NCBI GenBank assembly: GCA_964490395.1
Contig: CAZBAS010000001.1
Span: forward strand, 19,815 to 83,814
DNA from: an uncultured Candidatus Saccharibacteria bacterium
Lineage (GTDB): Bacteria > Patescibacteriota > Doudnabacteria > UBA920
Length of the DNA stretch: 64,000 bases
Direction of reading: 5' to 3'
Shown: piece after piece, positions 1 to 64,000 of the stretch
Layout of the letters: each line of letters starts with the position of its first letter
How positions within the stretch are numbered: the stretch's first letter is position 1
Program-made: the position numbers and the translations under genes
The notes under the pieces: generated by a model
Seen by the model: the letters and a program-made list of their open reading frames with translations, nothing else
What the model was told of the DNA's origin: nothing
Databases searched by the model: none

Positions 1-936
1 TTCTTGAAAGAAGCACTCAAGGGTAAGCCAGTGGAACAATTTACCGTGCCAAATGGAATCTCTACCGTAACCGTCGACGCAGTGTCCGGCAAACTTCCAA
101 CCGAGTTTACACCACAAACCAAAGAAGAAGTATTTGCAGATTATTCTGTACCAAAAGACTACGACAACGTTCATGTATCTGTACGCGTAGATAGAACCAC
201 TGGACTACCGGCAAACAACCTCACACCACCGGAAAACATAGAAACCCGATCGTACCTGTCTTTCCAAAGCGAACAACCAGACAATGCCAACTGGGAAAGC
301 GCTGTGCAAACCTGGATTGAAAAGATGCAACAGCAGGGCCTCCCCTACATCTCTACAGGAAGCGTACCCACCACCCCCGCAAATACGAGCGGCGGACCAA
401 CCGTAACCATTTCCGAGCCTCGAGACGGTACCATTATTACCCGCTCTCCATTTACTGTTACGGTGCTGAACAGCTCGAATACAACTCTTTCAAAAATAGA
501 CCTACTCATCGACGGGCAGCTTATTGAGAGCAAAAGCAGCGAGCCGTACACATTTACTGTGCAAAAGAAATTTACGGATGGAAGTCGAGTTATTGCCATT
601 CATGCGGTTGACGCAGGTGGCCACAGCTCAGACGTTAGTGTACAGGTGCTCTTTGCAACGAACCAAGCAATAGCCATCACGAGCCCAGTCAAAGATGCTG
701 TAATGAGCGGACCTCTCACGCTCCAAGCTGTAAGCGGAAGTAATTTAGGTACCGCGACGTTCTACGTCAACGACGCACAAGTGGGCACGAGCCTACCCGT
801 AGAGGACACACAAGATGGAACATATGCGTACAGCCTGGTCTGGGATGCGCCAGCTAACGGAAACTATAAAGTTCAAGTAAAAGCTGGAGGAAACAGTAGT
901 GGAAAAATACCATTTACAGTGAACGACGGAAACTAG
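1..936 (+). CDS. 5'-truncated secreted protein. The C-terminal part resembles the tail of a class A penicillin-binding protein and is followed by Ig-like (Big) domains.
   Basis: The ORF is open to the window edge. The segment VPNGISTVTVDAVSGKLP...EEVFADYSVP resembles the post-transpeptidase region of PBP1A. Downstream are Thr/Ser-rich beta-strand repeats, and the gene ends just before a hairpin terminator. Confidence 0.4.
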   Translation, partial: FLKEALKGKPVEQFTVPNGISTVTVDAVSGKLPTEFTPQTKEEVFADYSVPKDYDNVHVSVRVDRTTGLPANNLTPPENIETRSYLSFQSEQPDNANWESAVQTWIEKMQQQGLPYISTGSVPTTPANTSGGPTVTISEPRDGTIITRSPFTVTVLNSSNTTLSKIDLLIDGQLIESKSSEPYTFTVQKKFTDGSRVIAIHAVDAGGHSSDVSVQVLFATNQAIAITSPVKDAVMSGPLTLQAVSGSNLGTATFYVNDAQVGTSLPVEDTQDGTYAYSLVWDAPANGNYKVQVKAGGNSSGKIPFTVNDGN

Positions 937-960
937 CGACAACGCCAAATAGCTCATAAT

Positions 961-986
961 AAAACACGGATTGTATTCCGTGTTTT
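961..986. terminator. Bidirectional rho-independent terminator hairpin (aacacgg-N-ccgtgtt) between convergent genes.
   Basis: Inverted repeat aaaacacggattgtattccgtgtttt with flanking A/T runs. Confidence 0.6.
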
Positions 987-999
987 ATTATGTCCTCAC

Positions 1000-1503
1000 T
1001 TACTCAGCCTCGCCTGTCGGAAATAGCGCTTCCAAGTCTTTAGTATAGTTTATGTCTGTAGTCTTTATAACCCTCACAAATAACTTTTCTGCAAGTTGTT
1101 TTAGTTCCGACTCAAGCTGACTATCGAGCTTATAGGGCGACGCCCAAATACTTGCTTGCCACATCCTAAACCCAAGGGACTTCAGTTTATTTCTTAAAAA
1201 GGTCCGCACACTTCTCTGCCGCTCTGGTATATCGAAAATAACTAGTTTCCACACCCCATCACGTTCAGGACGCTTTGTAGTTAACAACCCTAAGCCATCT
1301 GGGGTTATAGAAACCTGCGTTTTCGCCGGATTACTGTAGATAAGAAAGCCCTGCTGGATAAGACGGAACACGGTATCGTATACACCCTTGCGCCCCTTTT
1401 CTGGTGAAAATTGACTAAAGAGAGCAGTAAGTGTAGACGGACCATCCACGCTCGCAACCTGAGCGAGAAGCTCTACGCTAAATTGTGTATGAGTTCGAGC
1501 CAT
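1000..1503 (-). CDS. PaaX-like transcriptional regulator.
   Basis: The motif WKLVIFDIPERQRSVRTFLRNKLKSLGFRMWQASIWASP matches the PaaX family C-terminal domain signature (WhLv-f-Pe...R..Lr..L...GF..l...vWv.P), with a winged-helix-like N-terminus. Confidence 0.55.
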   Translation of the reverse strand: MARTHTQFSVELLAQVASVDGPSTLTALFSQFSPEKGRKGVYDTVFRLIQQGFLIYSNPAKTQVSITPDGLGLLTTKRPERDGVWKLVIFDIPERQRSVRTFLRNKLKSLGFRMWQASIWASPYKLDSQLESELKQLAEKLFVRVIKTTDINYTKDLEALFPTGEAE

Positions 1504-1564
1504 AGCAAGACTGAATTGAGAATAATGAATTAAGAATTAAAGTAAAATTAGAACCTCGCAAAGA

Positions 1565-2071
1565 CTATTCTTGATTCGTAATTCTCGCTTCTTGATTCTT
1601 CATTTTTATGATTACTTTCCTACGTGGTTCTAAACCGCTACTAGTTGATACGACCTCTGGATACTGCGCTTGTATGAGGGAGTGCACCAGCTTTCGCTCG
1701 TAATTTGGCATGGGCTCAAGCGCAACCGGGCGCGTAGTACGCTTAAGCTGCTCTACAGCGCCGCGTACAATTTCTTTAATGTACCACTCTCGCTTGCGCC
1801 TATAGTCATCCACATCCAAACTAAACCGAACAAACTGCCCCATGGTGCGACGAGCCACAATGGCCTGAGTAATTATTTCTAATGCATGCAAGTGAGCGCC
1901 GCGATGACCAATAAGCAGGTAGGATTCATTCCCAAGGTTAATGTTGAAAACCAAACCTTTAAGAATAGAGTCTTCGGCTTGTACGGTGGCAGCAAAACCC
2001 ATACTCGAAAAGAGTTCGAGGAGGAGCCGCTCTACACTGTCTTTGTATTCCGAAGACGCTTTTGAATCCAT
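1565..2071 (-). CDS. khpB: Jag/KhpB RNA-binding protein (Jag_N, KH, R3H).
   Basis: Position immediately downstream of yidC. R3H-like ERKLVHSLIQ and KH-like GHRGAHLHALEIIT motifs. Confidence 0.8.
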   Translation of the reverse strand: MDSKASSEYKDSVERLLLELFSSMGFAATVQAEDSILKGLVFNINLGNESYLLIGHRGAHLHALEIITQAIVARRTMGQFVRFSLDVDDYRRKREWYIKEIVRGAVEQLKRTTRPVALEPMPNYERKLVHSLIQAQYPEVVSTSSGLEPRRKVIIKMKNQEARITNQE

Positions 2072-2080
2072 ACGTAAAGG

Positions 2081-2782
2081 TTAAGAAGCTTTCTCAGATT
2101 TTTTCATTATATAGTATTGCTGTGCTATAGCAAACAATGTCGTCACCACCCAGTACAAAGGCAGGCCCGCCGGTAAGCGCCACGCAATAAAAATGCTGAC
2201 AAGTGGAAGCAAATAGGTGGTTTGCATTTGTATGGCCTTTGCCGTTGCGTCAGTCGAAGTACTGGTGTTTTTTGCTTGCATCATCCGCGCCTGCCAGAAC
2301 TGCAATCCACCCGCCAATACTGCTAATACAATGTTTGGCTTGGCAAGATTGATAAAACCTAAGAAGTACGGGTTTATGGTGCCGGGATTAAACACGGTGT
2401 GGTATAGGCCGCTCAGATTACCGTTTAGCGCAGTGCGGAACACTTGATATAAGGCAATGAGTATTGGCAACTGGATGAGCAACGGAAGACAAGAGCTAAA
2501 GGGGTTTACATTATGCTCTTTATATAAAGCCATTACCGCTTTTGCCTGCGCCTCTTTGTCGTCTTTATGCTTAGCCTTCACCTCATCAAGCTTTGGCTGA
2601 AGCGAGGTCATGGCGTGCTGACTCTTTATCTGCTTATGCATGGTAGGCGCGAGCACCAATCGAACCAGCACAGTCAGGATGATAATAACTATACCCACAT
2701 CATGGCCAGGTATAGAATTATAGCCCCACACGAGTAAGTTGAGGAGTGGTTGGTAAATAATTTGATGATAGAGTGCGAGCAT
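2081..2782 (-). CDS. yidC: Membrane protein insertase YidC/Oxa1 (short Gram-positive-type form).
   Basis: Multi-TM protein with the conserved YidC core (LPLLIQLPILIALYQVFR...) in the rnpA-yidD-yidC synteny. Confidence 0.85.
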   Translation of the reverse strand: MLALYHQIIYQPLLNLLVWGYNSIPGHDVGIVIIILTVLVRLVLAPTMHKQIKSQHAMTSLQPKLDEVKAKHKDDKEAQAKAVMALYKEHNVNPFSSCLPLLIQLPILIALYQVFRTALNGNLSGLYHTVFNPGTINPYFLGFINLAKPNIVLAVLAGGLQFWQARMMQAKNTSTSTDATAKAIQMQTTYLLPLVSIFIAWRLPAGLPLYWVVTTLFAIAQQYYIMKKSEKAS

Positions 2783-2788
2783 GGAGAT

Positions 2789-2855
2789 AGAATTATGAAT
2801 TAAGAATCAAGAATTATGTGTAAAATCATAATTCTTAATTCCATATTCTTAATTC
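2789..2855. repeat. AT-rich imperfect inverted repeat (gaattatgaattaagaatcaagaattatg ... cataattcttaattccatattcttaattc) in the yidD-yidC intergenic region.
   Basis: ~29-nt arms with an 8-nt spacer, visible directly. Member of a recurrent gaattaagaat/attcttaattc element family (see 26890..26945). Confidence 0.6.
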
Positions 2856-3127
2856 GGCATTTCAACCTTGGGCTGGGCGAATGGATTACAGCGAACAACC
2901 CGGTACAGCCCCAGATACACACCCTTTATTACACCATGATGCAAAATGGACACTCGAGTATATTCACTACAACTAGGATAATAAGGGCAAAACCCATAGG
3001 GAAAACGGCCCCGGAACACACCGTGGTCAGGAGAGAGAGTTTTCTGATATAGGCTGATTAACGCACTGAGTAAGTACTTCATATAACAAAATATGGAACT
3101 TTTGAGTTCCATTGCATTATACAGCAC
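2849..3127 (-). CDS. yidD: Membrane protein insertion efficiency factor YidD.
   Basis: Conserved Cys motifs (CRFxPSCSxY-like: FCPYYPSCSEYTRVSI) and position between rnpA and yidC. Confidence 0.8.
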   Translation of the reverse strand: MLYNAMELKSSIFCYMKYLLSALISLYQKTLSPDHGVFRGRFPYGFCPYYPSCSEYTRVSILHHGVIKGVYLGLYRVVRCNPFAQPKVEMPN

Positions 3128-3142
3128 TCCCGAGCAACTATG

Positions 3143-3487
3143 CTATAGGAGGAATTTGTTGCGCGCGAGCGCGTCTTGCAAGGCAGTTCGCACCTCAGCC
3201 GGAGTTGTCTTAGCAATCCCAGGACGAACTATAATCATATAGTCGCCACAAACAAGACCAGCCAGACGAAGCCGAAGATACTCTCGAATTATCCGCTTAA
3301 TGCGATTGCGCGTAACAGCCTGCTTAGCCACTTTAGTGGAAACGACCACCGTAAAACGGGACACACCAGCTTGCTGCCTAGATTTTAAAAACTTTATAGT
3401 AAAAAGTGGGGTAAAAAAAGTCCGCCCCGCTCGATAGGCGGTTTGTACATCCCTATCTTTAGCGAGGCGATTTTGCTTTGCAAACAT
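3143..3487 (-). CDS. rnpA: Ribonuclease P protein component.
   Basis: 114-aa basic protein with the RnpA signature (KRIIREYLR, RNRIKR) directly downstream of rpmH. Confidence 0.85.
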   Translation of the reverse strand: MFAKQNRLAKDRDVQTAYRAGRTFFTPLFTIKFLKSRQQAGVSRFTVVVSTKVAKQAVTRNRIKRIIREYLRLRLAGLVCGDYMIIVRPGIAKTTPAEVRTALQDALARNKFLL

Positions 3488-3579
3488 TCGTTAGTTTATA
3501 AAGTTTATAAAGTAGAAAGTTTATAAAGTAACGGATTTAGCTTTATGAACTTTACAAACTTTAAGAACTTGATACTTAT

Positions 3580-3717
3580 TTAGGCTACAGTAAGCCGTTT
3601 TCGACCCTTGGCGCGACGACTTGCGAGTACATTTTGACCTGCTCGTGTCTGCATGCGCTTGAGAAAACCGTGAACTCGTAGGCGTCTTCGGACTTTTGGT
3701 TGATAGGTTCGCTTCAT
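3580..3717 (-). CDS. rpmH: 50S ribosomal protein L34.
   Basis: Hand translation of the minus strand gives [45 protein letters not shown] (45 aa). This is a near-consensus L34. It is absent from the ORF track because it is shorter than 60 aa. Confidence 0.9.
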
Positions 3718-3896
3718 GATAAACAGTACATATTAATTGCGGACCCGCAAAGCAGGCCTAAAACTTCGCCAAGCATTGCTGGAAAGTAGAAAAACTATAC
3801 ATAGTATAAGGAAAACATACCCATTTCGTCAACTCCCCCATGGAGATGCCTTATATAGTTGTATAATGGATAAGGAGTGTATATTTTACGAACACC

Positions 3897-4274
3897 ATGA
3901 AGATAACAACATCAACCGGAACGCTCGTACTGCTACTTGCAGTGTCCATTGCGCTTATGCCCACCATTTCAGCCCTGGATAAATTCAATGCAGAGATAGT
4001 TCCCCCCGTAGGGACAGTTGCAGGTATTGCCATTGGAGGCGTTATTGAGCCAACCCCCACAAACACCCTCTATGCAGAATTGCAAAACGAGAAAACTGTC
4101 CTCGACAGCAGAACCAAAGAGCTGGACGCCAAGGAGCGATACCTTAATGCTGCAAATCAGCATAAAACCTACATACTCGAATTCGCCGTTGCTATACTAT
4201 TTTGCTTAGTTTTAATAAATTTCTATTTTGATATACGCAGAACAAAAAAGGAAGTCACACAAATCAATACATGA
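3897..4274 (+). CDS. Small bitopic membrane protein (N-terminal signal/TM, coiled-coil, C-terminal TM).
   Basis: Hydrophobic N- and C-terminal segments. Overlaps the next gene by 4 nt (atga), so it is first in an operon of surface-protein genes. Confidence 0.5.
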   Translation: MKITTSTGTLVLLLAVSIALMPTISALDKFNAEIVPPVGTVAGIAIGGVIEPTPTNTLYAELQNEKTVLDSRTKELDAKERYLNAANQHKTYILEFAVAILFCLVLINFYFDIRRTKKEVTQINT

Positions 4275-5794
4275 AGTACACTAAAAAAATATCCCTACTA
4301 CTCCTAACCGCTTTGCTGTGGCATCTCTGCACACCCTTGCACACAGCCATAGCCGCGCAGGAACTACTCAACAGAAAAGACACGTTGGGCAGTTCAATCA
4401 TAGACACTGCATCAAGTCACGACATACTGTTCACCACAACCACAACCATACCTGCTTCGGGTAAAATTGTATTTACGCTTACGCCCGGACAATTCACCAC
4501 TCCCCCTAGTATGAGCGAGAGCGATGTAGATGTTTTAGTAAATGGCGTAAATAAAAACATCGGAAGCACGCCAGGTTTAGGCGCGGGGAGCAATTTGGGC
4601 GTTGTGGTAACAACTGGGACAAGCGGATCCATCACCATCACCCTCAACGACACAGATGCCATAAGTAGCGGCAGTACAGTTGAGATTAAAACTGGCAATA
4701 TTGCAAACTTTCAGACCGGAGGAGTATTTAACATAATAAACCCTTCCACAATTGGGTCTTACCTTGTTACATTGACCACCTACTCCCCAGCTCTAGCAGT
4801 TCTAGACCAAAGTGGCATTGGCCTAGCCACTTCTGTCCCCGTAGGGATAATGGGAAGTAACATAGTAGAAACCCCTACTTTCAATCCTGCAAGCGGCACC
4901 TATACGAACCCAATCACCGCTTCCATACTCTCTACACCAGGAACAACTATCTACTACACCCTAGACGCAACAACGCCCACTACAAGCAGTCAAATATATA
5001 CAGGACCTTTATCCATAACTACATCTACCATTATTAATGCAATTGCTACTGCCCCGGGAATGTCTGACAGCGCCGTAGGCACAGCGAGCTATATAATTAG
5101 CAACGGCCAAACAAATACTGGTGGTGGTGGCGGCGGAGGTGGCGGTGGTGGAGTTGTGTACACCCCACCACCGGGTGAAACACCCATACAAGGGAACAGC
5201 GGCGGTACCCTTTCGACTCAGTGTGGTAATGGTGCGCGACTCACCCTCGTTGTGCCACCCCACGCCTTCGAAGGAGAGCAGTTCATAATTATTTCTTGTA
5301 TGGCATGGAGCACCTTTCCCATTAAGACCGGAGCACCAAAGGGCGACGCACTAGCAGATACTATTTTTGGGATTACCGTCCGCGATGTATACGGTACCTT
5401 GTCTACGAGCCCAAAAATTCCACTTTCCGCAACCATTGAGTATACACAAGGGCAAAGCTCCCAATATGCAGCACCTTTTGTGGCAACGCAGTACACCATA
5501 GGAGGCGTGTGGACGGTATTACCTACCCCCTCTGCACAGAACAATAACCAACAATTCGCCCTACAACTACCTACCGTTGGCCCCGTAGCCGTGCTCGCTA
5601 CGAAAGAACCACGCAACCAATGCAGTACAATCCCCGCTGACCTTAATTGTGACGGCCGAGTCAACCTTACCGATCTAAGTATTTTGCTCTATTATTGGCA
5701 ACAAAAAGGCGCTGGAATAAAAGCTGATATTAACAAAGATGGTATAGTTAATCTAATAGACTTCAGCGTAATGCTCTATTGGTGGACAAATTAG
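4271..5794 (+). CDS. Secreted protein with a C-terminal dockerin-like module and a chitobiase/Fn3-like domain.
   Basis: Signal peptide. Segment TIYYTLDATTPTTSSQIYTGPLSITTSTIINAIATAPGMSDS (CHB_HEX_C-like). Gly11 tract. C-terminal duplicated Ca-binding segments DLNCDGRVNLTDLSILLYYW and DINKDGIVNLIDFSVMLYWW, typical of dockerin type I. Confidence 0.65.
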   Translation: MKYTKKISLLLLTALLWHLCTPLHTAIAAQELLNRKDTLGSSIIDTASSHDILFTTTTTIPASGKIVFTLTPGQFTTPPSMSESDVDVLVNGVNKNIGSTPGLGAGSNLGVVVTTGTSGSITITLNDTDAISSGSTVEIKTGNIANFQTGGVFNIINPSTIGSYLVTLTTYSPALAVLDQSGIGLATSVPVGIMGSNIVETPTFNPASGTYTNPITASILSTPGTTIYYTLDATTPTTSSQIYTGPLSITTSTIINAIATAPGMSDSAVGTASYIISNGQTNTGGGGGGGGGGGVVYTPPPGETPIQGNSGGTLSTQCGNGARLTLVVPPHAFEGEQFIIISCMAWSTFPIKTGAPKGDALADTIFGITVRDVYGTLSTSPKIPLSATIEYTQGQSSQYAAPFVATQYTIGGVWTVLPTPSAQNNNQQFALQLPTVGPVAVLATKEPRNQCSTIPADLNCDGRVNLTDLSILLYYWQQKGAGIKADINKDGIVNLIDFSVMLYWWTN

Positions 5795-5798
5795 CCAC

Positions 5799-6761
5799 AT
5801 GAATACACATTATTTAAAATTTTTCTTAGCAACCGCCCTACTTGTTTTTACAGGAACACCCGCTGTATCCAGGGCAGCCAACACCAACATTAGCCTTTCC
5901 AGCCCCCACACCGCAAGCGTTGGTCAGAGCATTCGTATACGCGTACTAGTTTCAAGCGACCAAAGCCTTAACGCGGCACAGGGCACAGTACAATACCCAA
6001 AAGAATTTCTTTCGGTAACGGGCATCGCAACAGGAAAATCAATTATAAAATATTGGCAACAAGAGCCAAATAACGACCCGGGCACCGGCACCATAAGTTT
6101 TACGGGAGGATTGCCAAACCCTGGGTATACAGGCACGGGAGGCACTGTTTTCGACATTACCGCACGAGCGCTTGCTGAAGGAAAAGCAACGGTTGTGTTT
6201 GGAGAAAACACTCAAATTCTAGCAAATGATGGCAACGGTAGCGTGCTCGACACCAGTAAACAAGGCGCGACCATACAAATTACAAAAGCCACTACACCCG
6301 ACCAGGAAACAACACCACCAGCCGAACCCGCAAAAGATACAACACCCCCTACCGACCTAGAACTTCTCATAGGGCACGATGGAAATTTATTTAACGGGGA
6401 CTGGTTCGCGGTCTTTCAAGCAACCGACACTGAAAGTGGCATCGACCACTATGAAATAGCAGAGACCTCACAAAAAACGCCATACCCTGTTGACAATGAG
6501 TGGATAAAAGCAACAAGCCCGTACCGCCTACAAGAGCAAGTTAAGAATACTAAAATATTTTTTAAGGCTGTAGACAAAGCAGGAAACCAGTCCATAATTA
6601 GCCACGATCACATTGTAAAGCCACCCCTTTTGCAAATGATTACTACCCAAACCGATTGGAGATTTCTTGTAATTCTGGCTATCCTCCTCTTACTCGCCGT
6701 CGTACTACCCATATTTGTCTACAACAGAAAAAAACAACAAGCGGGCACTGTACAAAAGTAG
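5799..6761 (+). CDS. Cohesin-like domain protein with a C-terminal TM anchor.
   Basis: Signal peptide, then a ~140-aa region with cohesin-like strand pattern (GQSIRIRVLVSS...GTVQYPKEFLSVTGI...GTVFDITARALAEGKATVVFGE). Ends with the hydrophobic stretch LVILAILLLLAVVLPIFVY plus a basic tail. Immediately follows the dockerin gene. Confidence 0.55.
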   Translation: MNTHYLKFFLATALLVFTGTPAVSRAANTNISLSSPHTASVGQSIRIRVLVSSDQSLNAAQGTVQYPKEFLSVTGIATGKSIIKYWQQEPNNDPGTGTISFTGGLPNPGYTGTGGTVFDITARALAEGKATVVFGENTQILANDGNGSVLDTSKQGATIQITKATTPDQETTPPAEPAKDTTPPTDLELLIGHDGNLFNGDWFAVFQATDTESGIDHYEIAETSQKTPYPVDNEWIKATSPYRLQEQVKNTKIFFKAVDKAGNQSIISHDHIVKPPLLQMITTQTDWRFLVILAILLLLAVVLPIFVYNRKKQQAGTVQK

Positions 6762-6827
6762 AAAAATGTGATATTATTATTTCATAAAATATTTTTTGTC
6801 AGTTAAGAAATAAAAAGTAAACGTGTT

Positions 6828-7955
6828 ATGGCAAACCGACTAGCCTTCTACTTGAAAAAGAAGTTTAAAAATACAACCAGCAAAGCTCTTGTCGCCACAC
6901 TAGTGCTCAGCACAATTCTTTTTGGTGCCAATACAGCCAATGCAGCTCAAATTACTTCATTCTCAGATACGCTCACAAGGCTCAAAGCAAGCACGGCAGC
7001 AGACCACACCATATTCTTGGTCAGTCCTAGTGGTATTGCAGCAGGCCAAAGCATGACACTTACTTTTGGAGCAGCCTTTACTACAAGCTCAATAGTTCTT
7101 GCAGATATCGACTTTGCTACGGGAAACAGTGGTACTTGTACGAGTGCCACCTATACTGAGCAAACCCTAGCAGCTTCCCCTTCTGGTGCTACTTGGGGTG
7201 TTACCTTTTCAAGCTCAGTGTTAACCCTCACCTCAGGAACAGGCACCTCAACGGCTGGTAACTGCATGCGCTTCAGAATAGGGACAAACGCTGTAACTGG
7301 CAGCTCTGGTACCCATCAAATCACAAATGGTACAGCTGGCGCCACAACCGCAACGGTAGTAGCGAACATAAACTCAAGCACCGATACGGGTACACTGTTT
7401 ATTCCAATCATCACCAACGACCAAGTAACTATTAGCGCTACGGTTGACCCGACTATTTCTTTTAGCATAAACAACACCTCTGTTAGTTTCGGTTCTCTTT
7501 CTTCATCTACAGGCCGCTGGGCTACTACCGGTGGTGGCGCAAACGCCTCAGCTGCAACAGACCCTACCGCGGCCAACACTGCTCATACCTTAACTATAGG
7601 AACAAACGCCACCAGTGGATATACAGTTACCTACAACGGAGCCTTGCTTACAAGCGGTGCAAATACTATAGCAGCGGCTACAATCACTGGGGATAGCGAC
7701 GGAACACAAAACTCAAACCAATTTGGGCTCTGCGGTAAGGGCACCTCCGGTAGTCCAACAGTTGCCTCTGGCTATGTATGCAGTACCAACAGTGACTACA
7801 ACTTTGTCGCAAACACAACTACCACCCTTGCCAGCGCAACGGCCCCAGCCAGCAGCGACGTAGTAAGCGTAGCGTATTTGGCCAACATCGCGAGCTCGAA
7901 GCAAGCTGGTACATATACCACCACCCTGACCTACGTCGCCACCGGTAATTTCTAA
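6828..7955 (+). CDS. Secreted Thr/Ser-rich beta-sandwich protein with a WxL-like / SCPU-like C-terminal domain.
   Basis: Signal peptide. C-terminal ~170 aa has the pattern VTISATVDPTISFSI..SVSFGSL...HTLTIGTNATSGYTVTY....AGTYTTTLTYVATGNF*. Paralogous to 9062..10156. Confidence 0.5.
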   Translation: MANRLAFYLKKKFKNTTSKALVATLVLSTILFGANTANAAQITSFSDTLTRLKASTAADHTIFLVSPSGIAAGQSMTLTFGAAFTTSSIVLADIDFATGNSGTCTSATYTEQTLAASPSGATWGVTFSSSVLTLTSGTGTSTAGNCMRFRIGTNAVTGSSGTHQITNGTAGATTATVVANINSSTDTGTLFIPIITNDQVTISATVDPTISFSINNTSVSFGSLSSSTGRWATTGGGANASAATDPTAANTAHTLTIGTNATSGYTVTYNGALLTSGANTIAAATITGDSDGTQNSNQFGLCGKGTSGSPTVASGYVCSTNSDYNFVANTTTTLASATAPASSDVVSVAYLANIASSKQAGTYTTTLTYVATGNF

Positions 7956-7968
7956 ACGTTTTACCACC

Positions 7969-8997
7969 TTGTCTAGCATTCGCTTCATATATAAGCTTTT
8001 TACTATCAGCACTCTGTTGCTGATAGTTTTTATTACCTACCCGCAGCACGCCAGGGCAACCACCATTTCACCAGTAAAACTCGAGCTAGCGGCAAACCCT
8101 GGAGAGACAATTCAAGGGTCAATCAAGGTAATAAATGAAACCCAAAGCTCCGAGGTACTCTACACTGCAACATTAAACTTTGAGCCAAAGGGTGATGAAA
8201 GTGGTGAACCAAATTTCGTACCAACCAAAGACGGCCTAGCGGCTTGGGTAAAAACTGATTATTCCATCACCCTGGGACAAAAAGAGCAAAAAAACCTGCC
8301 TTTTATCATCCAAATTCCCATGGGAACTGAACCGGGGGGATATTTTGGGGCCATTTTTACTTCTACAACACCGCCAAAAGAAAATGGTAGCGGTGGGGTA
8401 ATGCTCACAGAACGGGTCGGATCCCTTGTGTTATTGCGTGTAAACGGAGCACTCGCCGATTCCGGAGATATATTAGAATTCGGTACAAAAGATAAAAAGT
8501 TTTGGCATACCACCCTGCCCATTACTTTCTACTACCGATTTCAAAATAGCGGCCTAGATCGCGTTAGACCGCTCGGCGATATTCTCATAAAAAATTGGGT
8601 TGGACGTACCTCAAAAATAGTCCCCGCCAATCCAGAGGGCGGAAACGTGCTACCTAAAAGTATACGCAGGTTTGAATCGAAATGGATTAACCTATGGGGC
8701 AAGGCAAACAAAGAGGATATTGCCCAATTCCCAACCCCGCCAGAACAGGGCTTCTGGAAAAAAGTGTCGTACGAAGCAAAATATTTTGCCTGGGGTCGCT
8801 ACAAAATTCAGCTCAACCTTGCATATGGTTTCACGGAATTCCACTCAACCAGCGCCACCACAACAATTTTTGTCTTCCCGTGGCACCTCACACTCGTAAG
8901 TACACTTGCCGCAATTACATTATTCTTCATACTACGCTTCGCAATACGTAGATACAATCGCTGGATAATAAAAAAGGCAACCAAGAAAACAAAGTAA
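7969..8997 (+). CDS. DUF916/DUF3324-like (CscA-like) cell-surface protein with a C-terminal TM anchor.
   Basis: Signal peptide, ~300-aa extracellular domain (PVKLELAANPGETIQGSIKV...EPGGYFGAIFTSTTPP...), and C-terminal TM plus basic tail (ITLFFILRFAIRRYNRWIIKK). Paralogous to 10161..11123 and 11120..12097. Confidence 0.5.
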   Translation: MSSIRFIYKLFTISTLLLIVFITYPQHARATTISPVKLELAANPGETIQGSIKVINETQSSEVLYTATLNFEPKGDESGEPNFVPTKDGLAAWVKTDYSITLGQKEQKNLPFIIQIPMGTEPGGYFGAIFTSTTPPKENGSGGVMLTERVGSLVLLRVNGALADSGDILEFGTKDKKFWHTTLPITFYYRFQNSGLDRVRPLGDILIKNWVGRTSKIVPANPEGGNVLPKSIRRFESKWINLWGKANKEDIAQFPTPPEQGFWKKVSYEAKYFAWGRYKIQLNLAYGFTEFHSTSATTTIFVFPWHLTLVSTLAAITLFFILRFAIRRYNRWIIKKATKKTK

Positions 8998-9007
8998 CTA
9001 TATAAAT

Positions 9008-9038
9008 AACACCCTTGTCTGAGCTGGGGTGTTTTTTA
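9008..9038 (+). terminator. Rho-independent terminator.
   Basis: Hairpin aacaccc-ttgtctgagctg-gggtgtt followed by a T run. Confidence 0.55.
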
Positions 9039-9061
9039 TATATCCGTGATAAAATGATTAC

Positions 9062-10156
9062 ATGGAACTCGCAAAAAAAATCTTGCTGCTATGCTCTCTT
9101 ATAACGCTTATTTTATACCCCTTTGGCCTGCACGCAGAGACGTTATCAAGCACAAATTATACCGTAGAGAACCCCAGCGTGGATTCAGGCGGTGAAAATA
9201 GCAATTCAACAAATTATAATGAGCGAGAATCCATCGGGGGAAGCAACGACAGCGCTGCGAGTTCAACAAACTATCGAGCATTCCCCGGATTCGTCCAACA
9301 TGCCTACCCAGGCATTCCCGGGCAACCAACACTCGTGAATACTGGTGGGGTACTGTACAACGCCCTAGATTTTATTATTGCTACTGCAGGCAACCAAACT
9401 GACACTACATACGCCATTGCCATATCGAGCGACAACTTTACCACAACCAACTTCATTCAAGCAGACGACACCGTAGGCAGCAGCGCTGTATGGCAATCCT
9501 ATACATCATGGGGCTCAGGCACAGGCCAACGAGTTACAGGGCTCAGCGCGAACACCACATATAAAATTAAAGTCAAAGCGCGCTATGGCTTTGATACCGA
9601 AACTGCTTATTCTATTACCGCCAGCGCTACTACAGGCGGGCCAACCCTCACAGTATCGTTTGCGGGCGTAAACTCAGGCACTACCATATCTGGAGCGACC
9701 ACTACCATTACGAGCGCAAGTAATACTATAAGCTATGGCTCACTAACCCCGAACGTAACAGCGGTAGCAGCTCAAACCATAACGGTAAGTACAAATGCAA
9801 CAGGCGGCTATACTACAACGCTGCAGCAAGACGGCGATCTACGCAACAATGGTGGAGATTCCATAAGTCCCGTATCGGGCAGCAACGCCTCACCCGCAGC
9901 ATGGCCCACAGGCATCACCACTGGGTTTTTTGGATATCACACTACTGACGCCACCCTCTGTACAGGGACCGCGGGAAGATTCACTTCAAATAACACGTAT
10001 GCTGCGGCCACAACCACCCCTTCAGAAATTGCCTGTTCTACCACAACGGTTACAAACGAACAAACGTCATTAGTATATAAAGTGGAAATTGGAACTGGAC
10101 AAGACGCAGGAACATATCAAAACATAGTTACCTACATAACCACTGCGCAATTTTAA
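9062..10156 (+). CDS. Secreted Thr/Ser-rich beta-sandwich protein, paralogue of 6828..7955 (WxL-like / SCPU-like C-terminus).
   Basis: Signal peptide. The C-terminal pattern TLTVSFAGV...ISYGSL...TITVSTNATGGYTTTL....AGTYQNIVTYITTAQF* parallels that of 6828..7955. Confidence 0.5.
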   Translation: MELAKKILLLCSLITLILYPFGLHAETLSSTNYTVENPSVDSGGENSNSTNYNERESIGGSNDSAASSTNYRAFPGFVQHAYPGIPGQPTLVNTGGVLYNALDFIIATAGNQTDTTYAIAISSDNFTTTNFIQADDTVGSSAVWQSYTSWGSGTGQRVTGLSANTTYKIKVKARYGFDTETAYSITASATTGGPTLTVSFAGVNSGTTISGATTTITSASNTISYGSLTPNVTAVAAQTITVSTNATGGYTTTLQQDGDLRNNGGDSISPVSGSNASPAAWPTGITTGFFGYHTTDATLCTGTAGRFTSNNTYAAATTTPSEIACSTTTVTNEQTSLVYKVEIGTGQDAGTYQNIVTYITTAQF

Positions 10157-10160
10157 ACTC

Positions 10161-11123
10161 ATGCATTACTCTTGGCGGGCCCTTATTGTATGGATACTTA
10201 TTATGGCTAGTTTTTTACTGGCCCCTGTTGGATACGCCCAAACAAATGAAGTGGCGCCAGAACTTGAAGTGCAAGGCGTGCGCATAACCCCTTTTATATT
10301 TGAACAATCCGTGCAAAAAGGAGAATCATTCACAGGAGACATTACTCTTACGAACACTACGGCAGCTCCGGTCACGCTTTCATTAGCCATTCGCGACTTC
10401 ATCCCCGCTGGCCGGCACGGCGAAGTCCGATTCCTACCAGCCAACCAAGAAACAGACTCTCATTTTTCCTTATCAAATTGGGTAGAAATACAGAAGCAGC
10501 CAGATTACACGCTTGACCCCGGACAAAGCACGCGTACTACATTTCGCATACATGTCCCAACTGATGCAGATGACGGCACTCACTACGGGGGCATACTCTT
10601 CTCTTTTAGCGAGGGAAAAGCAGAGAACGGCACAACGGTCATTCAAAGCATTGGCGCTATTCTCATTGCAAAAATTGGATATGCCAACGGTAGCGGTACA
10701 GTTGAAACTTTTACCACCCCGCAACACATATACGCCAGCAGCACTGTTCCATTTGTGGCCACTTTTCGTAATACCGGAAATGTGCATTTTAGTCCTAAAG
10801 GTAAAATAGAAATCAAAAATATCTTTGGCAAAGTCGTCGGCCTTGCTTATATAAACGAAAATGCGCAAATTAGCCTTCCTGACACAGTAAGACAATTTGA
10901 AAGTGTTTATAAAGGGAAATTTATGGTGGGAAAATATACTGCCACACTTACCCTTGTTTTCGGAAATCCAAAACTGGAAGCCCAAAAAACGATAGGGTTT
11001 TGGGTGCTGCCATGGAAATCACTTATAAAATTTGGATTATTGAGCATACTTGTATTAGCCCTGCTCATATTCGCAATAATCCGCTATAATACATGGGTTA
11101 TTAAACACGCCCCCCGATCATGA
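10161..11123 (+). CDS. DUF916-like (CscA-like) cell-surface protein with a C-terminal TM anchor (paralogue).
   Basis: Shares VRITPFIFEQSVQKGESFTGDITLTN and DGTHYGGILFSF with the corresponding PVKLELAANPGE... and EPGGYFGAIF segments of 7969..8997. C-terminal TM LSILVLALLIFAIIRY. Confidence 0.5.
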   Translation: MHYSWRALIVWILIMASFLLAPVGYAQTNEVAPELEVQGVRITPFIFEQSVQKGESFTGDITLTNTTAAPVTLSLAIRDFIPAGRHGEVRFLPANQETDSHFSLSNWVEIQKQPDYTLDPGQSTRTTFRIHVPTDADDGTHYGGILFSFSEGKAENGTTVIQSIGAILIAKIGYANGSGTVETFTTPQHIYASSTVPFVATFRNTGNVHFSPKGKIEIKNIFGKVVGLAYINENAQISLPDTVRQFESVYKGKFMVGKYTATLTLVFGNPKLEAQKTIGFWVLPWKSLIKFGLLSILVLALLIFAIIRYNTWVIKHAPRS

Positions 11124-12097
11124 ACCCAGTCTTGCGTTCAGTACTTGTAGTCAGCTTTATTTTTGCCATCATTGCTGGGACACTACCCCGCACTGCCAAC
11201 GCGCTTACTGCCTCCCCTATACGTATAGAGCTAAACTCAGATCCTGGTAAAACAATAACTTCGCAGTTTAAGCTTTACAACGACGGCAAAACAAGCGAGA
11301 CCTACTACGTAATTTTCGAAAACTTTGAAGCCAAAGGAGAAGACGGCAGCCCAACTCTAGTTGCCGGCACAGACGGCCTTGCCCGATGGATGTCCACAAC
11401 GGAGTCTGTCACTATAAACCCAAAAGAGTCAAAAACACTACCCCTCACTGTTACAATACCCAAAGATGCCGAACCCGGCGGGTATTTTGCTGCCATTCTA
11501 GCCTCTACCATTCCACCAACACCTGAAAGCGACCAAAACGTATTACTTGAAGCACAGGTGGGAACCCTTGTTTTATTACAGGTAAACGGAGATTTTAAAC
11601 AAGGAGTAGACATACTAGAGTTTGGAACTACAAGCAAAAAGCACTGGTTTACAGCGCTTCCTATAGAGCTCTATTACCGCTTTCAGAACGCAGGAGACAG
11701 CTGGGTTAAACCCATAGGAGACATTATTGCCAGGAATTGGTTTGGTAAAACAACCAAAGTTATCCCAACAAATGAGGATCGGGGCAACATCCTACCCCGC
11801 AGTATTAGAAAATTTACCACGACATGGTACGGAAAAGATAAAAGCGGCCAAATGCCCAAAGGCTTTTGGAAAAAAGTAGGCTACGAGTGGAACAATTTCG
11901 CTTTTGGGAAATATTCCATGTCCTTAAACTTGGCCTATGGCAACAGTAGCGACCAAGCAGCCAGAGCAACAACAAGTGTGTGGATATTTCCTTGGCATTT
12001 ATTGCTGGCCGGGCTTGTAGCAATTGTGCTAGTATTCGGAATTTCCATCTCGCTCGCCGTTGTTCTGGTCATGAAACTACTAAAACGAAGAAAATAA
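11120..12097 (+). CDS. DUF916-like (CscA-like) cell-surface protein with a C-terminal TM anchor (paralogue).
   Basis: Segments SPIRIELNSDPGKTITSQFKLYN and EPGGYFAAILASTIPP are nearly identical to those of 7969..8997. The start overlaps the previous gene by 4 nt. C-terminal TM plus KRRK tail. Confidence 0.5.
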   Translation: MNPVLRSVLVVSFIFAIIAGTLPRTANALTASPIRIELNSDPGKTITSQFKLYNDGKTSETYYVIFENFEAKGEDGSPTLVAGTDGLARWMSTTESVTINPKESKTLPLTVTIPKDAEPGGYFAAILASTIPPTPESDQNVLLEAQVGTLVLLQVNGDFKQGVDILEFGTTSKKHWFTALPIELYYRFQNAGDSWVKPIGDIIARNWFGKTTKVIPTNEDRGNILPRSIRKFTTTWYGKDKSGQMPKGFWKKVGYEWNNFAFGKYSMSLNLAYGNSSDQAARATTSVWIFPWHLLLAGLVAIVLVFGISISLAVVLVMKLLKRRK

Positions 12098-12114
12098 TCT
12101 CTCACATACATCTA

Positions 12115-12145
12115 AAGCGCCCTCTGTGGGGCGCTTTTGTTTTAA
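12115..12145 (+). terminator. Rho-independent terminator.
   Basis: Hairpin agcgccc-tctgt-ggggcgct followed by tttgtttt. Confidence 0.6.
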
Positions 12146-12483
12146 TAGGAAAATTGGTAGCAACTGTTAAAACAATAATGCTTATTTACTGACGTAGTTA
12201 GTAAATTAAAAGTTACTTTCCACGCAAGCCCAGCTTCACCAACATATACGATCGCAAAAATACACTTTCTAATACTTACGACCACACTTGCTTAAGCGTT
12301 GTCTCAACCATGAAACATAGTAATATGCCTCAGATTTCATACCACACAGCTATTATTGGTTCATGGGTATAATGTAGTTTTTTGTTTTATATAAGCAATA
12401 TTTATGAATAAAACGTATTACCAAGGAATGATTTATATCAAAAACCCTTTTATATTCAAGGAAAAATTTTGAGATGCGCTCTA

Positions 12484-12512
12484 TTGACCTAATGATAAAA
12501 CTGTGATAAAAT
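12484..12512 (+). promoter_or_regulatory. Sigma70-like promoter (TTGACC, 17 nt spacer, TAAAAT) in the long AT-rich leader upstream of the HTH gene and the giant protein gene.
   Basis: ttgacc-taatgataaaactgtga-taaaat read directly. It lies ~210 nt upstream of the 12721 start codon. Confidence 0.4.
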
Positions 12513-12720
12513 ATACATAAGTTTTGTTAAGTTGTGTGTAGATAAAAAACCTAACACCACCTACCAAAAGCTACTTCATTCCGCATAGCGGAAAGAAACC
12601 AAAAGAAAAAATAATTCAATAAGTGGTATTAGTTATTCGTTTTCAGTTTAGTTTTTTGAATGCCTATTTGGTGTTCGTCTAGCAGAAACGAGCAAATATA
12701 ACCACAAGGAAACAAACACC

Positions 12721-12924
12721 ATGCAAAATATGCAGTTACCAGAGCTGCTAACCTTGCGAGAAGCCTGCGAGCTCCTTCACGTTCACCCAAACACGCTCAG
12801 AAATTGGGAAAAAGAGGGAAGACTGTCCGCAGTTCGCATAGGCAGCCGCCGAGACCGCCGCTTCACCAAAGAAGCGCTGGCCCAGCTCTACACCTCTCTT
12901 GCAACCCAATCAGCCGCTTTGTAA
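12721..12924 (+). CDS. Small helix-turn-helix DNA-binding protein (excisionase/MerR-type HTH_17 family).
   Basis: The motif LLTLREACELLHVHPNTLRNWEKEGRLSAVRIGSRRDRRF is the typical excisionase-family HTH. The gene is 67 aa and lies immediately upstream of the giant ORF. Confidence 0.6.
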   Translation: MQNMQLPELLTLREACELLHVHPNTLRNWEKEGRLSAVRIGSRRDRRFTKEALAQLYTSLATQSAAL

Positions 12925-13043
12925 CCATAGTGGCTTTTATTGCAGTCCAAAAACAACAAGAAACAAAAACATTCAATAACGCCATGGCTCACGTATAGCA
13001 CGAAAGCCATACATAAAGAACTACTGGCGAACACCCCCCACAC

Positions 13044-16000
13044 GTGGCAAAACACAATCTGAAAACTATTCTAAATTTCAGAAAGCGTACAAAGCTGTAT
13101 GCTCTTTTGGCATTGGCGGGTGTAGCACTCAATTGGATGCCGTTGTTTGCCCCACCGGCCCAAGCCACGGTTCCAAAATACATAAACTTCCAGGGAAAGC
13201 TCACAAAAGTCTCTGATGGTACTAACGTCACGAACGGAAGCTATGCTTTTGAATTCAAACTATACGATGCGAGCACCAGTGGCACCCTACTCTGGACAGA
13301 AACATATGACCAACCAAGTGGTGCGTGTACTAAACTAGCAGTAACAAGTGGGGTATTCAACGCCAAACTTGGTTCTTGTGCGTCCCTGGCGAGCATCGAC
13401 TTTACCGGCGGATCAATATATCTCAGTGTAAACTTTGCTCCCACAGGTGTTAGCTATGACGGTGAAATGTCGCCACGCAAGCAACTCGTAGCCTCTCCCT
13501 TTGCATTAGTCGCCAACAGCGTATCCGGTGATGGACCTATTAATACAGTTAATTCTTCTGCTACGGCCTTAACCGTAGCAAAATCCGGAAGCAACTATGG
13601 CCTCCAAGTTGATACCAGCACTGCCTCTGCTGCGACAGGTCTTAAAATAACCTCAGCAGCTGCAGCGAGCGGTATTGCCTTGTCGGCTATTTCTTCTGGA
13701 ACTAATGAAAGTATTACTCTCGACGCCAAAGGAACAGGCTCAGTCAGCCTCGGCGCAACCTCTACCGGTGACATCCTCCTTGGTGGAGGCTCGGGTTCCA
13801 CTGGTTGTACAGTTACCAACTCAACCGGTGCATTTGCTTGTACGGCTGGCGGCTCGTTCACAACCCTTGGTCTGAGCGGGGCAATTACCGGAGCGACCGG
13901 GATTACATCTTCCGGCACCATCAACTTCTCTACTCTTTCCGCCTCAAGTGCCGTCTATACCGACGGCTCAAAAAACCTCACCTCAACAGCACCAACAAGC
14001 GGCGCCATTGGCTACTGGTCTAGAAGTGGCACCACACTTCAACCTACGACCAGCAACGATGCAATCTCAATAACGGGCAACTCTGGAGATATTGCCACAC
14101 TTACTTCCTCTGCAACTGAAGCCTCTAACAAAACTTTAAATATTTCTCAGACTGGTGCAACAAGTGGTACTGACTACGGAGCATATATTTCAAACACAGG
14201 AGCAGCAACAAACAATGTTGGTTTATATACCACCACCTCTGGGGCAACCAATAACTATGCTGCGATTTTTGATAGTGGAACAGTAGGGTTTGGTACAACT
14301 GCCCCCACAGCAGGCAAATTGCACATTCTAGCAGCAAACACTACACAACCCGCAATTGCAGTACAGCAGCCAAGCGCGAACAACAACTACAGCATATTAT
14401 TAGCATCTACAAACAACTTTGGCTCCAACAACCTTGATTTAAACTATCAAGATGGTAATGGTATTCGGATGATTAGCAACCTAAATATGAATATCAGCGC
14501 TGGAAGCGCGCTTAATTTAACATCCGGCACCGCATCTACGTACGCCCTACCTTCAAACACCGCAAGTGCTTTACGCTTTACAGATGGGACAAACTCGTAC
14601 CACACTATCGATACGAGAACTACAAACTCCACATCCTCCGCGCACACTTTCGCCACAACTGCACCCACCATTGCCTCATCTAGTACTTCCGCGTATTTAC
14701 TTACGACTTTTACCCCAGGCACCCAAACATACACCGGGACCACCAACACCACCAGCACTGGTGCTACTGCCCCACTGAGCGTACTCTTCAACCAGCCAAC
14801 CATAGCAGGCAACGGCACCAGAACTATTACTGAAACTTCTAACACCGTTATTAATGGTCCAACCATTGCATCTTCTTCTTCAGGTACAGAAACAATTACT
14901 AGCGCCTATGGACTTAATATCCTTTCCGGTTCTGCACTAAACGGCACTGGTGGTGCGGTTACTAACGGTGTTGGTCTTTCAGTAAACGCCCCCACTGGCG
15001 CAACCAATAACTACGCAGCCTTGTTTAACGGCGGCAATGTAGGCATTGGAAACACCGCCCCGACTGAGACGCTCGACGTAACGGGCAACGCAAAAATACG
15101 CGGCACTTTAAAGATCCGAAGCGCTAGCAATACTGGAAACCTAAGCATTCTTGATGCTGGAGGTGGTGTAGCCACAATAGACAACACTGGTAATAGTATT
15201 CTCGCTATAAATGGTGGCTCTATCAGCACAAACTTTGTGACTGGCAACGTTGGTATTGGTATTTCCAACGTCACCACACCAAATGCTGCATTACAAATTG
15301 CCACAAACGGCGCAGCTTCAACACCAGGCGTACGACTTGATGGTACCTGGTACGCTGCAGGAACAAGCACTACTAATAAACCACAATTATTAGTCGAACC
15401 AACTGGCACAACCTCTACTACCTGGTCCGGCGCAGGCACTGGCATTGGCGCCAATGCCGCAAGTGGTTTTACCGGCAACTTACTTGACCTGCAAACAAAC
15501 AATGCAAGCAAGTTTTCAGTAGCAAGCGACGGTACTGTAATTACAGCCAGTACTATTTTTGGCGGCAACGACATTTATGCTGGATCAAGCAGCTACTTAG
15601 CTTTTAGCAGCCGAAGTAAAATTAGTTCCCCTGCCGACAGCAACTTACTACTCACCAACGCTGCTGCAAACGCATTTAACTTATTGCAGTTCGGCGGCAC
15701 TTCTTCTTCTTTCCCTGCCCTAAAACGCAGCACAACCATCCTACAAGCGCGACTTGCAGATGATAGTGGGTACACATCATTTGACGCAGGAAATTTCCTC
15801 CTCAGCGGCACAAACATAAACACCGCGGGTACACTCACTAATGTTGCGTATAAAAATGCAGCCAATACTTTTACAGCTAATAATATCTTCCAGCCAACTG
15901 TCACTACCGGCACTGGGGCCACTGCTGGTGTACAAATTGCAGCAAACAGTTTAACCACCGGTAATGGACTAGATGTTTCTTCTACCTCACTCACAACAGG

Positions 16001-19000
16001 AAACCTAGCAGCGCTCTCTTCTTCATCCACCGCTGGTGGAGCGTCTGGTACTTCTACCCTCCTAAACTTGTCTCGCACTGGTGTTAATAGTAATACCGCA
16101 CACACTGCGTATGGACTTTATTCTACCGTCACAAACACAAACGTGACCAGCGGCACAAACATTGCTGCTTATCTTTCTGCTAGTGGTGCGACTACTGCAA
16201 ATTACGGCCTAATTGTTGCTGCTGGAAATGTAGGGATAGGAACAACAACACCTAAAGGGCTCCTTGAAATTGACGGATACGCGGGACAAACAATACTAAG
16301 AGACCTAGGAGCCGCAGCAGACGAAGGTGGGTGGTCATTTACCACTTCCGCAACCACCCTCACTCTTGGATCAACAAACGACGCCAACAATGCTGGCGCA
16401 AGCCTTCTTGTCGCAAAACGTGGCACCGGCACAACTATAACAAGCTTATACTCCCCTTCGACTTCTACTAATTTTGGGCTGGGCGACTCAACACCGGCCT
16501 CCCTACTTACTGTAGGCAACGGCGACCTTTTCCAAGTAAACTCATCGGGTGCAATTGCTGCTGCCACTGGAATTACCTCTTCTGGAACAATTAACTTCTC
16601 TACTCTTTCCGCTTCTAGCGCGGTCTATACCGACGGCTCAAAAAACTTAACCTCTACCGCACCAACAAGTGGCGCCATTGGGTATTGGTCTAGGAGCGGC
16701 ACCACTTTGCAACCAGCAACAAGCAATGACGTTGTAGCAATTTCTAGTAACGCTGTTGCTGCGGGCGGAGTTCTCGATATTACATCTTCTGGCACAGTTA
16801 CGAGCGGCAATAACGCAATTAGAATCACTGCAAACTCAGTAACCACTGGGGTAGGCGTTTCCTTGTCTACAACTGGAGTAACTACTGGAACAGCATTAAA
16901 CATTACCGGCCCTAGCACAACAGGTGTAACCACTGGCTTGTCATCTGGCTTCATCAAGGCAACAAGCGACGTTGGATCAGGTGGAACCGGCGGGGTGCTG
17001 GCGTACTTAGCACCAGACTACAGCTCCGCTTCTGCCGCAACTAGTTATGGCCTTGAAATAAATGGAACGGATAGCACAACGGTAAGTAATAACAATTACA
17101 ACCTTTACAGTAATTTGGCTATGAGCGGCGATGCTACGAGTAAACTCGGGGTAGCTATCTACGGCAATGTCAGCTCGAGTAGTACACTAGCTGATACTAC
17201 ATATGGCGGCCTATTTGGCACCTCTGTAAGCGGGGCAATATCCACCGGAAGCAGAAACAACTACGGAATATACGCGCAACCAAACGTCAGCAGCGCTAAC
17301 ACAGGTGGTATTACAAATGTGTACGGTGCCTTCCTAGCACCCGCTTCATCGAACTCTACTACTGGCTCTACAGTAAACGTGTACGGCAGCTATACTACAA
17401 ACCAAGCACTCTTAACAACAGGTGGCACCATAAACAGCTATGGCAACTATATTGCCAATGGGTCGGTAAGCACTACTGGAACTTCGACTCAATACGGTTT
17501 ATATGTGGAATCTCAAACTGGCGCAGATAATAACTACACCGCGGTGTTTGCGGGTGGAAACGTAGGAATAGGAACAACAACGCCTACGGCCTTTCTTCAT
17601 GTCGGCTCTAATGGTGCAGCATCTAACCCTGGACTTAAGCTGAGCGGCTCATGGTTTACCGGTGGCGACTCTACCACGACTAAACCACAGGCTTTAATAG
17701 AAGCGAGTGGGGCAACTTCTTCAGGGTGGTCCACAAGCGGCACTGGCCTTGGTATAAACGCACCGAGTGGTTTTACGGGAAGAATGATAGATGTAAAACT
17801 AAATGGAACCAGCTCCTTTGCCCTTAATGAGGCTGGAGGCATTTCAATCTTGGGCCAAGGAGTTACTAATATTGGGGCGGCCCAAGCCTACTGGTATCAA
17901 CCATCAGGAGCTACTGTATCAATTGGAAACAACGGCGACACTGGGGCAAGTAATTTATTACTACGGGCTGGAGCAAGCGGGTCTTCTGGTGGAAACATCA
18001 CATTTAATATAAACAACTCTAATACCGGAATATGGAACTCCGCAGGTTTTGGTATTGGTACCGGCACACCAATAGACCCACTCTCTATTAGCACCGCAAT
18101 AAACGCATCTGCGACACACGCACTGTTTAATCTTTCAAACACCGCTCTTTCCAGTGGTTCGGCTAATGGTACGTACATAGGCGCAAACCCTGCGGCTTTT
18201 ACTGGCAACTTCTTCGACTTTCAAGTTGCGAGTTCTAGTGTAGCTAAACTCACCAGCGCTGGTGCATTAACCGTTTCATCTTGTACTGGTTGTGGTAGTG
18301 GAGCCACTACATTCGACGCAATTGGAGATCCCGCTGGTAATGGCGCTATAAACATGGGTACCACTGTTCAAACCCTAGACTGGGGAGCCACCACCACAAC
18401 CGACAACTTAAGCATTACTTCCTCTGGTACTGGCATAACCTCTGGTTCTGTATTAAAAGTCACCTCGGCCACTACTGGCGCAGTTTCAAATGGACTTATT
18501 CAATTCACCGCAAGTGGTGCATATACATCAACTGGCGGGTTATTGAGTGTAACCGGCAACTCTACCGCAACTGGTACACTCGCAAAGTTTTCTGCTACCG
18601 GTTTAACTACTGGTACAGGGCTAACAATTGCCGGTGGTACGGCAATGACAACTGGCACAGTACTAGGCGTGAGCAGTGCAACCTACAACCACGCCAACGG
18701 TGAAACTGGAAATATGGCTTCACTAATCTTCTCAGACGCAACCACAACCGCCGGCGCCGTAACCAGCACCACCAACGGATTAAACATCGCCTCAACCATA
18801 GCAGCAACAACCAGCACCAGTGGTACAAAAACTGTGAACGCAATTAACATTGCCTCCCCTACTCTCACTTCTTGTACTGGTGGTGCTAGTTGTGTCTGGA
18901 ACGGTGTACAAATTACTGCTCCAGCGACTACTGCTAGTTTTACTTCTACTGCACTCAAAGTAGTTGCGAACTCTTTAACCACCGACACAGTGGCTAGTAT

Positions 19001-22000
19001 TTCTGCAACAGGTCAAACAAGTGGTATCGGGCTCTCCATAACTGGTGGTGGCGCCAACCTTACTGCTTCCGGTAAACTCATAGACCTGCAAATGGGTGCA
19101 GCCACCGTGGGTGCAGGATTAAATATTCTTAGCTCGGGTGTATATACTGGCGCGGGCTTAGTACAGCTCACTGCTAACTCAGCCACCAGTGGTGTAATCG
19201 ATAGTATTTCTGGAACAGGATTAACTTCTGGATCAGCAGTTAGAGTAACTGGGTCTGGTGCAACCATGACTACTGGTGGTGAACTCATTGACCTTGTCCT
19301 TGGCGCCAATACTGTAGGGGCGGGAATGACCATCACCAGCACGGGTGCATATACAGGTACCGGTGCAGCTGATGGACTAATTAACATAGTCGCCAACTCA
19401 CTTTCGAGCGGATTTGGTTCCCAATATTCCTTCACTGGCATGACCAGTGGTACCGGCATAAAAATAACCGGTGGCGGCGCAAACTTAACTGCTTCTGGTA
19501 AACTGATAGACCTTCAAATGGGCGCAGCTACTGTTGGTGCGGGTTTAAACATTGCCAGTTCTGGTGTATATACGGGCGCTGGCCTCGTACAACTAACTGC
19601 GAACAGTGCAACCTCTGGTGTAATAGATAGAATCTCCGGAACAGGATTAACTTCTGGATCAGCAGTTAGAGTAACTGGGTCTGGCGCAACCATGACCACT
19701 GGCGGAGAATTGATCGATTTAGTGCTTGGTGCCAATACTGTTGGTGCAGGCCTTACGGTTACCAGCACTGGTACGTATACGGGTAGCGGCGCTGCTGATG
19801 GATTAATTAACGTCGTAGCAAACTCGCTCACCACAGGACTCGGTTCACAATACTCATTCACTGGTATGACAACGGGCACCGGAATAAAGATGACTGGCGG
19901 TACCGCAATGACCACCGGTGGGCTAATACAAATCGGAAACGGTACATATAACCATGTCAACGGTGAAACGGGTAGTATTGCTAAAATTCTTGTTACGGAC
20001 GCCACCACAACCGCCGGTGCGGTTACGAGCACCACTAACGGATTAAACATTGCCTCAACCATAGCAGCAACAACCAGCACAAGTGGAACGAAAACAATAA
20101 ATGCTATCAACATAGCCTCCCCTACTCTTACCTCTTGTGCGGGTGGTGCAAGTTGTGTGTGGAATGGTATGCAAATTACCGCTCCGGCAACCACTGCAAG
20201 TTTTACTTCTACCGCGCTTAAGGTGGTGGCGGATTCGCTGACCACCGATACCGGCGTGAGCATTTCTGCTGCCGCATTAACTACGGGCAACGCCTTAAGC
20301 ATTACCGCTGGTGGCGCAACCGCACTAACTAGTGGTGCAGGACTCAAAGTAACCGGACCAAGCGGGGCTGCTGCAATAGCGAACGGCTTAGTACAAATTA
20401 CTGCAGCTGGTGCGTATACAGGCACAGGCGGACTGTTAAATGTAACCTCTGCGGCCTCTACAGCAGGAACACTTGTTAACTTTACCAACAACACAGCCAG
20501 CTTTACCGGTACGGCTGTTAACATCTCGACCAGCGGCATTACAAGCGGCTCAGCAATGCAAATTACAGGAGGAAGCTCTATGGCTGCGGGTGGACAATTA
20601 CTTGGTCTAAGCATTGGCACGGCAGGTGCAGGTACTGCCCTTAATATTGTTGCCAATGGTGGAACATATACCGGAACCGGGCTTCTAGCATTTAATAGTA
20701 ACAGCTTAACATCCGGAACCATGATGTCGGTAGCGGCAAATGGCTCCGGCCAAACCAGCGCAAAATATATCGACATTGCCCAGACAGGCGTTACCACAGG
20801 GTTTACAGGAAACCTAATAAACCTTAGCTCTACCTCTACAACTGGCGCGGCAACGTTTATAAACCTAACAGCAAACTCTTCTACGGTTGGGGTTGGCCAG
20901 GCTATTTCTATGACCGGCCTAACAACCGGCTCTGCCCTAACCATTACCGGACCAAGCTCGACCGGAGTTACGGGGAGCGGCATCTTAAAAGTTACTGCTG
21001 ACGTAGGGTCTGGTGGCACCCAAGGACAATTGGTCAGTTTTTCTCCGGACTACAGCGCGGGCACCGCGAGTACGGGCTACGGTCAAACCATACTCGGAAC
21101 CGACTCAACATCTACGGCAAACTCAGACAACAACCTATATTCCAGCCTAGCTTTAACAGGAAATGCCGCAAAAACAGGATACGCATTTTATGGCACAGTG
21201 ACCTCTAACTCAACCACTGCTGACACAACCTATGGCGCAAACTTTGACACCAGCATAACCGGAGCAATTTCCACTGGAACCCGCAACACCATTGGTGTCA
21301 GAAGCGCCCCCGCCACTTCAGGCGCAAACACAGGTGGAACCACACAACTGTTTGGTGGAAACTTTGCCCCAAGCAGTACTGGTTCTACCACAGGCGCTAC
21401 AGTAAATGTATTCGGCGCCTATGTAAGCAATACCGCCACCCTTACCACTGCCGGAACCATTAACAGTTACGGGCTGTATGTAGACTCTGGAACCACAAGC
21501 ACCACCGGAACCTCTACTGCATATGGCGCCTATATTCTAGCCCCGACAGGCGCAGACACAAACACGGGACTACTCATTAACACTGCAAACGCAGCAAGCA
21601 TTGGTCAAGTAATAAAGGCATCGACAAGCCAGACTGCTGACCTACTCCAATTCCAAAACTCTTCAGGCACTGTGTTAATGTCCCCAGACTTTGCCAACAG
21701 CAGTTCTTTGTGGAACTTCTACAACACAAGCGGTACAAAAATGGCAGTCATGGGATACGATAACGCCAACAATGCAGCCTTCTTCCAGTCCATAGGCATT
21801 GATGGAGTACTCCGTGCCCGCGACGCTATTAATGGAAGAGATTACGCCAAAATTAATCTGAATTACACTTCGGGTTATATATCTCTTAGTACCAACACCG
21901 GTGCGGATGCAGTAGAACGCATGCGCATAGATGCAACTGGTGCGGTTGGTATTGGCGCAAGCATGACCGCACCAAAACAACCCAACGGATTACAAATGGC

Positions 22001-23726
22001 ATACAGCACCACCGCCAATCAAAAATGGGCATTTATTAGTGGTGAAAGCGGCGCGTATTTAAACGGAAACGCCTACTACGACGGCACCTGGAGATATCTC
22101 GACGGCGCCAACGGCGCATCTATGGTTAACGCCAATAGCGTGCTTAATGCGATCCTGTTCTACACAACCGCAACAACCGGCAGCACCGGAGGAGCCATTA
22201 GCAACTGGACAGAAAAAATGCGTATTGAAGGTGGTGGAAACGTGGACATCGGCACCAGCACATCAAAAGGACTTTTGACTGTTGCCCAAACCGACGCCGC
22301 GAACGACGAAGGTATTTACTTAGATACCGAGGAATCAACTACCACGCAAACGGTGTTTGCTATAGAGAGTGACGCAACCTCTGCTGATACAGTGAAATTT
22401 AAAGTTACGGCGGACGGCGAAACGAGCGCACTTCTTAATGGCCAAGGCGGAAACAACTTGTGCCAAAACGGAGTATTCGCTGGTGGTGTTGGAAAAATTG
22501 GTGATTGTACTTCGGACCGCAGATTAAAAACCAATATTGTTGACCTTGATGGTGGGGCGCTAGAAAAAATCATGCAGGTAAAACCTCGTGTATTCGACTG
22601 GATTAACGGCGCCGGACAACACCAGTCAGGGTTTATAGCCCAAGAAGTACAGGCTGTCATACCAGAGCTGTACAGGGGCGAAACTGCCGATGGCTACTTA
22701 CGGTTCTCCAAAGACCTGCTAGTCCCCTATCTCACCAAAGCGCTACAAGAGTTAAACCAGGTTTCCATTAAGACAAATGCCGACGGAACGATAAACCGAG
22801 ACTCGTTCGTGTTTGAAATGCCCGAAAACCAAGCCAATACGGCACAAATTACAGGGACAGGCACACAGGCCGTGGCCAGTACCGGATTTGTCATAAATCA
22901 AAAAGGAAGTGGCAATATTCTTCAACTCCAAAAAGATGGCATGGACAACTTCTTGGTAGCAAACGACGGTACAGTACACATTCACACAGACCTCGCAAGC
23001 GGTACTGTACTTGAAATAACCAATGCAAACACTTCCCTCTTTACTATTAACACCCAAGGCAATGCGGCACTCGCAGGTACATTGGTTGTAAAGAAAGATG
23101 TTGCAGTACTTGGAAGAATCCTCGGATCTACAGCCATAGTAGCCAAAAATACCAGCAACGAGACTATTCACCAAGGCGACCTACTTATGCTTACTGGTGC
23201 AACCGCAGAGCCAATGCTTGGAGACCAGCCAACCCTTACCGTTGCAAAAGCAGTAGCGGGTACCAACACTACCATTGTTGGCATAGCAGACCGCAACCTT
23301 TCTGACTTCAACATAAACCCTGACTCCCCTGTTGCCGATGACCCAACTACCATAAAACCTGGAGAATATGTAAGCATTGTTATTACGGGCACATACAAAA
23401 AAGTCTTTGTGAACGGCAGCGTTTCACTGGGAGACAAGCTAACCGCATCCATAATCCCAGGAAAAGCAGAAAAGCTCACAGCCAACACACCAGGGCAAGT
23501 GTTTGGTATTTCCCTCGACAACACCCCGGACACAACTGGTTCCATACGCGTTATGCTCTTATCCACTTTTCAACAAGTAACCCAAATAGTTCAGCAAGTA
23601 CCAGTTAGCCAAGCCGCCCCACCAGCACCAAACCAGAACAATAACAACACTCCCCCCCCTGATAACGGTGGAACAACAAGCGATCCTGTGACCCCTCCCG
23701 CAGAAACCCCATCACCTACAGAATAG
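13044..23726 (+). CDS. Giant (3560 aa) secreted Thr/Gly/Ser/Ala-rich repetitive surface protein. It has a phage-tail-fibre-like beta-helical repeat region and a peptidase S74 / intramolecular chaperone autoprocessing domain near the C-terminus.
   Basis: Putative GTG start with a classic signal peptide (KRTKLYALLALAGVALNWMPLFAPPAQA). Globular N-terminal domain. Recurring GNVGIGTTTP / SGTVGFGTTAP motifs. Long internal repeats. The segment CTSDRRLKTNIVDL...PRVFDWIN.....GFIAQEVQAVIPELY....YLRFSKDLLVPYLTKALQELNQ matches the S74 chaperone domain consensus. Pro-rich C-terminal tail. Confidence 0.7.
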   Translation: MAKHNLKTILNFRKRTKLYALLALAGVALNWMPLFAPPAQATVPKYINFQGKLTKVSDGTNVTNGSYAFEFKLYDASTSGTLLWTETYDQPSGACTKLAVTSGVFNAKLGSCASLASIDFTGGSIYLSVNFAPTGVSYDGEMSPRKQLVASPFALVANSVSGDGPINTVNSSATALTVAKSGSNYGLQVDTSTASAATGLKITSAAAASGIALSAISSGTNESITLDAKGTGSVSLGATSTGDILLGGGSGSTGCTVTNSTGAFACTAGGSFTTLGLSGAITGATGITSSGTINFSTLSASSAVYTDGSKNLTSTAPTSGAIGYWSRSGTTLQPTTSNDAISITGNSGDIATLTSSATEASNKTLNISQTGATSGTDYGAYISNTGAATNNVGLYTTTSGATNNYAAIFDSGTVGFGTTAPTAGKLHILAANTTQPAIAVQQPSANNNYSILLASTNNFGSNNLDLNYQDGNGIRMISNLNMNISAGSALNLTSGTASTYALPSNTASALRFTDGTNSYHTIDTRTTNSTSSAHTFATTAPTIASSSTSAYLLTTFTPGTQTYTGTTNTTSTGATAPLSVLFNQPTIAGNGTRTITETSNTVINGPTIASSSSGTETITSAYGLNILSGSALNGTGGAVTNGVGLSVNAPTGATNNYAALFNGGNVGIGNTAPTETLDVTGNAKIRGTLKIRSASNTGNLSILDAGGGVATIDNTGNSILAINGGSISTNFVTGNVGIGISNVTTPNAALQIATNGAASTPGVRLDGTWYAAGTSTTNKPQLLVEPTGTTSTTWSGAGTGIGANAASGFTGNLLDLQTNNASKFSVASDGTVITASTIFGGNDIYAGSSSYLAFSSRSKISSPADSNLLLTNAAANAFNLLQFGGTSSSFPALKRSTTILQARLADDSGYTSFDAGNFLLSGTNINTAGTLTNVAYKNAANTFTANNIFQPTVTTGTGATAGVQIAANSLTTGNGLDVSSTSLTTGNLAALSSSSTAGGASGTSTLLNLSRTGVNSNTAHTAYGLYSTVTNTNVTSGTNIAAYLSASGATTANYGLIVAAGNVGIGTTTPKGLLEIDGYAGQTILRDLGAAADEGGWSFTTSATTLTLGSTNDANNAGASLLVAKRGTGTTITSLYSPSTSTNFGLGDSTPASLLTVGNGDLFQVNSSGAIAAATGITSSGTINFSTLSASSAVYTDGSKNLTSTAPTSGAIGYWSRSGTTLQPATSNDVVAISSNAVAAGGVLDITSSGTVTSGNNAIRITANSVTTGVGVSLSTTGVTTGTALNITGPSTTGVTTGLSSGFIKATSDVGSGGTGGVLAYLAPDYSSASAATSYGLEINGTDSTTVSNNNYNLYSNLAMSGDATSKLGVAIYGNVSSSSTLADTTYGGLFGTSVSGAISTGSRNNYGIYAQPNVSSANTGGITNVYGAFLAPASSNSTTGSTVNVYGSYTTNQALLTTGGTINSYGNYIANGSVSTTGTSTQYGLYVESQTGADNNYTAVFAGGNVGIGTTTPTAFLHVGSNGAASNPGLKLSGSWFTGGDSTTTKPQALIEASGATSSGWSTSGTGLGINAPSGFTGRMIDVKLNGTSSFALNEAGGISILGQGVTNIGAAQAYWYQPSGATVSIGNNGDTGASNLLLRAGASGSSGGNITFNINNSNTGIWNSAGFGIGTGTPIDPLSISTAINASATHALFNLSNTALSSGSANGTYIGANPAAFTGNFFDFQVASSSVAKLTSAGALTVSSCTGCGSGATTFDAIGDPAGNGAINMGTTVQTLDWGATTTTDNLSITSSGTGITSGSVLKVTSATTGAVSNGLIQFTASGAYTSTGGLLSVTGNSTATGTLAKFSATGLTTGTGLTIAGGTAMTTGTVLGVSSATYNHANGETGNMASLIFSDATTTAGAVTSTTNGLNIASTIAATTSTSGTKTVNAINIASPTLTSCTGGASCVWNGVQITAPATTASFTSTALKVVANSLTTDTVASISATGQTSGIGLSITGGGANLTASGKLIDLQMGAATVGAGLNILSSGVYTGAGLVQLTANSATSGVIDSISGTGLTSGSAVRVTGSGATMTTGGELIDLVLGANTVGAGMTITSTGAYTGTGAADGLINIVANSLSSGFGSQYSFTGMTSGTGIKITGGGANLTASGKLIDLQMGAATVGAGLNIASSGVYTGAGLVQLTANSATSGVIDRISGTGLTSGSAVRVTGSGATMTTGGELIDLVLGANTVGAGLTVTSTGTYTGSGAADGLINVVANSLTTGLGSQYSFTGMTTGTGIKMTGGTAMTTGGLIQIGNGTYNHVNGETGSIAKILVTDATTTAGAVTSTTNGLNIASTIAATTSTSGTKTINAINIASPTLTSCAGGASCVWNGMQITAPATTASFTSTALKVVADSLTTDTGVSISAAALTTGNALSITAGGATALTSGAGLKVTGPSGAAAIANGLVQITAAGAYTGTGGLLNVTSAASTAGTLVNFTNNTASFTGTAVNISTSGITSGSAMQITGGSSMAAGGQLLGLSIGTAGAGTALNIVANGGTYTGTGLLAFNSNSLTSGTMMSVAANGSGQTSAKYIDIAQTGVTTGFTGNLINLSSTSTTGAATFINLTANSSTVGVGQAISMTGLTTGSALTITGPSSTGVTGSGILKVTADVGSGGTQGQLVSFSPDYSAGTASTGYGQTILGTDSTSTANSDNNLYSSLALTGNAAKTGYAFYGTVTSNSTTADTTYGANFDTSITGAISTGTRNTIGVRSAPATSGANTGGTTQLFGGNFAPSSTGSTTGATVNVFGAYVSNTATLTTAGTINSYGLYVDSGTTSTTGTSTAYGAYILAPTGADTNTGLLINTANAASIGQVIKASTSQTADLLQFQNSSGTVLMSPDFANSSSLWNFYNTSGTKMAVMGYDNANNAAFFQSIGIDGVLRARDAINGRDYAKINLNYTSGYISLSTNTGADAVERMRIDATGAVGIGASMTAPKQPNGLQMAYSTTANQKWAFISGESGAYLNGNAYYDGTWRYLDGANGASMVNANSVLNAILFYTTATTGSTGGAISNWTEKMRIEGGGNVDIGTSTSKGLLTVAQTDAANDEGIYLDTEESTTTQTVFAIESDATSADTVKFKVTADGETSALLNGQGGNNLCQNGVFAGGVGKIGDCTSDRRLKTNIVDLDGGALEKIMQVKPRVFDWINGAGQHQSGFIAQEVQAVIPELYRGETADGYLRFSKDLLVPYLTKALQELNQVSIKTNADGTINRDSFVFEMPENQANTAQITGTGTQAVASTGFVINQKGSGNILQLQKDGMDNFLVANDGTVHIHTDLASGTVLEITNANTSLFTINTQGNAALAGTLVVKKDVAVLGRILGSTAIVAKNTSNETIHQGDLLMLTGATAEPMLGDQPTLTVAKAVAGTNTTIVGIADRNLSDFNINPDSPVADDPTTIKPGEYVSIVITGTYKKVFVNGSVSLGDKLTASIIPGKAEKLTANTPGQVFGISLDNTPDTTGSIRVMLLSTFQQVTQIVQQVPVSQAAPPAPNQNNNNTPPPDNGGTTSDPVTPPAETPSPTE

Positions 23727-23735
23727 AGCACATAT

Positions 23736-23762
23736 AAAAAGCCCTTATTTAAGGGTTTTTTA
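23736..23762 (+). terminator. Rho-independent terminator of the giant gene.
   Basis: aaaaagccctt-attt-aagggtttttt. Confidence 0.65.
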
Positions 23763-24110
23763 TATAACCAATTATGTTGGCCAATTTTAGTACTGACTTC
23801 GGCAGACAACCGCATTAACAGATTTAATTATCAACATACTATTAATTTACAAAATTACCCATAAGTACTCACATCTTTTGTACCTGCAATGTGGTTATTC
23901 ACTAGTAATATCCCCAAATACCACAAGTAATCCACAGGCAATCAACAGTTACGCGCCTTAACCGCTTATATAAGCGGTTTTATTACCTCCTAGCATGTTG
24001 ATAACTACCTTGGTAAGATAAGTAAATCAAAAGCAAATAAGTAAGTATTACGTAATAAATAGAGGTATTTTTACATAATTACTATCCTTAATTACGTAAA
24101 TACTGTTTTT

Positions 24111-25481
24111 ATGAACAATCAACAGATCTGGCAAGCCATCTTAGGACACCTAGAAGTCTCCCTTTCCAAAGCCAATTTTAATACTTGGCTTAAAAATACC
24201 CACATCATTGAGAAAACAGACGACAACATAACCGTTGCCGTACCCTCTACCTACCACCGGGATTGGATTGCTAGCAAATACAATGCCGAAATGCTGAAAG
24301 CACTAAAAGGTATTGCCCCAGAAATAAAGACCATCAAATACCAGGTAGGAACCATTGTAAAACCTTCGCCCGCCCCTATCCAAACACAGCAACAGCAGCA
24401 AAACGATACAACTTCTGCAGCCCCGTCATACCCTGCGCAAGTTACAACCCCGAACGCCCAGTCAAATATCAACCCGAAGTATATTTTCGACACATTCATT
24501 ATTGGTAAAAATAATGAACTCGCTCATGCCGCCAGTCTTGCAGTGGCAAAAAACCCAGGAACACAGTACAATCCGTTGTTTATCTATGGGGGAGTAGGAC
24601 TAGGCAAAACCCACCTTATGCACGCAGTTGCCAACAAGCTCCTCTCCGAGAACCCGCGAGCAAAAGTTCTATACCTAACCAGCGAAAAATTCACTAACGA
24701 CTATATAAACGCCATCTCAACCAAAAAAATGGAAGACTTTAAGCAGCATTACCGCACTGTGGACATGCTACTCATAGATGATATTCAGTTTATTGCTGGA
24801 AAAGAAGGAACTCAGGAAGAATTCTTTCACACATTTAACGAACTCCGCGACAAAGGCAAGCAGATCATAATCACTGCTGATAGGCTTCCTAAAGAAATCC
24901 CGGCCATAGAAGCAAGGCTTGTGAGCCGATTTGAATGGGGAATGGTCGCAGATATTCAAGCCCCAGACTTAGAGACGCGCATGGCCATATTGCGCACAAA
25001 GCTACAGAAAAGGGGGACGAACCTACCAGAAGAAATAGTGTATTACATAGCAGAGAACATACAGAGCAATGTGCGTGAACTAGAAGGCGCGCTCAATAGA
25101 TTGCTGGTTTTCCAAGACATGGAAAACCGTACTGTAAGCCTGGAGCAAGCCCAGAGTATGCTCCAGGGAATGATGAATAATAAGAAAAAAGGCGTTACAG
25201 TAAAGAAAATAGTTTCCCTTGTTGCCGAATTCTACAACGTTACGGGAGAAGACCTTATAAAACAGTCCAGAAGACAAGAATTCGTAAAACCCCGGCAAAT
25301 TGCCATGTTTTTAGCCAGACAAGAACTTTCAAGCTCATTTCCTAGTATTGGTGAATTCTTTGGGGGGAGAGACCACACAACTGTTATGCATGCTGTAGAA
25401 AAAATTCAGAATATGCTCGCAGAGAAAGAGTCGTTCAAGCAAGAGGTAGACTTGATTTTGGATAAACTCTACACGACATAG
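24111..25481 (+). CDS. dnaA: Chromosomal replication initiator protein DnaA.
   Basis: AAA+ Walker A GGVGLGKTHLMHAV, sensor motifs, and C-terminal DNA-binding domain (KPRQIAMFLARQELSSSFPSIGEFFGGRDHTTVMHA). Confidence 0.95.
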   Translation: MNNQQIWQAILGHLEVSLSKANFNTWLKNTHIIEKTDDNITVAVPSTYHRDWIASKYNAEMLKALKGIAPEIKTIKYQVGTIVKPSPAPIQTQQQQQNDTTSAAPSYPAQVTTPNAQSNINPKYIFDTFIIGKNNELAHAASLAVAKNPGTQYNPLFIYGGVGLGKTHLMHAVANKLLSENPRAKVLYLTSEKFTNDYINAISTKKMEDFKQHYRTVDMLLIDDIQFIAGKEGTQEEFFHTFNELRDKGKQIIITADRLPKEIPAIEARLVSRFEWGMVADIQAPDLETRMAILRTKLQKRGTNLPEEIVYYIAENIQSNVRELEGALNRLLVFQDMENRTVSLEQAQSMLQGMMNNKKKGVTVKKIVSLVAEFYNVTGEDLIKQSRRQEFVKPRQIAMFLARQELSSSFPSIGEFFGGRDHTTVMHAVEKIQNMLAEKESFKQEVDLILDKLYTT

Positions 25482-25769
25482 AGACCTGAATAACGAACGA
25501 CGAATTAAGCACGGAAATATCTTGGGGAAAACTGACGTATAAGAACCTCATAGCTAGTTGATAACTTTGACCCAATAGACCAGACCAATACTTTTCCCCA
25601 TTTAGTAATCCACCCTATGCACAAGTTATCCGCTAAAACCGCTGAGCCCAAAATGTATTTTTGCTTAATTCCTAATTCATAATTCGTCATTCCGCATTCG
25701 GGTTACCCACATATCCACCGCCCTTATTACTATTACTAATTTATTTATATATTTATTTAATAATAATCT
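25482..25769. other. Candidate oriC in the dnaA-dnaN intergenic region, with DnaA-box-like 9-mers and an AT-rich unwinding element.
   Basis: taatccacc (25606..25614), ttatccgct (25627..25635) and atatccacc (25711..25719) each differ from TTATCCACA at 2 positions. AT-rich tract tttatttatatatttatttaataataat (25741..25767) directly upstream of dnaN. Confidence 0.4.
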
Positions 25770-26876
25770 ATGAGAATTGTTGTAGTGCAGGAAAATTTGA
25801 AAAATGCACTTGCCGTATGCAGTAGAGCAGTTGCTACGAGTAGTACATTAGCTGTGTTGGGAAATGTTTTGCTTAAAACGCAAAATGGCTTATTAAAAAT
25901 AAGTGCTACAAATCTAGAAATAGGGATTTCTCAGCTAGTGCGCTGTAAAGTTGAAGAAGAGGGCGTGGTTTGCTTACCAGCAAGGCTGCTTGTTGAGGTG
26001 GTAAATAATTTACCTGGTGAGCCTGTAACGCTTGAAACGGTTGAAGAAGGCCTGCGACTTTCAGTAGGGAAGTACCGTACAGTGCTTAAAACTGTCCCTG
26101 CAGAAGACTTTCCGGTTATTGCCGATGCTCTGGGCGACAACGCTCTCTCATTGCCCTCACAGGACTTTTTTCATGCGTTAGAAGGTGTCCTGTTCGCGGT
26201 GTCAACCAACGAAACACAGATTGAATTGTGCGGGGTCTTTATGGGGCATTCGCAGTCAAATGAAATTGTGCTCGCTGGTACCGACAGGTACAGATTGGCT
26301 GAAAGTAAGGTTGTGTTAAAGGTGGGGACAGAAGTTTTCCCCAATTTTAGTATCATTGTTCCAGCAAGGGCGGCGAGCGAAGTTCTTCGTCTTTTACACA
26401 ACGCAACTGGGGAGTTTAAGGTAAGTATTGGCGATAATCAAGCCATATTCTCTGTGGACGAAACAATCATTACTACACGCCTTGTTGATGCGCAGTACCC
26501 AGAATATGAAGCAATTATCCCCAAGGAATTCACAGTCACTATTACCACTTCTCGGACCGATTTAATATCAGCGCTTAAGGCTGTTTCTGTTTTCGCGAAG
26601 GGGGTAAGCGGCATATCTGTTGCGTACGTACCGGGTGGTGGGCTGGTTCTTTCTGCTCGCTCGCAAGATGCGGGAGAGGGGACTGTAGAAGTTGCTGCTG
26701 AGGTAAGCGGCGGAGAAGATACTATTTTGTTTAACCATAAGTATCTGCTCGACATGCTGCAATTTTTGACTTCCCAGAGTGTTCATATTAAGCTGAATAA
26801 CCCAACAACCCCCGTAATACTGCAAAGTCCGGAAGATAAGAACTACATGTATCTAGTAATGCCAATAAAAACATAA
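25770..26876 (+). CDS. dnaN: DNA polymerase III beta sliding clamp.
   Basis: 368 aa, N-terminus MRIVVVQENLKNAL...LKISATNLEIGIS, and dnaA-dnaN-recF synteny. Confidence 0.9.
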   Translation: MRIVVVQENLKNALAVCSRAVATSSTLAVLGNVLLKTQNGLLKISATNLEIGISQLVRCKVEEEGVVCLPARLLVEVVNNLPGEPVTLETVEEGLRLSVGKYRTVLKTVPAEDFPVIADALGDNALSLPSQDFFHALEGVLFAVSTNETQIELCGVFMGHSQSNEIVLAGTDRYRLAESKVVLKVGTEVFPNFSIIVPARAASEVLRLLHNATGEFKVSIGDNQAIFSVDETIITTRLVDAQYPEYEAIIPKEFTVTITTSRTDLISALKAVSVFAKGVSGISVAYVPGGGLVLSARSQDAGEGTVEVAAEVSGGEDTILFNHKYLLDMLQFLTSQSVHIKLNNPTTPVILQSPEDKNYMYLVMPIKT

Positions 26877-26889
26877 TTTAGTCCGAAGT

Positions 26890-26945
26890 ATGAATCAAGA
26901 ATTACGAAGTGTGTGTTCTTGAGTTCATAATTCTTGATTCATTAT
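26890..26945. repeat. AT-rich inverted repeat (atgaatcaagaattacgaa ... ttcataattcttgattcat) in the dnaN-recF intergenic region.
   Basis: ~19-nt arms with 2 mismatches. Same motif family as 2789..2855. Confidence 0.55.
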
Positions 26946-26963
26946 TCATAATTCTACTTTGCT

Positions 26964-28055
26964 ATGAGAGTAAAACAGATTTCCATAAAGAATTTTCGAA
27001 ATTATCCAGAATTACAACTGGATATTACCAGTGATTTAGTAGTTTTATCCGGTCCAAATGCCGTAGGGAAGACCAATTTGCTTGAGTCAGTGTATTTTGC
27101 CTCTTTGTTTAAATCCTTTCGGGATGATTCAGAGTTTATCTTCATGAAGAACGCCACGACTGCCGAGGTTCGCGTGACTGTGGAGCGGCGAGGGCAGGAT
27201 CATACCATAGAAATATTCTTGGAGCAGCGAGACAAGATTTACGCAAACTTCAAGCTCGATGGTGTGGTGAAGCGTCGCCGGGAAGTACAAGGGTTTTTGA
27301 ATGTAGTCATATTTGAACCGGAAGATGTTGGTTTGTTTACCGCAAGTCCAGAAAGCAGGCGCCGATATTTAAACATGGTACTTTCTCAAAAAGACATTCA
27401 GTACTTGGAAGATATAGGGAATTACAAAAAAGTGCTGAGTCAGAAAAATAGGGTGCTCCAGCAAATTCGCGGTGGGGGAGCATCCCAGGATGACCTTATT
27501 GCCTGGAACGAACAAATAGTGAAATTGGGTGTTCCTATTATTATGCACCGAAAGCGGTTTATTAGTTTCTTAAACCAGCACTTTGCAGATATTTATAGCA
27601 ATATTTCAGGCTTTCACCGCCCCGTTGAAGTGGAGTACGCAACCCTTCCTGGTACTACTGTAGAAGAGGTTGAGAGTGCCTTACGCAAACTGCTCGCAGA
27701 CCAACTTCAGCGCGAAATTATGCTTTCTACGAGCTTGGTGGGGCCGCACCGTGATGATTTTAATTTAAAGAGCGACGGACTATTTTTGTCCCCATTTTCA
27801 TCTCGCGGTGAACTACGCAGTCAGATCCTTTCCCTTAAAGTTCTTGAGCTTGAGTATCTGAGTAAGGGAGAAGATAAGCCTGTATTGCTACTTGATGATG
27901 TGCTTTCAGAACTTGATGAACAGCGCCGCACATTCTTACTTAAGTTTCTACAAGGTAAATTCCAAACCTTTATTACCACTACCCACCCGCTGGAAATGGC
28001 AGCTCAGCATGTTACGTTAACCCCGAGCGCCCAAGAAGAAGAGTATAAGGCATAG
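26964..28055 (+). CDS. recF: DNA replication and repair protein RecF.
   Basis: N-terminus IKNFRNYPELQLDITSDLVVLSGPNAVGKTNLLESVYF (Walker A), C-terminal signature/Walker B LLLDDVLSELDEQR. Confidence 0.9.
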   Translation: MRVKQISIKNFRNYPELQLDITSDLVVLSGPNAVGKTNLLESVYFASLFKSFRDDSEFIFMKNATTAEVRVTVERRGQDHTIEIFLEQRDKIYANFKLDGVVKRRREVQGFLNVVIFEPEDVGLFTASPESRRRYLNMVLSQKDIQYLEDIGNYKKVLSQKNRVLQQIRGGGASQDDLIAWNEQIVKLGVPIIMHRKRFISFLNQHFADIYSNISGFHRPVEVEYATLPGTTVEEVESALRKLLADQLQREIMLSTSLVGPHRDDFNLKSDGLFLSPFSSRGELRSQILSLKVLELEYLSKGEDKPVLLLDDVLSELDEQRRTFLLKFLQGKFQTFITTTHPLEMAAQHVTLTPSAQEEEYKA

Positions 28056-28070
28056 ATAAAAAACTAACAT

Positions 28071-28104
28071 ATGTAAATAAAAATACTTTCCACACTATAA
28101 GGAA
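28071..28104 (+). terminator. Rho-independent terminator after recF.
   Basis: aaatactttcc-acactataa-ggaaagtattt followed by tt. Confidence 0.55.
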
Positions 28105-28134
28105 AGTATTTTTAATCTACCATATAATAAATAC

Positions 28135-28689
28135 ATGAATGAAATTGCATTTCAGAAAATAAAACAATTATTTGATAGTGTTGGTATAGAATATTCTATC
28201 TATACGCACCCAGAGTGCCGCACAAGCGAAGAGTCTGCGCGGGTTCGTAAAGAGACGGGTATGCCCGATGCTGTGGGGGCAAAGGCTTTATTGTGCAAGG
28301 TAGATTTTAAGCCTTCTCCCTCTGTTGTTAAGGTCTCCGAGTCGGAATCCAATGCTGCTCGTAGTGAGTTTGTCGTATTCGTCTTGCCCGGTACTCATGC
28401 GTTAGATAAAACAAAGCTAAAAAGTGGCTTGCCCGATTTAAAACAATTCCGTTTCTCGACCAAAGAAGAACTGCTTGATATTGCCGGGGTTGTTCCAGGT
28501 TGTATGCCTCCATTCGGTAATCAAATATTTGAAAAAGCACAAAGACTGTACGTTTCCGAAGCGCTTAAGGATTTTCCCCGCATTGCATTTAACGCTGCAA
28601 AATTAGATACAAGTATTACTCTTGCTACTGAAGACTATTTGCATACAGTAACACCGGATAGTGTCTTTGATTTTTCTTCCCTTAAGTAA
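28135..28689 (+). CDS. ybaK: YbaK/ProX-type aminoacyl-tRNA deacylase domain protein.
   Basis: YbaK fold motifs: HPECRTSEESA, KALLCKV, VLPGTHALDKTKL, GVVPGCMPPFG. Confidence 0.6.
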   Translation: MNEIAFQKIKQLFDSVGIEYSIYTHPECRTSEESARVRKETGMPDAVGAKALLCKVDFKPSPSVVKVSESESNAARSEFVVFVLPGTHALDKTKLKSGLPDLKQFRFSTKEELLDIAGVVPGCMPPFGNQIFEKAQRLYVSEALKDFPRIAFNAAKLDTSITLATEDYLHTVTPDSVFDFSSLK

Positions 28690-28710
28690 CAATCATAGGC
28701 AGCTTTAAAA

Positions 28711-28750
28711 TATACCCACCAACTCGCGGTCAGGAGTTAGTGGGTATATT
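28711..28750. terminator. Palindromic terminator-like element (atacccaccaactc-gcggtcag-gagttagtgggtat) between convergent genes. A second copy lies at 45978..46018.
   Basis: 14-nt stem with one mismatch. A near-identical element occurs downstream of uvrB. Confidence 0.55.
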
Positions 28751-28787
28751 TAGATGAGTAGGGGGGGCCTGAGTTTTTCTTAAGCGT

Positions 28788-29837
28788 TTATAAGAGATCG
28801 TCTTTGCCTTGTTTTTTAAGGCGGTTCACTATTTCTCCTACTTTGCCCGATTTATTTTTGTGGCAAATAAGCAAAGCGTCTTCAGTGTCTACAACTATTA
28901 AGTCTTGTACTCCAACTAGGGCAACTTGCTTACCGTTTTGTACTCGTACAAAGTTGTTAGAAGAATCTATTTCCTCTATATGCGCAGCGTCAGTGGTTTT
29001 TTGCGGTGCTGCAAAGTTCATGAGTGATTCCCAGGTACCAAAGTCTATCCAGTCAAAGGGGAGTTGGACCACCAGGGACTCGCCAGCCGCGTGCACTTTC
29101 TGAGTAACTTCTTCTATTGGTCCCGCTGGCATAGTGGCATATTCACTGGCTGCGTCGCCGCCTTCAATAATGCGCATGAGTGGTTCGTACCAGTCCGTGC
29201 GATATTGTTTCAGCATGTTCAGAAAAGCCCGGGGTGTCATGCAGGTGTGATTTGCATGAATCAGCGCTCCTTCTTGAATGTACTTACTGGTTTCTTCTTT
29301 TGTAGCGCGCCAGAGAAATTTGTCTACGCTATATACACCTGCCTCACCCTCTTCGGATACGCGCGCGCCGGGTACTAAGTAGTCTACTCCCATTACAGCG
29401 TATGTTGGTGCAATGCCTCCTGTAATGTATTTTCCAGTTTCTTTAGCGAGCCTGTCGCATACCTCTATCATTTCAATGAACTTATTACTAGGCAGGCGCA
29501 GTACATCTGCTTGAACGAGCATAAACGGCTCGTCGGGAAACTGTTTGTACAGCATGGCTGCAGCAAAGCCGCTTGCAGGGCCTTGGTTCCGCATCTCAGG
29601 CTCAAGAAATATATTTTCCTCAACTATTTCGCTTACCTGCTCTCTGGCCAGTTGTGCTTGTAGTTCGTTTGTTTGAATATATATATCTTCTGGTGCGAAT
29701 TTTAAACGTAGTGCTTCCCAGTTAAGCTGAAAAAGCGATTTACCATTAAAAAGAGGGAGGAACTGTTTTGGCGAATCTTGCCGGCTTTCTGGCCACATTT
29801 TAGTGCCAACGCCACCACAGAGAATTACAGGAATCAT
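28788..29837 (-). CDS. Mannose-1-phosphate guanylyltransferase (GDP-mannose pyrophosphorylase) family nucleotidyltransferase, without a PMI domain.
   Basis: N-terminus MIPVILCGGVGTKMWPESRQDSPKQFLPL matches the ManC/GMP G-x-G-T-R-L-x-P-L-S...PKQ motif. Length 349 aa. Confidence 0.7.
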   Translation of the reverse strand: MIPVILCGGVGTKMWPESRQDSPKQFLPLFNGKSLFQLNWEALRLKFAPEDIYIQTNELQAQLAREQVSEIVEENIFLEPEMRNQGPASGFAAAMLYKQFPDEPFMLVQADVLRLPSNKFIEMIEVCDRLAKETGKYITGGIAPTYAVMGVDYLVPGARVSEEGEAGVYSVDKFLWRATKEETSKYIQEGALIHANHTCMTPRAFLNMLKQYRTDWYEPLMRIIEGGDAASEYATMPAGPIEEVTQKVHAAGESLVVQLPFDWIDFGTWESLMNFAAPQKTTDAAHIEEIDSSNNFVRVQNGKQVALVGVQDLIVVDTEDALLICHKNKSGKVGEIVNRLKKQGKDDLL

Positions 29838-29999
29838 AGGAAAAGTAGAAATAATTGAAATAAAGAAATAAGAAAGCTATATAGCGTAAGACTAATAGAA
29901 ACTAGTAGATATATTGTTACTTGGTGTAACAATAATTTCTATTAGTTTCGTGAGTTTTTGAGCTAATTTCCTATATTTCTCTATACCACAGTATACCAC

Positions 30000-30578
30000 T
30001 TATGGATTAAGTGGTGGGGGAAGGGGGCTGGGTGTTGAGGTTTCCGTCACTTTTATAGCCATTTTACGGTGTTGCTCGTATATGTCTAATATTAACTTTT
30101 TAACCTGCTCCGGTCGGGCAACGTTTTCAAACTGGAACTCATTTTGTGCGCTGCTTGTTTGTACTAGCACATTGCCAAAATTAAATACGGTTGCAAGAAT
30201 TCCATGAGCATTACTGGTTACCTCTTCAACATTTTCTATTTGTATTTCAGTAACTTTTCTCCGAAATAGTCCGCTTTGGTCAACGTCTACCATTCGGTGG
30301 TCAGTTACTATTTGTAAAGAAAGATAGTAAAAAACAAATACTAACAAAGAGCCCAAGAGGAGGCCTAGGTAGTATATGTAAAAGAGCAGAGCAATAATTC
30401 CTACTGCGAGTTCGCTAAAAAAATCGGGAAGTATACGCGGTACTAAAATTTGTGCAGTAATACCAATGGCAAATAAAAATACAATCAGTGCCAGTCTAAA
30501 CCAAAGGAGTATAGGGTGCTCGCGTATAACTAAATATATTTTTTCATCATCAAGTTGCGATTCGAAAAGTTTATGCAT
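30000..30578 (-). CDS. Membrane protein with a bacterial PH (bPH_2/YdbT-like) domain.
   Basis: Two N-terminal TM helices, then a ~90-aa domain (DHRMVDVDQSGLFRRKVTEIQIENVEEV...) typical of DUF304/bPH proteins. Confidence 0.4.
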   Translation of the reverse strand: MHKLFESQLDDEKIYLVIREHPILLWFRLALIVFLFAIGITAQILVPRILPDFFSELAVGIIALLFYIYYLGLLLGSLLVFVFYYLSLQIVTDHRMVDVDQSGLFRRKVTEIQIENVEEVTSNAHGILATVFNFGNVLVQTSSAQNEFQFENVARPEQVKKLILDIYEQHRKMAIKVTETSTPSPLPPPLNP

Positions 30579-30583
30579 TTGAG

Positions 30584-30796
30584 TTATAAGTTAGCAAGCG
30601 TGTGAATAGAGAAAATAACTATGAGCAAAAATAAAATTCCGTAGACAGTCGAGACGCTGGTTGCGACCGAACGCTTCTCCGCATTTTTCAAAAATACGCC
30701 TATGGTAACAAGGCTAAATATTCCTAAAAACACCACTAGTAACAAGTAAATAGCTATAAGTATTCCCGATATGCTGTCAGGTAATATAGATGGCAT
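30584..30796 (-). CDS. Small two-TM membrane protein of unknown function.
   Basis: 70-aa hydrophobic ORF tightly packed between ruvB and the bPH gene. Confidence 0.35.
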   Translation of the reverse strand: MPSILPDSISGILIAIYLLLVVFLGIFSLVTIGVFLKNAEKRSVATSVSTVYGILFLLIVIFSIHTLANL

Positions 30797-30802
30797 AGTT
30801 TT

Positions 30803-31873
30803 TTATAAAAGTGTATTTGGTGGGGTCTTCCCCATGTGCTCGTACCCCCGTTTTGTTGCTTGTCGCCCTTTTGGAGTTCGGAGGATTAAACCTTCACGAA
30901 TTAAGTATGGTTCGTATATGTCTGTAATGGTATCTTCTGCTTCTCCGGTAGCTATGGCAAGTGTTTGCAGGCCAACTGGTCCGCCGTTGAACTTATTGAT
31001 AAGAGTCTCCATAATAAGCCGATCGCCATTGTCTAATCCTAATGGATCTATGCCAAGTTGCTCCAAACTTTCAACGGTATCTGTTGTGGTTATGGTATCA
31101 CGGCCTTTAAGCTGAGCAAAATCTCGCACTCGTTTTAGAAGGCGGTTGGCAATGCGCGGGGTGCCCCGACTGCGCCGCGCAATTTCTACGGCCGCGTCTT
31201 CAATTAGTGCAATTTCTAGTATATGTGCTGAGCGTTCAATAATGTGGCGAAGGTCCTCATCGGTATAATATTCAAGATGATAGATATGACCAAACCGGTC
31301 TCGGAGCGGTCCAGAAATAAGGCCTACCCGAGTGGTTGCGCCAACAAGAGTAAATGCAGGGAGTTGCATGCGAATGCTGCGTGCGCCCGGTCCTTTGCCA
31401 ACTACAATATCCAGTACTCGGTCTTCTATGGCCGGGTATAGAATTTCTTCCGCAGTAATGTGGAGGCGGTGGATTTCATCAATAAACAAAATATCACCCT
31501 CCTCCAGGTTCGTGAGGATGGCCGCAAGGTCGCCGGCTCGCTGCAGGCTTGCCCCAGAGGTTATGCGTAGTGCTCTACCGGTTTCTTTTGCAATAATGCT
31601 GGCCAGAGTGGTTTTGCCAAGTCCAGGAGGGCCATACAATAATACGTGCTCAACGGGCTCGCTCCGTTGTTTTGCTGCGGCAATGGCTACTCCAAGGTTA
31701 TTTTTTATTTGAGTTTGTCCTATATATTCAGTAAGCGCGTGTGGCCTCAGTGTTTGCTCAAGTATTGTTTCGTCCGGTTCTGCTGTACCTGCAACAATCT
31801 TTTCAGAATTTTCATTCGAGGATTCTATCATAGTAATAGTATTGTAAATGATTATCCTCGAGCTGGAAAGCAT
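30803..31873 (-). CDS. ruvB: Holliday junction branch migration helicase RuvB.
   Basis: LRPHALTEYIGQ...LLYGPPGLGKTTLA, Walker B ILFIDEIHRL, and C-terminal winged helix. Confidence 0.9.
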   Translation of the reverse strand: MLSSSRIIIYNTITMIESSNENSEKIVAGTAEPDETILEQTLRPHALTEYIGQTQIKNNLGVAIAAAKQRSEPVEHVLLYGPPGLGKTTLASIIAKETGRALRITSGASLQRAGDLAAILTNLEEGDILFIDEIHRLHITAEEILYPAIEDRVLDIVVGKGPGARSIRMQLPAFTLVGATTRVGLISGPLRDRFGHIYHLEYYTDEDLRHIIERSAHILEIALIEDAAVEIARRSRGTPRIANRLLKRVRDFAQLKGRDTITTTDTVESLEQLGIDPLGLDNGDRLIMETLINKFNGGPVGLQTLAIATGEAEDTITDIYEPYLIREGLILRTPKGRQATKRGYEHMGKTPPNTLL

Positions 31874-31876
31874 ATT

Positions 31877-31897
31877 AAAACCCGCCTCAAGGCGGGT
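31877..31897 (-). terminator. Terminator hairpin downstream of the vanW-like gene.
   Basis: aacccgcct-caa-ggcgggtt. Confidence 0.45.
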
Positions 31898-31937
31898 TTA
31901 TGTAGTGATGCTGTGTTGTGAACTATGCGTTCCCAGC

Positions 31938-33176
31938 TTAATTGGTAGAGTTTATCTGTGGCTGAGTTGGTGTTGGGGTTGTGGTATTTGCTGGAGTAGG
32001 CGGTGTTGCAATAACGAACTTCTCCTCTTTTTTAAATATTGCTGGTGGTAAATAGTTTGACTTAAGAACATCTTCGCGAGTGGTGCCATCTTTGGTGACG
32101 TGCCTGGTCCAGGAAGCTTTCATGGATCCGTCAGATTTTTTGTCCCACTGTATTGGCTCGTCTACCATCACGCTTCTGTCGTCTTTTGTGCCGTACAAAT
32201 CAAAAGCTAAATGGGTTTTATCTATATAGTATGGCCAAATAAGAACGTGAGCAGGGGTGTCGTTGATAAATTTTAAATCTGTAGCAGGAGTATAAATGGT
32301 GGCATCGGTTCCAGGAGGGAAGTAGTGACTAACGGAAAACGCATGATTTCGGCGCTGGGTAATTTGCATACCGGATTGCATAACTGCGCGGAATAGAGTT
32401 GATGATACCTGGCAAATGCCCCCACCCAGTTCAGGTACGAGTCCCTCTGCTTTAATAACAATTTCCGGTTTAAAGCCTTTTGCAGCAGTAACGTCGCCGA
32501 GGTATTCACCAAAACTAAAAGTGTCTCCTGGATTTACAATGACTCCTCGAACTTGCTGCATACCAGCTTCAATATTTGCTAGTCTGTTCTTGGAGCTATT
32601 GGAAAAGTCTGAAATTCCACCGCTGAGAAATTCATTTATTCCTAGGGTGTTGGTGCTCGCAAGTGTGTTCTGGGCTTTCCGTACAATGCCAGAAACGGCA
32701 ATAGAGGGGGCTTTTTTGTCTATAGCTAGAAGAAGTTCGAGTGTGGATTTTCGATTGTCTGGCACCAGGCCTTCTTTGCCGGGTGAAAAGTCAACCACAC
32801 GATTATTTTGCATGACCATCTTTGCGTCTTCCGGCTCTGTGGTTGCATCTTTTGTGTGCGAAGTAAGCCAGTCGTAAGCCTTTTGCGGGTCGGTGTTGGT
32901 TTGTCTTGTATTTCGTGTGTGCGGCTGCAGTGATTGTGCTTCGAGGAAGAGGGGGGTTGTGGCTATACGAACTGTTTGGGGTGTGGGGGAGCTCAGTTCG
33001 GTCAGTGCGCTCTCATCCAGGGGTATCTGAAGGCCTGTTGCGTTGTCAGTTGTTTTTATAATTTCTTTAACTGGTACCGTGCGTCCGTATGCGCTCTGTC
33101 CGCTATATACAAAAAGCGCTCCCCCAATAAGTAACAGAGCGAGGTATGTTGTTTTGGATGAGTGAGAAAATATCAT
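31938..33176 (-). CDS. VanW-family protein with an N-terminal TM anchor.
   Basis: VanW domain motifs GDTFSFGEYLGDVTAAKGF...ELGGGICQVSSTLFRAV. The start was chosen at the internal Met (MIFSHSS...), which abuts rather than overlaps tsaE. Confidence 0.7.
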   Translation of the reverse strand: MIFSHSSKTTYLALLLIGGALFVYSGQSAYGRTVPVKEIIKTTDNATGLQIPLDESALTELSSPTPQTVRIATTPLFLEAQSLQPHTRNTRQTNTDPQKAYDWLTSHTKDATTEPEDAKMVMQNNRVVDFSPGKEGLVPDNRKSTLELLLAIDKKAPSIAVSGIVRKAQNTLASTNTLGINEFLSGGISDFSNSSKNRLANIEAGMQQVRGVIVNPGDTFSFGEYLGDVTAAKGFKPEIVIKAEGLVPELGGGICQVSSTLFRAVMQSGMQITQRRNHAFSVSHYFPPGTDATIYTPATDLKFINDTPAHVLIWPYYIDKTHLAFDLYGTKDDRSVMVDEPIQWDKKSDGSMKASWTRHVTKDGTTREDVLKSNYLPPAIFKKEEKFVIATPPTPANTTTPTPTQPQINSTN

Positions 33177-33178
33177 GA

Positions 33179-33613
33179 TTATGTAAAGTATATAGTAATG
33201 GCGTTTTTTGGAATGAGGCTTGGAGCTTTGTCCGCCCATTCTACTAAGGTAATGCTGTGTGGGTCACCCCACTGTTCTGTAATTCCGCTCTGAACTGCCT
33301 CAGAAGCATTTTCAATACGGTAGAGATCTAAATGGTGTATAAACAGCCTTGTTTTGTTCTTGGGGTTTGTACCGGTATATGTCTGGAGGAGAACAAATGT
33401 GGGACTGCTGACTCTGCCCACATAGCCAAGGGCTTTGGCAAGGTGTTTGGCAAAAGTGGTCTTTCCCGCGCCGAGTGGCCCAATGAGGGCAAATATTTCA
33501 CCGCCGGTAATGGACTTTGCAATGGTCTGGGCTAATTTTTCTGTCTCCGCAACCGTTGTAGTTATAGACTTGGGCATGGGTTCTTTGGTGTATGCCTTTG
33601 TTGTGGTAAGCAC
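33179..33613 (-). CDS. tsaE: tRNA threonylcarbamoyladenosine biosynthesis protein TsaE.
   Basis: Walker A GPLGAGKTTFAK, and SPTFVLLQTY...HLDLYRI motifs typical of TsaE/YjeE. Confidence 0.8.
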   Translation of the reverse strand: MLTTTKAYTKEPMPKSITTTVAETEKLAQTIAKSITGGEIFALIGPLGAGKTTFAKHLAKALGYVGRVSSPTFVLLQTYTGTNPKNKTRLFIHHLDLYRIENASEAVQSGITEQWGDPHSITLVEWADKAPSLIPKNAITIYFT

Positions 33614-33801
33614 CTCTATTATAGTAGGCTGCTTCGCGTAATGGGGCGTGTGGTTAAAATGAACAACTTATTGTATATCATTGTACACTTTATTGACCTA
33701 GTAAGTAAAATGCGGTATAGTGTAGAGCTTTAACACGGTTGTTGGAGTGTTCTATTTTTATTACCCCGGTGGGGCTCCAAACTTGAGTTAATTTAAAGCT
33801 T

Positions 33802-34959
33802 ATGGACGAAATTACATTACAAACTACTGCGTCATTTTTAGAAAAACACAACAAAATAGGAATAGTGCTGCCCACCGCTACTACCATCGACGCTGCTGCA
33901 GCTGCGCTTGGTCTGCAAGCTGCGCTGCGAGCATTGGGTAAAACTGTGGAAGTAATAAGCGACGGCTCGGTTCCTCAAAAACTCTCGTTCCTTGAGTTAA
34001 GCGGTCAGGTGCACCCTCTCGAAGTTTCCCATTCACAGATAGTTATATCTTTAGATACTACTAAAGCCCAGTTGGCAGAACTGAGCTACGATACTTTGCC
34101 CGGAAAAGTTAATATCTACCTTCGCTCCAAGGAAGGACAGTTTTTACCAAGCGACGTGAGCATTGCTCCAGGTGAATTGCCATTTGAGGTGCTTATATTG
34201 TGTGGGGTAGAAAACCCGGAACAGCTTGGAAAAACCTTTTCAGAAAACGCTGAACTTTTTTATGCGTTACCAAGAATAAATATAGACACAAACCCGCACA
34301 ACGAGAATCACGGTACGCTCAATTTAGTAAGCGTCACATCCAGCTCTGTAAGTGAGTTGGTATATCATGTTGTATCGGCTCTAAAGCAGGAACAGTCTTT
34401 GCCTGTTGCTGCTACAGCGCTACTGGCCGGTATTCTTGCGAGCACGGATAGTTTAAAAAGTATTCGTACTACTCCAGATACATTTGCAGTTGTTGCAGAT
34501 TTAATAGCGGCTGGCGCAGAATATCCTTTAGTAGTTAAATATTTGTTTAAAACCGAAAGGCTTGGTTTTTTGAAATTGTGGGGACGAAGCTTGGCACGAC
34601 TCAAGGTGTTGGAAGGAAGAGCTGCGGCGTACTCTGTGTTGCTAACGGCAGATTTTGAAAAAACTGATGAAAAGCCCGAGATGGCAAAGAATGTTTTGGC
34701 GGAACTCTACGAGAATGTGAGCGGTATGGCTACTATCGCGTTGGCTGTGCCGTTTGCTGCGGGGAGTAAGGTTGCAGTAGTGCAAAATTCACGACTCAAT
34801 GTAGATGAACTAGTAGCAGCTCTTGGAGGTGGTGCGGTAGAGCATGCAAAGCTCGATACAGGCCTTGAAGTAGTGGTCATAGAAACGCCCATTGCGGTAG
34901 AGAAAATAGAGCAGCAGCTAGTCGCTGGGCTTAGCCAGGCGTTGCCAGCGCAGGTGTAG
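33802..34959 (+). CDS. NrnA-like DHH/DHHA1 family protein with degenerate catalytic motifs.
   Basis: Co-linear with NrnA (…VISDGSVPQKLSFL…, INIDTNPHNENHG in the DHH position, GILASTDSLKS for GI-TDTG, GGGAVEHAKLD for GGGH). The DHH His/Asp residues are substituted. Confidence 0.45.
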   Translation: MDEITLQTTASFLEKHNKIGIVLPTATTIDAAAAALGLQAALRALGKTVEVISDGSVPQKLSFLELSGQVHPLEVSHSQIVISLDTTKAQLAELSYDTLPGKVNIYLRSKEGQFLPSDVSIAPGELPFEVLILCGVENPEQLGKTFSENAELFYALPRINIDTNPHNENHGTLNLVSVTSSSVSELVYHVVSALKQEQSLPVAATALLAGILASTDSLKSIRTTPDTFAVVADLIAAGAEYPLVVKYLFKTERLGFLKLWGRSLARLKVLEGRAAAYSVLLTADFEKTDEKPEMAKNVLAELYENVSGMATIALAVPFAAGSKVAVVQNSRLNVDELVAALGGGAVEHAKLDTGLEVVVIETPIAVEKIEQQLVAGLSQALPAQV

Positions 34960-35112
34960 GTCAATCCAATACCGTTCTTTTTACCCTTTCGTGTATAATA
35001 AACGAAAGGGTATTTTATTATACGCCTTCGGCGTGTATGTACGAATTCGCGAATGGCACGAATCTGCAAATTGCTACGAATGCAGAATATGTCTTAAAAC
35101 AAATAATTATAA

Positions 35113-36762
35113 ATGTCTAAAAATTTTTTACAATCAAATAAAACCACACTTTCCGACTCGCTGAGTCGCATGAACCGGCAAATGGAAGAAGCAAACACGG
35201 AAGAAAAAGCGAAACTTCTCGGTTTGCCGTATGTAAATCTCCATGCTTTTCCTGCAGACTTAAATACGCTGAGTCTCTTTTCCGAAGCTGAAGCATCGGC
35301 CGCAGAGGCAGTGCCATTTTCTCGGGAGCATAATGAACTCCGTGTTGCTGCTGTGGATCCGCGAAATGAGCTACTCCAGAGTAAACTCGCTGAACTATCT
35401 ACTCGTTTTACCATAAAAACGTATGTCGTGTCTAAGTCCGGTTTAACATATGCGCTTACGTTTTATAAAAATGTTGTCACGCCGCATGCGCACGTTATAG
35501 AAGATGTGCGCCTTGCATCTGCCACAAACTATATTGAAGCAATAGCGCGTTTAAAAGATGCCAGTATTCAAAAAGGTACAAACATTACAGAGCTGGTTGG
35601 TAGTTTGTTTGGTCTTGCTATGCAGCTACAGGCTTCGGATATACACATTGAACCAGAGGACCACCTCATTAAAGTGAGGCTTCGCGTAGATGGGGTGCTG
35701 CAAGATATGCTGCACATAGACAAGTCCTTGCAGTCGGCGTTAGTGTCGCGCATAAAAATACTTTCTAAACTCAAGCTGAACGTTGCCAACCTTCCCCAGG
35801 ATGGCCGTATGACATTTTCCTGGGACATAAATCCTATAGATGTTCGTGTTTCTAGCTTACCTTCGGCGTACGGCGAAGGGTTAGTGCTCCGCTTGCTTGG
35901 CGTGGGGGCGGTGCGCTTAAAGCTTAAAGATTTAGGGTTGGTCGGCCGGTCGTACACTATTATAGAAACTGAACTTCAAAAACCAAATGGAATGATAGTT
36001 ACCACTGGACCTACTGGAAGTGGTAAGACTACAACGTTGTATGCTTTTTTGAATGAACTCAATGACCCTGGTGTCAAAATAATAACTATAGAAGACCCGG
36101 TAGAATATAAGCTCGAGGGCATCCAGCAAACCCCTATAGACCACAATGTAGACTTTAGCTTTGCCAAAGCCTTGCGTGCTATCTTGCGACAAGACCCCGA
36201 CATAGTAATGGTTGGTGAAATCCGTGATGGCGAAACGGCAGACACTGCTCTCCAAGCAGCGTTGACCGGGCACATTGTGCTTTCTACACTACACACCAAT
36301 GACTCGTTTGGCGCCGTCCCTAGACTTATGACTATGGGCGCGCAGCCATTTATTATTGCTCCTGCCATTAATGCTGTCATTGCTCAGCGTTTAGTGAGAC
36401 GCCTTTGTGAACATTGCAAAACCACGGTAGTTCTTGAACCAGCGCTATTGGAGCATGTGCAAACTATACTAAACGCTATTCCACCGGCGGCTGCGACTAT
36501 TCTACCAAACCCGCTTCAGTTTTATCATTCTGTGGGGTGTGACCAGTGTCATGGTCTTGGGTATAAGGGGCGAGTGGGTATATATGAAGTTATTCATGTA
36601 AACGATGCCATGAAGGATCTTATTTTAAAAAGTGCGTCTATGCTTGAGTTAAAAAAGCAGGCTATTGCCGATGGCACGCTTACCATGGCGCAAGACGGAT
36701 TGGTAAAAGCACTGCAAGGCATAACAGATGTTGAAGAAGTGTTTCGAGTTGCAGGGGAGTAG
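35113..36762 (+). CDS. pilB: Type IV pilus / type II secretion assembly ATPase (PilB/GspE family).
   Basis: N-terminal GspII_E_N-like region. Walker A TGPTGSGKTT, Asp box, His box (LSTLHTNDS), and tetracysteine CEHCK...CDQCHGLGYKGRVGIYEV. Confidence 0.9.
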   Translation: MSKNFLQSNKTTLSDSLSRMNRQMEEANTEEKAKLLGLPYVNLHAFPADLNTLSLFSEAEASAAEAVPFSREHNELRVAAVDPRNELLQSKLAELSTRFTIKTYVVSKSGLTYALTFYKNVVTPHAHVIEDVRLASATNYIEAIARLKDASIQKGTNITELVGSLFGLAMQLQASDIHIEPEDHLIKVRLRVDGVLQDMLHIDKSLQSALVSRIKILSKLKLNVANLPQDGRMTFSWDINPIDVRVSSLPSAYGEGLVLRLLGVGAVRLKLKDLGLVGRSYTIIETELQKPNGMIVTTGPTGSGKTTTLYAFLNELNDPGVKIITIEDPVEYKLEGIQQTPIDHNVDFSFAKALRAILRQDPDIVMVGEIRDGETADTALQAALTGHIVLSTLHTNDSFGAVPRLMTMGAQPFIIAPAINAVIAQRLVRRLCEHCKTTVVLEPALLEHVQTILNAIPPAAATILPNPLQFYHSVGCDQCHGLGYKGRVGIYEVIHVNDAMKDLILKSASMLELKKQAIADGTLTMAQDGLVKALQGITDVEEVFRVAGE

Positions 36763-36806
36763 GTGTGGTATTATATAAATATGATTTGTAAGTCGTTAAG
36801 AAAAAA

Positions 36807-37739
36807 ATGAAACCAAATAAAAATGTAACGCCTCCTGCGCATGAAGCAGATAGGCTCGCAGTAGAAATAGAAAAAGATGCAGCGCTCGTAAAACGCTTTG
36901 GCTATCGCGGTTCCTTCGTTATTTTATTCGTTGCCGTTTTTCTGCTGATTGGTATTTCGCTGTACGCGGCGCTGTCGGCCTTTACCTCGCGGAGCTTAGC
37001 GCTGCAGTCGCAAAATGCAGATGCTGCATGGCTGAATACGTTTGGTTCCGGGAGTGGCGGGTCTGCGCCGAAAACGATTAGTGGGTATAAAGCTCCAGCT
37101 CCCACAGCAACCGATCCTACTCCAGCGGTAGAGGCGGCAACTAAGCCTGGTATTTGTCCACGCGGCTTAGTAACAGTGTCGCCGGGTACTCTCACTGTAG
37201 GGGGTCCGTCTGCTACGGTTAGTGCGCCTGCGGGTTGGAAAGAGGGTTCTTTCCATTCTACTAACCCTAGTGTTATTCGTGTAGACGGTACTACGGTAAC
37301 AGCCGTGAGCGCTGGCTATGCGCAAGTCTATGGTATAGATTTTCGAGCGGGTACTGAGTGGCCTTGTACTGCCGATGCAGTGGGTGTTACTGCCCAGGGG
37401 GCGCCACAAATAAAACCAGCGTTCATAAATGGGTATGAGGTTATTAGTGACTGTGGTCGCTCCTCAGCAACACTCAGAGCAACCGCAGGCGTCCCTGGTG
37501 AAATTCGTTTTACTGAAATTCGAAATGAAGGTGGTACTACGGCAAGCTCGTACCGTGGCGCGAGAACAGCGAAACTTACCAAGCTTGGCGATGGAAGCTA
37601 TAGCGGTCAAATTACAGTTCGGACACGAGATTTTGGTGAAGGGCTGGCCGCAATATTTAGACTATATGGTGCCACGGGAGAACAGCTGGCTCCAGGGTAT
37701 GCCGCAGTAAGTCATGATTACGACAGTTCTTGCCAATAG
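36807..37739 (+). CDS. Bitopic membrane protein with an extracellular Big_2-like Ig domain.
   Basis: Cytoplasmic N-terminus, single TM (FVILFVAVFLLIGISLYAAL), and extracellular segment VSPGTLTVGGPSATVSAPAGW..FHSTNPSVIRVDGTTVTAVSAGYAQVYG. Confidence 0.45.
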   Translation: MKPNKNVTPPAHEADRLAVEIEKDAALVKRFGYRGSFVILFVAVFLLIGISLYAALSAFTSRSLALQSQNADAAWLNTFGSGSGGSAPKTISGYKAPAPTATDPTPAVEAATKPGICPRGLVTVSPGTLTVGGPSATVSAPAGWKEGSFHSTNPSVIRVDGTTVTAVSAGYAQVYGIDFRAGTEWPCTADAVGVTAQGAPQIKPAFINGYEVISDCGRSSATLRATAGVPGEIRFTEIRNEGGTTASSYRGARTAKLTKLGDGSYSGQITVRTRDFGEGLAAIFRLYGATGEQLAPGYAAVSHDYDSSCQ

Positions 37740-37846
37740 TCAAAAAGCATAATTACTCAATAGGGAATAGTCGTATATACACCATCGGAAACGATGGTGT
37801 TTTTTTTGCACTCGATTTACCAAGGAGTATCGTTTATACTACGCAT

Positions 37847-40714
37847 ATGGCTACTACCACAAAACACGCTCGATACATGCTTATAGATGGCAACGCCCTC
37901 GTGCATAGGGGCTTTCACGCTGTGCCCGGTCTTACTATTACCAAAACCGGGGAACCCATTGGCGCGGTATATGGATTTACCATGATATTGCTTCGCGCAA
38001 TTAAAGATTTAAAACCAACTCACGTTGTCTGTACCTTTGATTTGGCCGGGCCAACATTTCGTCACGAACAATACGCAGACTATAAAGGAACCCGTGCTAA
38101 AACGGCGGACGATTTAGTTCCGCAATTCCCGCTTGTAAAAGAGGTGGTGCGTGCTTTGAACATACCAATTTTTGAAAAAGAAGGCTTTGAAGCGGATGAC
38201 GTTCTTGGAACACTGGCGGTAGAGTTGTGTAAGCAAAATAAAGATGGTTGCGATGTTATGATAGTGACGGGCGATATGGATGCCATACAGCTTGTTAACA
38301 AGTGTGTAAAAATTTATACTTTGCGCAAAGGCATTACCGATACTGCCATATACGATGAAGCAGCTGTGCTGGAGCGCTATGGCTTTGCACCAAAGCAAAT
38401 GATTGACTATAAAGCGCTGCGCGGAGACCCGTCAGATAACATAAAAGGAGTAAAAGGCATTGGCGAAAAAGGAGCCACAGATTTAATAAAAGAATTTGGA
38501 AGCATAGACGCGTTGTATGAGGCAATCAAGAATCAAGAACCAAGAGTTAATGACCTCATAAAGCCACGCATACTTCAGTTGCTCATAGACCAAGAAGAGT
38601 CAGCTCGGCAATCCTACCACCTCGCGACCATTGTAACAAATGTGCCTATAGATATTGAAATCCCACCCTATAATTTTGGTGCGGCTGAATCTGCTGCCGC
38701 AGTAGAGGTTTTTAAAAAATTCGAGTTTAAGAGCTTGGTAGATAAGTTGCCGAAAGGGTATGACTCTGACGCTGGGCGAGTAACGGAAAGTGGCGTGTCC
38801 GGCCCCTCTCCTCGCGAGGAGAGGTTGGGAGAGGTCGCAGTAACGAATGATAATACATCAAAAGTTTCTATGACCCCCACTAGCTCCCCCTCAAGAGGGG
38901 GAGGACAGGATGTGCCACCTATCGGCAAGCAAGACTATCAGCTTATTGATACTGAGCAGAAATTAGATAAGCTCGTGGCGAAGCTGGAAAAGCAAAAAGT
39001 ATTTGCGTTGGACACAGAAAGCACTTCGCTGAGCATTATCGACGCAGAGCTGGTTGGTGTGTCTATTTGTTACACGCCTGGAGAAGCCTACTATATTCCA
39101 GCTGCTACCGTGCTTTCACATAAGGCTTTTGTGAAAATACTTGAAAGCAATATGCATAAAGTTGGTCATAACATTAAATTTGACCAGCACATGTTGCAGA
39201 ATGCTGGTGTTACTCTCGGCGGTATATATTTTGATACCATGATTGCATCTTATTTACTCAATGCAGGTACCCGCCAGCATGGATTGGATGCACTTGCGTT
39301 CAACGAACTCGGCTATCAAATGCAGCCGATAGAGGATTTAATAGGTAAAGGCAAAACAGCTATTGCCATGGACCAGGTTCCGGTAGAAAAAGTTTCGTGG
39401 TATGCCGCAGAAGACGTGGATATTACGTTTCGGTTGTACGAACTATTTGCACCCAAGCTTACCGCAGATAATCTAGAAGCCATATTCGCCGACATAGAAA
39501 TGCCGTTGGTTCCCGTGCTGGAACGTATGGAGCGAGAAGGCATCTTATTAGATGTACCATTTTTAAAGAAGCTTTCGGACGAAGCAGAAAAAACCATTTA
39601 CAGCCTTACCAAAGACATACACAAACTGGCAGAAGAAGAGTTTAACATTAACTCACCTACACAGCTTAGAGAAATATTATTTAATAAACTCGGTTTAAAA
39701 GCAGAGTTTGCTAAAAAAACAAAAACAGGGTTTTCTACTGCTGCTGGTGAACTTGAAAAACTGCTTGGCCAGCACCCCATTGTTGAAAAAATAATGCAGT
39801 ACCGCGAGCTTACGAAACTGCAAAATACCTACTTGCTGGCACTACCAGAAATGGTAAACGCTACCACTAAACGCATTCACACCAGTTATAACCAAACCAT
39901 TGCTGCTACGGGCCGGCTTAGTTCTGTAGACCCAAACCTGCAAAACATACCCGTAAAGGGCGATGGTGTAGGTAGTGAGATTCGCAAAGCCTTTGTGGCC
40001 CAAAAAGGATATAAGCTCCTCAGTTTAGACTATTCACAAATTGAACTTCGGGTGGTTGCGCATTTATCTAAAGACGAGAGCATGCTCGAAGTATTTAAGT
40101 CGGGCAAGGATATTCACACGAGCACTGCCATGGGTATATTTAATGTGCCAGCAGATAAGGTAACCAAAGACATGCGTCGCCACGCAAAAACAGTTAACTT
40201 TGGTATTCTCTATGGTTTGTCTGCATTTGGTTTGTCGTATCGCATAAGTGAAATAGCCAACGGGGATGCAAAAGAGTATATAGATAAATACTTTAAGACC
40301 TATCCGCGAGTGAAGGAGTATTTAGAGAAAGTAAAGACCGAGGTGAGAGATAATGGGTTTGTAACAAACGAACTTGGCCGTATGCGCAAGTTTCCTGAAA
40401 TAAAATCGAGCCAGTTTTTTATTCGCCAAGCCGCAGAGCGCGCCGCCATTAATTTTCCCATCCAGTCTTTAGCTGCTGATGTTATAAAAGTCGCCATGAT
40501 TAATATCTGGTCAAAGATCAAAGATAAAGGATTAGAGATAAAGATGTTGCTTCAGGTACACGACGAACTCGTGTTTGAAGTAAAGGAAAATAAGGTACAA
40601 GAATATATCAAACTTATAAAACCTCTTATGGAAGACGCCATACAATTGTCTGTCCCCGTAACCTCTGACGCCAAAGTTGGAGATAGCTGGGGCGAAATGG
40701 AGCAGTGGTCATGA
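37847..40714 (+). CDS. polA: DNA polymerase I.
   Basis: 5'-3' exonuclease (LIDGNALVHRGFHA), 3'-5' exonuclease and polymerase domains (RRHAKTVNFGILYG, QVHDELVFE). The start was taken at the ATG at 37847, since the track ORF at 37730 adds a non-conserved 39-aa extension. A low-complexity linker (SPSRGGGQDVPP) sits between the exonuclease domains. Confidence 0.9.
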   Translation: MATTTKHARYMLIDGNALVHRGFHAVPGLTITKTGEPIGAVYGFTMILLRAIKDLKPTHVVCTFDLAGPTFRHEQYADYKGTRAKTADDLVPQFPLVKEVVRALNIPIFEKEGFEADDVLGTLAVELCKQNKDGCDVMIVTGDMDAIQLVNKCVKIYTLRKGITDTAIYDEAAVLERYGFAPKQMIDYKALRGDPSDNIKGVKGIGEKGATDLIKEFGSIDALYEAIKNQEPRVNDLIKPRILQLLIDQEESARQSYHLATIVTNVPIDIEIPPYNFGAAESAAAVEVFKKFEFKSLVDKLPKGYDSDAGRVTESGVSGPSPREERLGEVAVTNDNTSKVSMTPTSSPSRGGGQDVPPIGKQDYQLIDTEQKLDKLVAKLEKQKVFALDTESTSLSIIDAELVGVSICYTPGEAYYIPAATVLSHKAFVKILESNMHKVGHNIKFDQHMLQNAGVTLGGIYFDTMIASYLLNAGTRQHGLDALAFNELGYQMQPIEDLIGKGKTAIAMDQVPVEKVSWYAAEDVDITFRLYELFAPKLTADNLEAIFADIEMPLVPVLERMEREGILLDVPFLKKLSDEAEKTIYSLTKDIHKLAEEEFNINSPTQLREILFNKLGLKAEFAKKTKTGFSTAAGELEKLLGQHPIVEKIMQYRELTKLQNTYLLALPEMVNATTKRIHTSYNQTIAATGRLSSVDPNLQNIPVKGDGVGSEIRKAFVAQKGYKLLSLDYSQIELRVVAHLSKDESMLEVFKSGKDIHTSTAMGIFNVPADKVTKDMRRHAKTVNFGILYGLSAFGLSYRISEIANGDAKEYIDKYFKTYPRVKEYLEKVKTEVRDNGFVTNELGRMRKFPEIKSSQFFIRQAAERAAINFPIQSLAADVIKVAMINIWSKIKDKGLEIKMLLQVHDELVFEVKENKVQEYIKLIKPLMEDAIQLSVPVTSDAKVGDSWGEMEQWS

Positions 40715-41937
40715 GAGTTGGTGCTGAGCGAAAACGATTTCGCGAGTTTACTAAGGAGCACCATCAAGAGCAGCGAACAGCACTCGCTCAGGAAATTCGT
40801 CATATCCGCAGACAAGAGTTGCTTGAGCAACAAAGCCTGGATTTACTAATCGAGCGTATACAAGGTGAGGTGGAGGCTGGGGACTTACAAGTATCGGACC
40901 TCGCAGCAGAAATAGCGCAATTGGAAACAGATCAGGAAAAGATTGCTGAAAAGTTTTTAGCGAAGGTGCTGCACTTTATTGAATTACAGAGCGTTCGAAA
41001 AAAATTGGGTACAACACAACAGTTAAGCCGGCTCACAGAGAGTGTTACAGAGTTTAAACGTGGTCAAATTCGCACGTTTCAAGAGGCGCGCACACTTCAA
41101 ATGTCTAAGAGTAAAATAACTACTTTGCTTAAGGATTTCTCGCATGCACACAGAGACGAGGTGAAAGAGTATTCCGAAATACAGAAAAATACTTCCCTGC
41201 GAGAAGTTGCGGACAGAGAAAATTGCTTGTTTTTACATGGTACTTTAAACTACGCGAGCCCAACCGCAGCGCTGGAGAATGATGGAATATTGGACTGGGT
41301 AGATAAGATGAACGTAGTCGCAAGCGTTCCAGTAGACATAGGAAGTTTTACATTTGACGAGCACACTGTTTCTCAAGGCCAAATGTTCGGGGAAATCGGT
41401 GTAGTCTTGTATGATGGGGAAATTACTAACGCTAAAGCCTCTGACCAGGGTTCAACCAAGGGTAGTAGGGGTCGCACACCATATGCCACTCTAGAGCAAA
41501 AGGCTGTATTGGCTGGGGAGATTATTCCTCGTGCCATCCACGAGCGGGGAGACAGGTATAATGAGTTCACTGTACGCAATCCCAATATATCTGGTATTTG
41601 GTACAATTTTGAACCAAATGACTTTGACCGCAAGAAGCGTCTGCAGGGTCTGGGTGGTGCGGAAAAAATACGCAGTAAGGCAGAATCGTTTGGCGTGCCA
41701 CTGTACATTTTGCACCAGGGCAAAGCATATGAGCCACTGGCCGAAGTGGAAGGCGATTTGCGCTTGGGCAGGGAAGTTTCTTTAGAGTCTGTGCGCAAGC
41801 GACCACCTATATTTATGAGCGACGAACGATCGAATAGGATTTTTTCAGAGGTTGTTAATAGAACAGTTTTTACTAAACTAGAGCAACAAAGATTGCCTCA
41901 AGATATTCATCAAAAAATATATAAAAAAGCTGCCTAG
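40705..41937 (+). CDS. Hypothetical protein (410 aa) with a coiled-coil N-terminus, translationally coupled to polA.
   Basis: ATGGTCATGA overlap with the polA stop. No recognisable domain. Confidence 0.45.
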   Translation: MVMRVGAERKRFREFTKEHHQEQRTALAQEIRHIRRQELLEQQSLDLLIERIQGEVEAGDLQVSDLAAEIAQLETDQEKIAEKFLAKVLHFIELQSVRKKLGTTQQLSRLTESVTEFKRGQIRTFQEARTLQMSKSKITTLLKDFSHAHRDEVKEYSEIQKNTSLREVADRENCLFLHGTLNYASPTAALENDGILDWVDKMNVVASVPVDIGSFTFDEHTVSQGQMFGEIGVVLYDGEITNAKASDQGSTKGSRGRTPYATLEQKAVLAGEIIPRAIHERGDRYNEFTVRNPNISGIWYNFEPNDFDRKKRLQGLGGAEKIRSKAESFGVPLYILHQGKAYEPLAEVEGDLRLGREVSLESVRKRPPIFMSDERSNRIFSEVVNRTVFTKLEQQRLPQDIHQKIYKKAA

Positions 41938-42035
41938 GGCCTTTACAGAGTAGTTCTTACCGTTGCGAGAGTTTACTCCCCCATATCCCTTAGTGGATAA
42001 GCGCGTTTGACAATGGGTGTACGTGCGTATACCAT

Positions 42036-42674
42036 ATGGGTATGGAATACGCATCGCAAAATTGGCTCGTTCAGGTTTTGGCCTCTTGGTACGGGGTCCT
42101 AGCTTTCCTCGGGCTTGTTTTTATTATTGTGTGTAGAAAAGCGTTGGGAGATTTGGTCCGTAAGGTAACTATTAGTTTCCGAAAGGGAGACATAGAAGTT
42201 ACTAATCAGCAATCACAGCAGGACGAGTCTAAAGATGTTATTAAAACCGATGAGTATGCCAAGGTGCAAAAGGTGTTAGAAAAGCTTGAGGTAGAGAAAA
42301 TAGAAGAATTAGAAGATCTAGTAAATAACGCTCTGGAAACTATAGATGAGCAGGATAAGGAGCTTGAAGATGCAGATGTGGCTTTTAGCGCATTGTTGGA
42401 GCTTAAGGAAACGTATGAATTTGCATATCTCAACCTATACCTTGTTGAGCGCACAAAGCAAGCGTTATTGAAATTATATAATTTGGGCAGTAGCACTAAA
42501 GAGTTGTTCATTGGTTCATTGGTTTTTGATGAGTCTGTAGCAGACCCAGCGCTGGAGCGGGAAGCAATTTGCAGTGCCCTGTTATCTCATGAGCTTATCG
42601 AGGTAGCTAATAATGGTTTGCACGGCACTTCGGAAAAAGGCGAGCGGTTTCTGCGGTTTGTGGATTTGGTGTGA
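42036..42674 (+). CDS. Hypothetical membrane-anchored coiled-coil protein (212 aa).
   Basis: N-terminal TM (LVQVLASWYGVLAFLGLVFIIV) followed by an acidic coiled-coil. Confidence 0.4.
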   Translation: MGMEYASQNWLVQVLASWYGVLAFLGLVFIIVCRKALGDLVRKVTISFRKGDIEVTNQQSQQDESKDVIKTDEYAKVQKVLEKLEVEKIEELEDLVNNALETIDEQDKELEDADVAFSALLELKETYEFAYLNLYLVERTKQALLKLYNLGSSTKELFIGSLVFDESVADPALEREAICSALLSHELIEVANNGLHGTSEKGERFLRFVDLV

Positions 42675-42877
42675 CGACTGCCTTGTTGTTGGTGGATAGT
42701 GGTAAGGGCTTGCCCTGCCGCTGGCGAGGGTTACACTACGTAGCTTTAGCGAAGTAGTGGATAATCCTGTGGAAAAGTACTTTTGACTGTGGGTAAACGT
42801 TAGTTTACCATGTAAGTAAGTTCCATTTTTGAACTTACTGAACTATTCGGAAATCCCGAATAGTTGGAAAGGTTTAT

Positions 42878-43891
42878 ATGTCAGAAATAAAAGAGCAAAA
42901 TACAAGCGAAATTACTATTTATAAAGACAATGAAGGCCCTGAAGTCCAGGTCAGTTTTGAAGGCGACACAGTATGGCTTTCACAGGCACAAATGGCGGAA
43001 TTGTTCCAAAAAGACGTAAAAACTATTTCCGAGCATATTGCCAATGTTTATAAGGATAAAGAGTTAGAACCAGAAAAAACTTTGCTTAAGAAAGCCAATT
43101 CTGGTATTTCCGGAATTGCTTCAAATAAGCGGATATTTTACTATAATTTGGACGTAATAATATCTGTTGGCTACCGAGTAAAATCTAAGCGCGGTACCCA
43201 ATTTCGTATTTGGGCTACACAACACCTACGTGACTATTTACTGAAGGGTTTTGTGGTAAACCAGGAACGGCTTAAGGAACAGTCGCAGGCAAAGCTAAAA
43301 GAGCTGGAAGGCGCAGTAAAGCTTTTACAGGGAGCAGTTGAGACACATCGGTTAGATGGGTATGAAAAAGAGTTGCTCAATATAATTACCGACTACACTG
43401 CTACATGGGTACTGCTGAATAAGTACGACCACGACGAGCTAGAAATTGAGAACGTCACTAAAAAGTCAGTTTATAAACTCGACTACGAAAAAGTTACTAA
43501 GTCCATTGCGCAATTTAAAAAGCGGCTCATGGCCAAAGGGGAGGCGAGTGATATATTTGGCACTGAGTCAGGTAGTAAGTTCCAGGGTTTGCTGGGTAGC
43601 ATAGAACAAACTTGGGATGGTAAGCCACTGTACGAAAGCCTGGAAGAAAAAGCTGCACATCTTTTGTACTTTGCCATAAAGGATCACCCGTTCGTAGATG
43701 GAAACAAACGCATAGGGTCACTATTATTCCTGCTGTACCTGATAGAAAATCGTGCGCTATACAATAAACGCGGAGAGCGTAAATTAAACGACAACGCCTT
43801 GGCTGCCCTTGCCCTCTTAATCGCAGAAAGCAAGCCCGATCAAAAAGAGGTTATGGTAAAATTAATTGTAAACATAATTAACAAGAAGTGA
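42878..43891 (+). CDS. RhuM-family N-terminal domain fused to a Fic/Doc-fold domain with a Doc-type active-site motif.
   Basis: RhuM signature VWLSQAQMAELFQKDVKTISEHI...YYNLDVIISVGYRVKSKRGTQFRIWATQHLRDYLLKGF. C-terminal HPFVDGNKRIGS matches the Doc motif H-x-F-x-D-G-N-K-R. Confidence 0.7.
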   Translation: MSEIKEQNTSEITIYKDNEGPEVQVSFEGDTVWLSQAQMAELFQKDVKTISEHIANVYKDKELEPEKTLLKKANSGISGIASNKRIFYYNLDVIISVGYRVKSKRGTQFRIWATQHLRDYLLKGFVVNQERLKEQSQAKLKELEGAVKLLQGAVETHRLDGYEKELLNIITDYTATWVLLNKYDHDELEIENVTKKSVYKLDYEKVTKSIAQFKKRLMAKGEASDIFGTESGSKFQGLLGSIEQTWDGKPLYESLEEKAAHLLYFAIKDHPFVDGNKRIGSLLFLLYLIENRALYNKRGERKLNDNALAALALLIAESKPDQKEVMVKLIVNIINKK

Positions 43892-43986
43892 GCAGTAAAT
43901 AGAAAATAGTAATCAGAAAATAGAGACCTGCAGTGGTTTGTGTCTGATTACTACTTACTAATTTCTGCTTACCTACCTACATCCCC

Positions 43987-44475
43987 ATGTCTGAACGAGA
44001 ATTCTACATGTATACCGTAAGTGACGAAATACCTCGGTTTGAGCGCGCTGTTTCTGCGGTTCCGCAAGAGCATGATGATTACAAACCAGATCCTAAGTCT
44101 AAAACCGCCATGGAGCTCGCAACCATGATGGCGGGTGAAGCGGGGACCATAAAAACGCTCCTTACCGAAGGCGATTTGGATTTTACAAAAGTAGTATGGC
44201 CTACCTTCACTACTCCTGCAGAGGCAGCAGCAGAATTGGTCCGCGCGCTCAAGGAGTCTAAAACAATAGCCGAAGGCTTAAGTGATGAGCAGTGGGATGC
44301 TGAAGGTCGCATGCATATGAATGGCCAAAATGAGTGGAAGAATACGAGAGGGAAGCTTGCGTTTAGTTTCTTGCTCGATATGATACATCATCGCGGCCAA
44401 CTTTCCACCTACTTCCGCGCTATGGGTGGTAAGACACCGTCCATTTACGGCCCTTCGGCAGACTCCGCAGAGTAA
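43987..44475 (+). CDS. DinB/YfiT-like (DinB_2 superfamily) metal-dependent protein.
   Basis: Four-helix-bundle pattern with the conserved MIHHRGQLSTYFR (H-x-HHRGQ) motif. Confidence 0.6.
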   Translation: MSEREFYMYTVSDEIPRFERAVSAVPQEHDDYKPDPKSKTAMELATMMAGEAGTIKTLLTEGDLDFTKVVWPTFTTPAEAAAELVRALKESKTIAEGLSDEQWDAEGRMHMNGQNEWKNTRGKLAFSFLLDMIHHRGQLSTYFRAMGGKTPSIYGPSADSAE

Positions 44476-44539
44476 TATACGGCGCCTTACATTTTTCTTC
44501 AGTATAGTGTGTTAGTATGTTAGTAATTAAACTTATTTT

Positions 44540-44785
44540 ATGGCAGACGATATTATTGACGAAGAAGAAATAGCAGATCCGGTAATTGATACCGGCGAAC
44601 CAGCGGCTGTGTACCCAGTAAAAGATGTTGAGCGGATTGGTGTTGATACAGATCAAGGAACACCAGCAAGCGCTACGGACGATGTGGACGAAAACGATAA
44701 AATTGCAGGTACCCCAGACGATGTTTCCGATGGCGGTACAGAGGGTGACGAGGCTGGTCTCGAAGACGGCTCAATAGTAAAGTAA
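44540..44785 (+). CDS. Small highly acidic protein, probably disordered (81 aa).
   Basis: Contains 20 Asp (25% of residues) plus further Glu. Followed by a strong terminator. Confidence 0.35.
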   Translation: MADDIIDEEEIADPVIDTGEPAAVYPVKDVERIGVDTDQGTPASATDDVDENDKIAGTPDDVSDGGTEGDEAGLEDGSIVK

Positions 44786-44810
44786 ATCCAGCACAACACG
44801 CGTGCATCAA

Positions 44811-44838
44811 AAAAGACCTCGCAAGAGGTCTTTTTTCT
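44811..44838. terminator. Bidirectional rho-independent terminator.
   Basis: aaaa-gacctc-gcaa-gaggtc-tttttt, an A run and a T run flanking a 6-bp GC stem. Confidence 0.7.
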
Positions 44839-44924
44839 TGCCTCTTCGCACTAGCGAGGGGCTTCCGTTCTTTTTCTCCCCCTAATATAGGGGGAGCTAG
44901 AGGGGGTATAATTTGCTTTTAGAA

Positions 44925-45194
44925 CTAAGCTTTCTTAAGCTTGTTAATCGCTTTTGCCATGCGGCTCTTTTTGCGATTTGCAGTGTTCTTGTGAATGACT
45001 TTCTTCTTTGCTGCTTTGTCGAGCGCTGCATATGCTGCGGTAAGAGCCTTAAGGGCTTCATCTGCGTTGCTGGTCTTAACAGCGTCCTTTACGACCTTAA
45101 CTGCTGCTTTAAACTTGTCTTTGGTGCGGAGGTTGTATACCCGCTTGCGAGCGCTTCCGCGCATAGCCTTTGCGGCCGATTTCGTATTTGGCAT
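44925..45194 (-). CDS. rpsT: 30S ribosomal protein S20.
   Basis: 89-aa basic protein MPNTKSAAKAMRGSARKRVYNLRTKDKFKAAVK...AINKLKKA. Confidence 0.9.
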   Translation of the reverse strand: MPNTKSAAKAMRGSARKRVYNLRTKDKFKAAVKVVKDAVKTSNADEALKALTAAYAALDKAAKKKVIHKNTANRKKSRMAKAINKLKKA

Positions 45195-45324
45195 GTATAA
45201 ATTTAGTGACTAGTACTTAGTAAGTAGTTATTAGTGTTTGAGCAACTAAAACTTGTGACACGGTGAACCTATTGTACAGAATATCACGAAAAAAAACAAG
45301 CCCAAAGGGCTTGCTTGGGGGCTG

Positions 45325-45879
45325 TTATTTATACTGGTTCTTAATCTGGAAAAGTATGTAGAGACCAATTATGTCGCCAAGAATGCCGCCAATGTTTATG
45401 CTGAGTATGTTTACTGCGGCAGTAATGAGTGCTGCGTAAAACACAAATACCCAACCTTTCTTTGTGCGGTGGAATAATCCTGGTAAGGCAATTATCTCGA
45501 GTACGAGAGAGGCAATGGAAATTACTGCCACTACCATGGACCAGGTGCCATAGTGGTATCCAATTACCGCAGCTGTAGATACTGTGGCAAGGCCAAGACC
45601 AAATGCTGCCAGTATAAGAGGCAGGCCCAATACCAAAACCACAAGTGTTATCCATGGGCCAATCTTTGCTATTGTTTGGCGCCACTTTTCTGGCATCTGG
45701 GGTGCTTTCTGTCCCAAATATTCTTCGAGCCATTCTTCAAGCTGGGGTATAGCACTGTATGGAGGCAGCTTTGGTGGTAGCTGTTTATGCGGCTCGCTAT
45801 GCGTGCTGCTAGTTTGTGGTCCTTGATTTGTTGCTTGTGTGTTTCCAGGCTGTGCCTGACCTTGTGTTTGTTCTTCCAT
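45325..45879 (-). CDS. Hypothetical polytopic membrane protein with a Gln/Pro-rich N-terminus.
   Basis: Four predicted TM helices. No recognised domain. Confidence 0.4.
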   Translation of the reverse strand: MEEQTQGQAQPGNTQATNQGPQTSSTHSEPHKQLPPKLPPYSAIPQLEEWLEEYLGQKAPQMPEKWRQTIAKIGPWITLVVLVLGLPLILAAFGLGLATVSTAAVIGYHYGTWSMVVAVISIASLVLEIIALPGLFHRTKKGWVFVFYAALITAAVNILSINIGGILGDIIGLYILFQIKNQYK

Positions 45880-45977
45880 AAAATATTTTAATATGTCCTT
45901 ATGTATAGTGTGCCAAATCCTTAAGAATTAGCAAGTCTTGGGTAAATGGCCCTAGGTGCATCATTTCACCACATAAA

Positions 45978-46018
45978 ATATACCCAGTAACTCACGGTCG
46001 TGAGTTACTGGGTATATG
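45978..46018. terminator. Palindromic terminator element downstream of uvrB (atacccagtaactcac-ggtc-gtgagttactgggtat), second copy of the 28711..28750 element.
   Basis: Perfect 16-nt stem. Shares atataccca..aactc / gagtta..tgggtatat with the copy at 28711..28750. Confidence 0.6.
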
Positions 46019-46054
46019 TATTCCGCTCCGGTCCTGCGATGCTGGTCGACGGGG

Positions 46055-48118
46055 CTATTTCTTTTTCAATTTTGAAAGTTTCTTTGCGGCGGTTATTTTG
46101 TCTCGTAGGGTTGCGGCCAACTCGAATTCCAAGTTTTTTGCAGCGAGCTCCATTTGGTTTTCTAGTTCTTCCAAGTAGTACTTCAACTCTTCTTTGTTGA
46201 GCTTGCCCGGATCAACTTCTTGTATACTGCTCCCTGGAAGTGTTTCTGGTATTTTACTTCCGGCCATGCGCGTATCTGCTATGGCTTTTTGTATGCCTTT
46301 AGGAGTTATACCGTGCTCTTCATTGTATTTTTGTTGGAGCGTGCGACGTCTGGTGGTTTCTTTTATGGCGCGGTCCATGGAACCGGTCATGCGGTCTGCA
46401 TACATAATAACGTGCCCGTGTAAGTGGCGAGCAGCACGGCCAATAATTTGCATAAACGCTGTTTCGCTTCTCAGGAACCCTTCTTTGTCTGCATCGAGTA
46501 TCGCCACGAGCGATACTTCGGGGAGGTCTAGTCCTTCACGTAAAAGATTAATGCCTACTAGGACATCATAAATTCCCAAACGCAAGTCACGCAGGGTTTC
46601 TATGCGCTCCATGGTGTCTACTTCGGAGTGAATGTACTGAACTTTAATATTTGCCTCTTTTAAATACTCGGTAAGCTCTTCTGCCATGCGCTTTGTAAGG
46701 GTTGTTACCAGCACACGCTCATGCTTTTTTATGCGGTCCTGAATTTGTTCAAGCAGGTCGTCTACCTGATTCTTGATCGGCTTTATCTCTATGGTCGGGT
46801 CCACTAAGCCTGTTGGACGTATAATTTGCTCCACTACTGTAGGAGTAGAATTTCCAATTTTCAATTTCCTATTTCCAATTTTTTGATGAGTTTTTATATT
46901 CTCATTTTCTTCGACACTCTTGCGAATCTCGTACGGTCCTGGTGTGGCAGACACATAGACCACTTGATCAACTTTCTTTTCAAATTCAGCAAACTGCAAT
47001 GGGCGGTTGTCCATGGCACTGGGCAGGCGGAATCCATAATCCACTAGTGTTGTTTTGCGAGCGCGGTCGCCATTGTACATGGCACCAACCTGGGGGATGG
47101 TTTGGTGGGATTCATCCACGAACAATAAAAAGTCGTCGGGAAAATAATCAATCAAAGTAGAGGGTGGGTCGCCGGCTTGGCGTCCGTCCATGTGGCGGGA
47201 ATAGTTTTCTATACCAGCGACAAAACCCGTATTTGTAAGCATTTCCAAATCAAAGTTTGTTCGTTGTTCAAGCCGGGCTGCCTCAAGAATCTTCCCTTGC
47301 CCGCGCAATACCGCGAGCTGCTCAAGTAGTTCATTGCGAATATTTTTTATGGCCGTGTGTATGGCGTCTTCGGTTGCTACAAAGTGTTTTGCCGGAAATA
47401 TGTGAATGCTATCAAGCACGTCCAGTGTTTCGCCAGTAAGAACGTCGCGGCGCTCAATTTTTTCTAATTCATCACCAAAAAATTCCAAACGGATAAGTGT
47501 GTCTTCGCTGGCAAGTACAATTTCCAAGGTGTCACCTTGCGCCCTGAATGTGCCGCGCTTTAAGTCAAAATCGTTCCTGTGGAATTGTAAATCCGTAAGT
47601 CTGCGCAGGAGTTTATCGCGCTTGAGCTGCTGTCCCTTTTTAAGCTCCATGGATAGCTCCATGTAGTTCGCTGGGTTACCAAGACCATAAATACAGGACA
47701 CCGAAGCTACTATTAATACATCTTTTCGGGTGAGCAAGCTTTGCGTTGCAGCGTTGCGGAGCCGGTCTATTTCTTCGTTTATTTGGGTTTCTTTTTCTAC
47801 AAATGTGTCAGAGCGGGGGATATACGCCTCCGGTTGGTAGTAGTCGTAGTAGGAAACAAAGTAGTGTACGGCGTTGTTGGGGAAAAATTCTTGGAACTCG
47901 CTGGCCAGTTGAGCTGCCAGAGTTTTGTTGTGGCACATTACGAGCGTAGGCCGTTGTAGCTCTTGGACTACATTTGCCATGGTGAATGTTTTGCCGCTTC
48001 CGGTTACGCCCAAGAGCGTCTGGTGTTTGTTTCCAGATTTTAAGGAGGCGATTATTCCTGCGATGGCCCTTGGTTGATCACCTGCCGGTTTATACGTACT
48101 TTGTAGGTCAAACTGCAT
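46055..48118 (-). CDS. uvrB: Excinuclease ABC subunit B.
   Basis: [14 protein letters not shown] (Walker A), helicase motifs, beta-hairpin region, and C-terminal UvrB/UvrC interaction coiled-coil. Contains a ~20-aa low-complexity insertion ([20 protein letters not shown]). Confidence 0.95.
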
Positions 48119-48281
48119 AGGGTAAGCTTACCAGATATTGTCATGGTGCAAAACCAAGCAGTATATATAGATGAGTCAATCTTGCATATACATGATAAAC
48201 GTGATATAATGATTTCAATTGCTTACAAATTCCCCAAAATTAGGGAGCTGAAACAAAAAATAAATTAACAAAAGAATATTT

Positions 48282-51113
48282 ATGTCAGAAAACACGAGCT
48301 CATGGGTGAGTCGGGTCGTTTTGAACCGCATTCCCGTTGTAGCATCTCTTGCGATCGGCAGCATTGCGCTGGTTGCATCCGTCGTCACCACTTCTCCTAT
48401 TGGAGGACCAGTGGCTTTTGGTCGTCCAGACCCAGCCAGGAGTGACGCAAGTGCTAAGATGTTGTACGCAGACCCAAATCCAATATCCGTTTGTAATGGA
48501 GCAACTGCTTCAACAACGCTCTATTGGAATATAGGCCAGGCAAAACAGTATAAGTTGTTTAGAGATAATGCTGGTACACCGTTTAAGCAGGGGGTAGGCT
48601 CTGGAAAGTATACGGTAGATTCAGTTTCTGTGGGCACCGTGTTCAGAATTGACGCGTACACCACCAGAATTCAGACAACAAAATCTGGAAATCGTCAGGT
48701 GCGAACTCCTGTTCAGGTTAAAGATAGCTCTTCTACTATAACTATTTCCCTTAGCCCGGCAACGGATTGTGCACCACCAGTAGATCCAGATCCAGCTCCT
48801 GCGAAAGCATCTTTTGAGTTTGTGACACAACAATTGCCAAGCGCAAATACTGGTATAGGCTACGATAGTGGAAAAATTAGCTTCCAGTACCACACCACAG
48901 GCACGAACTATGCAACTAACGTTAGTTTTAGTGGTCTACCAGCAGGTATAACTACTGGCAGCGCATCCCATCCGAATGAGGTTATTGGCGTGCTTCCTGG
49001 GATTGATGGCCCAAATGGTCAAGCATCGGTTACTTTGGTAGGGACTCCAACAACTGCAGGAACGTATGCAGTTACCATGGCCTTAACCGACCAATACGGT
49101 ACAAATGCTACCAAAACTTACCAGTTAGTAGTGAATACGCGCCCAGTAGTGGTACTTCCTCTAACTTGTACTCCAAACGCTAAAAATATCGGAACTGGCC
49201 AAGAAGTATCCTTTGCGGCAGCAGGCGGTACTGGTAGCTATACGTGGTCAGCCCCAGGCGCAACTGGCGGGGACTTAAATGCTCAAATACTGAAGGTTTC
49301 TTATGCTTCAGGAGGGGTTAAAACCGTTACTTTACGCTCTGTTCCACAAAGTGCTGCAGAAGCAGTAACTTGTGAAGTTTCTGTAATTACTCCCCAGCCT
49401 CCAATAGTACAGCCTCGCGTAGGTCGGCTCATTACAAAAGCAGACGGTGTAGTGTACTTGGTGGGCGACAATGGGCTCATTGGTATACCAAGCATGGCAG
49501 TATTTAACTCCTGGTGCTTTAGTATTTCCGATTTAACCCCTGCGAATACCGCAGAGGCAGCGCTCTCGCAGGTTTCAGTGCTTGAAACCCGGGCAAATGG
49601 CCAAACACTCCCTGCTGGGGTATCGGTATTAAAAGTTACTACTTGTCCCGCAGGTGTTACACCTCCTGCAAATGTTCAGGCCAGAACTGGCCAACTTATA
49701 AATAGAGATGGAACCGTATTGCTCGTGGGGGATAATGGGGTAATTGGCATTCCTACTTTAGCCATATTTAACTCTTGGTGCTTTAGTTTTGGTCAGGTGG
49801 TTGAAGCAAATAGCGCAGAAAGAGCAATGTCCCAAGTGGGATTGCTCGAAATGCGTGCTGCAGGGCAAACGCTTCCTGCGGGCGTATCGGTGCTTAAGGT
49901 GACAACATGTTCAAACACTCCACCTCCTGCTGTAGAAAACCGTTCTCCAGTTAGCTCGGTGGACCTTGCAGACTGTGACCAAAATGTTATTAAAGGTTGG
50001 GCAGCGGACCCAGATGCCCTTACCGATTCAATAGTTGTTCGTTTGCTCGATGGCGGTGTTGGTGGAACCGTTATTAAAAGCCAGCCTACAGATATCCTGC
50101 GCGCTGACGTAAACACCTATCTTGCAAGTCAGTATAATGCGGGCCATGCAGTTACCGGTAGTCATGGATTCTCCTTTGACTTAACCCCAATTCGAGCAGA
50201 CGAAAAAGTACACTTGTTCGCTCTGGAATTGGTTGATAACACTGGTGCTATTGTAAAAGCAAACATAGGCAATGCAGCAAGTTTTGTTTGTCAGGCGTCG
50301 ACGGTTGCTCATGCAAGCCTTTCTGTGAGCTATAAGCAAATTACACTTCTCGATAAGCACGACACGAGTGTTGTTATAACCGATCCAACCGGACGGGATG
50401 ATACAACTGTTACCTATAAAGAAGACACGGTTACCGTTGGCGACACTATGGATATATGTCCAGGGCCAGACGGTGCCATAGGGCGACGAAAAAATGTAGC
50501 TCTTGCAGGTTGGATTAGCCCTAACGGAGGCAGTATCTTTGTAAAAGACAGTGTGACGAACCAAGAAAAATGGTTTGCTACGTTAGTCGGTCCTACCCCA
50601 CAGACAAATATGTGGACCGCGCAGTTAGGCCCAGGAAATACTGCTATTACGTACACATTCAGAGCCTCAAACTACTATTCTGGAGCTAATACTCTTTTGA
50701 CCAAGACTGTTACTGTGCGCCCCATAACTGGCGCATGTGATCCGGGCGAATACACGCTAACCTATTTCTTGGACACCACTCCATATTGCCCATTAAATAA
50801 CCAGTATACTCGCGCATACGCTACTGCTACGCTTGAAAATGTCAGCTCGCAGCCTCCACTGAGTGCATCAGACGCAATAGTTGTGAAGTTTAGACCCTTT
50901 GGTAAGGCCGACGTGCCAGAAAACTGGCAGGTAATTCCTGTAGAAGTTAAGCAGGCTTACACTAACGACCCTCACTACTTTGTTATATCCACCTTGGCTT
51001 TCCCTATGCAGCAAAAAGGTACCTACGATTTCTTCCTTAAGTTTAGAGGAAAGACAATCCATCAGGTAAGCAAGGAATACTTTGTTGGAATACCTGGTCC
51101 GTTCTGCGAGTAG
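48282..51113 (+). CDS. Large (943 aa) membrane-anchored extracellular protein with Ig-like/cadherin-like domains and two tandem ~95-aa repeats.
   Basis: N-terminal TM. He_PIG/cadherin-like segment (GLPAGITTG...VTLVGTPTTAGTYAVTMALTDQYG). Tandem repeats VGRLITKADGVVYLVGDNGLIGIPSMAVFNSWCFS... / TGQLINRDGTVLLVGDNGVIGIPTLAIFNSWCFS... at 49430..49920. Confidence 0.5.
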   Translation: MSENTSSWVSRVVLNRIPVVASLAIGSIALVASVVTTSPIGGPVAFGRPDPARSDASAKMLYADPNPISVCNGATASTTLYWNIGQAKQYKLFRDNAGTPFKQGVGSGKYTVDSVSVGTVFRIDAYTTRIQTTKSGNRQVRTPVQVKDSSSTITISLSPATDCAPPVDPDPAPAKASFEFVTQQLPSANTGIGYDSGKISFQYHTTGTNYATNVSFSGLPAGITTGSASHPNEVIGVLPGIDGPNGQASVTLVGTPTTAGTYAVTMALTDQYGTNATKTYQLVVNTRPVVVLPLTCTPNAKNIGTGQEVSFAAAGGTGSYTWSAPGATGGDLNAQILKVSYASGGVKTVTLRSVPQSAAEAVTCEVSVITPQPPIVQPRVGRLITKADGVVYLVGDNGLIGIPSMAVFNSWCFSISDLTPANTAEAALSQVSVLETRANGQTLPAGVSVLKVTTCPAGVTPPANVQARTGQLINRDGTVLLVGDNGVIGIPTLAIFNSWCFSFGQVVEANSAERAMSQVGLLEMRAAGQTLPAGVSVLKVTTCSNTPPPAVENRSPVSSVDLADCDQNVIKGWAADPDALTDSIVVRLLDGGVGGTVIKSQPTDILRADVNTYLASQYNAGHAVTGSHGFSFDLTPIRADEKVHLFALELVDNTGAIVKANIGNAASFVCQASTVAHASLSVSYKQITLLDKHDTSVVITDPTGRDDTTVTYKEDTVTVGDTMDICPGPDGAIGRRKNVALAGWISPNGGSIFVKDSVTNQEKWFATLVGPTPQTNMWTAQLGPGNTAITYTFRASNYYSGANTLLTKTVTVRPITGACDPGEYTLTYFLDTTPYCPLNNQYTRAYATATLENVSSQPPLSASDAIVVKFRPFGKADVPENWQVIPVEVKQAYTNDPHYFVISTLAFPMQQKGTYDFFLKFRGKTIHQVSKEYFVGIPGPFCE

Positions 51114-51122
51114 TATAGTTCT

Positions 51123-51160
51123 AAATAAAAGAAGCCCGGAAAGGGCTTCTTTTATTTTTA
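51123..51160. terminator. Bidirectional terminator between convergent genes.
   Basis: aaataaaa-gaagccc-ggaa-agggcttc-ttttatttt. Confidence 0.7.
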
Positions 51161-51184
51161 GTAGTGCCTAATGTTGCCGCGCCG

Positions 51185-52477
51185 TTAAGGCTTGTTTTGG
51201 GCATTCTGGATAATGTTTTTGTACTCATCGGCGCTGGGCCGGAGAGAGCGCACAAACGTTTTGTTATTAACCGATGCAAGGCCAAATTTGGGCCAAAAAC
51301 CCTTGTCCCATTCAAAGTTATCGAGCAGTGACCAGTAAAAATAGCCTCGCATGTCTACCCCAGCGGTAAGTAGCTTTTGCACTTGTTCCACATGGTCGGT
51401 AATGTACTGTGCTCGATATTGGTCGTTTCTATCTGCTATACCATTTTCTGTAACAATAATTGGTTTTTTGTAACGTTTCCATACAAGCAACGCATATTTG
51501 TATAGTCCTGCGGGATATATTTCTTGGCCCATGTCACTGGCGGGTCCTGGTTGTAGTATCTCTCTGGGTAGGGGAATAAGGTATTTGCTTTTACGAAACC
51601 CAATTACGCCACGGGTGTAGTATTGAATACCAATAAAGTCCGTATGGTTCTGAATGCCATTTAAAAATTTCCAATTCGCAAAGTAGTGTACCGCATGTAC
51701 TAGGAGCCGATTGTACCAGTGGTTGCCTTCTGCTTCTGCATACACAGCTGCCTGAGCACAGCCAATTTGCGCATTGCTGTTCACCGTTTTTATGGCCGCA
51801 TATGCCTTATTGTGCGCGCGAATCATGTTGCGGTAGGCGGTGAGCCCCGCCACTATGTTTTTTCTGCGGGGTGGGATGCTTCCGGCAATATATCCGCCGC
51901 CTACGTTAAGGACTGGCTCATTCAAAACAGTCCAGTGGGTTACGCTCGAACCAAAAGTTTCAGCCAATAATTTTGCATAGAACACGAAAGTACGAACAGA
52001 TTCAGGGTGCGCCCAGCCGCCTTTTCGAGCAAACCACACGGGTACGGTCCGGTGAAGAATGGTGATACATGGTTCTATATTGTTCGCCTTGAGGGCGGCA
52101 ATGATATGTTTGTAGTGAGCCAGCGCTTCATTGTTAATTTTGCCGAATTCCGGCTCTATTCTGGACCATTCTACAGAAAACCGATATGCATTTACGCCAA
52201 GCTCTTTGAGTAGTGCGACATCTTCTACCCATCGGTTATAGCTATCATCACACGGCCCAGAAATGTAATTCTTCGGGTCAATAGCCTCTGCTTTAACCTG
52301 CTGCCAAATAGGGGACCGCTTTTCAAACGCCTTTGGCGCATCTGCGGCGAGCTGCGTTGCATGTTCTTGTTCAAATACAGACCAGTCATTGGTGGTGTTT
52401 CCTTCTATTTGGTGACTTGCGGTGGAGACGCCCCAGAAAAATTTTTTGGGAAAGGACGTTTGTGTCATAGATGGCAT
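51185..52477 (-). CDS. Glycoside hydrolase family 1 beta-glucosidase.
   Basis: N-terminus FPKKFFWGVSTASHQIEGN, acid/base TLNEP (WTVLNEP), nucleophile ITENG (IIVTENGIAD), and NAYRFSVEWSRIEP. Confidence 0.85.
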   Translation of the reverse strand: MPSMTQTSFPKKFFWGVSTASHQIEGNTTNDWSVFEQEHATQLAADAPKAFEKRSPIWQQVKAEAIDPKNYISGPCDDSYNRWVEDVALLKELGVNAYRFSVEWSRIEPEFGKINNEALAHYKHIIAALKANNIEPCITILHRTVPVWFARKGGWAHPESVRTFVFYAKLLAETFGSSVTHWTVLNEPVLNVGGGYIAGSIPPRRKNIVAGLTAYRNMIRAHNKAYAAIKTVNSNAQIGCAQAAVYAEAEGNHWYNRLLVHAVHYFANWKFLNGIQNHTDFIGIQYYTRGVIGFRKSKYLIPLPREILQPGPASDMGQEIYPAGLYKYALLVWKRYKKPIIVTENGIADRNDQYRAQYITDHVEQVQKLLTAGVDMRGYFYWSLLDNFEWDKGFWPKFGLASVNNKTFVRSLRPSADEYKNIIQNAQNKP

Positions 52478-52678
52478 GTTCGAAATGGCAATATTTTAGA
52501 ACTATAAGTAGTGATTGTATTGTAGCATCCAACTGAGCTTTACTAATATATGAAAACCTGATATAATCAACTTAAGAAATTACATTTCTGAAACAAAAAA
52601 CAATTTAATATGTCCCGTGTCTTTTTGGCCAAAAAATAGCCAAGGAGATGTGGTGATATACAAAGAAAAATACAATTC

Positions 52679-55600
52679 ATGCCATCTTCTGTGCAGTCAT
52701 TCGCGCAGGCTTCTCCGGACCAAAGCCGCGCGCATGGTTTTGTCAGGTTTTTGACCCAAACAAAGGTTAACCAGCTCTCCGCATTTGCAATAATAATTGC
52801 GAGTGCTTTTTCCGTTATTTCTGTGCTGTTGCACAGCACCCCAGTCACTCCGGATGAAACGTATGCGTTAGTAGCCCACGAAGGCGCCCCCATGGCACTT
52901 GCCTATGACGCAACTACCCCAGCACATCCGCAGGTGCTCGGCCGAACTACCTTGGCTCCCGTTATAAAATTGCCGGGGACCATACAAGGGTATCGCACAG
53001 CCCCAGCTGGCCAGACTTTGCCGGATGCTGTTATAACTGCAGGGGCATATGCATCGAATTCTGCAGACAGTTCCTATACCTCATCGGTTCCGGCAGGGCA
53101 GCAGGTGGTAACCACCTCAGAGCCTACGGGGTACGATGTATTTTATTCTGTGTGTACGAATTGTACAGAGCATCCCGACTCTAGTTATGTGCAGGGAAAT
53201 GCAGCTATAGTAACAGTTACCAGTTCCGGGTATGTAGATGTATGGTGGAAATACGTAGCCCGAGCCCAGCAGAATACCGGTTTAACGGTTTCTATAGACA
53301 AGGCCGAAGTTGCCGCTGGCGGTGTGTATGTGGTTTCTGCAAAGGATGCTCAAGGGCAGATTTTTAGCGGGGCTACGGACTTTGAAGTTACTGTTTGTGA
53401 TTATGCAAACAATACTCAATGCGGCGCTACGACAGTAATGGCGCCTTTGGCAGATGGGATTTTTAGTAATGGCAGAAACATTCGCCAGACTACCAGTGCT
53501 ACTCCGAGCGGTTTGTACAAGTTTCGTATACGACCTGCTGGACAGAGTGCAACTCCTTGGAGTAACCTTCTCACGGTAAAGGTGTCGCCAGTCCAAGCAA
53601 ACGCCCTTTCCATACTTCTAAGTTCTTCGACAGTTTCAACGCCGGCAACTACTGTTACCGTACCGTACGGAGGCACCTACACGCTCTATGCTAAGCAGGG
53701 TGGACAAAATTATAACGGCCAACTAGAGTACCAGCTTCAGGTGTGCCAACTCAGCAACCAGTCACAGTGTTCTGCCATGACTACTGGGCCATGGGGCAAC
53801 TATACTCTTTCAAGCGGGCAAGTAACTGTAGGGTTAGATACTACTGCACCTGGTGTATATAAGGCTAAATTCCGCCCTCGTAACCAAACAAGTTGGCAAT
53901 GGAGCAATGAAATAGTTGTTACGGTAAATGCTGCCTCTTCAGCTGGTGCTCACACGTACCAGGAAGGTAATGTGCTATTTTTGGATACAGGTGCACTAAA
54001 GGTTGGCGCGGATATCCATTGGGGTGGTGCAATAACTCACGTGCTAGCGAATGGCCTTGATATGGTTAATCGCCATGATACCGGACGGGAAGCACAATTT
54101 GCGTTGTACGATGGCGAAGCCCAGTATGATGGCTGTGCTGGCTGCTCGGGGACATTTGGCTGGGATCCGGTTCAGGGTGGTGATACCCACGGCAACGGGA
54201 GTGCTGTGCTGTCTAAGGAGCTTGGTGCAGACTATATATATACCAAGACCGCGCCTATTCATTGGAATCCTTCGGGTGTTGGTGGTGGCGCAGGTCAGCC
54301 AGTGGTGAGCGATGTAGTAATTGAGCAGTGGGTTCGTGGCGTTCCTGGTTTGCCTTCAGTTGCGCAAGTGCAATACAAAATTACACATACCGGAACCGAT
54401 ACCCATACCAATAGCTTTCAGGAGCTGCCCGCATTTTATGTAAATAAAGATTTTTCAAAAACAATTACGTATGCAGGGGATGAGCCCTGGACGAACGGTG
54501 CTACAAGCACACGAACATACCCGCCCTCTACAAACGATAGGCCTTTTTTCAAAGCTACTGAGCGGTGGGCTGCGCAGGTAAACAGTGACGGTGTTGGGGT
54601 GGGGCTGTTTGCTCCTGGTGAGTTTAATATGATGGCCGGACTGTATTTTCCCGGGGTTGGTAGTGGTGGGCCAAATGGCGATGCAACCTATTATTTGCGC
54701 CCAGAATGTGGATTTAGTTTTTCACCAGGAAGCGTTGCAGCGGGTTCGTATTACATTGCAACTGGTTCTTCTACGGCAATACGGCAAGCTATATACGCCT
54801 TGCATAACCAATTGCCAGCTAGTGATACCTGTGGAGTATATGGGTATTCAAACATGGATACTCCCACACCAAACCAAACTCTTTCTGGCTCAGTGGTTGT
54901 AGGTGGGTGGTTATTTGATAATGTTGGAGTGCAAACTATAGACGTCCTGGTTGACGGTATTGTGGTTGGTCAAGCATGGTACGGGGCCCCCCGCCCAGAT
55001 GTAATTGCTTTTTACCCAGGCGCTCCGACGAATGCTGGGTATGGATACACCTGGGACACAACAACACTTGCCAACGGGAATCATACGCTCCAGCTTCGTG
55101 TTACCGATACGAGCGGTATAGTTAGTATGATGCCTACGCGAAAAGTGGTCACAGCGAATTCTGGTGTACCGACTAGTGTGGTTCGCGATGGCTACGTAGA
55201 TACTGCGACTAGTGCAAGCATTGCCGGGTGGACGTACGATTCATCAAACGGCAACACCGGACAGCCGGTTACCATTGTAGTGGTAAGCACAAGTAATTCT
55301 CAAACAACTTTTTCTAAAACTGTACAACCAAGCGTAGTGCGCGGGGATGCGGCAGGGTATTTACACCAAACATACGGCCCTACACTTACGGTAACCAATA
55401 CCAATGAGCACCCTCTCGGGTTTGTAATAGACCCGGCAACATTTATATCAACACCAGGCACATATAAAATTCAAAGTGTTGCGACTAGCCGCGGATATGC
55501 TGTCGCCATAGATCAAGCCGCTCAGGGCCAGTTTGTGGTTGGCGCGACCTCTGCAAATCAACTCTCTGTTACGGTTGGTGCTGTCGCAGCCTCTACGCAG

Positions 55601-57319
55601 GGTAATGCCGTGTCAGTGCCGGCTGGTAGTAGCTACGCCTTAACAGCAAAACAAGGAACAGCGTCCTACACTGTGCAACCTCGCCAGCTCGATTATCAAT
55701 TAGTTATTTGTGACAATAATGGCGCCAATTGCGGCAATATGACTACCGGCGCTTGGGGGGATTATACGTTAGATGCAAACGGACAAGTAATAGTATCTCT
55801 TGGTAGTACTCCTCCGGGTGTTTACAAAGCTAAGTTTAGACCCCGCAATCAAACTACTTGGAACTGGAGCAATGAGGTAGTGGTGAGCGTGACAGGTAAT
55901 TCTGTGGCGCCGGCAACAAATCTGTATGGAGTACACAGCGCCCTCGAGTGGAAGACTTTTTTCGCCCAAGATGAGCACATAGACAAGCTCAAAGAACTTG
56001 GTGTGCAGGTTTCTCGTAGTGGGGTCTTTTGGCAGATGGTTGAACCGGTACGGGGTCAAAAAAACTGGACTTTAACCGACAAATGGGTAAACGACTTAAA
56101 CAATGCAGGTATAAAACCACTTATTTCTATTTTAGGTTCAGCTGCGTGGGCGAACGGGACAACGCCTAGCGATACCACTAATTATATGATGGTGGTTCCT
56201 ACCGAAGAGGCCGCGTTTAACCAATGGGTTGAAAACTATCGTCTTTACGTGCACGAAATGGTCGTGCGGTATAAAGATAAGGTGAAGTTGTGGGAACTCT
56301 GGAACGAGCCTAACTGGCACGAATTTTGGTTACCAGCACCGAACCCAGAACATTATGTGCGATGGGCTCAAGTAATGGAACGAGAAATAAAGTCAGTACA
56401 GCCAGACGCTCAGGTGGCATATGCAGGTTTAACCGTCCTAGATGGTTATTCCGGTATGACCGCAGGCGATATAAAAGGTAAAGACTTTTTGCAGGCAATG
56501 TATAACGCGGGTGCCCGACCAGATATTGTGAGCCTTCACCCGTACGCGTTAACCAATGCTGCCCCAGATCAGTATTCGGTTGGTGATGGTATAAGTACGT
56601 TCCGCGATGTAGAAACAATAAAGGCTGTTATGGATGCGAATGGACAGAGCAGTAAGAAGCTTTGGCTTACCGAGTTTGGGTGGGATGCTGATGTGGTTAC
56701 GGAAGCTGTAAAAGCCCAGTATTTAGAACGATCTTTTAGCCTTATTCGAGATTCGTGGCCGTATGTAACCCTTGCGACCTGGTATTTGGACTTCCTTGGT
56801 CCGCCGGTTATTCCGGCAACAACCACCAGCGGGTACGGTCTCATGAAAGTGGACGGAACAATAACCCCAGCGGGCGTCGCCTTCAAAAATTTTATGCAAC
56901 CGGATTCGGCTGTCGCGTCTACCCCTCAAAAATTACCAGTGCTTCAGGTGCATACTTCAAATGCATATGCAGGTGCTCCCGGAGCAAATGCAGTTGATGG
57001 GAATTTGAATACTATGTGGAATGCAGGAGGCTCCCCAGATCAATGGATAGAGCTGGATTTAGGGGCCGTAAAGAGCGTAAGCAAAATTCGCCTGTTGGTT
57101 GAACAAACACCAGCCGGACCAACTACCCACAAGGTCTATATGGGCAATGGTACGTGGCCGAATCAGCAACTGAAATATACATTTTCTGGCACGACCAGTA
57201 GTGGTCAGTGGCTAGAATATAATTTGCCAGCTACAGCGGATGTTCGCTATATCAGCATAGATACCACAGACAGTTCTTCGTGGGTGGCATGGCGCGAAGT
57301 AGAGGTCTATGGTAACTAA
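52679..57319 (+). CDS. Very large (1546 aa) secreted multidomain glycoside hydrolase. It has three repeated ~100-aa Cys-containing modules, Ig-like domains, a clan GH-A TIM-barrel catalytic domain and a C-terminal F5/8 type C (discoidin) domain.
   Basis: N-terminal TM/signal. Repeated modules ...CGATTVMAPLADG...YKFRIRPAGQSATPWSN / ...CSAMTTGPWGNYTL...YKAKFRPRNQTSWQWSNE / ...CGNMTTGAWGDYTL...YKAKFRPRNQTTWNWSNE. Catalytic WELWNEPN (acid/base) and LWLTEFGWD (nucleophile). Discoidin AVDGNLNTMWNAGGSPDQWIELDLG. Confidence 0.7.
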   Translation: MPSSVQSFAQASPDQSRAHGFVRFLTQTKVNQLSAFAIIIASAFSVISVLLHSTPVTPDETYALVAHEGAPMALAYDATTPAHPQVLGRTTLAPVIKLPGTIQGYRTAPAGQTLPDAVITAGAYASNSADSSYTSSVPAGQQVVTTSEPTGYDVFYSVCTNCTEHPDSSYVQGNAAIVTVTSSGYVDVWWKYVARAQQNTGLTVSIDKAEVAAGGVYVVSAKDAQGQIFSGATDFEVTVCDYANNTQCGATTVMAPLADGIFSNGRNIRQTTSATPSGLYKFRIRPAGQSATPWSNLLTVKVSPVQANALSILLSSSTVSTPATTVTVPYGGTYTLYAKQGGQNYNGQLEYQLQVCQLSNQSQCSAMTTGPWGNYTLSSGQVTVGLDTTAPGVYKAKFRPRNQTSWQWSNEIVVTVNAASSAGAHTYQEGNVLFLDTGALKVGADIHWGGAITHVLANGLDMVNRHDTGREAQFALYDGEAQYDGCAGCSGTFGWDPVQGGDTHGNGSAVLSKELGADYIYTKTAPIHWNPSGVGGGAGQPVVSDVVIEQWVRGVPGLPSVAQVQYKITHTGTDTHTNSFQELPAFYVNKDFSKTITYAGDEPWTNGATSTRTYPPSTNDRPFFKATERWAAQVNSDGVGVGLFAPGEFNMMAGLYFPGVGSGGPNGDATYYLRPECGFSFSPGSVAAGSYYIATGSSTAIRQAIYALHNQLPASDTCGVYGYSNMDTPTPNQTLSGSVVVGGWLFDNVGVQTIDVLVDGIVVGQAWYGAPRPDVIAFYPGAPTNAGYGYTWDTTTLANGNHTLQLRVTDTSGIVSMMPTRKVVTANSGVPTSVVRDGYVDTATSASIAGWTYDSSNGNTGQPVTIVVVSTSNSQTTFSKTVQPSVVRGDAAGYLHQTYGPTLTVTNTNEHPLGFVIDPATFISTPGTYKIQSVATSRGYAVAIDQAAQGQFVVGATSANQLSVTVGAVAASTQGNAVSVPAGSSYALTAKQGTASYTVQPRQLDYQLVICDNNGANCGNMTTGAWGDYTLDANGQVIVSLGSTPPGVYKAKFRPRNQTTWNWSNEVVVSVTGNSVAPATNLYGVHSALEWKTFFAQDEHIDKLKELGVQVSRSGVFWQMVEPVRGQKNWTLTDKWVNDLNNAGIKPLISILGSAAWANGTTPSDTTNYMMVVPTEEAAFNQWVENYRLYVHEMVVRYKDKVKLWELWNEPNWHEFWLPAPNPEHYVRWAQVMEREIKSVQPDAQVAYAGLTVLDGYSGMTAGDIKGKDFLQAMYNAGARPDIVSLHPYALTNAAPDQYSVGDGISTFRDVETIKAVMDANGQSSKKLWLTEFGWDADVVTEAVKAQYLERSFSLIRDSWPYVTLATWYLDFLGPPVIPATTTSGYGLMKVDGTITPAGVAFKNFMQPDSAVASTPQKLPVLQVHTSNAYAGAPGANAVDGNLNTMWNAGGSPDQWIELDLGAVKSVSKIRLLVEQTPAGPTTHKVYMGNGTWPNQQLKYTFSGTTSSGQWLEYNLPATADVRYISIDTTDSSSWVAWREVEVYGN

Positions 57320-57415
57320 TCTACACATACGAGTTATAAAGCAGACACCACGTAGTGTCTGCTTTATAATGTATAGCACTAGTCAAAATAGACGGCACAG
57401 TGGTACCATGTCTAT

Positions 57416-58363
57416 ATGGAAGATGTAATACAAGTATCCAATCTAAAGAAAGAATACGAATTGTCTCGCGCAAATGAGTCTGGAGAAAAAGTATTTCCAG
57501 CGCTACGCGGTGTATCGTTTGAGGTGCACACAGGAGAAGTTTTTGGCATTCTTGGACCAAATGGTGCTGGTAAAACAACCACCCTTGAGATTATAGAAGG
57601 TATTCGCAGGCAAACCTCCGGCAGTGTTGTTGTGCTTGGGTTAGATAACATAGACAGTAGCCATGCTATCAAACGGCGTATAGGCGTGCAATTGCAAAGC
57701 AGTGAGTATTTGCCAGCGCTTACTCTCGTGGAGCTACTGGCCCTATTCGCTTCAATTTACGGAACCAAAAAAGACCCCATGCAGCTGTTGGGGTTTGTGG
57801 GTCTGCAAGAGAAGGCTACAGAGAAAGTAAAAAACTTATCTGGTGGCCAGAAACAGCGGTTTACTATAGCAACAAGTTTGGTGAACGATCCGGAAATTAT
57901 TTTTCTTGACGAACCTACTACGGGTCTAGACCCCCGTGCGCGTCACGATATGTGGGATCTTATTAAGCAAATAAACGCCCGTGGCACCACTGTTGTGTTG
58001 ACCACACACTATATGGAGGAGGCGGAGTTTTTGTGCAATCGTGTAGCTATTATGGACCATGGCCAGCTTTTAAAAATAGACGAGCCAAAACGGCTGATCA
58101 ATGACCTTGCACATACTACTCAAATTGCTTTTCTAACCAGCGCGGAGTTGCCAGCAGGTATATGGGCGTCTATTCAAGATAGTATTGAAAAAGTAATCAA
58201 TCAAAACCCTAAGGTTATATTGGAGGTAACATCACTCGATGTGGTTGGTCGGGTGGTAGATTTGCTAAAGCAGTGGAATATTGGTTTCAGCGGTTTTACC
58301 GTACGCACCGCAAGCCTTGAGGACGTGTATTTGGACTTAACCGGAAAAGTGTATGGAGAATAA
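57416..58363 (+). CDS. ABC transporter ATP-binding protein (ABC-2 type exporter ATPase).
   Basis: Walker A GPNGAGKTT, signature LSGGQKQR, Walker B IIFLDEPTTGLD. Confidence 0.9.
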   Translation: MEDVIQVSNLKKEYELSRANESGEKVFPALRGVSFEVHTGEVFGILGPNGAGKTTTLEIIEGIRRQTSGSVVVLGLDNIDSSHAIKRRIGVQLQSSEYLPALTLVELLALFASIYGTKKDPMQLLGFVGLQEKATEKVKNLSGGQKQRFTIATSLVNDPEIIFLDEPTTGLDPRARHDMWDLIKQINARGTTVVLTTHYMEEAEFLCNRVAIMDHGQLLKIDEPKRLINDLAHTTQIAFLTSAELPAGIWASIQDSIEKVINQNPKVILEVTSLDVVGRVVDLLKQWNIGFSGFTVRTASLEDVYLDLTGKVYGE

Positions 58364-59000
58364 TGCCCAAGGTTTGCGGAAGATTGTAATGGCTTTTGCA
58401 ATCGCTGCGTTCATTTTCTGGCTTTCCTATTATTTTATTTCATCGCAAGTGGTGAGCGTTATATTTCATAAAAATATACTATGCACATCCGTAGGGTTGA
58501 ATAGTAGTAAAGTTCAGAAATGTTATGACGTGCCGAATAAAATGGGCTTTGGTACCCCTTCAGAACTATACGAACCATTAGAAAACAAAGAAATTCCTGA
58601 AGATGTTGTGGCTAGTAATTTCTTTTTCTTTAGCCATATGGGCTTGGGTGCGGCTGTGTTGTTATCCAGTTTAGTGCTCCGCCGCTTGAACTCAAGTGGT
58701 GGGCGGAATGCTGCGGCGCAAGAACCTGGCGGCTATGAAGCAACTATTTCTCTAAGAACTACAGAAGAAGAGGGGAGGCATGCACCATTTTTTAGTGGGT
58801 ATGCAGCGGAGATATATACTGAAGGAGAATTGGTACCTGTTATATTCACGCTTACCAATAGAGAAATGGTTTCGCCGGGGGAGATTGCTGAGGTGGTTAT
58901 GAGGATAAACGCCCAATCGAACCTTGGTATGGGTCAAGAATTTGAAATTCAAGACCACGGGCACATAATCGGTAGTGGTACTATTACTAAAATTTTATAA
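58353..59000 (+). CDS. Membrane-anchored protein whose C-terminal ~90 aa resemble EF-Tu domain 3, inserted between the ABC ATPase and permease genes.
   Basis: N-terminal TM (IVMAFAIAAFIFWLSYYF). The C-terminus YEATISLRTTEEEGRHAPFFSGYAAEIYTEGELVPVIFTLTNREMVSPGEIAEVVMRINAQSNLGMGQEFEIQDHGHIIGSGTITKIL aligns with EF-Tu [89 protein letters not shown]. Overlaps the upstream gene by 11 nt and shares its ATG/stop with the permease gene. Confidence 0.6.
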   Translation: MENNAQGLRKIVMAFAIAAFIFWLSYYFISSQVVSVIFHKNILCTSVGLNSSKVQKCYDVPNKMGFGTPSELYEPLENKEIPEDVVASNFFFFSHMGLGAAVLLSSLVLRRLNSSGGRNAAAQEPGGYEATISLRTTEEEGRHAPFFSGYAAEIYTEGELVPVIFTLTNREMVSPGEIAEVVMRINAQSNLGMGQEFEIQDHGHIIGSGTITKIL

Positions 59001-59746
59001 TGTATATGTCATTTTTAGAGCTCCTCAAAGCTAATTTAAAAATCGTTTTCCGCGATACAGGCGGCTTGTTTTGGACGGTGGCGTTGCCAGTGGTTATTTA
59101 TGTTGCGTTATCGCTCTTGCCCATTGGCAACTTCTTTAAGCTCGACTTCAACTACTCTGCATTTGTCCTGCCGGGTATTATTAGCTATGTAATAATGCAA
59201 GGTGGTATATACGGGCTTGGATATTGGATGGTAGACATGCGCGCGCAAGGGGTTATAAAGCGGTTTGTGGTAACACCACTTAGGCAGTGGGAGCTCGCAC
59301 TCGCAGTTGTGTGCTCGCGGCTTGTGGTTATGCTTATACAAGTGGTATTGCTCACCGCAATCGGCGTTCTTGCGTTCCATACGGCGTTTTACTGGAACAT
59401 ATTTTCCATCTTGCTATTTACTATTCTGGGAGGGAGTATATTCCTTATGCTTGGTCTCCTTATTTCTACGGTGGCAAGTAGTTACCAGGCAGCGGCCCCT
59501 ATTACTGCGGGCATAGGTTTGCCCCTCACCGTGCTTGGTAATATGTTTTTCTCAGTGTCAGTACTGCCCGTGGCGCTACAGTGGGTAGCAAAGGTTTTGC
59601 CTATCACGTATTTAGCTCAGGGCTTGCGCGCGGTATATCTTGAGCCGTTTAGCATAGAGCCGCTCGCAATTCCCGTACTCATTTTGTTCGGGTGGTTTGC
59701 TCTCATGCTCGCGCTTACTGTGTGGCGCTTTAAATTGAAAGAATAA
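59000..59746 (+). CDS. ABC-2 type transporter permease.
   Basis: Six TM helices in the ABC-2 permease topology. Translationally coupled to the upstream gene. Confidence 0.8.
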   Translation: MYMSFLELLKANLKIVFRDTGGLFWTVALPVVIYVALSLLPIGNFFKLDFNYSAFVLPGIISYVIMQGGIYGLGYWMVDMRAQGVIKRFVVTPLRQWELALAVVCSRLVVMLIQVVLLTAIGVLAFHTAFYWNIFSILLFTILGGSIFLMLGLLISTVASSYQAAAPITAGIGLPLTVLGNMFFSVSVLPVALQWVAKVLPITYLAQGLRAVYLEPFSIEPLAIPVLILFGWFALMLALTVWRFKLKE

Positions 59747-59778
59747 AAAATAGACTCCATACCGGAGTCTATTTTTTT
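59745..59778. terminator. Bidirectional rho-independent terminator.
   Basis: aaaaaa-tagactcc-atac-cggagtcta-ttttttt. Confidence 0.7.
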
Positions 59779-60131
59779 AAAATCTTAAGCGGGACATTCC
59801 AGGCTAGCGAAAGGGCTTGTGCTATGGAAGTGCCAATGCGTATGCCGGTGTAGGAGCCTTGGCCAGCGGAAACGGAAATAGCTGTCAGTTGTCTGTTGTC
59901 AGTTGTCAGTTTTTTCTTAGGCTTAGCCTGCTGCTTTGGTGGCAGGGGATGAATGCCTTCTTTACTGAGAAATGCGTCTAGATGTTTGAGAATGTCGCCG
60001 TTTTCGTGGTATTCAAGGGCTATGGTGTCTTCGGCAATAGTTTTTTTACCGTCTAGTAGTTTAAATTCGATTTGCTCAAGTTTTGTGGTATTGAGATGTA
60101 GGATCATAAGTGAGGAAATGTCTAATATCAA
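59769..60131 (-). CDS. tsaB: Truncated TsaB-like protein (N-terminal half only), carrying a low-complexity insertion with a 4x heptamer repeat.
   Basis: MILHLNTTKLEQIEFKLLDGKK... and LTAISVSAGQGSYTGIRIGTSIAQALSLAWNVPL match the TsaB N-domain, including the GPGSFTGxRIG motif. The protein ends right after this motif at ~120 aa. The insertion KQQAKPKKKLTTDNRQ is encoded by (ctgacaa)x4. Confidence 0.55.
   Translation of the reverse strand: MILDISSLMILHLNTTKLEQIEFKLLDGKKTIAEDTIALEYHENGDILKHLDAFLSKEGIHPLPPKQQAKPKKKLTTDNRQLTAISVSAGQGSYTGIRIGTSIAQALSLAWNVPLKILKK
59884..59911. repeat. Tandem heptamer repeat (gtcagtt gtctgtt gtcagtt gtcagtt) inside the tsaB-like coding sequence.
   Basis: Read directly. 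4 x 7 nt. Confidence 0.8.
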
Positions 60132-60206
60132 ATTTCTAATGTCTAATATAATACTAACTCTACGAATTCAGGTCCTTCATTAGAAGTTAGGTATTAGGAA
60201 TTAGGC
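60108..60206. repeat. ~90-nt AT-rich palindromic intergenic element (copy 1) flanking murE. It shares ctaatatc-aatttctaat...cattagaa-ttag-tattaggaattaggcatt with the copy at 61567..61647.
   Basis: Direct comparison of the two murE flanks. The terminal 19 nt tattaggaattaggcatt are identical in both copies. Confidence 0.7.
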
Positions 60207-61541
60207 ATTTTGTAACCGCTTTAGCTCTTCGCGGGTTACGGTACGGTCATCCCAGTCTTCGTACGTATTGTTCGCGCGGGCAATTTTTTGTTCTGCGCCT
60301 TTGCCGGTAATGAGCACAAGGTCGCCGGGCTCTGCGAGTGAAAGAGCTTTTGTTATTGCTCCGCGGCGGTCTGGGTTTCGAAAGAGCGTTTGACCAATAA
60401 CTTTACCTTCCGCAACTGCTTTGTCTGCAATATCATGGATTATACTTTGCGGGTCCTCATCAAACGGGTCTTCATCGGTAATTACTGCTATATCTGCAAA
60501 TTTACCCGCAAGAGTTCCTAAGTCAGTTCGTCTGGATTTGTCACGTACTCCGCCAGTTGCGCCGAACACTTGAATAATGCGGTTATGGGGCCATGATTTT
60601 ACTGTTTCGTATAACGCAGTCATGGATGCTTTCTCGTGCGCGTAATCTATGAGTACGGTAAATGGTTCGCTTTGCAAAATCTCCATGCGTCCAGGTATTG
60701 GCTGGAGTTTGTTCGCCGCTGCAGATATAGAGTTCATATCAAACCCTAACGACTCAGCTACGCCAACCGCTGCGAGTACATTGTATATATTGAATTTACC
60801 CGGCAATAGAATTGAAAATTGAAAATTGAAAGTTGAAAATTTCGACCCTGCATTATCACTTTGTACATTCGTCGCCACTACATTTGCCGTAGCATTATCA
60901 ATCCCATACGTAACATGCTTGTCCGCCTTAAAGTTCAAATAATACAATCCGTGCTCGCTGTCTATATTCGAAACTATCGTTTTCGAAAGGTTTTGATTTA
61001 CTTTCAACTTTTCACTTGTCACTTTCAACTTGTTTAGCCCCCTAAACAGTATTCCTTTTGCCTCTTTATACGCCTGGAAACTTCCATGTGCTTCTATGTG
61101 GTCTGGGGTGAGGTTGGTAAAGACCGCTATATCAAAGTTAATGCCAAAGTGGCGGTGCTGTGCCAAGCCTTCGCTCGACACCTCAACTACTGCATACTTT
61201 TTTCCGGCTTTTACCATGCGGGCAAGTAGACTGTGGGTAACAGGACCGGACATTTGGGTCATGCGGAATTCGTTCATGCGCTGCCCGCTACCGTCATCTA
61301 TTACTGCTGTGGTAACTAAGCCACATGATGCCCCAAGGTTGTTGAGTACCTGGTAAATAATGTGTGCAGTAGATGTCTTACCTTTGGTGCCAGTTACTCC
61401 AATAACAATAAGCTTGTCGCTTGGCTTTCCATAATAATAGTGCGCAAGCAATGCTAAAGTGCCGTGGTAGTACGGTTGTGCAGCTTTAAAAACTTTTGCT
61501 GGTATGAGTTTTCGAGCTATGTTTTTTACAGTGCGTATCAT
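60201..61541 (-). CDS. murE: Mur ligase, most similar to MurE (UDP-MurNAc-tripeptide synthetase), with a ~70-aa low-complexity insertion.
   Basis: GVTGTKGKTST (Walker A-like), DYAHEKAS, and LLPGKFNIYNVLAAVGVA (MurE LPGxHNVxNxLAA). The insertion is bounded by inverted heptamer-repeat blocks. Confidence 0.7.
   Translation of the reverse strand: MIRTVKNIARKLIPAKVFKAAQPYYHGTLALLAHYYYGKPSDKLIVIGVTGTKGKTSTAHIIYQVLNNLGASCGLVTTAVIDDGSGQRMNEFRMTQMSGPVTHSLLARMVKAGKKYAVVEVSSEGLAQHRHFGINFDIAVFTNLTPDHIEAHGSFQAYKEAKGILFRGLNKLKVTSEKLKVNQNLSKTIVSNIDSEHGLYYLNFKADKHVTYGIDNATANVVATNVQSDNAGSKFSTFNFQFSILLPGKFNIYNVLAAVGVAESLGFDMNSISAAANKLQPIPGRMEILQSEPFTVLIDYAHEKASMTALYETVKSWPHNRIIQVFGATGGVRDKSRRTDLGTLAGKFADIAVITDEDPFDEDPQSIIHDIADKAVAEGKVIGQTLFRNPDRRGAITKALSLAEPGDLVLITGKGAEQKIARANNTYEDWDDRTVTREELKRLQNA
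60811..60838. repeat. 4x heptamer tandem repeat (attgaaa)3-gttgaaa inside murE. It pairs as an inverted repeat with the block at 61000..61034.
   Basis: Read directly. Confidence 0.8.
61000..61034. repeat. Heptamer tandem repeat (actttca acttttc acttgtc actttca acttgtt) inside murE, the approximate reverse complement of the 60811..60838 block.
   Basis: Read directly. Confidence 0.75.
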
Positions 61542-61566
61542 GGGGATAGTATACCAATTTGAATGC

Positions 61567-61647
61567 CCAATATCTAATTTCTAATTTCTAATGCGTTAAT
61601 CCGATTTTCTTGCATTAGAAATTAGATATTAGGAATTAGGCATTATA
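61567..61647. repeat. ~90-nt AT-rich palindromic intergenic element (copy 2) upstream of murE, with internal hairpin ctaatttctaatgc...gcattagaaattag.
   Basis: See copy 1. Confidence 0.7.
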
Positions 61648-61668
61648 TTTTACCGTCTGTGCTAAAAT

Positions 61669-62013
61669 ATGTATATGAACAATCAGCCGCTTTCTATATT
61701 TAATTTTCCAATTTGGTGGTATAGCGAAGGTTTGGGTCTTGCTTGGCGACATTGCCAGTCTCGGTTTCGGTATGTCTTGCGCTCAACCGGGCTAGTTATT
61801 TTTTTGCGCAATATTACCCAACCTTTGTATGGTGATACTACAAGGCAGGGGAGAATTATTAGTATTTTTTTGCGGGTCATATTGCTCTTTTTTATTTTCT
61901 TTTGGACAGCTGCTCGCCTTGCGTTTTCGTTTGCGCTCTTTTTAGTACATGTGGTAGCGCTCCCATTCGCTATTGTCATGATTATCTATCAATTGTTTAG
62001 TCTCTTTACCTAG
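61669..62013 (+). CDS. Small polytopic membrane protein of unknown function.
   Basis: 114 aa with three hydrophobic helices. Confidence 0.35.
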   Translation: MYMNNQPLSIFNFPIWWYSEGLGLAWRHCQSRFRYVLRSTGLVIFLRNITQPLYGDTTRQGRIISIFLRVILLFFIFFWTAARLAFSFALFLVHVVALPFAIVMIIYQLFSLFT

Positions 62014-62044
62014 CACATACAATCATGGAAGAACCAGTTGAAGA

Positions 62045-64000
62045 AAATTTAGAATTTGCTGAGGCAAGCGGTAGTTGGCCGCTCGAAGCGCATAAGAATG
62101 GCGCTGTTTTTTCATTCTCAGGCAGCTTTTCCACTATACGCATAGCAGGAGAAAAGGCGGCTGAGGCAGCCAATGCTTTAGTGGATATGGTCTTGTATAT
62201 TGTGTGTGGTGTGGGCGCGGCTGCGTTGGTGTTTGGTGCCGTTACCGTAGGCATGGAAGAATCGGACCTGTTGTTCTTTGTGCGTGCTCACTGGTTCAAT
62301 ATTTTTGTTTGGGTGGGTGCACTCGGGGCCTTGTACCTGTGGGCTCGGCGCATTAAAGCAGCGGCTGAGTACGAAGTGACTCGAGTGCTGTCATGGGCAA
62401 ATGTAAGTAAGTGGACGAGTTCTGGTCGTTCGGTAGATGTATATCATTTGTTTACCAAGGGTGCGCGGCAGGTATGGAATTCTGTTCCTGGTATTGCAGG
62501 TGAAAAACCTACCACCGTTCATATTTTTCTTGCCCTGCTCACGCACGAGTCTATCAAACTAGTATTTTACCGGTTCGGTGTAAACCCGGATCAGCTTACA
62601 GAACAGCTACAGCAAATGCTGCCTAGTTTGGACGCGGCTAAGGAGGCTGAATATGTTGCTCAGGTGCCTTTTGTAGCGCTTTCTGAGAGTCTCAAGTTGC
62701 GCAACCGTTCTGTGGATCCACTCATGCTGCTCTGTGCTTTGGCAACCGAGTTGCCCGATGAACACCCTGTACAAAAACTGTTCTTTAACTTAGATCTTTC
62801 CTATGACAAGCTGGAAGTTATAGCTGCGTGGATATTTAACATAGACCTACTCTACGAAGAAGATAAAATATTTCGCAAACTTGCACGGCACAAGAGCGAT
62901 AAAGGTATAAACAAAGGTTTAACTGCCGTGCCAACGCCGTATTTGGATCAGTTTAGTGTGGACTTAACCATTGCTGCTAAGTACCACCGGTTGCCGCTTA
63001 CGCGCGGCCGCGATGCAGACACGGATAAGATAATGGATCTCATGGCCAATAGCGGCAAAAATGTCCTGGTCAAAGGTGCTATTGGCACCGGTAGGAGCAC
63101 TGTTCTTGCGGACTTAGCATATCGCATGGCTTCGGAGCAGGTGCCGTTCAGCCTGCAAGACAAAAGACTTATTCGTCTGGAACTCGCGGGCATGTTGGGG
63201 AGTCATGTGAGCCCAGAGCAAGCGCTCCTGAATATTTTCCACGAAGCTGAACATAGTGGCAATATCATTTTTGCCTTGGACGATATACAGCAACTGGCAA
63301 AGGCTTCTGGGAGTGAGGGCCTGTCTGTACTAGAAGTGCTGCTGAGTCATTTGGAAAATAGCTCTATACGAGTTATAGCTACTACTACTGCTGAGGATTA
63401 TCAGACTACGTTACGCAACAGCGCGAATTTTGACGAACGGTTTGTAACCTATGAACTGCAGGACTTAAATGAGCAGGGTATAATGCTTGCCAGCTGCATG
63501 CGTGCAAGTCAGCTCGAAGGTCAGACTGGCGCATTTTTTGAGTATCAGGCAGTGCAAGAGGCAGTGCGGCTTACTGACGAGTATTTTAAAGATATGGGCC
63601 AGCCGCAAAAAGCCATTTCAGTGTTACAAGAAGCGGCCAATAAAGTGAAAACAGCACCAAAGGGCCCAGCTAAGCTCATTACCCCACAAGTTATACAGGA
63701 AGTGGTAGCAGAAAAAACTCACGTTCCAACAAGCGCCTTTACTGAGGGTGAGGCGGAAAAGCTGTTGCATTTGGAAGAGACGATTGGCAAGCGAGTTATA
63801 GGTCAGGTAGAAGCAGTCACTGCAGTGTCAGAAGGTATGCGCCGGGCTCGTAGCGGACTCTCGAGTGGCCAACGACCGCTGGCGTCGTTCTTGTTTGTGG
63901 GGCCTACTGGTGTGGGTAAAACAGAACTCGCCAAAACACTTGCTGCGGTATATTTTGGTGATGAACGGTATATGCTGCGGTTAGATATGTCTGAATACCG
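62045..64000 (+). CDS. ClpB/ClpC-like AAA+ chaperone (3'-truncated by the window end), with an N-terminal hydrophobic segment and a degenerate D1 Walker A.
   Basis: Open reading frame from the ATG at 62045 to the window end (652 codons, hand-checked). Clp_N-like repeats. D1 P-loop reads GAIGTGRST (Lys replaced by Arg, Gly-Thr order altered). D2 is canonical: VIGQVEAV...LFVGPTGVGKTELAK. Confidence 0.75.

Follow-up and report, generated by a model that had tools for sequence, protein, structure and literature searches.

Ultrasmall epibiotic Patescibacteria have to recognize their host cells and stay attached to them, and the only players named so far are type IV pili and some 'adhesins' (PMC10633639, PMC12206443, PMC11665869). 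The 64-kb stretch of DNA analysed here (the window) carries a gene for a protein of 3560 residues in front of dnaA. Is this a real gene, a leftover of a phage, or a component of the cell's own envelope? The reading we favour, with a probability of roughly 0.55, is a very long, Sec-exported and self-chaperoned cell-surface fibre that follows the plan of phage tail fibres. Its gene would lie on the chromosome of a Saccharibacteria-like Patescibacterium, and the fibre is probably trimeric and plausibly host-adhesive. Subscription-only works aside, the literature yielded no description of a fibre family with this N-domain or of the gene cluster.

The giant gene and its neighbourhood

The giant gene lies beside the replication origin and is followed by dnaA, dnaN and recF; the remaining window is taken up by housekeeping genes (Table 1). 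At a GC content of about 47%, the chance of 3560 codons without a stop is roughly (61/64)^3560; an open frame of this length cannot arise by chance. An identical product is present in the public protein collection from codon 32 onward (P0129), and the gene call at source began at Met32. The GTG start is supported because the orthologue P0130 conserves the upstream part and has Ile in place of Met32.

Table 1. Features of the giant gene, its product and its surroundings (window coordinates; residues numbered from the GTG start)
Feature	Position	Strand	Residues	Remarks
Co-conserved upstream surface-protein cluster	4271..12097	+
g4271		+		CHB_HEX_C and dockerin domains
g5799		+		Signal peptide and C-terminal TM segment
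g6828, g9062		+		Signal peptides; similar C-terminal tails GTY..(L/V)TY(V/I)(A/T)T(G/A)(N/Q)F
g7969, g10161, g11120		+		Three DUF916/WxLIP-like paralogues with signal peptide and C-terminal TM anchor
Intrinsic-terminator-like hairpin ending the cluster	12114..12137	+		10-bp stem with 6 GC pairs, then T-run
Best sigma-70-like promoter match	12484..12512	+		TTGACC-17-TAAAAT, extended TG; consensus match only, in AT-rich spacer
HTH_17/MerR-type DNA-binding protein gene	12721..12924	+	67 aa	Pfam HTH_17, E 1.8e-11
Giant fibre gene	13044..23726	+	3560 aa	GTG start
Sec-type signal peptide or N-terminal anchor	13044..13166	+	1-41	Basic n-region, hydrophobic aa 18-36, AQA↓T
Conserved N-domain	13167..13493	+	42-150	Ig/fn3-like beta-sandwich fold; proposed basal attachment module
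Mosaic shaft	13494..18383	+	151-1780	Thr/Gly/Ser/Ala-rich; GNVGIGTT.P-type modules and diverged segmental duplications
Periodic block	18384..20993	+	1781-2650	Nested periods of ~14, 70 and 142 aa; solenoid-like '.TG.T.G...h.h' units
Second copy of the aa 1259-1497 module	20994..21860	+	2651-2939	60% identity
Distal knob of phage-tail-fibre type	21861..22511	+	2940-3156	Would-be mature tip after cleavage; tblastn, phrog_7841, phrog_33119
Peptidase_S74 intramolecular chaperone domain	22512..22772	+	3157-3243	PF13884
Post-S74 domain A	22806..23093	+	3255-3350	'INQKGSGNILQLQ..G.D.F...N.G'
Post-S74 domain B	23076..23573	+	3345-3510	Beta-rich; homologous to the D-x-A-E-x-Y module of relatives
Pro/Thr/Asn-rich C-terminal tail	23574..23723	+	3511-3560	SEG-masked at aa 3509-3547
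Bidirectional hairpin with A/T runs	23736..23762	.		AAAAAGCCCTTA-TT-TAAGGGTTTTTT; modest terminator

The frame might in principle come from mis-assembled repeats, or be a non-functional relic held open by biased composition. The gene is repetitive, the majority of its database relatives are contig-end fragments and a scaffold gap breaks one orthologue. However, an assembly collapse is unlikely because the DNA repeats inside the gene are only 64–81% identical. The frame stays open for all its codons, with recognizable conserved domains at both ends, and independent orthologues of 2411, about 3250 and 3683 aa share the architecture (another has 2890 aa). A 5.8-kb Logan contig from an independent sample, which ends within the gene, also contains an identical dnaA and the 3' end of the giant gene. 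We consider an artefact or a pseudogene scarcely credible.

The sequence-only reading of a single genuine gene is therefore upheld by the continuous frame, the diverged repeats and the range of orthologues. It had also dismissed all antisense ORFs as spurious. One of them (501 aa, 19514–21019) has a 511-codon stop-free run that beats every codon shuffle. Half of its residues (50%) are Val, Pro or Ala, and relatives show similar runs in the same phase. These two features indicate a by-product, a compositional mirror of the sense frame. The same reading had given the gene a promoter-bearing AT-rich leader, a small HTH gene and a strong terminator. The HTH gene is there, and so is an AT-rich spacer of ~580 nt (12138–12720), but the spacer precedes the HTH gene and its promoter-like sites are no more numerous than in shuffled sequence. 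Downstream, the hairpin and its T-run are present but modest. Rfam gives nothing in the 64-kb window.

The stop codon of the HTH gene and the start of the giant gene are separated by 119 nt. The two genes are probably co-transcribed, and the HTH protein possibly regulates the giant gene. In the closest relatives, again, a small HTH gene lies directly upstream of the giant gene. An HTH homologue is found 52–370 nt upstream of an N-domain gene, on the same strand, in 25 loci, with 28 loci in total.

Among the surface proteins encoded further upstream, g10161 matches Pfam WxLIP_PGBD with 34.4 bits (cut-off 27.3) and g11120 does so weakly (E 0.0034), while tblastn identifies g7969 as a paralogue of these genes. 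Pfam gives no WxL domain for g5799, g6828 and g9062 at E up to 1, and no LPXTG motif is seen in the termini of the cluster proteins. By eye, only a loosely similar C-terminal tail is seen. Of 65 informative loci, 54 have DUF916-like genes upstream in the same orientation, 30 have g9062 and 23 have g6828. The order of surface cluster, HTH gene and giant gene is kept across many species, with dnaA next in the closest relatives. We assign the giant gene to a conserved cellular cluster of the Patescibacteria; its link to the DUF916-like genes is inferred from this synteny.

Domain organization of the giant protein

The N-terminus has a basic stretch and a hydrophobic segment at aa 18–36, followed by PPAQA↓TVPKY, and these features are conserved in P0130. 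AF2 models aa 6–35 as a helix. A type IV pilin was considered and rejected, as no signal peptide of class III (G↓F/M-x-x-x-E) stands ahead of the hydrophobic helix. The N-domain is modelled by AF2 with a mean pLDDT of 83 and folds into a beta-sandwich at aa 47–132. The signal peptide and the globular N-terminal domain of about 150 residues proposed from the sequence both agree with these predictions. N-domain relatives number 339 in species-representative genomes, nearly all from Patescibacteria, and none could be confirmed among 2.9 million viral contigs. In other proteins the N-domain stands in front of trimeric filament modules, BclA_C and collagen among them, and in some it is accompanied by Phage_depo_C or Pectinesterase domains. 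Some genomes have two different N-domain gene copies about 14–15 kb apart (L007/L038 and L023/L045).

The protein is rich in Thr (16%), Gly (14%), Ala (12%) and Ser (12%), as the sequence-only reading had stated. Its further description of ~3000 residues as low-complexity does not hold: SEG masks only 723 of the 3560 residues, and the entropy is 3.2–3.6 bits per 100-aa window. By these measures the shaft is compositionally biased, not low-complexity, a mosaic of diverged segmental duplications joined to a 14/70/142-aa periodic block. Autocorrelation in this block reaches a z of 13 at offset 142. Such nested periodicity is typical of solenoid or fibre shafts and is consistent with a fibre. The GNVGIGTT.P pattern matches six times (aa 412, 664, 734, 1061, 1505 and 2966) and about two further degenerate copies can be seen by eye, so that the motif does recur, in some 6–8 copies, but not throughout the ~3000 residues assigned to it. 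The module at aa 1259–1497 and 2651–2939 is also found in P0001 and P0002. Orthologues share both termini and have mosaic middles, with lengths from 2411 to 3683 aa. We also considered the gene as the target of a diversity-generating retroelement. All repeats of at least 50 nt that involve the giant gene are internal to it, and no RT domain is found among the scanned window proteins; the candidate was rejected.

Relatives of the shaft are few. Residues 1518–1595 (78 aa) are 60% identical to CPKG_00048 of cyanophage KBS-S-2A, a structural-region gene, and this is the only phage protein matched by the motif-bearing part. No phage sequence matches the repeat block of ~870 aa, and most of the shaft is, by these searches, without a phage homologue. 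The whole protein finds nothing at E 0.01 or better among PDB sequences. A profile of the repeat unit gives only chance matches to antibody light chains in the PDB, with no relative of the shaft. The label 'phage tail-fibre-like repeats' is overstated in view of the repeat block, the single 78-aa cyanophage match, the N-domain without a viral relative and the cellular Patescibacteria cluster.

The phage resemblance is concentrated near the C-terminus. With tblastn the knob matches phage tail fibre, PblB and 'endosialidase' genes at 27–45% identity, and knob and S74 together match 336 phage tail-fibre or tailspike records, ending at about aa 3243. Both PHROGs matched (phrog_7841 and phrog_33119) are 'long tail fiber distal subunit' families. 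The decisive feature is the S74 domain, which the sequence-only reading had missed. It comes from a Pfam profile search, in which PF13884 scores 58.6 bits where 22 is the cut-off (E 7e-16, aa 3157–3209). S74 domains have their catalytic Ser and Lys in an S-x-x-x-x-K motif at the domain start, Ser911 and Lys916 in endoNF. This motif is intact here as S3157-D-R-R-L-K3162, in register with SDYRLK/SDERLK of the S74 proteins P0005-7, and it aligns with SDERLK and SDRRIK of two solved tail fibres, PDB entries 8jov and 6f45. Autocleavage is predicted to use Ser3157 as nucleophile and Lys3162 as general base. The domain, the intact motif and the phage-type knob strengthen the earlier proposal of a giant exported fibre or adhesin, related to tail fibres and probably trimeric; a beta-helix is its putative fold. 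A monomer AF2 model of aa 3130–3560, made from 8 sequences, has a pLDDT of 37. NCBIfam has no match in the 3560-aa protein, and Pfam, NCBIfam, PHROGs and PDB sequences reveal no binding or catalytic domain in it that would point to a ligand.

Unlike a canonical terminal S74, this domain is followed by 317 residues (404 from Ser3157 to the end), which makes both cleavage and the fate of the cassette uncertain. The internal position is found again in the orthologues L003, L008, P0001, P0130 and P0131. Almost no phage match covers the 317 residues. Domain A occurs in 65 collected matching proteins and is never C-terminal there. Pro/Thr/Asn-rich tails are similar in P0001 and P0003. Domain B has no Pfam match, and its profile finds nothing meaningful in the PDB. 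Its relatives give matches below the Pfam threshold to Peptidase_G2 (PF11962; 4 of 20, at E of 0.002 or weaker) and to Phage_cement_2 (3 of 20). In domain B itself both acidic residues are missing, IVAKN aligning with DVAENY of the relatives. We rejected a Peptidase_G2 identity of the phi29 gp12 type for domain B, given the replaced Asp/Glu pair and the lack of an above-threshold profile match. Judged by this alignment it cannot act as a G2-like protease, because the Asp and Glu are replaced.

Most relatives have a D-x-A-E-x-[YFW] module at the place of S74, 400–470 aa from the C-terminus. Its profile (A5) matches PDB 3gqh_A weakly (E 0.15), with an alignment that begins at residue 1, 'DFAEYF'; none of the 19 members of the profile reaches the Pfam Peptidase_G2 model. 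We regard it as a different, putative autocleaving module, weakly like that of phi29 gp12. Within the family, two unrelated autocleaving modules appear to be interchangeable.

Proposed assembly and rival readings

We propose the following course of events. The HTH gene and the giant gene would be transcribed together from the AT-rich spacer, and the precursor would be exported by means of its signal peptide, as the features of the N-terminus suggest. By analogy with the S74 domains of endosialidases and tail fibres, the C-terminal S74 may gather three chains and nucleate folding of the shaft from the C-terminus, and may then cut itself at Ser3157 with Lys3162 as base. The cut would free a 404-aa cassette of S74, domain A, domain B and the Pro-rich tail, and expose the phage-type knob (aa ~2940–3156) as the distal tip. 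The Ig-like N-domain would tether the fibre to the envelope. Its probable partners there are the DUF916/WxLIP-like proteins, membrane-anchored and peptidoglycan-binding, to which conserved synteny points. The tip could then bind a surface structure on another cell. The fast-changing mosaic shaft and the swappable C-terminal cassettes may give rise to fibres of different length and specificity, much as happens with the host-range determinants of phages. Trimer state, cleavage and function of the fibre are what we infer; as a means of gripping other cells it is a good, if unproven, candidate.

The same features invite other explanations. The gene could be the tail-fibre gene of an integrated or decayed phage or tailocin, left behind without a cellular role. 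S74 and knob are typical of phage tail fibres, the upstream HTH_17 gene is excisionase-like and the 78-aa module is common to a cyanophage structural-region gene. However, the 64 kb contain no capsid, portal, terminase, tail-tube, baseplate or integrase gene; virion proteins have no signal peptide, and this protein has one. Its 3560 residues far exceed the matching phage fibres, and the gene order, which runs on to dnaA in the closest relatives, is kept in many species. A tail fibre serving as a virion component was discarded for the missing phage structural module, the adjoining dnaA and the N-domain, which has no viral relative. The prophage hypothesis is likewise rejected because of the genomic context and the non-viral N-domain, and we hold such a remnant to be very improbable.

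An enzymatic function is somewhat less remote, though still improbable. S74 often matures tailspike depolymerases such as endosialidase and hyaluronidase, so the protein might be a secreted or surface-bound enzymatic beta-helix that degrades capsule or cell-wall polymer of a host. Several phage matches are annotated as endo-N-acetylneuraminidase or hyaluronidase, the Phage_depo_C or Pectinesterase domains of some N-domain proteins would fit, and neighbouring genes have glycan-related domains. But the searches named above reveal no catalytic domain, and the phage matches cover only knob and S74, without extending into the enzymatic bodies of those tailspikes. The strongest competitor, itself rather unlikely, is a structural coat, a hair-like nap or S-layer-like cover comparable to BclA on Bacillus spores, which would serve protection, spacing or hydration instead of binding another cell specifically. 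The N-domain is common to proteins with BclA_C and collagen, the Thr/Ser-rich shaft could be heavily glycosylated, and genes linked to the giant gene encode membrane-anchored proteins that bind peptidoglycan. Yet the phage-type knob, the fast-evolving mosaic shaft and the swappable cassettes are closer to receptor-binding proteins, and the two different copies in some genomes also speak against a coat.

The locus is a concrete and widely conserved candidate for host attachment in Patescibacteria: a secreted, tail-fibre-like protein with a folding and cleavage module, linked to a membrane-anchored surface cluster and a small putative regulator of its own. A variable middle and swappable ends are the expected traits of a specificity determinant. 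The S74 chaperone is found in an unusual setting, a cellular protein in which it is internal and followed by a 317-aa cassette, and the two interchangeable autocleaving modules bear on how very long fibres fold. More tentatively, and with the odds against it, Patescibacteria may have made the receptor-binding apparatus of phages a part of their own cell envelope. Giant self-chaperoned fibres with recombining shafts and interchangeable S74 or gp12/G2-like cassettes would stand, by a lineage-specific Ig-like N-domain, on a DUF916-like complex, and would determine host recognition and host range of these epibionts. If this is true, the bacterium would find its host as a phage does. Saccharibacteria are now genetically manipulable.

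Comparison with known systems

The closest counterparts are the S74 fibres and tailspikes of phages, namely K1F/endoNF endosialidase, the T5 L-shaped fibre, the S16 gp37-type distal subunit and pneumococcal PblB-type proteins. They share with the giant protein S74 with S-D-x-x-x-K, a knob of the same family directly before S74, GNVGIG-type modules, and a repetitive elongated shaft that evolves as a mosaic between conserved ends. However, the giant gene is chromosomal and lies outside any phage. In place of a baseplate-attachment domain its product has a signal peptide and a non-viral Ig-like N-domain. It is 3–10 times longer, most of its shaft is without a phage homologue, and S74 is internal, with domains A and B and the Pro-rich tail after it, whereas it is C-terminal in the phage proteins.

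The Peptidase_G2 auto-chaperone of phi29 gp12 resembles the D-x-A-E-x-[YFW] module of relatives, whose profile alignment begins at residue 1 of the gp12 fragment that is released, and through it domain B, a homologue of the module's beta-rich portion. This resemblance is weak (E 0.15 with PDB 3gqh, below threshold in Pfam) and domain B has IVAKN. WxL/DUF916 (Csc-type) cell-surface complex clusters are known from Firmicutes, as csc of Lactobacillus plantarum and the WxL loci of Enterococcus faecium. They are alike in having several secreted DUF916/WxLIP_PGBD proteins with signal peptide and C-terminal TM anchor beside other surface proteins. They differ from the present cluster, in which no Pfam WxL domain or LPXTG protein is detected, an HTH gene and a giant fibre gene are coupled, and the organism is a Patescibacterium.

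BclA-type collagen-like exosporium hairs and trimeric autotransporter adhesins are functional analogues. They too are long, repetitive surface filaments of three chains, attached through a domain at the base and ending in a distal head. Proteins with BclA_C and collagen likewise begin with a member of the N-domain family, and the ~14-aa period recalls head repeats of the YadA type. Unlike these systems, the giant protein has no collagen G-x-y repeats, BclA_C or beta-barrel membrane anchor, and its folding presumably depends on the S74 chaperone.

Reading frame and shaft of the giant protein

The giant ORF runs on the + strand from a GTG at 13044 to a stop at 23726 and encodes 3560 aa. Chance cannot give a stop-free frame of 3560 codons at ~47% GC, and the ORF named in the sequence-only reading is real. 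P0129, a public protein of 3529 aa with 100% identity, is this protein with its start set at codon 32, an internal ATG. The orthologue P0130 (3683 aa) keeps the 31 residues before this ATG and has Ile in its place, so the longer reading from GTG is correct. The N-terminus shows the sequence-level features of the signal peptide proposed earlier: a basic n-region, a hydrophobic stretch at aa 18–36 and then PPAQA|TVPKY. The public call loses the basic and hydrophobic part (window 13044–13136). Because it starts at codon 32, automated annotation would overlook export of the protein.

The composition is 16% Thr, 14% Gly, 12% Ala and 12% Ser, with charged residues sparse from aa ~200 to ~2800. The Thr/Gly/Ser/Ala bias described before is thus present, but the label of low complexity does not hold: only 723 of the 3560 residues are masked by SEG, and entropy per window lies at 3.2–3.6 bits. 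Diverged segmental duplications give the shaft a mosaic structure (Table). The block at aa 1781–2650 repeats at three nested scales, roughly 14, 70 and 142 residues; its autocorrelation rises to z = 13 at offset 142 and peaks near every multiple of 14. Its ~14-residue units take the form '.TG.T.G...h.h', a periodicity that points to a solenoid or fibre shaft rather than to disorder. Regex finds 6 copies of the GNVGIGTT.P motif, and about two more degenerate ones can be made out by eye in the translation; the motif does not run through the whole shaft. One 78-aa shaft module (window 17595–17828, aa ~1518–1595; L082 4644–5486) shares 60% identity with part of CPKG_00048, a hypothetical protein of cyanophage KBS-S-2A whose gene lies between that for the head-tail adaptor and further structural genes. 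This module is found twice in the giant protein, at aa 731–832 and 1502–1600.

Opposite the repeat block lies an antisense ORF of 501 aa (window 19514–21019, - strand) with a 511-codon stop-free run; no run as long arose in 200 whole-gene or 300 local codon shuffles. Val, Pro and Ala make up 50% of its product, in which Gly, Lys and Asp are almost absent, and same-phase runs in relatives reach up to 389 codons. Most likely this ORF simply mirrors the repetitive sense frame.

Coordinates of features in and around the giant gene, and loci carrying the D-x-A-E-x-[YFW] module
Feature	Position	Remark
Terminator-like hairpin	12114–12137	ends previous gene
AT-rich spacer, ~580 nt	between that hairpin and HTH gene	best promoter-like site 12484–12512
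HTH_17/MerR gene, 67 aa	12721–12924	119 nt before giant gene
Bidirectional hairpin with T-runs	23736–23762	modest; downstream of giant gene
Shaft duplication	aa 259–389 and 1148–1281	67% identity
Shaft duplication	aa 1259–1497 and 2606–2840	60% identity
Shaft duplication	aa 1822–2226 and 2240–2650	56% identity
Shaft duplication	aa 1947–2140 and 2087–2282	81% identity
Domain A	aa ~3255–3350	after S74
Domain B	aa ~3345–3510	then Pro/Thr-rich tail
D-x-A-E-x-[YFW] loci	C-terminal parts	L007, L014, L015, L019, L022, L025–L028, L033, L034
D-x-A-E-x-[YFW] loci, continued	C-terminal parts	L043, L045, L047, L066, L069, L074, L078; proteins P0002–P0004

C-terminal cassettes

A Pfam scan of the whole protein gives a single domain, Peptidase_S74, at aa 3157–3209 (E 7e-16, 58.6 bits against a cut-off of 22). 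Peptidase_S74 serves endosialidase-type tail spikes and fibres as an intramolecular chaperone, and the PHROGs match is 'long tail fiber protein distal subunit'. The segment S3157-D-R-R-L-K3162 aligns with the motif of other S74 proteins and of the solved phage tail fibres 8jov and 6f45. In endoNF, Ser and the Lys five residues later form the catalytic pair of self-cleavage; this motif is intact here. A tblastn search with aa 2940–3560 returned 336 records in 50,697 phage genomes, annotated as tail fibre, PblB-type receptor-binding protein, endo-N-acetylneuraminidase and hyaluronidase. The matches are confined to aa ~2948–3243, a phage-type knob plus S74, with almost none further C-terminal. 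S74 is the last domain in canonical S74 proteins, whereas 317 residues follow it here, made up of domains A and B and the tail. When aa 3236–3560 were searched exhaustively with HMMER against 1.84 billion representatives, 234 proteins matched at E <= 1e-3. Domains A and B also occur apart from each other, and domain B lies mostly at the extreme end of mid-size proteins (83/154 domain matches). P0135 (1873 aa, outside the window) carries both domains C-terminally and an HTH_17-like segment (E 7.5e-4) fused N-terminally, which could be a true regulator-fibre fusion or a read-through gene call.

Most proteins headed by the same N-domain (aa 42–150) are without S74. A D-x-A-E-x-[YFW] module is present in 21 of these ORFs, 400–470 aa from the C-terminus, and Ser3157 sits at the same distance, 404 aa from the end of the giant protein. 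A profile of the module weakly matches (E 0.15) the auto-chaperone fragment that the phi29 pre-neck appendage protein releases (PDB 3gqh), and the alignment begins exactly at fragment residue 1, 'DFAEYF'. Peptidase_G2 is the Pfam family with most domain-B-type matches (4/20, best E 0.002, below threshold); all 19 longer members of the module lack a Pfam match to it. We regard the Peptidase_G2 relationship as a lead, and the module may be a second, G2-like self-cleaving cassette, interchangeable with S74. Domain B of the giant protein is homologous to the β-rich part of the module and has IVAKN versus DVAENY in relatives. If the module is a protease, the giant protein's copy would be inactive and S74 would have replaced its role.

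Genomic setting and integrity of the gene

The N-domain alignment was scanned against one genome per species (185,579 species) and gave 339 confirmed relatives, nearly all in Patescibacteria, the closest labelled Saccharibacteria; the same scan found none in 2.9 million viral contigs. The ORFs headed by this Ig-like domain range from about 500 to > 3500 aa. Since it also heads BclA_C, collagen triple-helix, Phage_depo_C and other modules, it appears to be a generic base for secreted filaments, several of them obligate trimers. In 65 loci with >= 5 kb of upstream sequence, same-strand DUF916-like genes (the paralogues g7969, g10161 and g11120 in the window) precede the N-domain gene in 54, g9062 in 30 and g6828 in 23. 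All syntenic upstream proteins have signal peptides and the three paralogues also a C-terminal membrane anchor; g10161 exceeds Pfam's own threshold for WxLIP_PGBD, a peptidoglycan-binding domain. HTH-gene homologues lie 52–370 nt upstream on the same strand in 25 loci. The secreted g9062 (9062–10156; 53–80% identity in 34 loci) and g6828 (6828–7955) are strongly conserved beside N-domain genes, have no Pfam match and are candidates for core components of the proposed surface complex. Their C-terminal tails, AGTYTTTLTYVATGNF and AGTYQNIVTYITTAQF, resemble each other and loosely recall WxL-type C-terminal motifs.

Both the AT-rich leader and the small HTH gene of the sequence-only reading exist, but the order is hairpin, spacer, HTH gene and giant gene, so the leader belongs to the HTH gene. 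These two genes are probably one transcription unit. The downstream terminator, described as strong, is only a modest hairpin.

The giant gene ends 385 nt upstream of dnaA-dnaN-recF (window 23727–25770), where cumulative GC skew has its minimum (about 24–26 kb), and therefore adjoins the likely replication origin; dnaA also follows in the three closest loci (L003, L008, L012). DnaA-box-like sequences such as TAATCCACA occur at about 23928. The giant gene and the whole upstream cluster are transcribed towards the origin and would run head-on to replication, unusual for a gene as long as 10.7 kb. Other genes in the window code for YidC, RuvB, PolA, UvrB, a Mur ligase, glycosidases and a type IV pilus ATPase. 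A T2SSE/MshEN type II/IV secretion ATPase gene (35113–36762), about 11 kb downstream of the giant gene, fits the type IV pili that Saccharibacteria typically have. One gene among housekeeping genes (42878–43891) joins RhuM-family and Fic/DOC domains, both toxin or virulence-associated families. A 943-aa ORF at 48282–51113 has no Pfam match. At 52679–57319 a second large protein of secreted type (1546 aa) combines Big_7 and a GH39-like region with an F5/8 type C (galactose-binding-like) domain at its C-terminus and may be a glycosidase or lectin of the cell surface; its gene contains a 109-nt repeat pair at 53811 and 55776.

Two explanations of the gene itself are very unlikely. A prophage remnant is opposed by the genomic context, with no phage structural or integration genes in the 64-kb window, and by the signal peptide, the non-viral N-domain and the conserved synteny; the giant gene is cellular and lies in a conserved cluster. 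An artefact or pseudogene is the other. DNA repeats inside the gene are only 64–81% identical, which makes assembly collapse unlikely, and the same end-to-end architecture recurs in L003 (2411 aa), L008 (about 3250 aa, interrupted only by a 100-N scaffold gap) and P0130, so the earlier view of a genuine gene is upheld. P0131 (2890 aa) has the same C-terminal architecture.

Orthologues share 74–88% identity at the N-terminus and about 65% over the last ~600 aa. In the middle only isolated blocks match, some at shifted positions (in P0130, 92% identity over 369 aa at an offset of 314 residues), and total length varies from 2411 to 3683 aa. Conserved ends with a block-wise middle are the module-shuffling pattern known from phage host-range proteins; the giant gene shows no signature of a diversity-generating retroelement. 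Public assemblies routinely break giant orthologues. In L008 (9983–19712) the gap leaves open frames of 291 and 3010 codons, and Logan SRR12487046, the only other contig with the window's exact dnaA, stops inside the giant gene (L001 2–1696). Since most relatives in the databases are fragments at contig ends, the family is under-counted. Some Saccharibacteria genomes have two different N-domain giant genes about 14–15 kb apart on one contig (L007/L038 on CAYYQK010000002.1, L023/L045 on CAZLNP010000001.1), suggesting paralogous fibres per cell.

Proposed function and comparison with known fibres

We hypothesize a role in adhesion. The protein would be exported by Sec, S74 would drive trimerisation, and the shaft would then fold from C to N. 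Self-cleavage at Ser3157 would free the 404-aa cassette, the N-domain would anchor the fibre to the DUF916-like complex, and the exposed knob could bind the surface of another cell. The T4 long tail fibre has about 2900 residues per chain and measures about 145 nm; by this proportion a folded shaft of about 3100 residues would roughly be on the order of 100–150 nm, similar to the cell width in these organisms. Alternatively, the giant protein could form a non-specific coat or 'nap' or act as a depolymerase, although no catalytic domain was detected in it.

In the openly accessible literature we found no description of this fibre family or cluster. The DUF916 component is the one point in which the upstream genes resemble Firmicute DUF916/WxL surface-complex clusters. 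The giant protein has the sequence hallmarks of S74-matured phage tail fibres, but differs from them in that S74 is not C-terminal and the gene lies outside a virion module. We read it as a cellular, giant and probably Sec-exported fibre with an internal S74 and a lineage-specific base domain.

Follow-up and report, generated by a model that had tools for sequence, protein, structure and literature searches.

An internal Peptidase S74 chaperone domain and a conserved C-terminal end-piece in a giant protein encoded upstream of dnaA in Candidatus Saccharibacteria

The window analysed here, a stretch of 64,000 nucleotides from a Candidatus Saccharibacteria genome, encodes a 3,560-aa protein in which a Peptidase S74 intramolecular chaperone domain with an intact Ser-Lys dyad is followed by a further 321 residues that, far from being anonymous, are a conserved end-piece of Patescibacteria proteins. 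The protein is probably a secreted, trimeric surface fibre of an epibiont and resembles the tail fibres of phages. The reading that we favour, with moderate confidence, is that its C-terminal 404 residues form a composite unit that would trimerise the fibre and would then be cut off between Thr3156 and Ser3157. Like other Patescibacteria, Saccharibacteria live attached to other bacteria as their hosts, and several adhesins are required for epibiotic growth (PMC10633639). A literature search did not find the folding or maturation of the very large surface proteins of Patescibacteria addressed, and the locus offers a concrete predicted maturation site in one such giant fibre.

The giant ORF and its surroundings

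The giant ORF (13044-23726, + strand) has a GTG start and encodes a secreted, repeat-rich fibre protein, rich in Thr, Ser, Gly and Ala, whose cysteines are found solely as close pairs and whose sole Pfam match is Peptidase_S74. Its one strongly hydrophobic stretch (19-residue Kyte-Doolittle mean of 1.74 at residue 18) lies within residues 1-41 (13044-13166, +), which read as a Sec-type signal peptide with a cleavage site, taken from the sequence, between MAKHNLKTILNFRKRTKLYALLALAGVALNWMPLFAPPAQA and TV. The orthologue P0056 has the same N-terminus, signal peptide included, while the public annotation of the window's own gene (P0055, for that reason excluded from the count of independent homologues) begins at Met32 and thereby loses the signal peptide.

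The gene is chromosomal and lies directly upstream of dnaA, with dnaA-dnaN-recF on one side, a surface-protein locus on the other and, still further upstream, yidC and jag; just upstream of the ORF stand genes for proteins of the WxL-interacting, peptidoglycan-binding type, and neither phage genes nor tRNAs were present in the neighbourhood examined. We reject a prophage origin of the ORF on this context, and a recent foreign origin of the exchangeable cassette described below finds no support in base composition, which shows no GC anomaly across it. The same observations bear on the broader suspicion that we are dealing with an artefact or a phage gene, be it the tail fibre of a prophage, a chimera of the assembly or a fusion of two genes made when a sequencing error deleted a stop codon after the S74 domain. 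The closest named relatives of the S74 domain are indeed phage tail-fibre families, and a frameshift breaks the homologous gene in two in one related MAG (L001/L003), yet we give this explanation almost no weight: the homologous gene likewise sits upstream of dnaA in another Saccharibacteria MAG, the frame runs continuously from S74 into the extension in three independent metagenomic assemblies (P0004, P0056 and P0057), and the extension was not found when IMG/VR viral contigs were searched for it.

The S74 domain, its dyad and its position

An earlier note on this DNA had read an S74 chaperone motif at 22512-22760 (+). The translation there, SDRRLKTNIVDLDGG...LTKALQELNQ (residues 3157-3239), is in frame within the 3,560-aa ORF, and the assignment was borne out by a PF13884 search, which matched residues 3157-3209 to profile positions 1-56 of 58, with an E-value of 7e-16 and a score of 58.6 bits, the gathering cut-off being 22, which puts the match far beyond chance. 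The domain covers residues 3157-3240 (22512-22763, +), its end being approximate. It is matched by PHROG tail-fibre families, and a profile built from it matches PDB entries 8JOV, 6F45, 7DC3 (MyRF), 8HQZ (T5) and 3GUD; endoNF (3GW6) was absent from these profile matches at E<=0.01. Such a profile was needed, as nothing relevant came up when the last 608 aa were searched against the PDB as a single sequence.

The motif SDRRLK (22512-22529, +) had been proposed as the Ser-Lys dyad, and the alignments agree. Ser3157 (22512-22514), the nucleophile, and Lys3162 (22527-22529), the general base, line up with the catalytic residues in S74 domains of solved structure, namely the Ser and Lys of 8JOV and 6F45 and A587 (S587A) and K592 of the MyRF chain 7DC3. 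Both columns are invariant in a 25-sequence S74 alignment, and other core positions are present as well (D3158, GFIAQE, IPE and LQEL), and fall on columns D10, G48, A51, Q52, P59, Q87 and E88, which are invariant or nearly so. In MyRF, S587 and K592 are equivalent to endoNF S911 and K916 and are essential for cleavage, for which the trimer is required (PMC8326128). By alignment, the predicted scissile bond of the giant protein lies between Thr3156 and Ser3157.

The domain appears to depart from its relatives at its end. Judged by sequence, the helix after QEL is short, terminal S74 domains running ~16-18 residues further, and QELNQ is followed by VSIKTNADGTINRDSF..., which is rich in Gly, Asp and Asn, not helix-like, and beta-prone from residue 3241. 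AF2, applied to the monomer of S74 and extension with 7 sequences, reached a mean pLDDT of 30.7, and at that confidence no structural link between the two could be seen.

Some 330 aa were earlier said to follow the domain; we count 321 residues past the domain and 404 past the predicted scissile bond, from which it follows directly that cleavage, if it occurs, would yield a sizeable C-terminal product. The accompanying statement that S74 domains lie at the extreme C-terminus stands for most of the phage proteins compared. The PHROG match stops 1-24 positions before the profile end in six of the seven families whose match spans the whole domain, to which this comparison was limited (phrog_19195, with 83 positions left, is the exception), and in solved phage chains the domain ends, for example, at residues 437 of 439, 195 of 204 and 1072 of 1076. 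For the family as a whole the statement fails: among 166 sampled S74 proteins, the domain is followed by <=30 aa in 105 and by >150 aa in 24. Internal S74 domains are not rare, MYRF being an already known case, and they are common in metagenomic proteins, so that the novelty of the arrangement is lower than the earlier note implied.

The end-piece and the exchange of modules

As had been described, the extension is rich in beta structure and closes with a Pro-rich tail; it can be divided into four parts. A linker of 50 aa (residues 3241-3290; 22764-22913, +), placed by alignment with relatives, contains INRDSFVFE, which aligns with INNSFVLGE, the last strand of the gp12-like module of those relatives. 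It leads into modX (residues 3291-3359; 22914-23120, +), a fibre-like module, likewise placed by alignment, around INQKGSGNILQLQ, the INQKGSG part of which falls at the linker's end. The Q/K/G/G/I/Q/Q columns of modX are invariant, its first unit bears a weak likeness (E=0.0098) to repeats in the shaft of this protein, and in all relatives it comes after the autoproteolytic module, being found downstream of a G2-like or S74 module in ~35 proteins and loci. The third part, modY (residues 3360-3510; 23121-23573, +), is a beta-tulip domain recognised by an AF2 model, a fold search and a profile alignment; the model (26 sequences) resolved modY alone, at pLDDT >90, and gave modX low confidence. 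In structure modY comes closest to phage proteins that trimerise, an autochaperone among them, and by profile alignment it is homologous to the gp12-like module of the relatives, with Ile and Lys at the Asp and Glu positions of D-x-A-E. It is therefore not expected to cleave, and we file it, on its sequence, as a non-catalytic homologue of the phi29 gp12 D4 / Peptidase_G2 autochaperone and not as a G2 peptidase. The D4 domain is a tandem beta-tulip autochaperone needed for trimer assembly (bioRxiv 10.1101/216911). The extension had no significant match in Pfam, NCBIfam or PHROGs; its weak matches, to DUF7467 and to a 'head decoration' PHROG (E=0.22), made sense only after the fold search.

The protein closes with a Pro/Thr/Gln/Asn-rich tail (residues 3511-3560; 23574-23723, +), defined by composition, and all relatives end in tails of similar composition. 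In surface proteins of Gram-positive bacteria, a C-terminal tail rich in Pro and Thr is typically the segment that spans the wall. No membrane-spanning segment, LPXTG-like motif or known wall-binding domain was found in the extension (the maximum 19-residue Kyte-Doolittle mean in residues 3157-3560 is 1.29, in a stretch that includes Lys and Asp), and since it has neither a membrane-spanning segment nor a sortase motif it does not look like an anchor. Because its last domain is a homologue of an autochaperone, the piece that would be released is better read as an enlarged chaperone in two parts than as cargo.

Word-indexed protein searches with the extension returned 3 and 17 matches, and it was an exhaustive representative search that revealed the family. 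In ~30 Patescibacteria proteins the same end-piece stands behind a gp12-like 'DYAEYF' module in place of S74, from which we conclude that an autoproteolytic chaperone at this position is the rule in the protein family. The invariant D-x-A-E of these modules aligns with residue 1 (DFAEYF) of the 163-aa C-terminal phi29 gp12 fragment 3GQH, and 7 of 10 gp12-like modules match Pfam Peptidase_G2, every score falling slightly below the gathering cut-off. We take the cleavage site of gp12 to lie between Ser691 and Asp692, which is consistent with the 163-aa 3GQH beginning at DFAEYF. The module of the relatives and modX also contain stretches reminiscent of self-cleavage motifs, of SEA type (GSVVV) and pyruvoyl type (LGST), which we dismissed, given the gp12 match, as chance resemblances.

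The replacement of the gp12/G2-type module by S74 at the same position is seen directly in a BLASTP comparison with P0005, where homology extends over residues 2946-3073 (57%) and 3280-3477 (68%) with no similarity between them, and where P0005 carries a gp12/G2-like cassette at the place of the S74 cassette. The exchangeable cassette (residues 3074-3279; 22263-22880, +) comprises the fibre tip, S74 and most of the linker. Against P0056 and P0057, homology starts at residue 3155, at the predicted scissile bond; the tips before S74 are unrelated (19% identity), the S74 domains are just 37-39% identical with the dyad retained, as it is in P0004, and modX/modY are 79-90% identical. P0004 has an S74 domain 98% identical to that of the window protein and a modY 64% identical, P0056 showing the opposite pattern. 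In this family of giant cellular proteins, S74 and the gp12/G2-like module, self-cleaving chaperones of phage type that are unrelated to each other, are thus interchangeable at one position before a shared end-piece, and the segment just before the predicted cut is a variable tip that is probably host-binding. As the individual parts were already known, the advance lies in architecture and distribution and not in a new principle.

These patterns invite a reading, in our view unlikely, in which S74 would act as does the internal S74/ICA domain of MYRF, a trimerisation-dependent release switch (PMC3742440, PMC8326128), and the end-piece would have a lasting role of its own, such as binding the cell envelope or a partner protein. 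The fibre might be shed from an anchored end-piece, or the end-piece freed as a separate factor. The high identity of modX/modY beside unrelated tips and a diverged S74, the recombination of the end-piece independently of S74 (P0004 versus P0056) and its presence behind two unrelated autoproteolytic modules all point this way, as do the wall-spanning type of tail and the WxL-interacting protein genes just upstream. Set against them are the lack of any anchor-like feature in the extension, the trimerising phage proteins nearest to modY in structure, and a different, Ig-like domain that follows modX in other Patescibacteria, so that the end-piece is not uniform; moreover, were the C-terminus the anchor, cleavage would merely lose a 3,100-aa fibre.

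The order of modules also varies, P0103 and L007 having S74 and then a G2-like module in series and P0171 the reverse order. Together with the apparently truncated terminal coiled coil of S74 and the resemblance of modX to shaft repeats, by which fibre-like sequence resumes past S74, this would suit a structural knot that does not cleave, S74 merely trimerising the chains and holding them in register within an intact protein that is fibre on both sides. We think this improbable, as Ser and Lys are strictly retained in all four S74-plus-extension proteins and invariant in the wider alignment, and every S74 domain with an intact dyad tested so far cleaves (PMC10769870, PMC8326128).

Proposed maturation and comparison with known systems

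Under the composite-unit reading that we prefer, the protein would first be exported by Sec and the C-termini of three chains would be brought into register. In ordinary S74 domains trimerisation is driven by a coiled coil; as this coil appears truncated in the window protein, we propose that the beta-tulip and modX take over its part. With the S74 domains trimeric, Ser3157 would attack the Thr3156-Ser3157 bond, leaving a mature fibre that ends at Thr3156 with its variable tip exposed and releasing a 404-aa fragment composed of S74, modX, the beta-tulip and the Pro/Thr-rich tail. Such a mechanism predicts a tip that varies and, after it, a chaperone that is conserved, as is seen here, and a cellular S74 fibre, Bd3182 of Bdellovibrio, self-cleaves at its Ser, S782A blocking the reaction (PMC10769870). 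In MyRF the coiled coil after S74 is the main trimerisation drive (PMC8326128), so that, with a coil that looks truncated, the competence of the window protein for cleavage hinges on the proposed substitution by other domains; for protein engineering, this suggests that an S74 chaperone may be able to work with a beta-tulip domain instead of its coiled coil. Further observations count against the proposal. Between the window protein and P0056/P0057 the modX/modY part is far better conserved than S74, and the end-piece may have more than a fibre-folding role, or alternatively may have spread recently by recombination; and S74 and G2-like modules in series are hard to explain if each alone suffices. 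A further, rather speculative possibility for the giant surface fibres of Patescibacteria is that the autoproteolytic chaperone, derived from phages, would be no throw-away cap and would instead mark a planned break. On one side of it would lie a host-recognition fibre that evolves fast, on the other a conserved end-piece (modX, a beta-tulip or Ig-like domain and a Pro/Thr tail), which would dock to the epibiont envelope or an assembly partner and have a function of its own after cleavage, with trimerisation-dependent self-cleavage, by S74 or gp12/G2-like modules interchangeably, timing the deployment or shedding of the fibre. If true, bacteria would have an equivalent of the MYRF switch.

The S74 domains of phages (K1F endoNF, the GA-1 neck appendage 3GUD, the T5 L-shaped tail fibre 8HQZ and the S16 long tail fibre 6F45) belong to the same family as that of the window protein, share its SDxxxK dyad and likewise come after a fibre or beta-helix. 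They lie a few residues from the C-terminus and have a longer final helix, whereas the window protein has an apparently short helix with 321 residues after the domain and, unlike them, is the 3,560-aa product of a cellular gene and bears a signal peptide. Its modY is homologous to D4 of the phi29 gp12 pre-neck appendage (Peptidase_G2, PDB 3GQH/3GQK) without the Asp and Glu of D-x-A-E; a D4-type beta-tulip downstream of S74 was not found described in our literature search. The beta-tulips of capsid decoration or cement proteins (lambda gpD, the phi29 gp8.5 base, HFTV1, TW1 and Pam3) have no significant sequence similarity to modY and belong to capsids, whereas modY ends a cellular fibre. In MYRF and MrfA, cleavage at an internal S74/ICA domain parts a large N-terminal trimer from a sizeable C-terminal piece (PMC3742440, PMC3828593, PMC8326128); MYRF has a C-terminal transmembrane helix and a long ICA coiled coil, and the window protein, which is extracellular and bacterial, shows neither.

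The mosaic adhesive trimer (MAT) fibres of Bdellovibrio bacteriovorus are cellular, Sec-exported, long and trimeric, come from a bacterium that lives on bacteria, and in some cases, such as Bd3182, end in a proven self-cleaving S74 domain (PMC10769870). They are ~1,000 aa long with a terminal S74 ('13 terminating in a consensus S74'), against 3,560 aa and an internal S74 in the window protein, and a gp12-like or beta-tulip end-piece is not described for them (PMC10769870); the likeness drawn here is one of architecture. The termini of MATs are S74 or an alternative tip domain, whereas the alternative among relatives of the window protein is a gp12-like module and not a tip. Within the MAT family, some members carry S74 and others do not, their termini having been swapped, a parallel to the exchange of S74 and G2-like modules here.

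The Peptidase S74 domain and its Ser-Lys dyad

The segment at 22512-22760 on the forward strand, in which the earlier note had recognized an S74 autoprocessing motif (SDRRLK), translates as SDRRLKTNIVDLDGGALEKIMQVKPRVFDWINGAGQHQSGFIAQEVQAVIPELYRGETADGYLRFSKDLLVPYLTKALQELNQ and lies in frame within a single ORF (13044-23726) that encodes the giant secreted fibre protein of 3,560 aa. When the whole protein was scanned against Pfam, Peptidase_S74 (PF13884) was the sole family to match, at residues 3157-3209 and at a significant level (E=7e-16; 58.6 bits, gathering score 22), which together with the translation and the reading frame bears out both the motif and its placement. The domain belongs to Peptidase S74, its dyad being Ser3157 and Lys3162 (giant protein numbering). 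In an alignment of the segment and its relatives (25 sequences), the Ser, the Lys and the Gly and Ala of GFIAQ are invariant; near-invariance is seen at Asp10, Gln52 and Pro59 and at Q-E in the QEL helix. This strict retention of the dyad makes it improbable that the domain serves as a structural knot that does not cleave. Compared with solved structures, the profile of the same alignment retrieves PDB 8JOV, a putative tail fibre, at E=1e-18, as well as 6F45 (phage S16 long tail fibre), 7DC3 (MyRF), 8HQZ (T5 L-shaped tail fibre) and 3GUD (GA-1 neck appendage chaperone); endoNF (3GW6) was not among the PDB matches at E<=0.01. Ser3157 and Lys3162 align with the S and K of the phage chains, and in the MyRF chain, an S587A mutant, they fall on A587 and K592. 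In MyRF, S587 and K592 are an essential dyad equivalent to S911/K916 of endoNF, and the trimer is required for cleavage (PMC8326128).

Tail-fibre, PblB-type and hyaluronidase families of PHROG also match the S74 segment, and of the seven families matched over the full domain, six leave 1-24 profile positions beyond the match, whose end corresponds to about residue 3240 in the giant protein, whereas phrog_19195 leaves 83. Hence the phage-type domain ends at ...QELNQ and the remainder is extra, with 404 residues after the predicted scissile bond and 321 after the S74 domain, a count close to the ~330 aa given in the earlier note. We compared the distance from the S74 domain to the C-terminus across 166 S74-containing proteins, a sample that is somewhat biased in that the query included the extension, and found it to be at most 30 aa in 105, 31-60 aa in 20, 61-150 aa in 17 and more than 150 aa in 24. 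The last group takes in the related proteins P0004 and P0056 and the window's own gene as publicly annotated (P0055), and several of the long tails after S74 end in a presumably Ig-like domain resembling that of other Patescibacteria loci. Given these 24 proteins and MYRF, an internal S74 domain is a recurring architecture and no one-off.

The C-terminal extension and cassette exchange

By homology the extension splits into four parts: a connecting linker of 50 aa (residues 3241-3290); modX (3291-3359), whose core is an invariant INQKGSGNILQLQ element and whose first unit bears a weak likeness to the shaft repeats of the giant protein; modY (~3360-3510), a beta-tulip; and a tail (3511-3560) rich in Pro, Thr, Gln and Asn. 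The last three parts are referred to here as the end-piece. AF2 modelled modY at pLDDT 84-96 from a 26-sequence alignment, and Foldseek finds its structural neighbours (E about 1e-5) in the base of the phi29 head fibre and in cement/decoration proteins of phages, all of which share the beta-tulip fold. The D4 domain of phi29 gp12 is a tandem beta-tulip autochaperone required for trimer assembly (bioRxiv 10.1101/216911). Homology also links modY to module B, a gp12/G2-like module that occupies the position of S74 in relatives (hhalign probability 98.3%, E=2e-14), and because Ile and Lys stand at the positions of the module B Asp and Glu, modY can be regarded as a non-catalytic copy of that module. 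The interpretation in the earlier note, by which cleavage would release a sizeable C-terminal product, is supported with two refinements: behind S74 there is a second chaperone-type module, a non-catalytic one that forms part of a conserved end-piece, and the internal position of S74 is not rare.

The layout of S74 plus extension was found in only three independent proteins, P0004 (a fragment), P0056 (3,683 aa) and P0057 (2,890 aa), all of which (3/3) keep S-D-x-R-L-K; a pattern search of IMG/VR viral contigs did not find the extension. Module B followed by modX and then by modY or an Ig-like domain occurs in about 30 proteins or loci, including proteins P0005, P0006 and P0058-P0065, loci L002-L006 and L008-L010, and others. 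D-x-A-E, often in the form DYAEYF, is invariant in module B, whose profile matches PDB 3GQH/3GQK (E=0.0013), the phi29 'preneck appendage protein'; its Asp falls on residue 1 of the 163-aa PDB chain, which starts DFAEYF. Self-cleavage of phi29 gp12 we take to occur between Ser691 and Asp692, residues 692-854 amounting to 163 residues. A Peptidase_G2 match in Pfam was obtained for 7/10 module-B sequences (best E=2.5e-6), with scores such as 24.0 and 24.4 bits just below the 25-bit cut-off.

S74 and gp12-like cassettes are exchanged at one position among these relatives. Homology between the giant protein and P0005 covers residues 2946-3073 (57%) and 3280-3477 (68%), and the dissimilar stretch between them holds the fibre tip and S74 in the window protein versus a gp12-like module in P0005. 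Some Patescibacteria-type proteins have both cassettes one after the other, P0103 (769 aa) and L007 (8126-8458 region) in the order S74, gp12-like module, modX, and in P0171 (734 aa) in the reverse order, with the gp12-like module ahead of S74. In the giant ORFs of other Patescibacteria (L004, L005, L006, L008 and L009) modX is followed not by a beta-tulip but by a domain of the C-terminal ~150 aa ending '...GFTI...D..FDW.AL', which in P0067 and P0142 follows S74 instead, is presumably Ig-like, and is again followed by a Pro/Ser/Thr-rich tail. On the contig of a related Saccharibacteria MAG that holds L001 and L003, the homologous giant gene is called as two overlapping ORFs of 2,103 and 411 aa. 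What separates them is a frameshift (L001 9990-10025) at a run of A-rich sequence within the gp12-like module, which L002, from another MAG, reads straight through; the frameshift is either a sequencing error or the mark of a pseudogene.

Identity to the window protein, computed segment by segment with the tip taken as residues 3000-3156, is 65% (tip), 98% (S74), 82% (linker), 69% (modX) and 64% (modY) for P0004; the same segments give 19%, 39%, 34%, 79% and 90% for P0056, and 19%, 37%, 34%, 89% and 84% for P0057, and in BLASTP the homology with the latter two sets in at residue 3155, just where the cut is predicted. It follows that the parts have separate histories, with the S74 module and the end-piece recombining independently of one another, and that variability is greatest in the stretch immediately before the predicted cut. 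Such a variable tip ahead of a conserved chaperone is the pattern that would be expected of a receptor-binding tip. That modX and modY are much better conserved than S74 favours a switch like that of MYRF, in which the conserved end-piece has a function of its own after cleavage, although we consider this rather unlikely. The lack of any anchor motif speaks against it, a sequence scan of the extension having detected neither a membrane-spanning segment nor an LPXTG-like motif.

Gene context, N-terminus and shaft

The giant gene is chromosomal and lies outside any phage. Upstream on the opposite strand are jag and yidC, before which there is presumably a PaaX-like gene, and directly downstream are dnaA (24111), dnaN and recF, with no tRNA and no phage genes in this context within the window. 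A homologous giant gene is also upstream of dnaA in one related MAG, the related loci as a whole being from MAGs of Candidatus Saccharibacteria and other Patescibacteria. That the gene is an artefact or belongs to a phage is very improbable in view of this context and of three independent assemblies. The interval between the giant gene and dnaA (23727-24110) has 33% GC against ~48% in its flanks and is probably the site of oriC or the dnaA promoter.

A Sec-type signal peptide (...PPAQA/TV) at the N-terminus is the sole strongly hydrophobic stretch of the giant protein. The public annotation, P0055 (3,529 aa), which lies on the 357,935-bp contig that also carries the window's DnaA, begins only at Met32 and so loses this peptide, the start region concerned being 13044-13139; a GTG start at 13044 is supported because in the orthologue P0056 the longer N-terminus is retained, with Ile in place of Met32. 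Diverged DNA duplications within the gene (19017-19316 with 19443-19742, 81%; 18681-18980 with 19944-20243, 80%; 13878-14085 with 16548-16755, 78%) show the shaft to have grown by segmental duplication. All 12 cysteines fall in six close pairs (95/112, 255/266, 1747/1750, 1944/1950, 2365/2371 and 3140/3155), a pattern suggestive of an extracellular protein with disulfide loops; the sixth pair encloses the 15 residues that lead up to the predicted cleavage site, and many S74 relatives likewise have a Cys two residues ahead of the catalytic Ser.

Just 5' of the giant gene, a 67-aa ORF (12721-12924, forward strand) may encode a dedicated regulator; at the equivalent position in a related MAG there is a 66-aa gene (L001 3346-3546) with HTH_17/MerR Pfam matches, the N-terminus of P0088 has a sub-threshold HTH_17 match (22.6 bits versus 27), and an N-terminal stretch of P0059 looks similar to that region by eye. 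Farther upstream, five secreted proteins in a row (6828-12097, forward strand) resemble a WxL-type cell-surface complex locus adjoining the giant fibre gene. The WxL-interacting-protein peptidoglycan-binding domain PF06030 matches the product of 10161-11123 (forward strand; 34.4 bits, cut-off 27.3) and, below that cut-off at 17.8 bits, that of 11120-12097 (forward strand), both of which 7969-8997 resembles by eye; the Thr/Ser-rich products of 6828-7955 and 9062-10156 have similar C-terminal ends (...TYVATGNF and ...TYITTAQF). Preceding these five on the forward strand are a secreted protein (4271-5794) that combines a type I dockerin with an Fn3-associated domain and a chitobiase/hexosaminidase C-terminal domain, and, after it, a 320-aa protein (5799-6761) that has a membrane anchor at its C-terminus and matches no Pfam family.

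Proposed assembly and likeness to known systems

The best-supported reading of these observations, which we hold to be reasonably probable, is that the last 404 residues constitute a composite assembly unit. Three chains would be registered at the C-terminus, the S74 domains would form a trimeric cutter, and Ser3157, activated by Lys3162, would cleave the Thr3156-Ser3157 bond, so that the fibre would mature with a new C-terminal tip as the fragment made up of S74, modX, beta-tulip and tail is shed. In the giant protein the helix that follows QEL looks short, and since trimerisation of MyRF is driven mainly by the coiled coil at the corresponding place (PMC8326128), we infer that modX and the beta-tulip may take over this role. 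What the data show directly is the S74 membership, the dyad alignment, the make-up of the extension and its conservation, and the exchange of cassettes; trimerisation, cleavage and departure of the fragment, like the substitution for the coiled coil, are inferred.

The literature searched, a limited set beyond which such descriptions may exist, yielded no description of S74 and a gp12-like domain in one protein, or of S74 and G2-like modules swapping places. The likeness of MYRF to the giant protein is limited to the internal S74. The closest working likeness to the protein as a whole is found in the MAT fibres of Bdellovibrio, which are cellular, exported and trimeric, have an S74 terminus proven to be self-cleaving, and form a family with both S74 and non-S74 members (PMC10769870); compared with these, the giant protein is 3.5 times longer, carries its S74 domain internally and ends in a gp12-type beta-tulip end-piece.

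Follow-up and report, generated by a model that had tools for sequence, protein, structure and literature searches.

A solitary RhuM/Fic/DOC family protein with a Doc-type active-site motif on a Patescibacteria chromosome

How is a protein with the active-site motif of a Doc toxin kept under control when no antitoxin gene accompanies it, and does such a protein serve defence or the housekeeping of the cell? The question is raised by a gene in the 64-kb window (the whole stretch of DNA that was analysed) of a Patescibacteria chromosome. The sequence-only reading had described the product as a RhuM-Doc fusion; the reading frame is exactly as it was given there (42878..43891, + strand, 337 aa, ATG start, according to the ORF list) and the fusion of a RhuM N-terminal module with a Doc-type Fic domain is real. 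From its N- to its C-terminus, the protein comprises a RhuM module, a helical linker and a Fic/Doc domain:

42878..43891, + strand: complete gene (ORF with an ATG start) for a 337-aa RhuM/Fic/DOC family protein of the PADLOC PDC-S23 type
42899..43297, + strand: RhuM N-module, aa 8-140 (Pfam RhuM at aa 82-137; PDC-S05 models at aa ~5-145; AF2 model)
43298..43477, + strand: helical linker, aa 141-200 (DSSP of models; invariant columns; PDLC04854 coverage of aa 9-215)
43478..43888, + strand: Doc-type Fic domain, aa 201-337 (PF02661; fold match to P1 Doc; PHROG 577)
43685..43711, + strand: active-site motif HPFVDGNKR, aa 270-278, Doc variant of the Fic motif (translation)

Family membership and domain architecture

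In the Pfam searches, the 337-aa protein scored above the gathering cut-offs of both PF13310 (Virulence_RhuM; E 9.4e-24, 84.5 bits vs. a cut-off of 33.7) and PF02661 (Fic; E 2.6e-10, 41.4 bits vs. a cut-off of 24). PDC-S23 is a candidate defence family of PADLOC; its model PDLC04965 matches the protein over the full length (E 9.2e-122; aa 8-336 against profile positions 3-325 of 327) and two more PDC-S23 models match with E 1e-117 and 1e-110. At least 8000 homologues were found, which carry the NCBI name ‘virulence protein RhuM/Fic/DOC family protein’; the PF13310 and PF02661 pair is present in 120 of 120 among the homologues listed, and 644 clusters at 50% identity match the protein with E ≤ 1e-30. 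COG3943(RhuM)-Doc fusions without an antitoxin were described in 2006 (Fico & Mahillon, PMC1626090) and again in 2013 (Anantharaman et al., PMC3710099). The fusion, which had been put forward as noteworthy, is thus a common one, and the 337-aa protein is an unremarkable representative of a large family that already has a name. Length, domain order, motif and solitary status are the same here as in the family and nothing structural differs; what sets this copy apart is that it lies on a chromosome of Patescibacteria and occupies a conserved polA...rpsT slot there, and not an R-M operon, a plasmid or a transposon. An identical protein, with the same neighbours, occurs in a public assembly.

Taken alone, the finding adds little: publications from 2006 onwards already cover the architecture, the Doc-type motif and the lack of an antitoxin, all of which annotation pipelines and PADLOC now incorporate. 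The family is, however, very abundant, with no fewer than 644 clusters at 50% identity; the searched literature contained no mention of PDC-S23 and no biochemical or phage assay of any of its members. It yields a clear testable prediction, that of a cis-regulated Doc kinase. On account of their stability, slow evolution and chromosomal location, the Patescibacteria genes could offer a clean test of possible housekeeping roles of such ‘toxins’.

In the predicted model the N-module comprises, in order, a β-hairpin, a helix-turn-helix-like pair, wing strands and the conserved YNLDVIISVGYRVKSKRGTQFRIWAT core. The PF13310 match spans aa 82-137 only, equivalent to profile positions 17-72 of 252, which implies that the N-terminal RhuM module is present and not the whole domain. 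This module, including the YNLD..ISVGYRV.S..GTQFR.WAT core, is common to the protein and to classical RhuM (Salmonella SPI-3; PF13310; PDC-S05), whereas PF13310 positions ~73-252 of the latter are absent and the linker and the Doc domain stand in their place. More than 20 PADLOC RhuM (PDC-S05) models match at about aa 5-145, and a RhuM-only model, PDLC04854 (PDC-S05 RhuM, 212 positions), covers aa 9-215. In relatives, the N-module is joined to other C-termini, or extra HTH domains precede it.

The AF2 model of the N-module (pLDDT 82.9, and at least 94 for residues 31-70) resembles the Bro-N/KilA-N fold, i.e. a phage-type, DNA-binding-like module: 26 predicted structures of phage Bro-N, KilA-N and antirepressor proteins matched it at E ≤ 1e-3 (1e-5 to 1e-3; TMt up to 0.67). 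No solved structure in the PDB matches the N-module, and the 337-aa protein gives no Bro-N match in Pfam even at E ≤ 10; a sub-threshold Bro-N match (E 6e-4) was obtained for a classical RhuM relative. According to DSSP of the predicted models, the linker prolongs the long helix 104-155 and includes a conserved helix (162-184); its invariant residues are G161, Y162, E163, I170, Y173, W177, L180, Y183 and D184. It is possibly a dimerisation or autoinhibitory element.

Missing antitoxin, leader and genomic setting

No ORF for a Phd-like antitoxin lies upstream of the gene, as had been noticed from the sequence, and the 203-nt leader holds only ORFs of chance size (28-31 aa); these were rejected as a cryptic antitoxin, since syntenic relatives have not kept the corresponding stretch of the leader. 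The absence of the antitoxin is a trait of the family and not a local oddity, since no neighbour cluster, and hence no conserved partner gene, is common to the 79 species-level loci, and the 2006 survey already listed COG3943-Doc fusions without an upstream antitoxin (PMC1626090). The family is found in housekeeping slots, in R-M operons and, in one case, immediately behind a Tn3 transposase; plasmid-borne and transposon-borne relatives likewise stand alone.

The reading that we favour, tentatively and at somewhat less than an even chance, is that of a solitary single-chain Doc-type toxin-like enzyme, a kinase regulated in cis and a candidate anti-phage protein. As no antitoxin exists, we propose that the enzyme may be restrained in cis, through its own N-terminal module and the linker. 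The Doc domain, judged by its motif, would act as a protein kinase rather than as an AMPylase, and it would stop translation, most probably via EF-Tu phosphorylation by analogy with P1 Doc. Once phage infection or another trigger releases the enzyme, growth arrest or abortive infection might follow. The gene may in addition be autoregulated at palindromes in its leader, where the following tentative features were found:

42783..42811, + strand: promoter-like TTGACT-17-TACCAT upstream of the gene (consensus scan)
42815-42839, strand not applicable: perfect inverted repeat 1, AGTAAGTTC/GAACTTACT, in the leader (repeat search)
42841-42865, strand not applicable: perfect inverted repeat 2, AACTATTCGG/CCGAATAGTT, in the leader, abutting the RBS (repeat search)

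The promoter block is kept in the syntenic relatives L002, L004 and L009. The second inverted repeat is almost unchanged at L010, the locus of a 65%-identical orthologue, and is absent from L004 and L009. The two repeats (42815..42865) are candidates for an operator or for 5'-UTR hairpins.

An anti-phage function has precedents in related proteins. PDC-S05, with the same N-module and no Doc domain, gave E. coli B protection from T7, T5 and T4 (bioRxiv 10.1101/2024.09.26.614923). RhuM-DOC proteins were found in R-M defence neighbourhoods (PMC3710099), and in 6 of our 79 loci a neighbour belongs to the DNA-methylase or ResIII gene clusters, the gene being located directly between both at L086. 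SoFic, a class II Fic protein of Shewanella oneidensis and a listed anti-phage system, is similar in that it combines the Fic fold with a DNA-binding domain, acts on EF-Tu and also binds to the promoter of its own gene. It differs in having the AMPylating GNGRxxR, an inhibitory glutamate helix, a Fic_N and a C-terminal wHTH, and in transferring AMP to switch I; its sequence similarity to the 337-aa protein is restricted to the motif helix (E ~0.003-0.02).

Among the alternatives, the one that fares best is that in this Patescibacteria clade the protein is a domesticated regulator and not a defence toxin: a vertically inherited, DNA-binding Doc-type enzyme tuning translation or other housekeeping, for example the dormancy of a small-genome episymbiont, in parallel to the proposed dual transcriptional and translational role of SoFic. 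We regard it as rather unlikely on balance, though several lines of evidence are consistent with it besides the SoFic precedent, the conserved promoter block and the leader palindromes. Upstream of the gene lies polA in 14 of the 79 species-level loci, all Patescibacteria, and an HD-domain gene in nine, and rpsT lies downstream in nine. The dN/dS against syntenic orthologues is 0.02-0.04, a value meaningful only for L002 and L004 because dS is saturated beyond these two closest orthologues; it indicates strong purifying selection and therefore a functional gene. RhuM/Doc identity follows PolA identity (e.g. 53-65% for RhuM/Doc where PolA has 57-61%), with a Pearson coefficient of 0.88 that is, however, driven by three close relatives, the Spearman coefficient being only 0.50 (p 0.07). 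Slow, PolA-like divergence together with polA/rpsT synteny is atypical for defence genes. The gene nevertheless does move, as the same clade also has it in ftsK-rodZ-recA or dnaG-rpoD slots, and outside Patescibacteria the family is found in R-M operons, transposons and on plasmids. A narrower proposition is that RhuM/Doc in this Patescibacteria lineage is no longer a mobile defence toxin but a domesticated DNA-binding Doc-type kinase regulator beside polA/rpsT, perhaps autoregulated at its leader, which throttles translation (e.g. through EF-Tu) for the control of growth or dormancy of an episymbiont with a reduced genome; this we consider distinctly unlikely.

The Doc-type active site and its putative target

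For the cis-regulated kinase that we prefer, the catalytic part is the Doc-type domain, predicted to consist of six helices and a short hairpin (aa 244-250) with a pLDDT of about 90; the pTM of the full-length model is only 0.48. Its best compact fold match in Foldseek is P1 Doc (3k33, 3dd7 and 3kh2; probability 1.0; TM 0.62-0.69 normalised to Doc), with which it shares only 16-18% identity. PHROG 577 (‘Doc-like toxin’) matches with E 3.6e-12. TIGR01550 (DOC_P1) stays below threshold (30.6 bits vs. a cut-off of 38.65), its alignment being confined to aa 251-291. P1 Doc is the EF-Tu Thr382 kinase of the Phd-Doc toxin-antitoxin system, and its target residue is in domain 3 of EF-Tu. The six-helix Fic/Doc core and the HxFx(D/N)(A/G)NKR motif with its diagnostic lysine are common to both proteins; unlike P1 Doc, the protein described here has no Phd or other antitoxin, carries a 200-residue N-terminal extension (the Bro-N-like module and helices) and is predicted to have a flap-like hairpin.

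The HPFVDGNKR motif was rightly recognised in the sequence-only reading as the Doc variant (HxFxDGNKR) and not GNGRxxR. Lys277 takes the place of the second Gly of Fic and Ser281 stands at the position of the second Arg; the AMPylating HxFx(D/E)GNGRxxR is thus not present in the 337-aa protein, the GNGRxxR anion hole is lacking, and a regex search of the protein found no inhibitory [ST]xxxE[GN] motif. In 2013, Castro-Roa et al. reportedly described the motif lysine (here Lys277) as what sets Doc apart from AMPylating Fic enzymes. The stretch D269-HPFxDGNKRIG-280 is invariant in the 55 nearest relatives, and HxFxDGNKR occurs in 227 of 268 family proteins, 211 of these 227 having Ser or Ala instead of the second Arg of Fic. 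The motif thus suggests that the Doc domain is a putative EF-Tu kinase.

With every residue of the Doc motif kept, Lys277 included, it seems unlikely that the domain performs another modification (AMPylation, phosphocholination or another), has a target other than EF-Tu or serves as a non-catalytic binding module. Some points do speak for such a deviation. The similarity to P1 Doc is remote, and because of the low identity and of the sub-threshold TIGR01550 score the target may not be EF-Tu. The flap-like hairpin, seen in the model only, is as in classical Fic enzymes. In some ~50%-identical relatives the catalytic His (RPFxDGNKR) or Asn (HPFxDGCKR) is no longer present, which implies that catalysis is not needed family-wide. 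[quoted passage not shown] When PDB chains were searched by sequence and by profile, only short matches to the motif helix were obtained, with SoFic and with the 139-aa Doc-family entry 9vzc (E 0.003-0.02), which are too weak for any residue-level inference. The 64-kb window contains no tuf gene.

Neighbouring genes and the EF-Tu domain-3-like ORF

The gene had been placed in a small accessory block (40705..44785). The ORFs of this block are present as described; the term accessory is only partly apt, since the GC content of the block (0.41-0.47) is like that of the rest of the window, without a compositional anomaly, and the block is syntenic in close relatives. A DinB-family protein is encoded at 43987..44475 (DinB match with E 4.4e-6), and the 410-aa, 212-aa and 81-aa neighbour ORFs had no family match in profile searches. 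It is improbable that the gene encodes a conventional type II toxin with one of its neighbours (the acidic 81-aa protein, the DinB-family protein or the upstream 212-aa protein) as an overlooked antitoxin. The three genes are co-oriented and conserved beside the gene in the closest relatives, DinB follows after a gap of 12 nt in the 74%-identical L009, and the acidic protein (44540..44785; 26 D+E vs. 4 K+R, pI 4.05) could in principle bind the Doc domain (pI 9.2). However, none of the three is retained near the gene outside the nearest relatives (the acidic protein is found only at ≥ 88% identity and DinB only at ≥ 74%), and they were rejected as partners; none matches an antitoxin family. The gaps of 203 nt to the unrelated upstream 212-aa gene (42036..42674) and of 95 nt downstream imply that there is no translational coupling with the neighbours, and the lack of a neighbour cluster common to the 79 loci, like the solitary fusions of the 2006 survey, weighs against a partner gene as well.

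A functional connection had also been envisaged with the ORF at 58353..59000, as a decoy that imitates domain 3 of EF-Tu. The domain match itself stands (PF03143; E 2.4e-10; aa 128-214) and is to the very domain in which Doc finds its known target residue; the proposed link does not hold. The ORF is 15 kb away with unrelated genes between, overlaps the stop of an ABC ATPase gene and abuts the start of an ABC-2 permease gene, and its product has hydrophobic N-terminal segments; judged by these features, it is a membrane-anchored protein in an ABC-transporter operon. Ile205 stands at the position of EF-Tu Thr382, and ‘GGRTVGAG’ is changed to ‘HGHIIGSG’. A search of 5.8 billion proteins retrieved nothing but the ORF product itself, whereas RhuM/Doc orthologues with 85-89% identity abound, and no homologue of the ORF product was found in the genomes that carry the 88-89% identical RhuM/Doc orthologues. 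The decoy was therefore rejected, and a toxin/decoy pair is very hard to sustain.

Hardly credible at all is a secreted virulence effector, which the RhuM name and the host-directed action of BifA, with the same RhuM and Fic order, might suggest: the N-terminus in the model is not signal-peptide-like, its first residues being disordered and hydrophilic, the homologues are spread over environmental, non-pathogenic phyla and candidate-phyla MAGs, and their genomic contexts are those of housekeeping or R-M genes.

A RhuM-Doc fusion of a known family

The ORF at 42878..43891 (plus strand) starts with ATG and encodes 337 aa. The sequence-only reading had taken its product for a RhuM-Doc fusion, and Pfam profiles confirm both halves, Virulence_RhuM (PF13310) with E 9.4e-24 and 84.5 bits (cut-off 33.7) and Fic/DOC (PF02661) with E 2.6e-10 and 41.4 bits (cut-off 24). 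The RhuM match is limited to aa 82-137, corresponding to profile positions 17-72 of 252, thus the protein has the RhuM N-terminal module and not the entire RhuM domain. Three models of PDC-S23, a candidate single-gene defence family of PADLOC, match the full length of the protein (best match E 9.2e-122, aa 8-336 against profile positions 3-325 of 327), and more than 20 models of PDC-S05, a family of RhuM-only proteins, match its N-terminal half.

The fusion is a well-known, named family of which the present gene is another member. A search of 5.8 billion proteins yielded at least 8000 homologues; among the matches listed, 120 of 120 are 303-382 aa long with both Pfam domains, and in their sources they are called, among other things, “virulence protein RhuM/Fic/DOC family protein” or “prophage maintenance system killer protein”. 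An exhaustive search of 50%-identity cluster representatives gave 644 at E<=1e-30 and 8892 at E<=1e-10, and 16 full-length copies on RefSeq plasmids have the first of these names from PGAP. Fico & Mahillon 2006 (PMC1626090) described homologues of Doc (TasB) whose N-terminus is COG3943/RhuM and which have no antitoxin upstream, the fusion was also treated by Anantharaman et al. (PMC3710099), and the RhuM+Fic protein BifA from Streptococcus equi subsp. zooepidemicus has been studied (PMC6529018).

An AlphaFold2 model built on an alignment of 55 homologues has a mean pLDDT of 70.8 and a pTM of 0.48, with pLDDT ~90 at aa 200-337 and lower values elsewhere. Another model, of aa 1-215 alone, for which 70 sequences of greater diversity were used, has a pLDDT of 82.9 (>=94 at residues 31-70). 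The models predict the following elements.

Predicted structural elements of the RhuM/Doc protein
aa 11-28, 31-59 and 69-89: a beta-hairpin, a strand plus two helices, and two wing strands, respectively
aa 91-101: conserved RhuM core helix
aa 104-155: very long helix
aa 162-184: second conserved helix
C-terminal Doc-type domain: six helices mapping one-to-one onto Doc, plus a short hairpin at aa 244-250

Invariant residues around helix 162-184 are G161, Y162, E163, I170, Y173, W177, L180, Y183 and D184. The best compact PDB match by Foldseek is P1 Doc (3k33, 3dd7, 3kh2; probability 1.0), with TM 0.62-0.69 normalised to Doc and 16-18% identity. Among solved structures no relative of the N-module was found (best E-value 0.28); it matches 26 predicted phage protein structures at E<=1e-3 (TM up to 0.67), annotated as Bro-N, KilA-N, antirepressor or repressor-domain proteins, and in one classical RhuM relative Pfam picks up Bro-N below threshold (E 6e-4). 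The modelled N-module thus appears Bro-N/KilA-N-like. Relatives join it to other C-termini or place Crp-type HTH domains before it, hence it behaves as a swappable unit.

The active site

HPFVDGNKR lies at aa 270-278 (nt 43685-43711), within D269-HPFxDGNKRIG-280, which is invariant across the 55-sequence alignment. Exact HxFxDGNKR occurs in 227 of 268 family proteins, 211 of which have Ser or Ala at the position of the second Arg of AMPylating Fic. This is the signature of Doc, reportedly defined by Castro-Roa et al. in 2013, and not that of an AMPylating Fic; the earlier domain and motif assignment is sound. PHROG 577 (“Doc-like toxin”) matches with E 3.6e-12, and the inhibitory motif [ST]xxxE[GN] was not found in the protein. 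Two points call for caution. TIGR01550 (DOC_P1) scores 30.6 bits, under its cut-off of 38.65, and in several relatives at ~50% identity Arg takes the place of His (RPFxDGNKR) or Cys that of Asn (HPFxDGCKR); full-length members with either change fall in two sets, P0122, P0124, P0203, P0212, P0213, P0216, P0221 and P0181, P0186, P0192, P0202, P0204. Catalysis is thus not conserved family-wide, though it is conserved around the present gene, and the replacements suggest non-catalytic or altered-chemistry branches within PDC-S23.

Genomic context, selection and proposed function

The neighbouring ORFs are as the sequence-only reading had them.

Features around the RhuM/Doc gene
37730..40714: polA, upstream
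40705-41937: 410-aa ORF, directly 3' of polA and overlapping its stop
212-aa ORF
42783-42811: promoter-like TTGACT-17-TACCAT, block conserved in syntenic relatives
42815-42839 and 42841-42865: two perfect inverted repeats of 9-10 bp, 3' of the promoter-like block
42878..43891, plus strand: RhuM/Doc
DinB-family gene (match E 4.4e-6)
44540-44785: 81-aa acidic protein
rpsT and uvrB, minus strand, downstream

Profile searches found no family for the 410-aa and 212-aa ORFs. The GC content of the block (0.41-0.47) is the same as in the remainder of the window. The second inverted repeat abuts the ribosome-binding site and is near-unchanged at the locus of a 65%-identical orthologue (L010), while missing from others; the repeats could be operators for the Bro-N-like N-module, or mRNA hairpins. 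The 81-aa protein (26 acidic D+E and 4 basic residues, pI 4.05) is kept in the closest relatives only; it may be disordered or may mimic DNA, and nothing was found tying it to RhuM/Doc.

An identical protein with the same neighbours is present in a public assembly. Loci of orthologues with 88-89% identity have polA first, then a variable ORF and the gene for a ~210-aa protein, followed by RhuM/Doc, DinB, the gene for the acidic 81-aa protein and finally rpsT; the slot of the 410-aa ORF, the sole truly variable gene of the block, holds a 113-aa ORF or nothing. We surveyed 79 species-level loci from genome assemblies by ORF clustering and Pfam annotation.

Contexts of RhuM/Doc relatives
polA upstream: 14/79 loci, all Patescibacteria
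rpsT downstream: 9/79
HD-domain gene upstream: 9/79
ftsK - RhuM/Doc - rodZ-like - recA: 4/79
neighbour in the DNA-methylase or ResIII gene clusters: 6/79, the gene of L086 lying directly between the two
adjoining canonical Fic_N+Fic gene: 6/79

The Fic_N+Fic (AMPylase-type) genes lie within three genes of RhuM/Doc in unrelated genomes (L035, L037, L050, L068, L074, L081), which may represent a two-Fic pairing. A 77%-identical copy follows dnaG-rpoD, and on a Legionella plasmid a relative lies directly 3' of a Tn3 transposase. No small neighbour is common to the contexts surveyed (the 79 loci and others), thus the absence of an antitoxin is a family property.

Purifying selection on the gene is strong, as dN/dS is 0.044 and 0.019 in comparisons to its two closest orthologues. 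Where polA is linked, RhuM/Doc diverges in parallel with PolA, 57-61% PolA identity corresponding to 53-65% RhuM/Doc identity (Pearson 0.88; Spearman 0.50, p 0.07). The order polA - (HD-domain or ~210-aa protein) - RhuM/Doc - rpsT is deeply conserved between the Patescibacteria MAGs L008-L034 and the window (37730-45194). One conserved, selected, partner-less gene combines an apparently Bro-N/KilA-N-like module with a helical linker and a Doc-type Fic domain.

The family to which it belongs is a candidate for defence. In experiments PDC-S05, with the same N-module, protects against T7, T5 and T4 (bioRxiv 10.1101/2024.09.26.614923), some relatives lie inside R-M operons, and PMC3710099 likewise infers a defence role; these three points argue for defence. 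The Lys-containing motif would favour phosphotransfer over AMP transfer. The likeliest target would be translation, probably EF-Tu, because of the analogy to P1 Doc and because SoFic also targets EF-Tu (bioRxiv 10.64898/2026.07.09.737422); an EF-Tu-kinase function is, by this analogy, a reasonable inference. Since an antitoxin is absent, the N-terminal part of the enzyme presumably keeps it in check in cis, and a trigger would release it. The main rival, a domesticated regulatory role in Patescibacteria, is suggested by synteny and slow evolution: the stability of the polA...rpsT order and a divergence about as slow as that of PolA are unusual for a toxin or defence-type gene. Other chemistries or targets of the Doc-type domain are possible.

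The EF-Tu domain-3-like ORF

The ORF at 58353-59000, earlier suggested as a speculative EF-Tu decoy for the Doc domain, encodes 215 aa. Its N-terminal half has hydrophobic segments, and its C-terminal part is, as had been noticed, an EF-Tu domain-3-like barrel (PF03143, E 2.4e-10). In an alignment with solved EF-Tu chains “IREGGRTVGAG” of EF-Tu corresponds to “IQDHGHIIGSG”, which puts Ile205 at the position of Thr382, the target of Doc. Among 5.8 billion proteins the ORF matched none besides itself, hence the genomes with 88-89% RhuM/Doc orthologues are without it. The proposed link is unsupported, given the flanking ABC genes and the hydrophobic N-terminal half, the Ile205 in place of Thr382, the orphan status of the ORF and the absence of a genuine tuf gene from the window; as far as sequence can tell, it is a coincidence. 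The EF-Tu domain-3 fold is wedged into a transporter operon: an ABC ATPase gene (57416..58363) ends just inside the ORF, and an ABC-2 permease gene (59000..59746) begins where the ORF stops. Upstream of this operon lies a very large ORF (52679-57319, 1546 aa) with abundant Thr, Ser and Gly repeats, whose product resembles a surface protein or a glycoside hydrolase.
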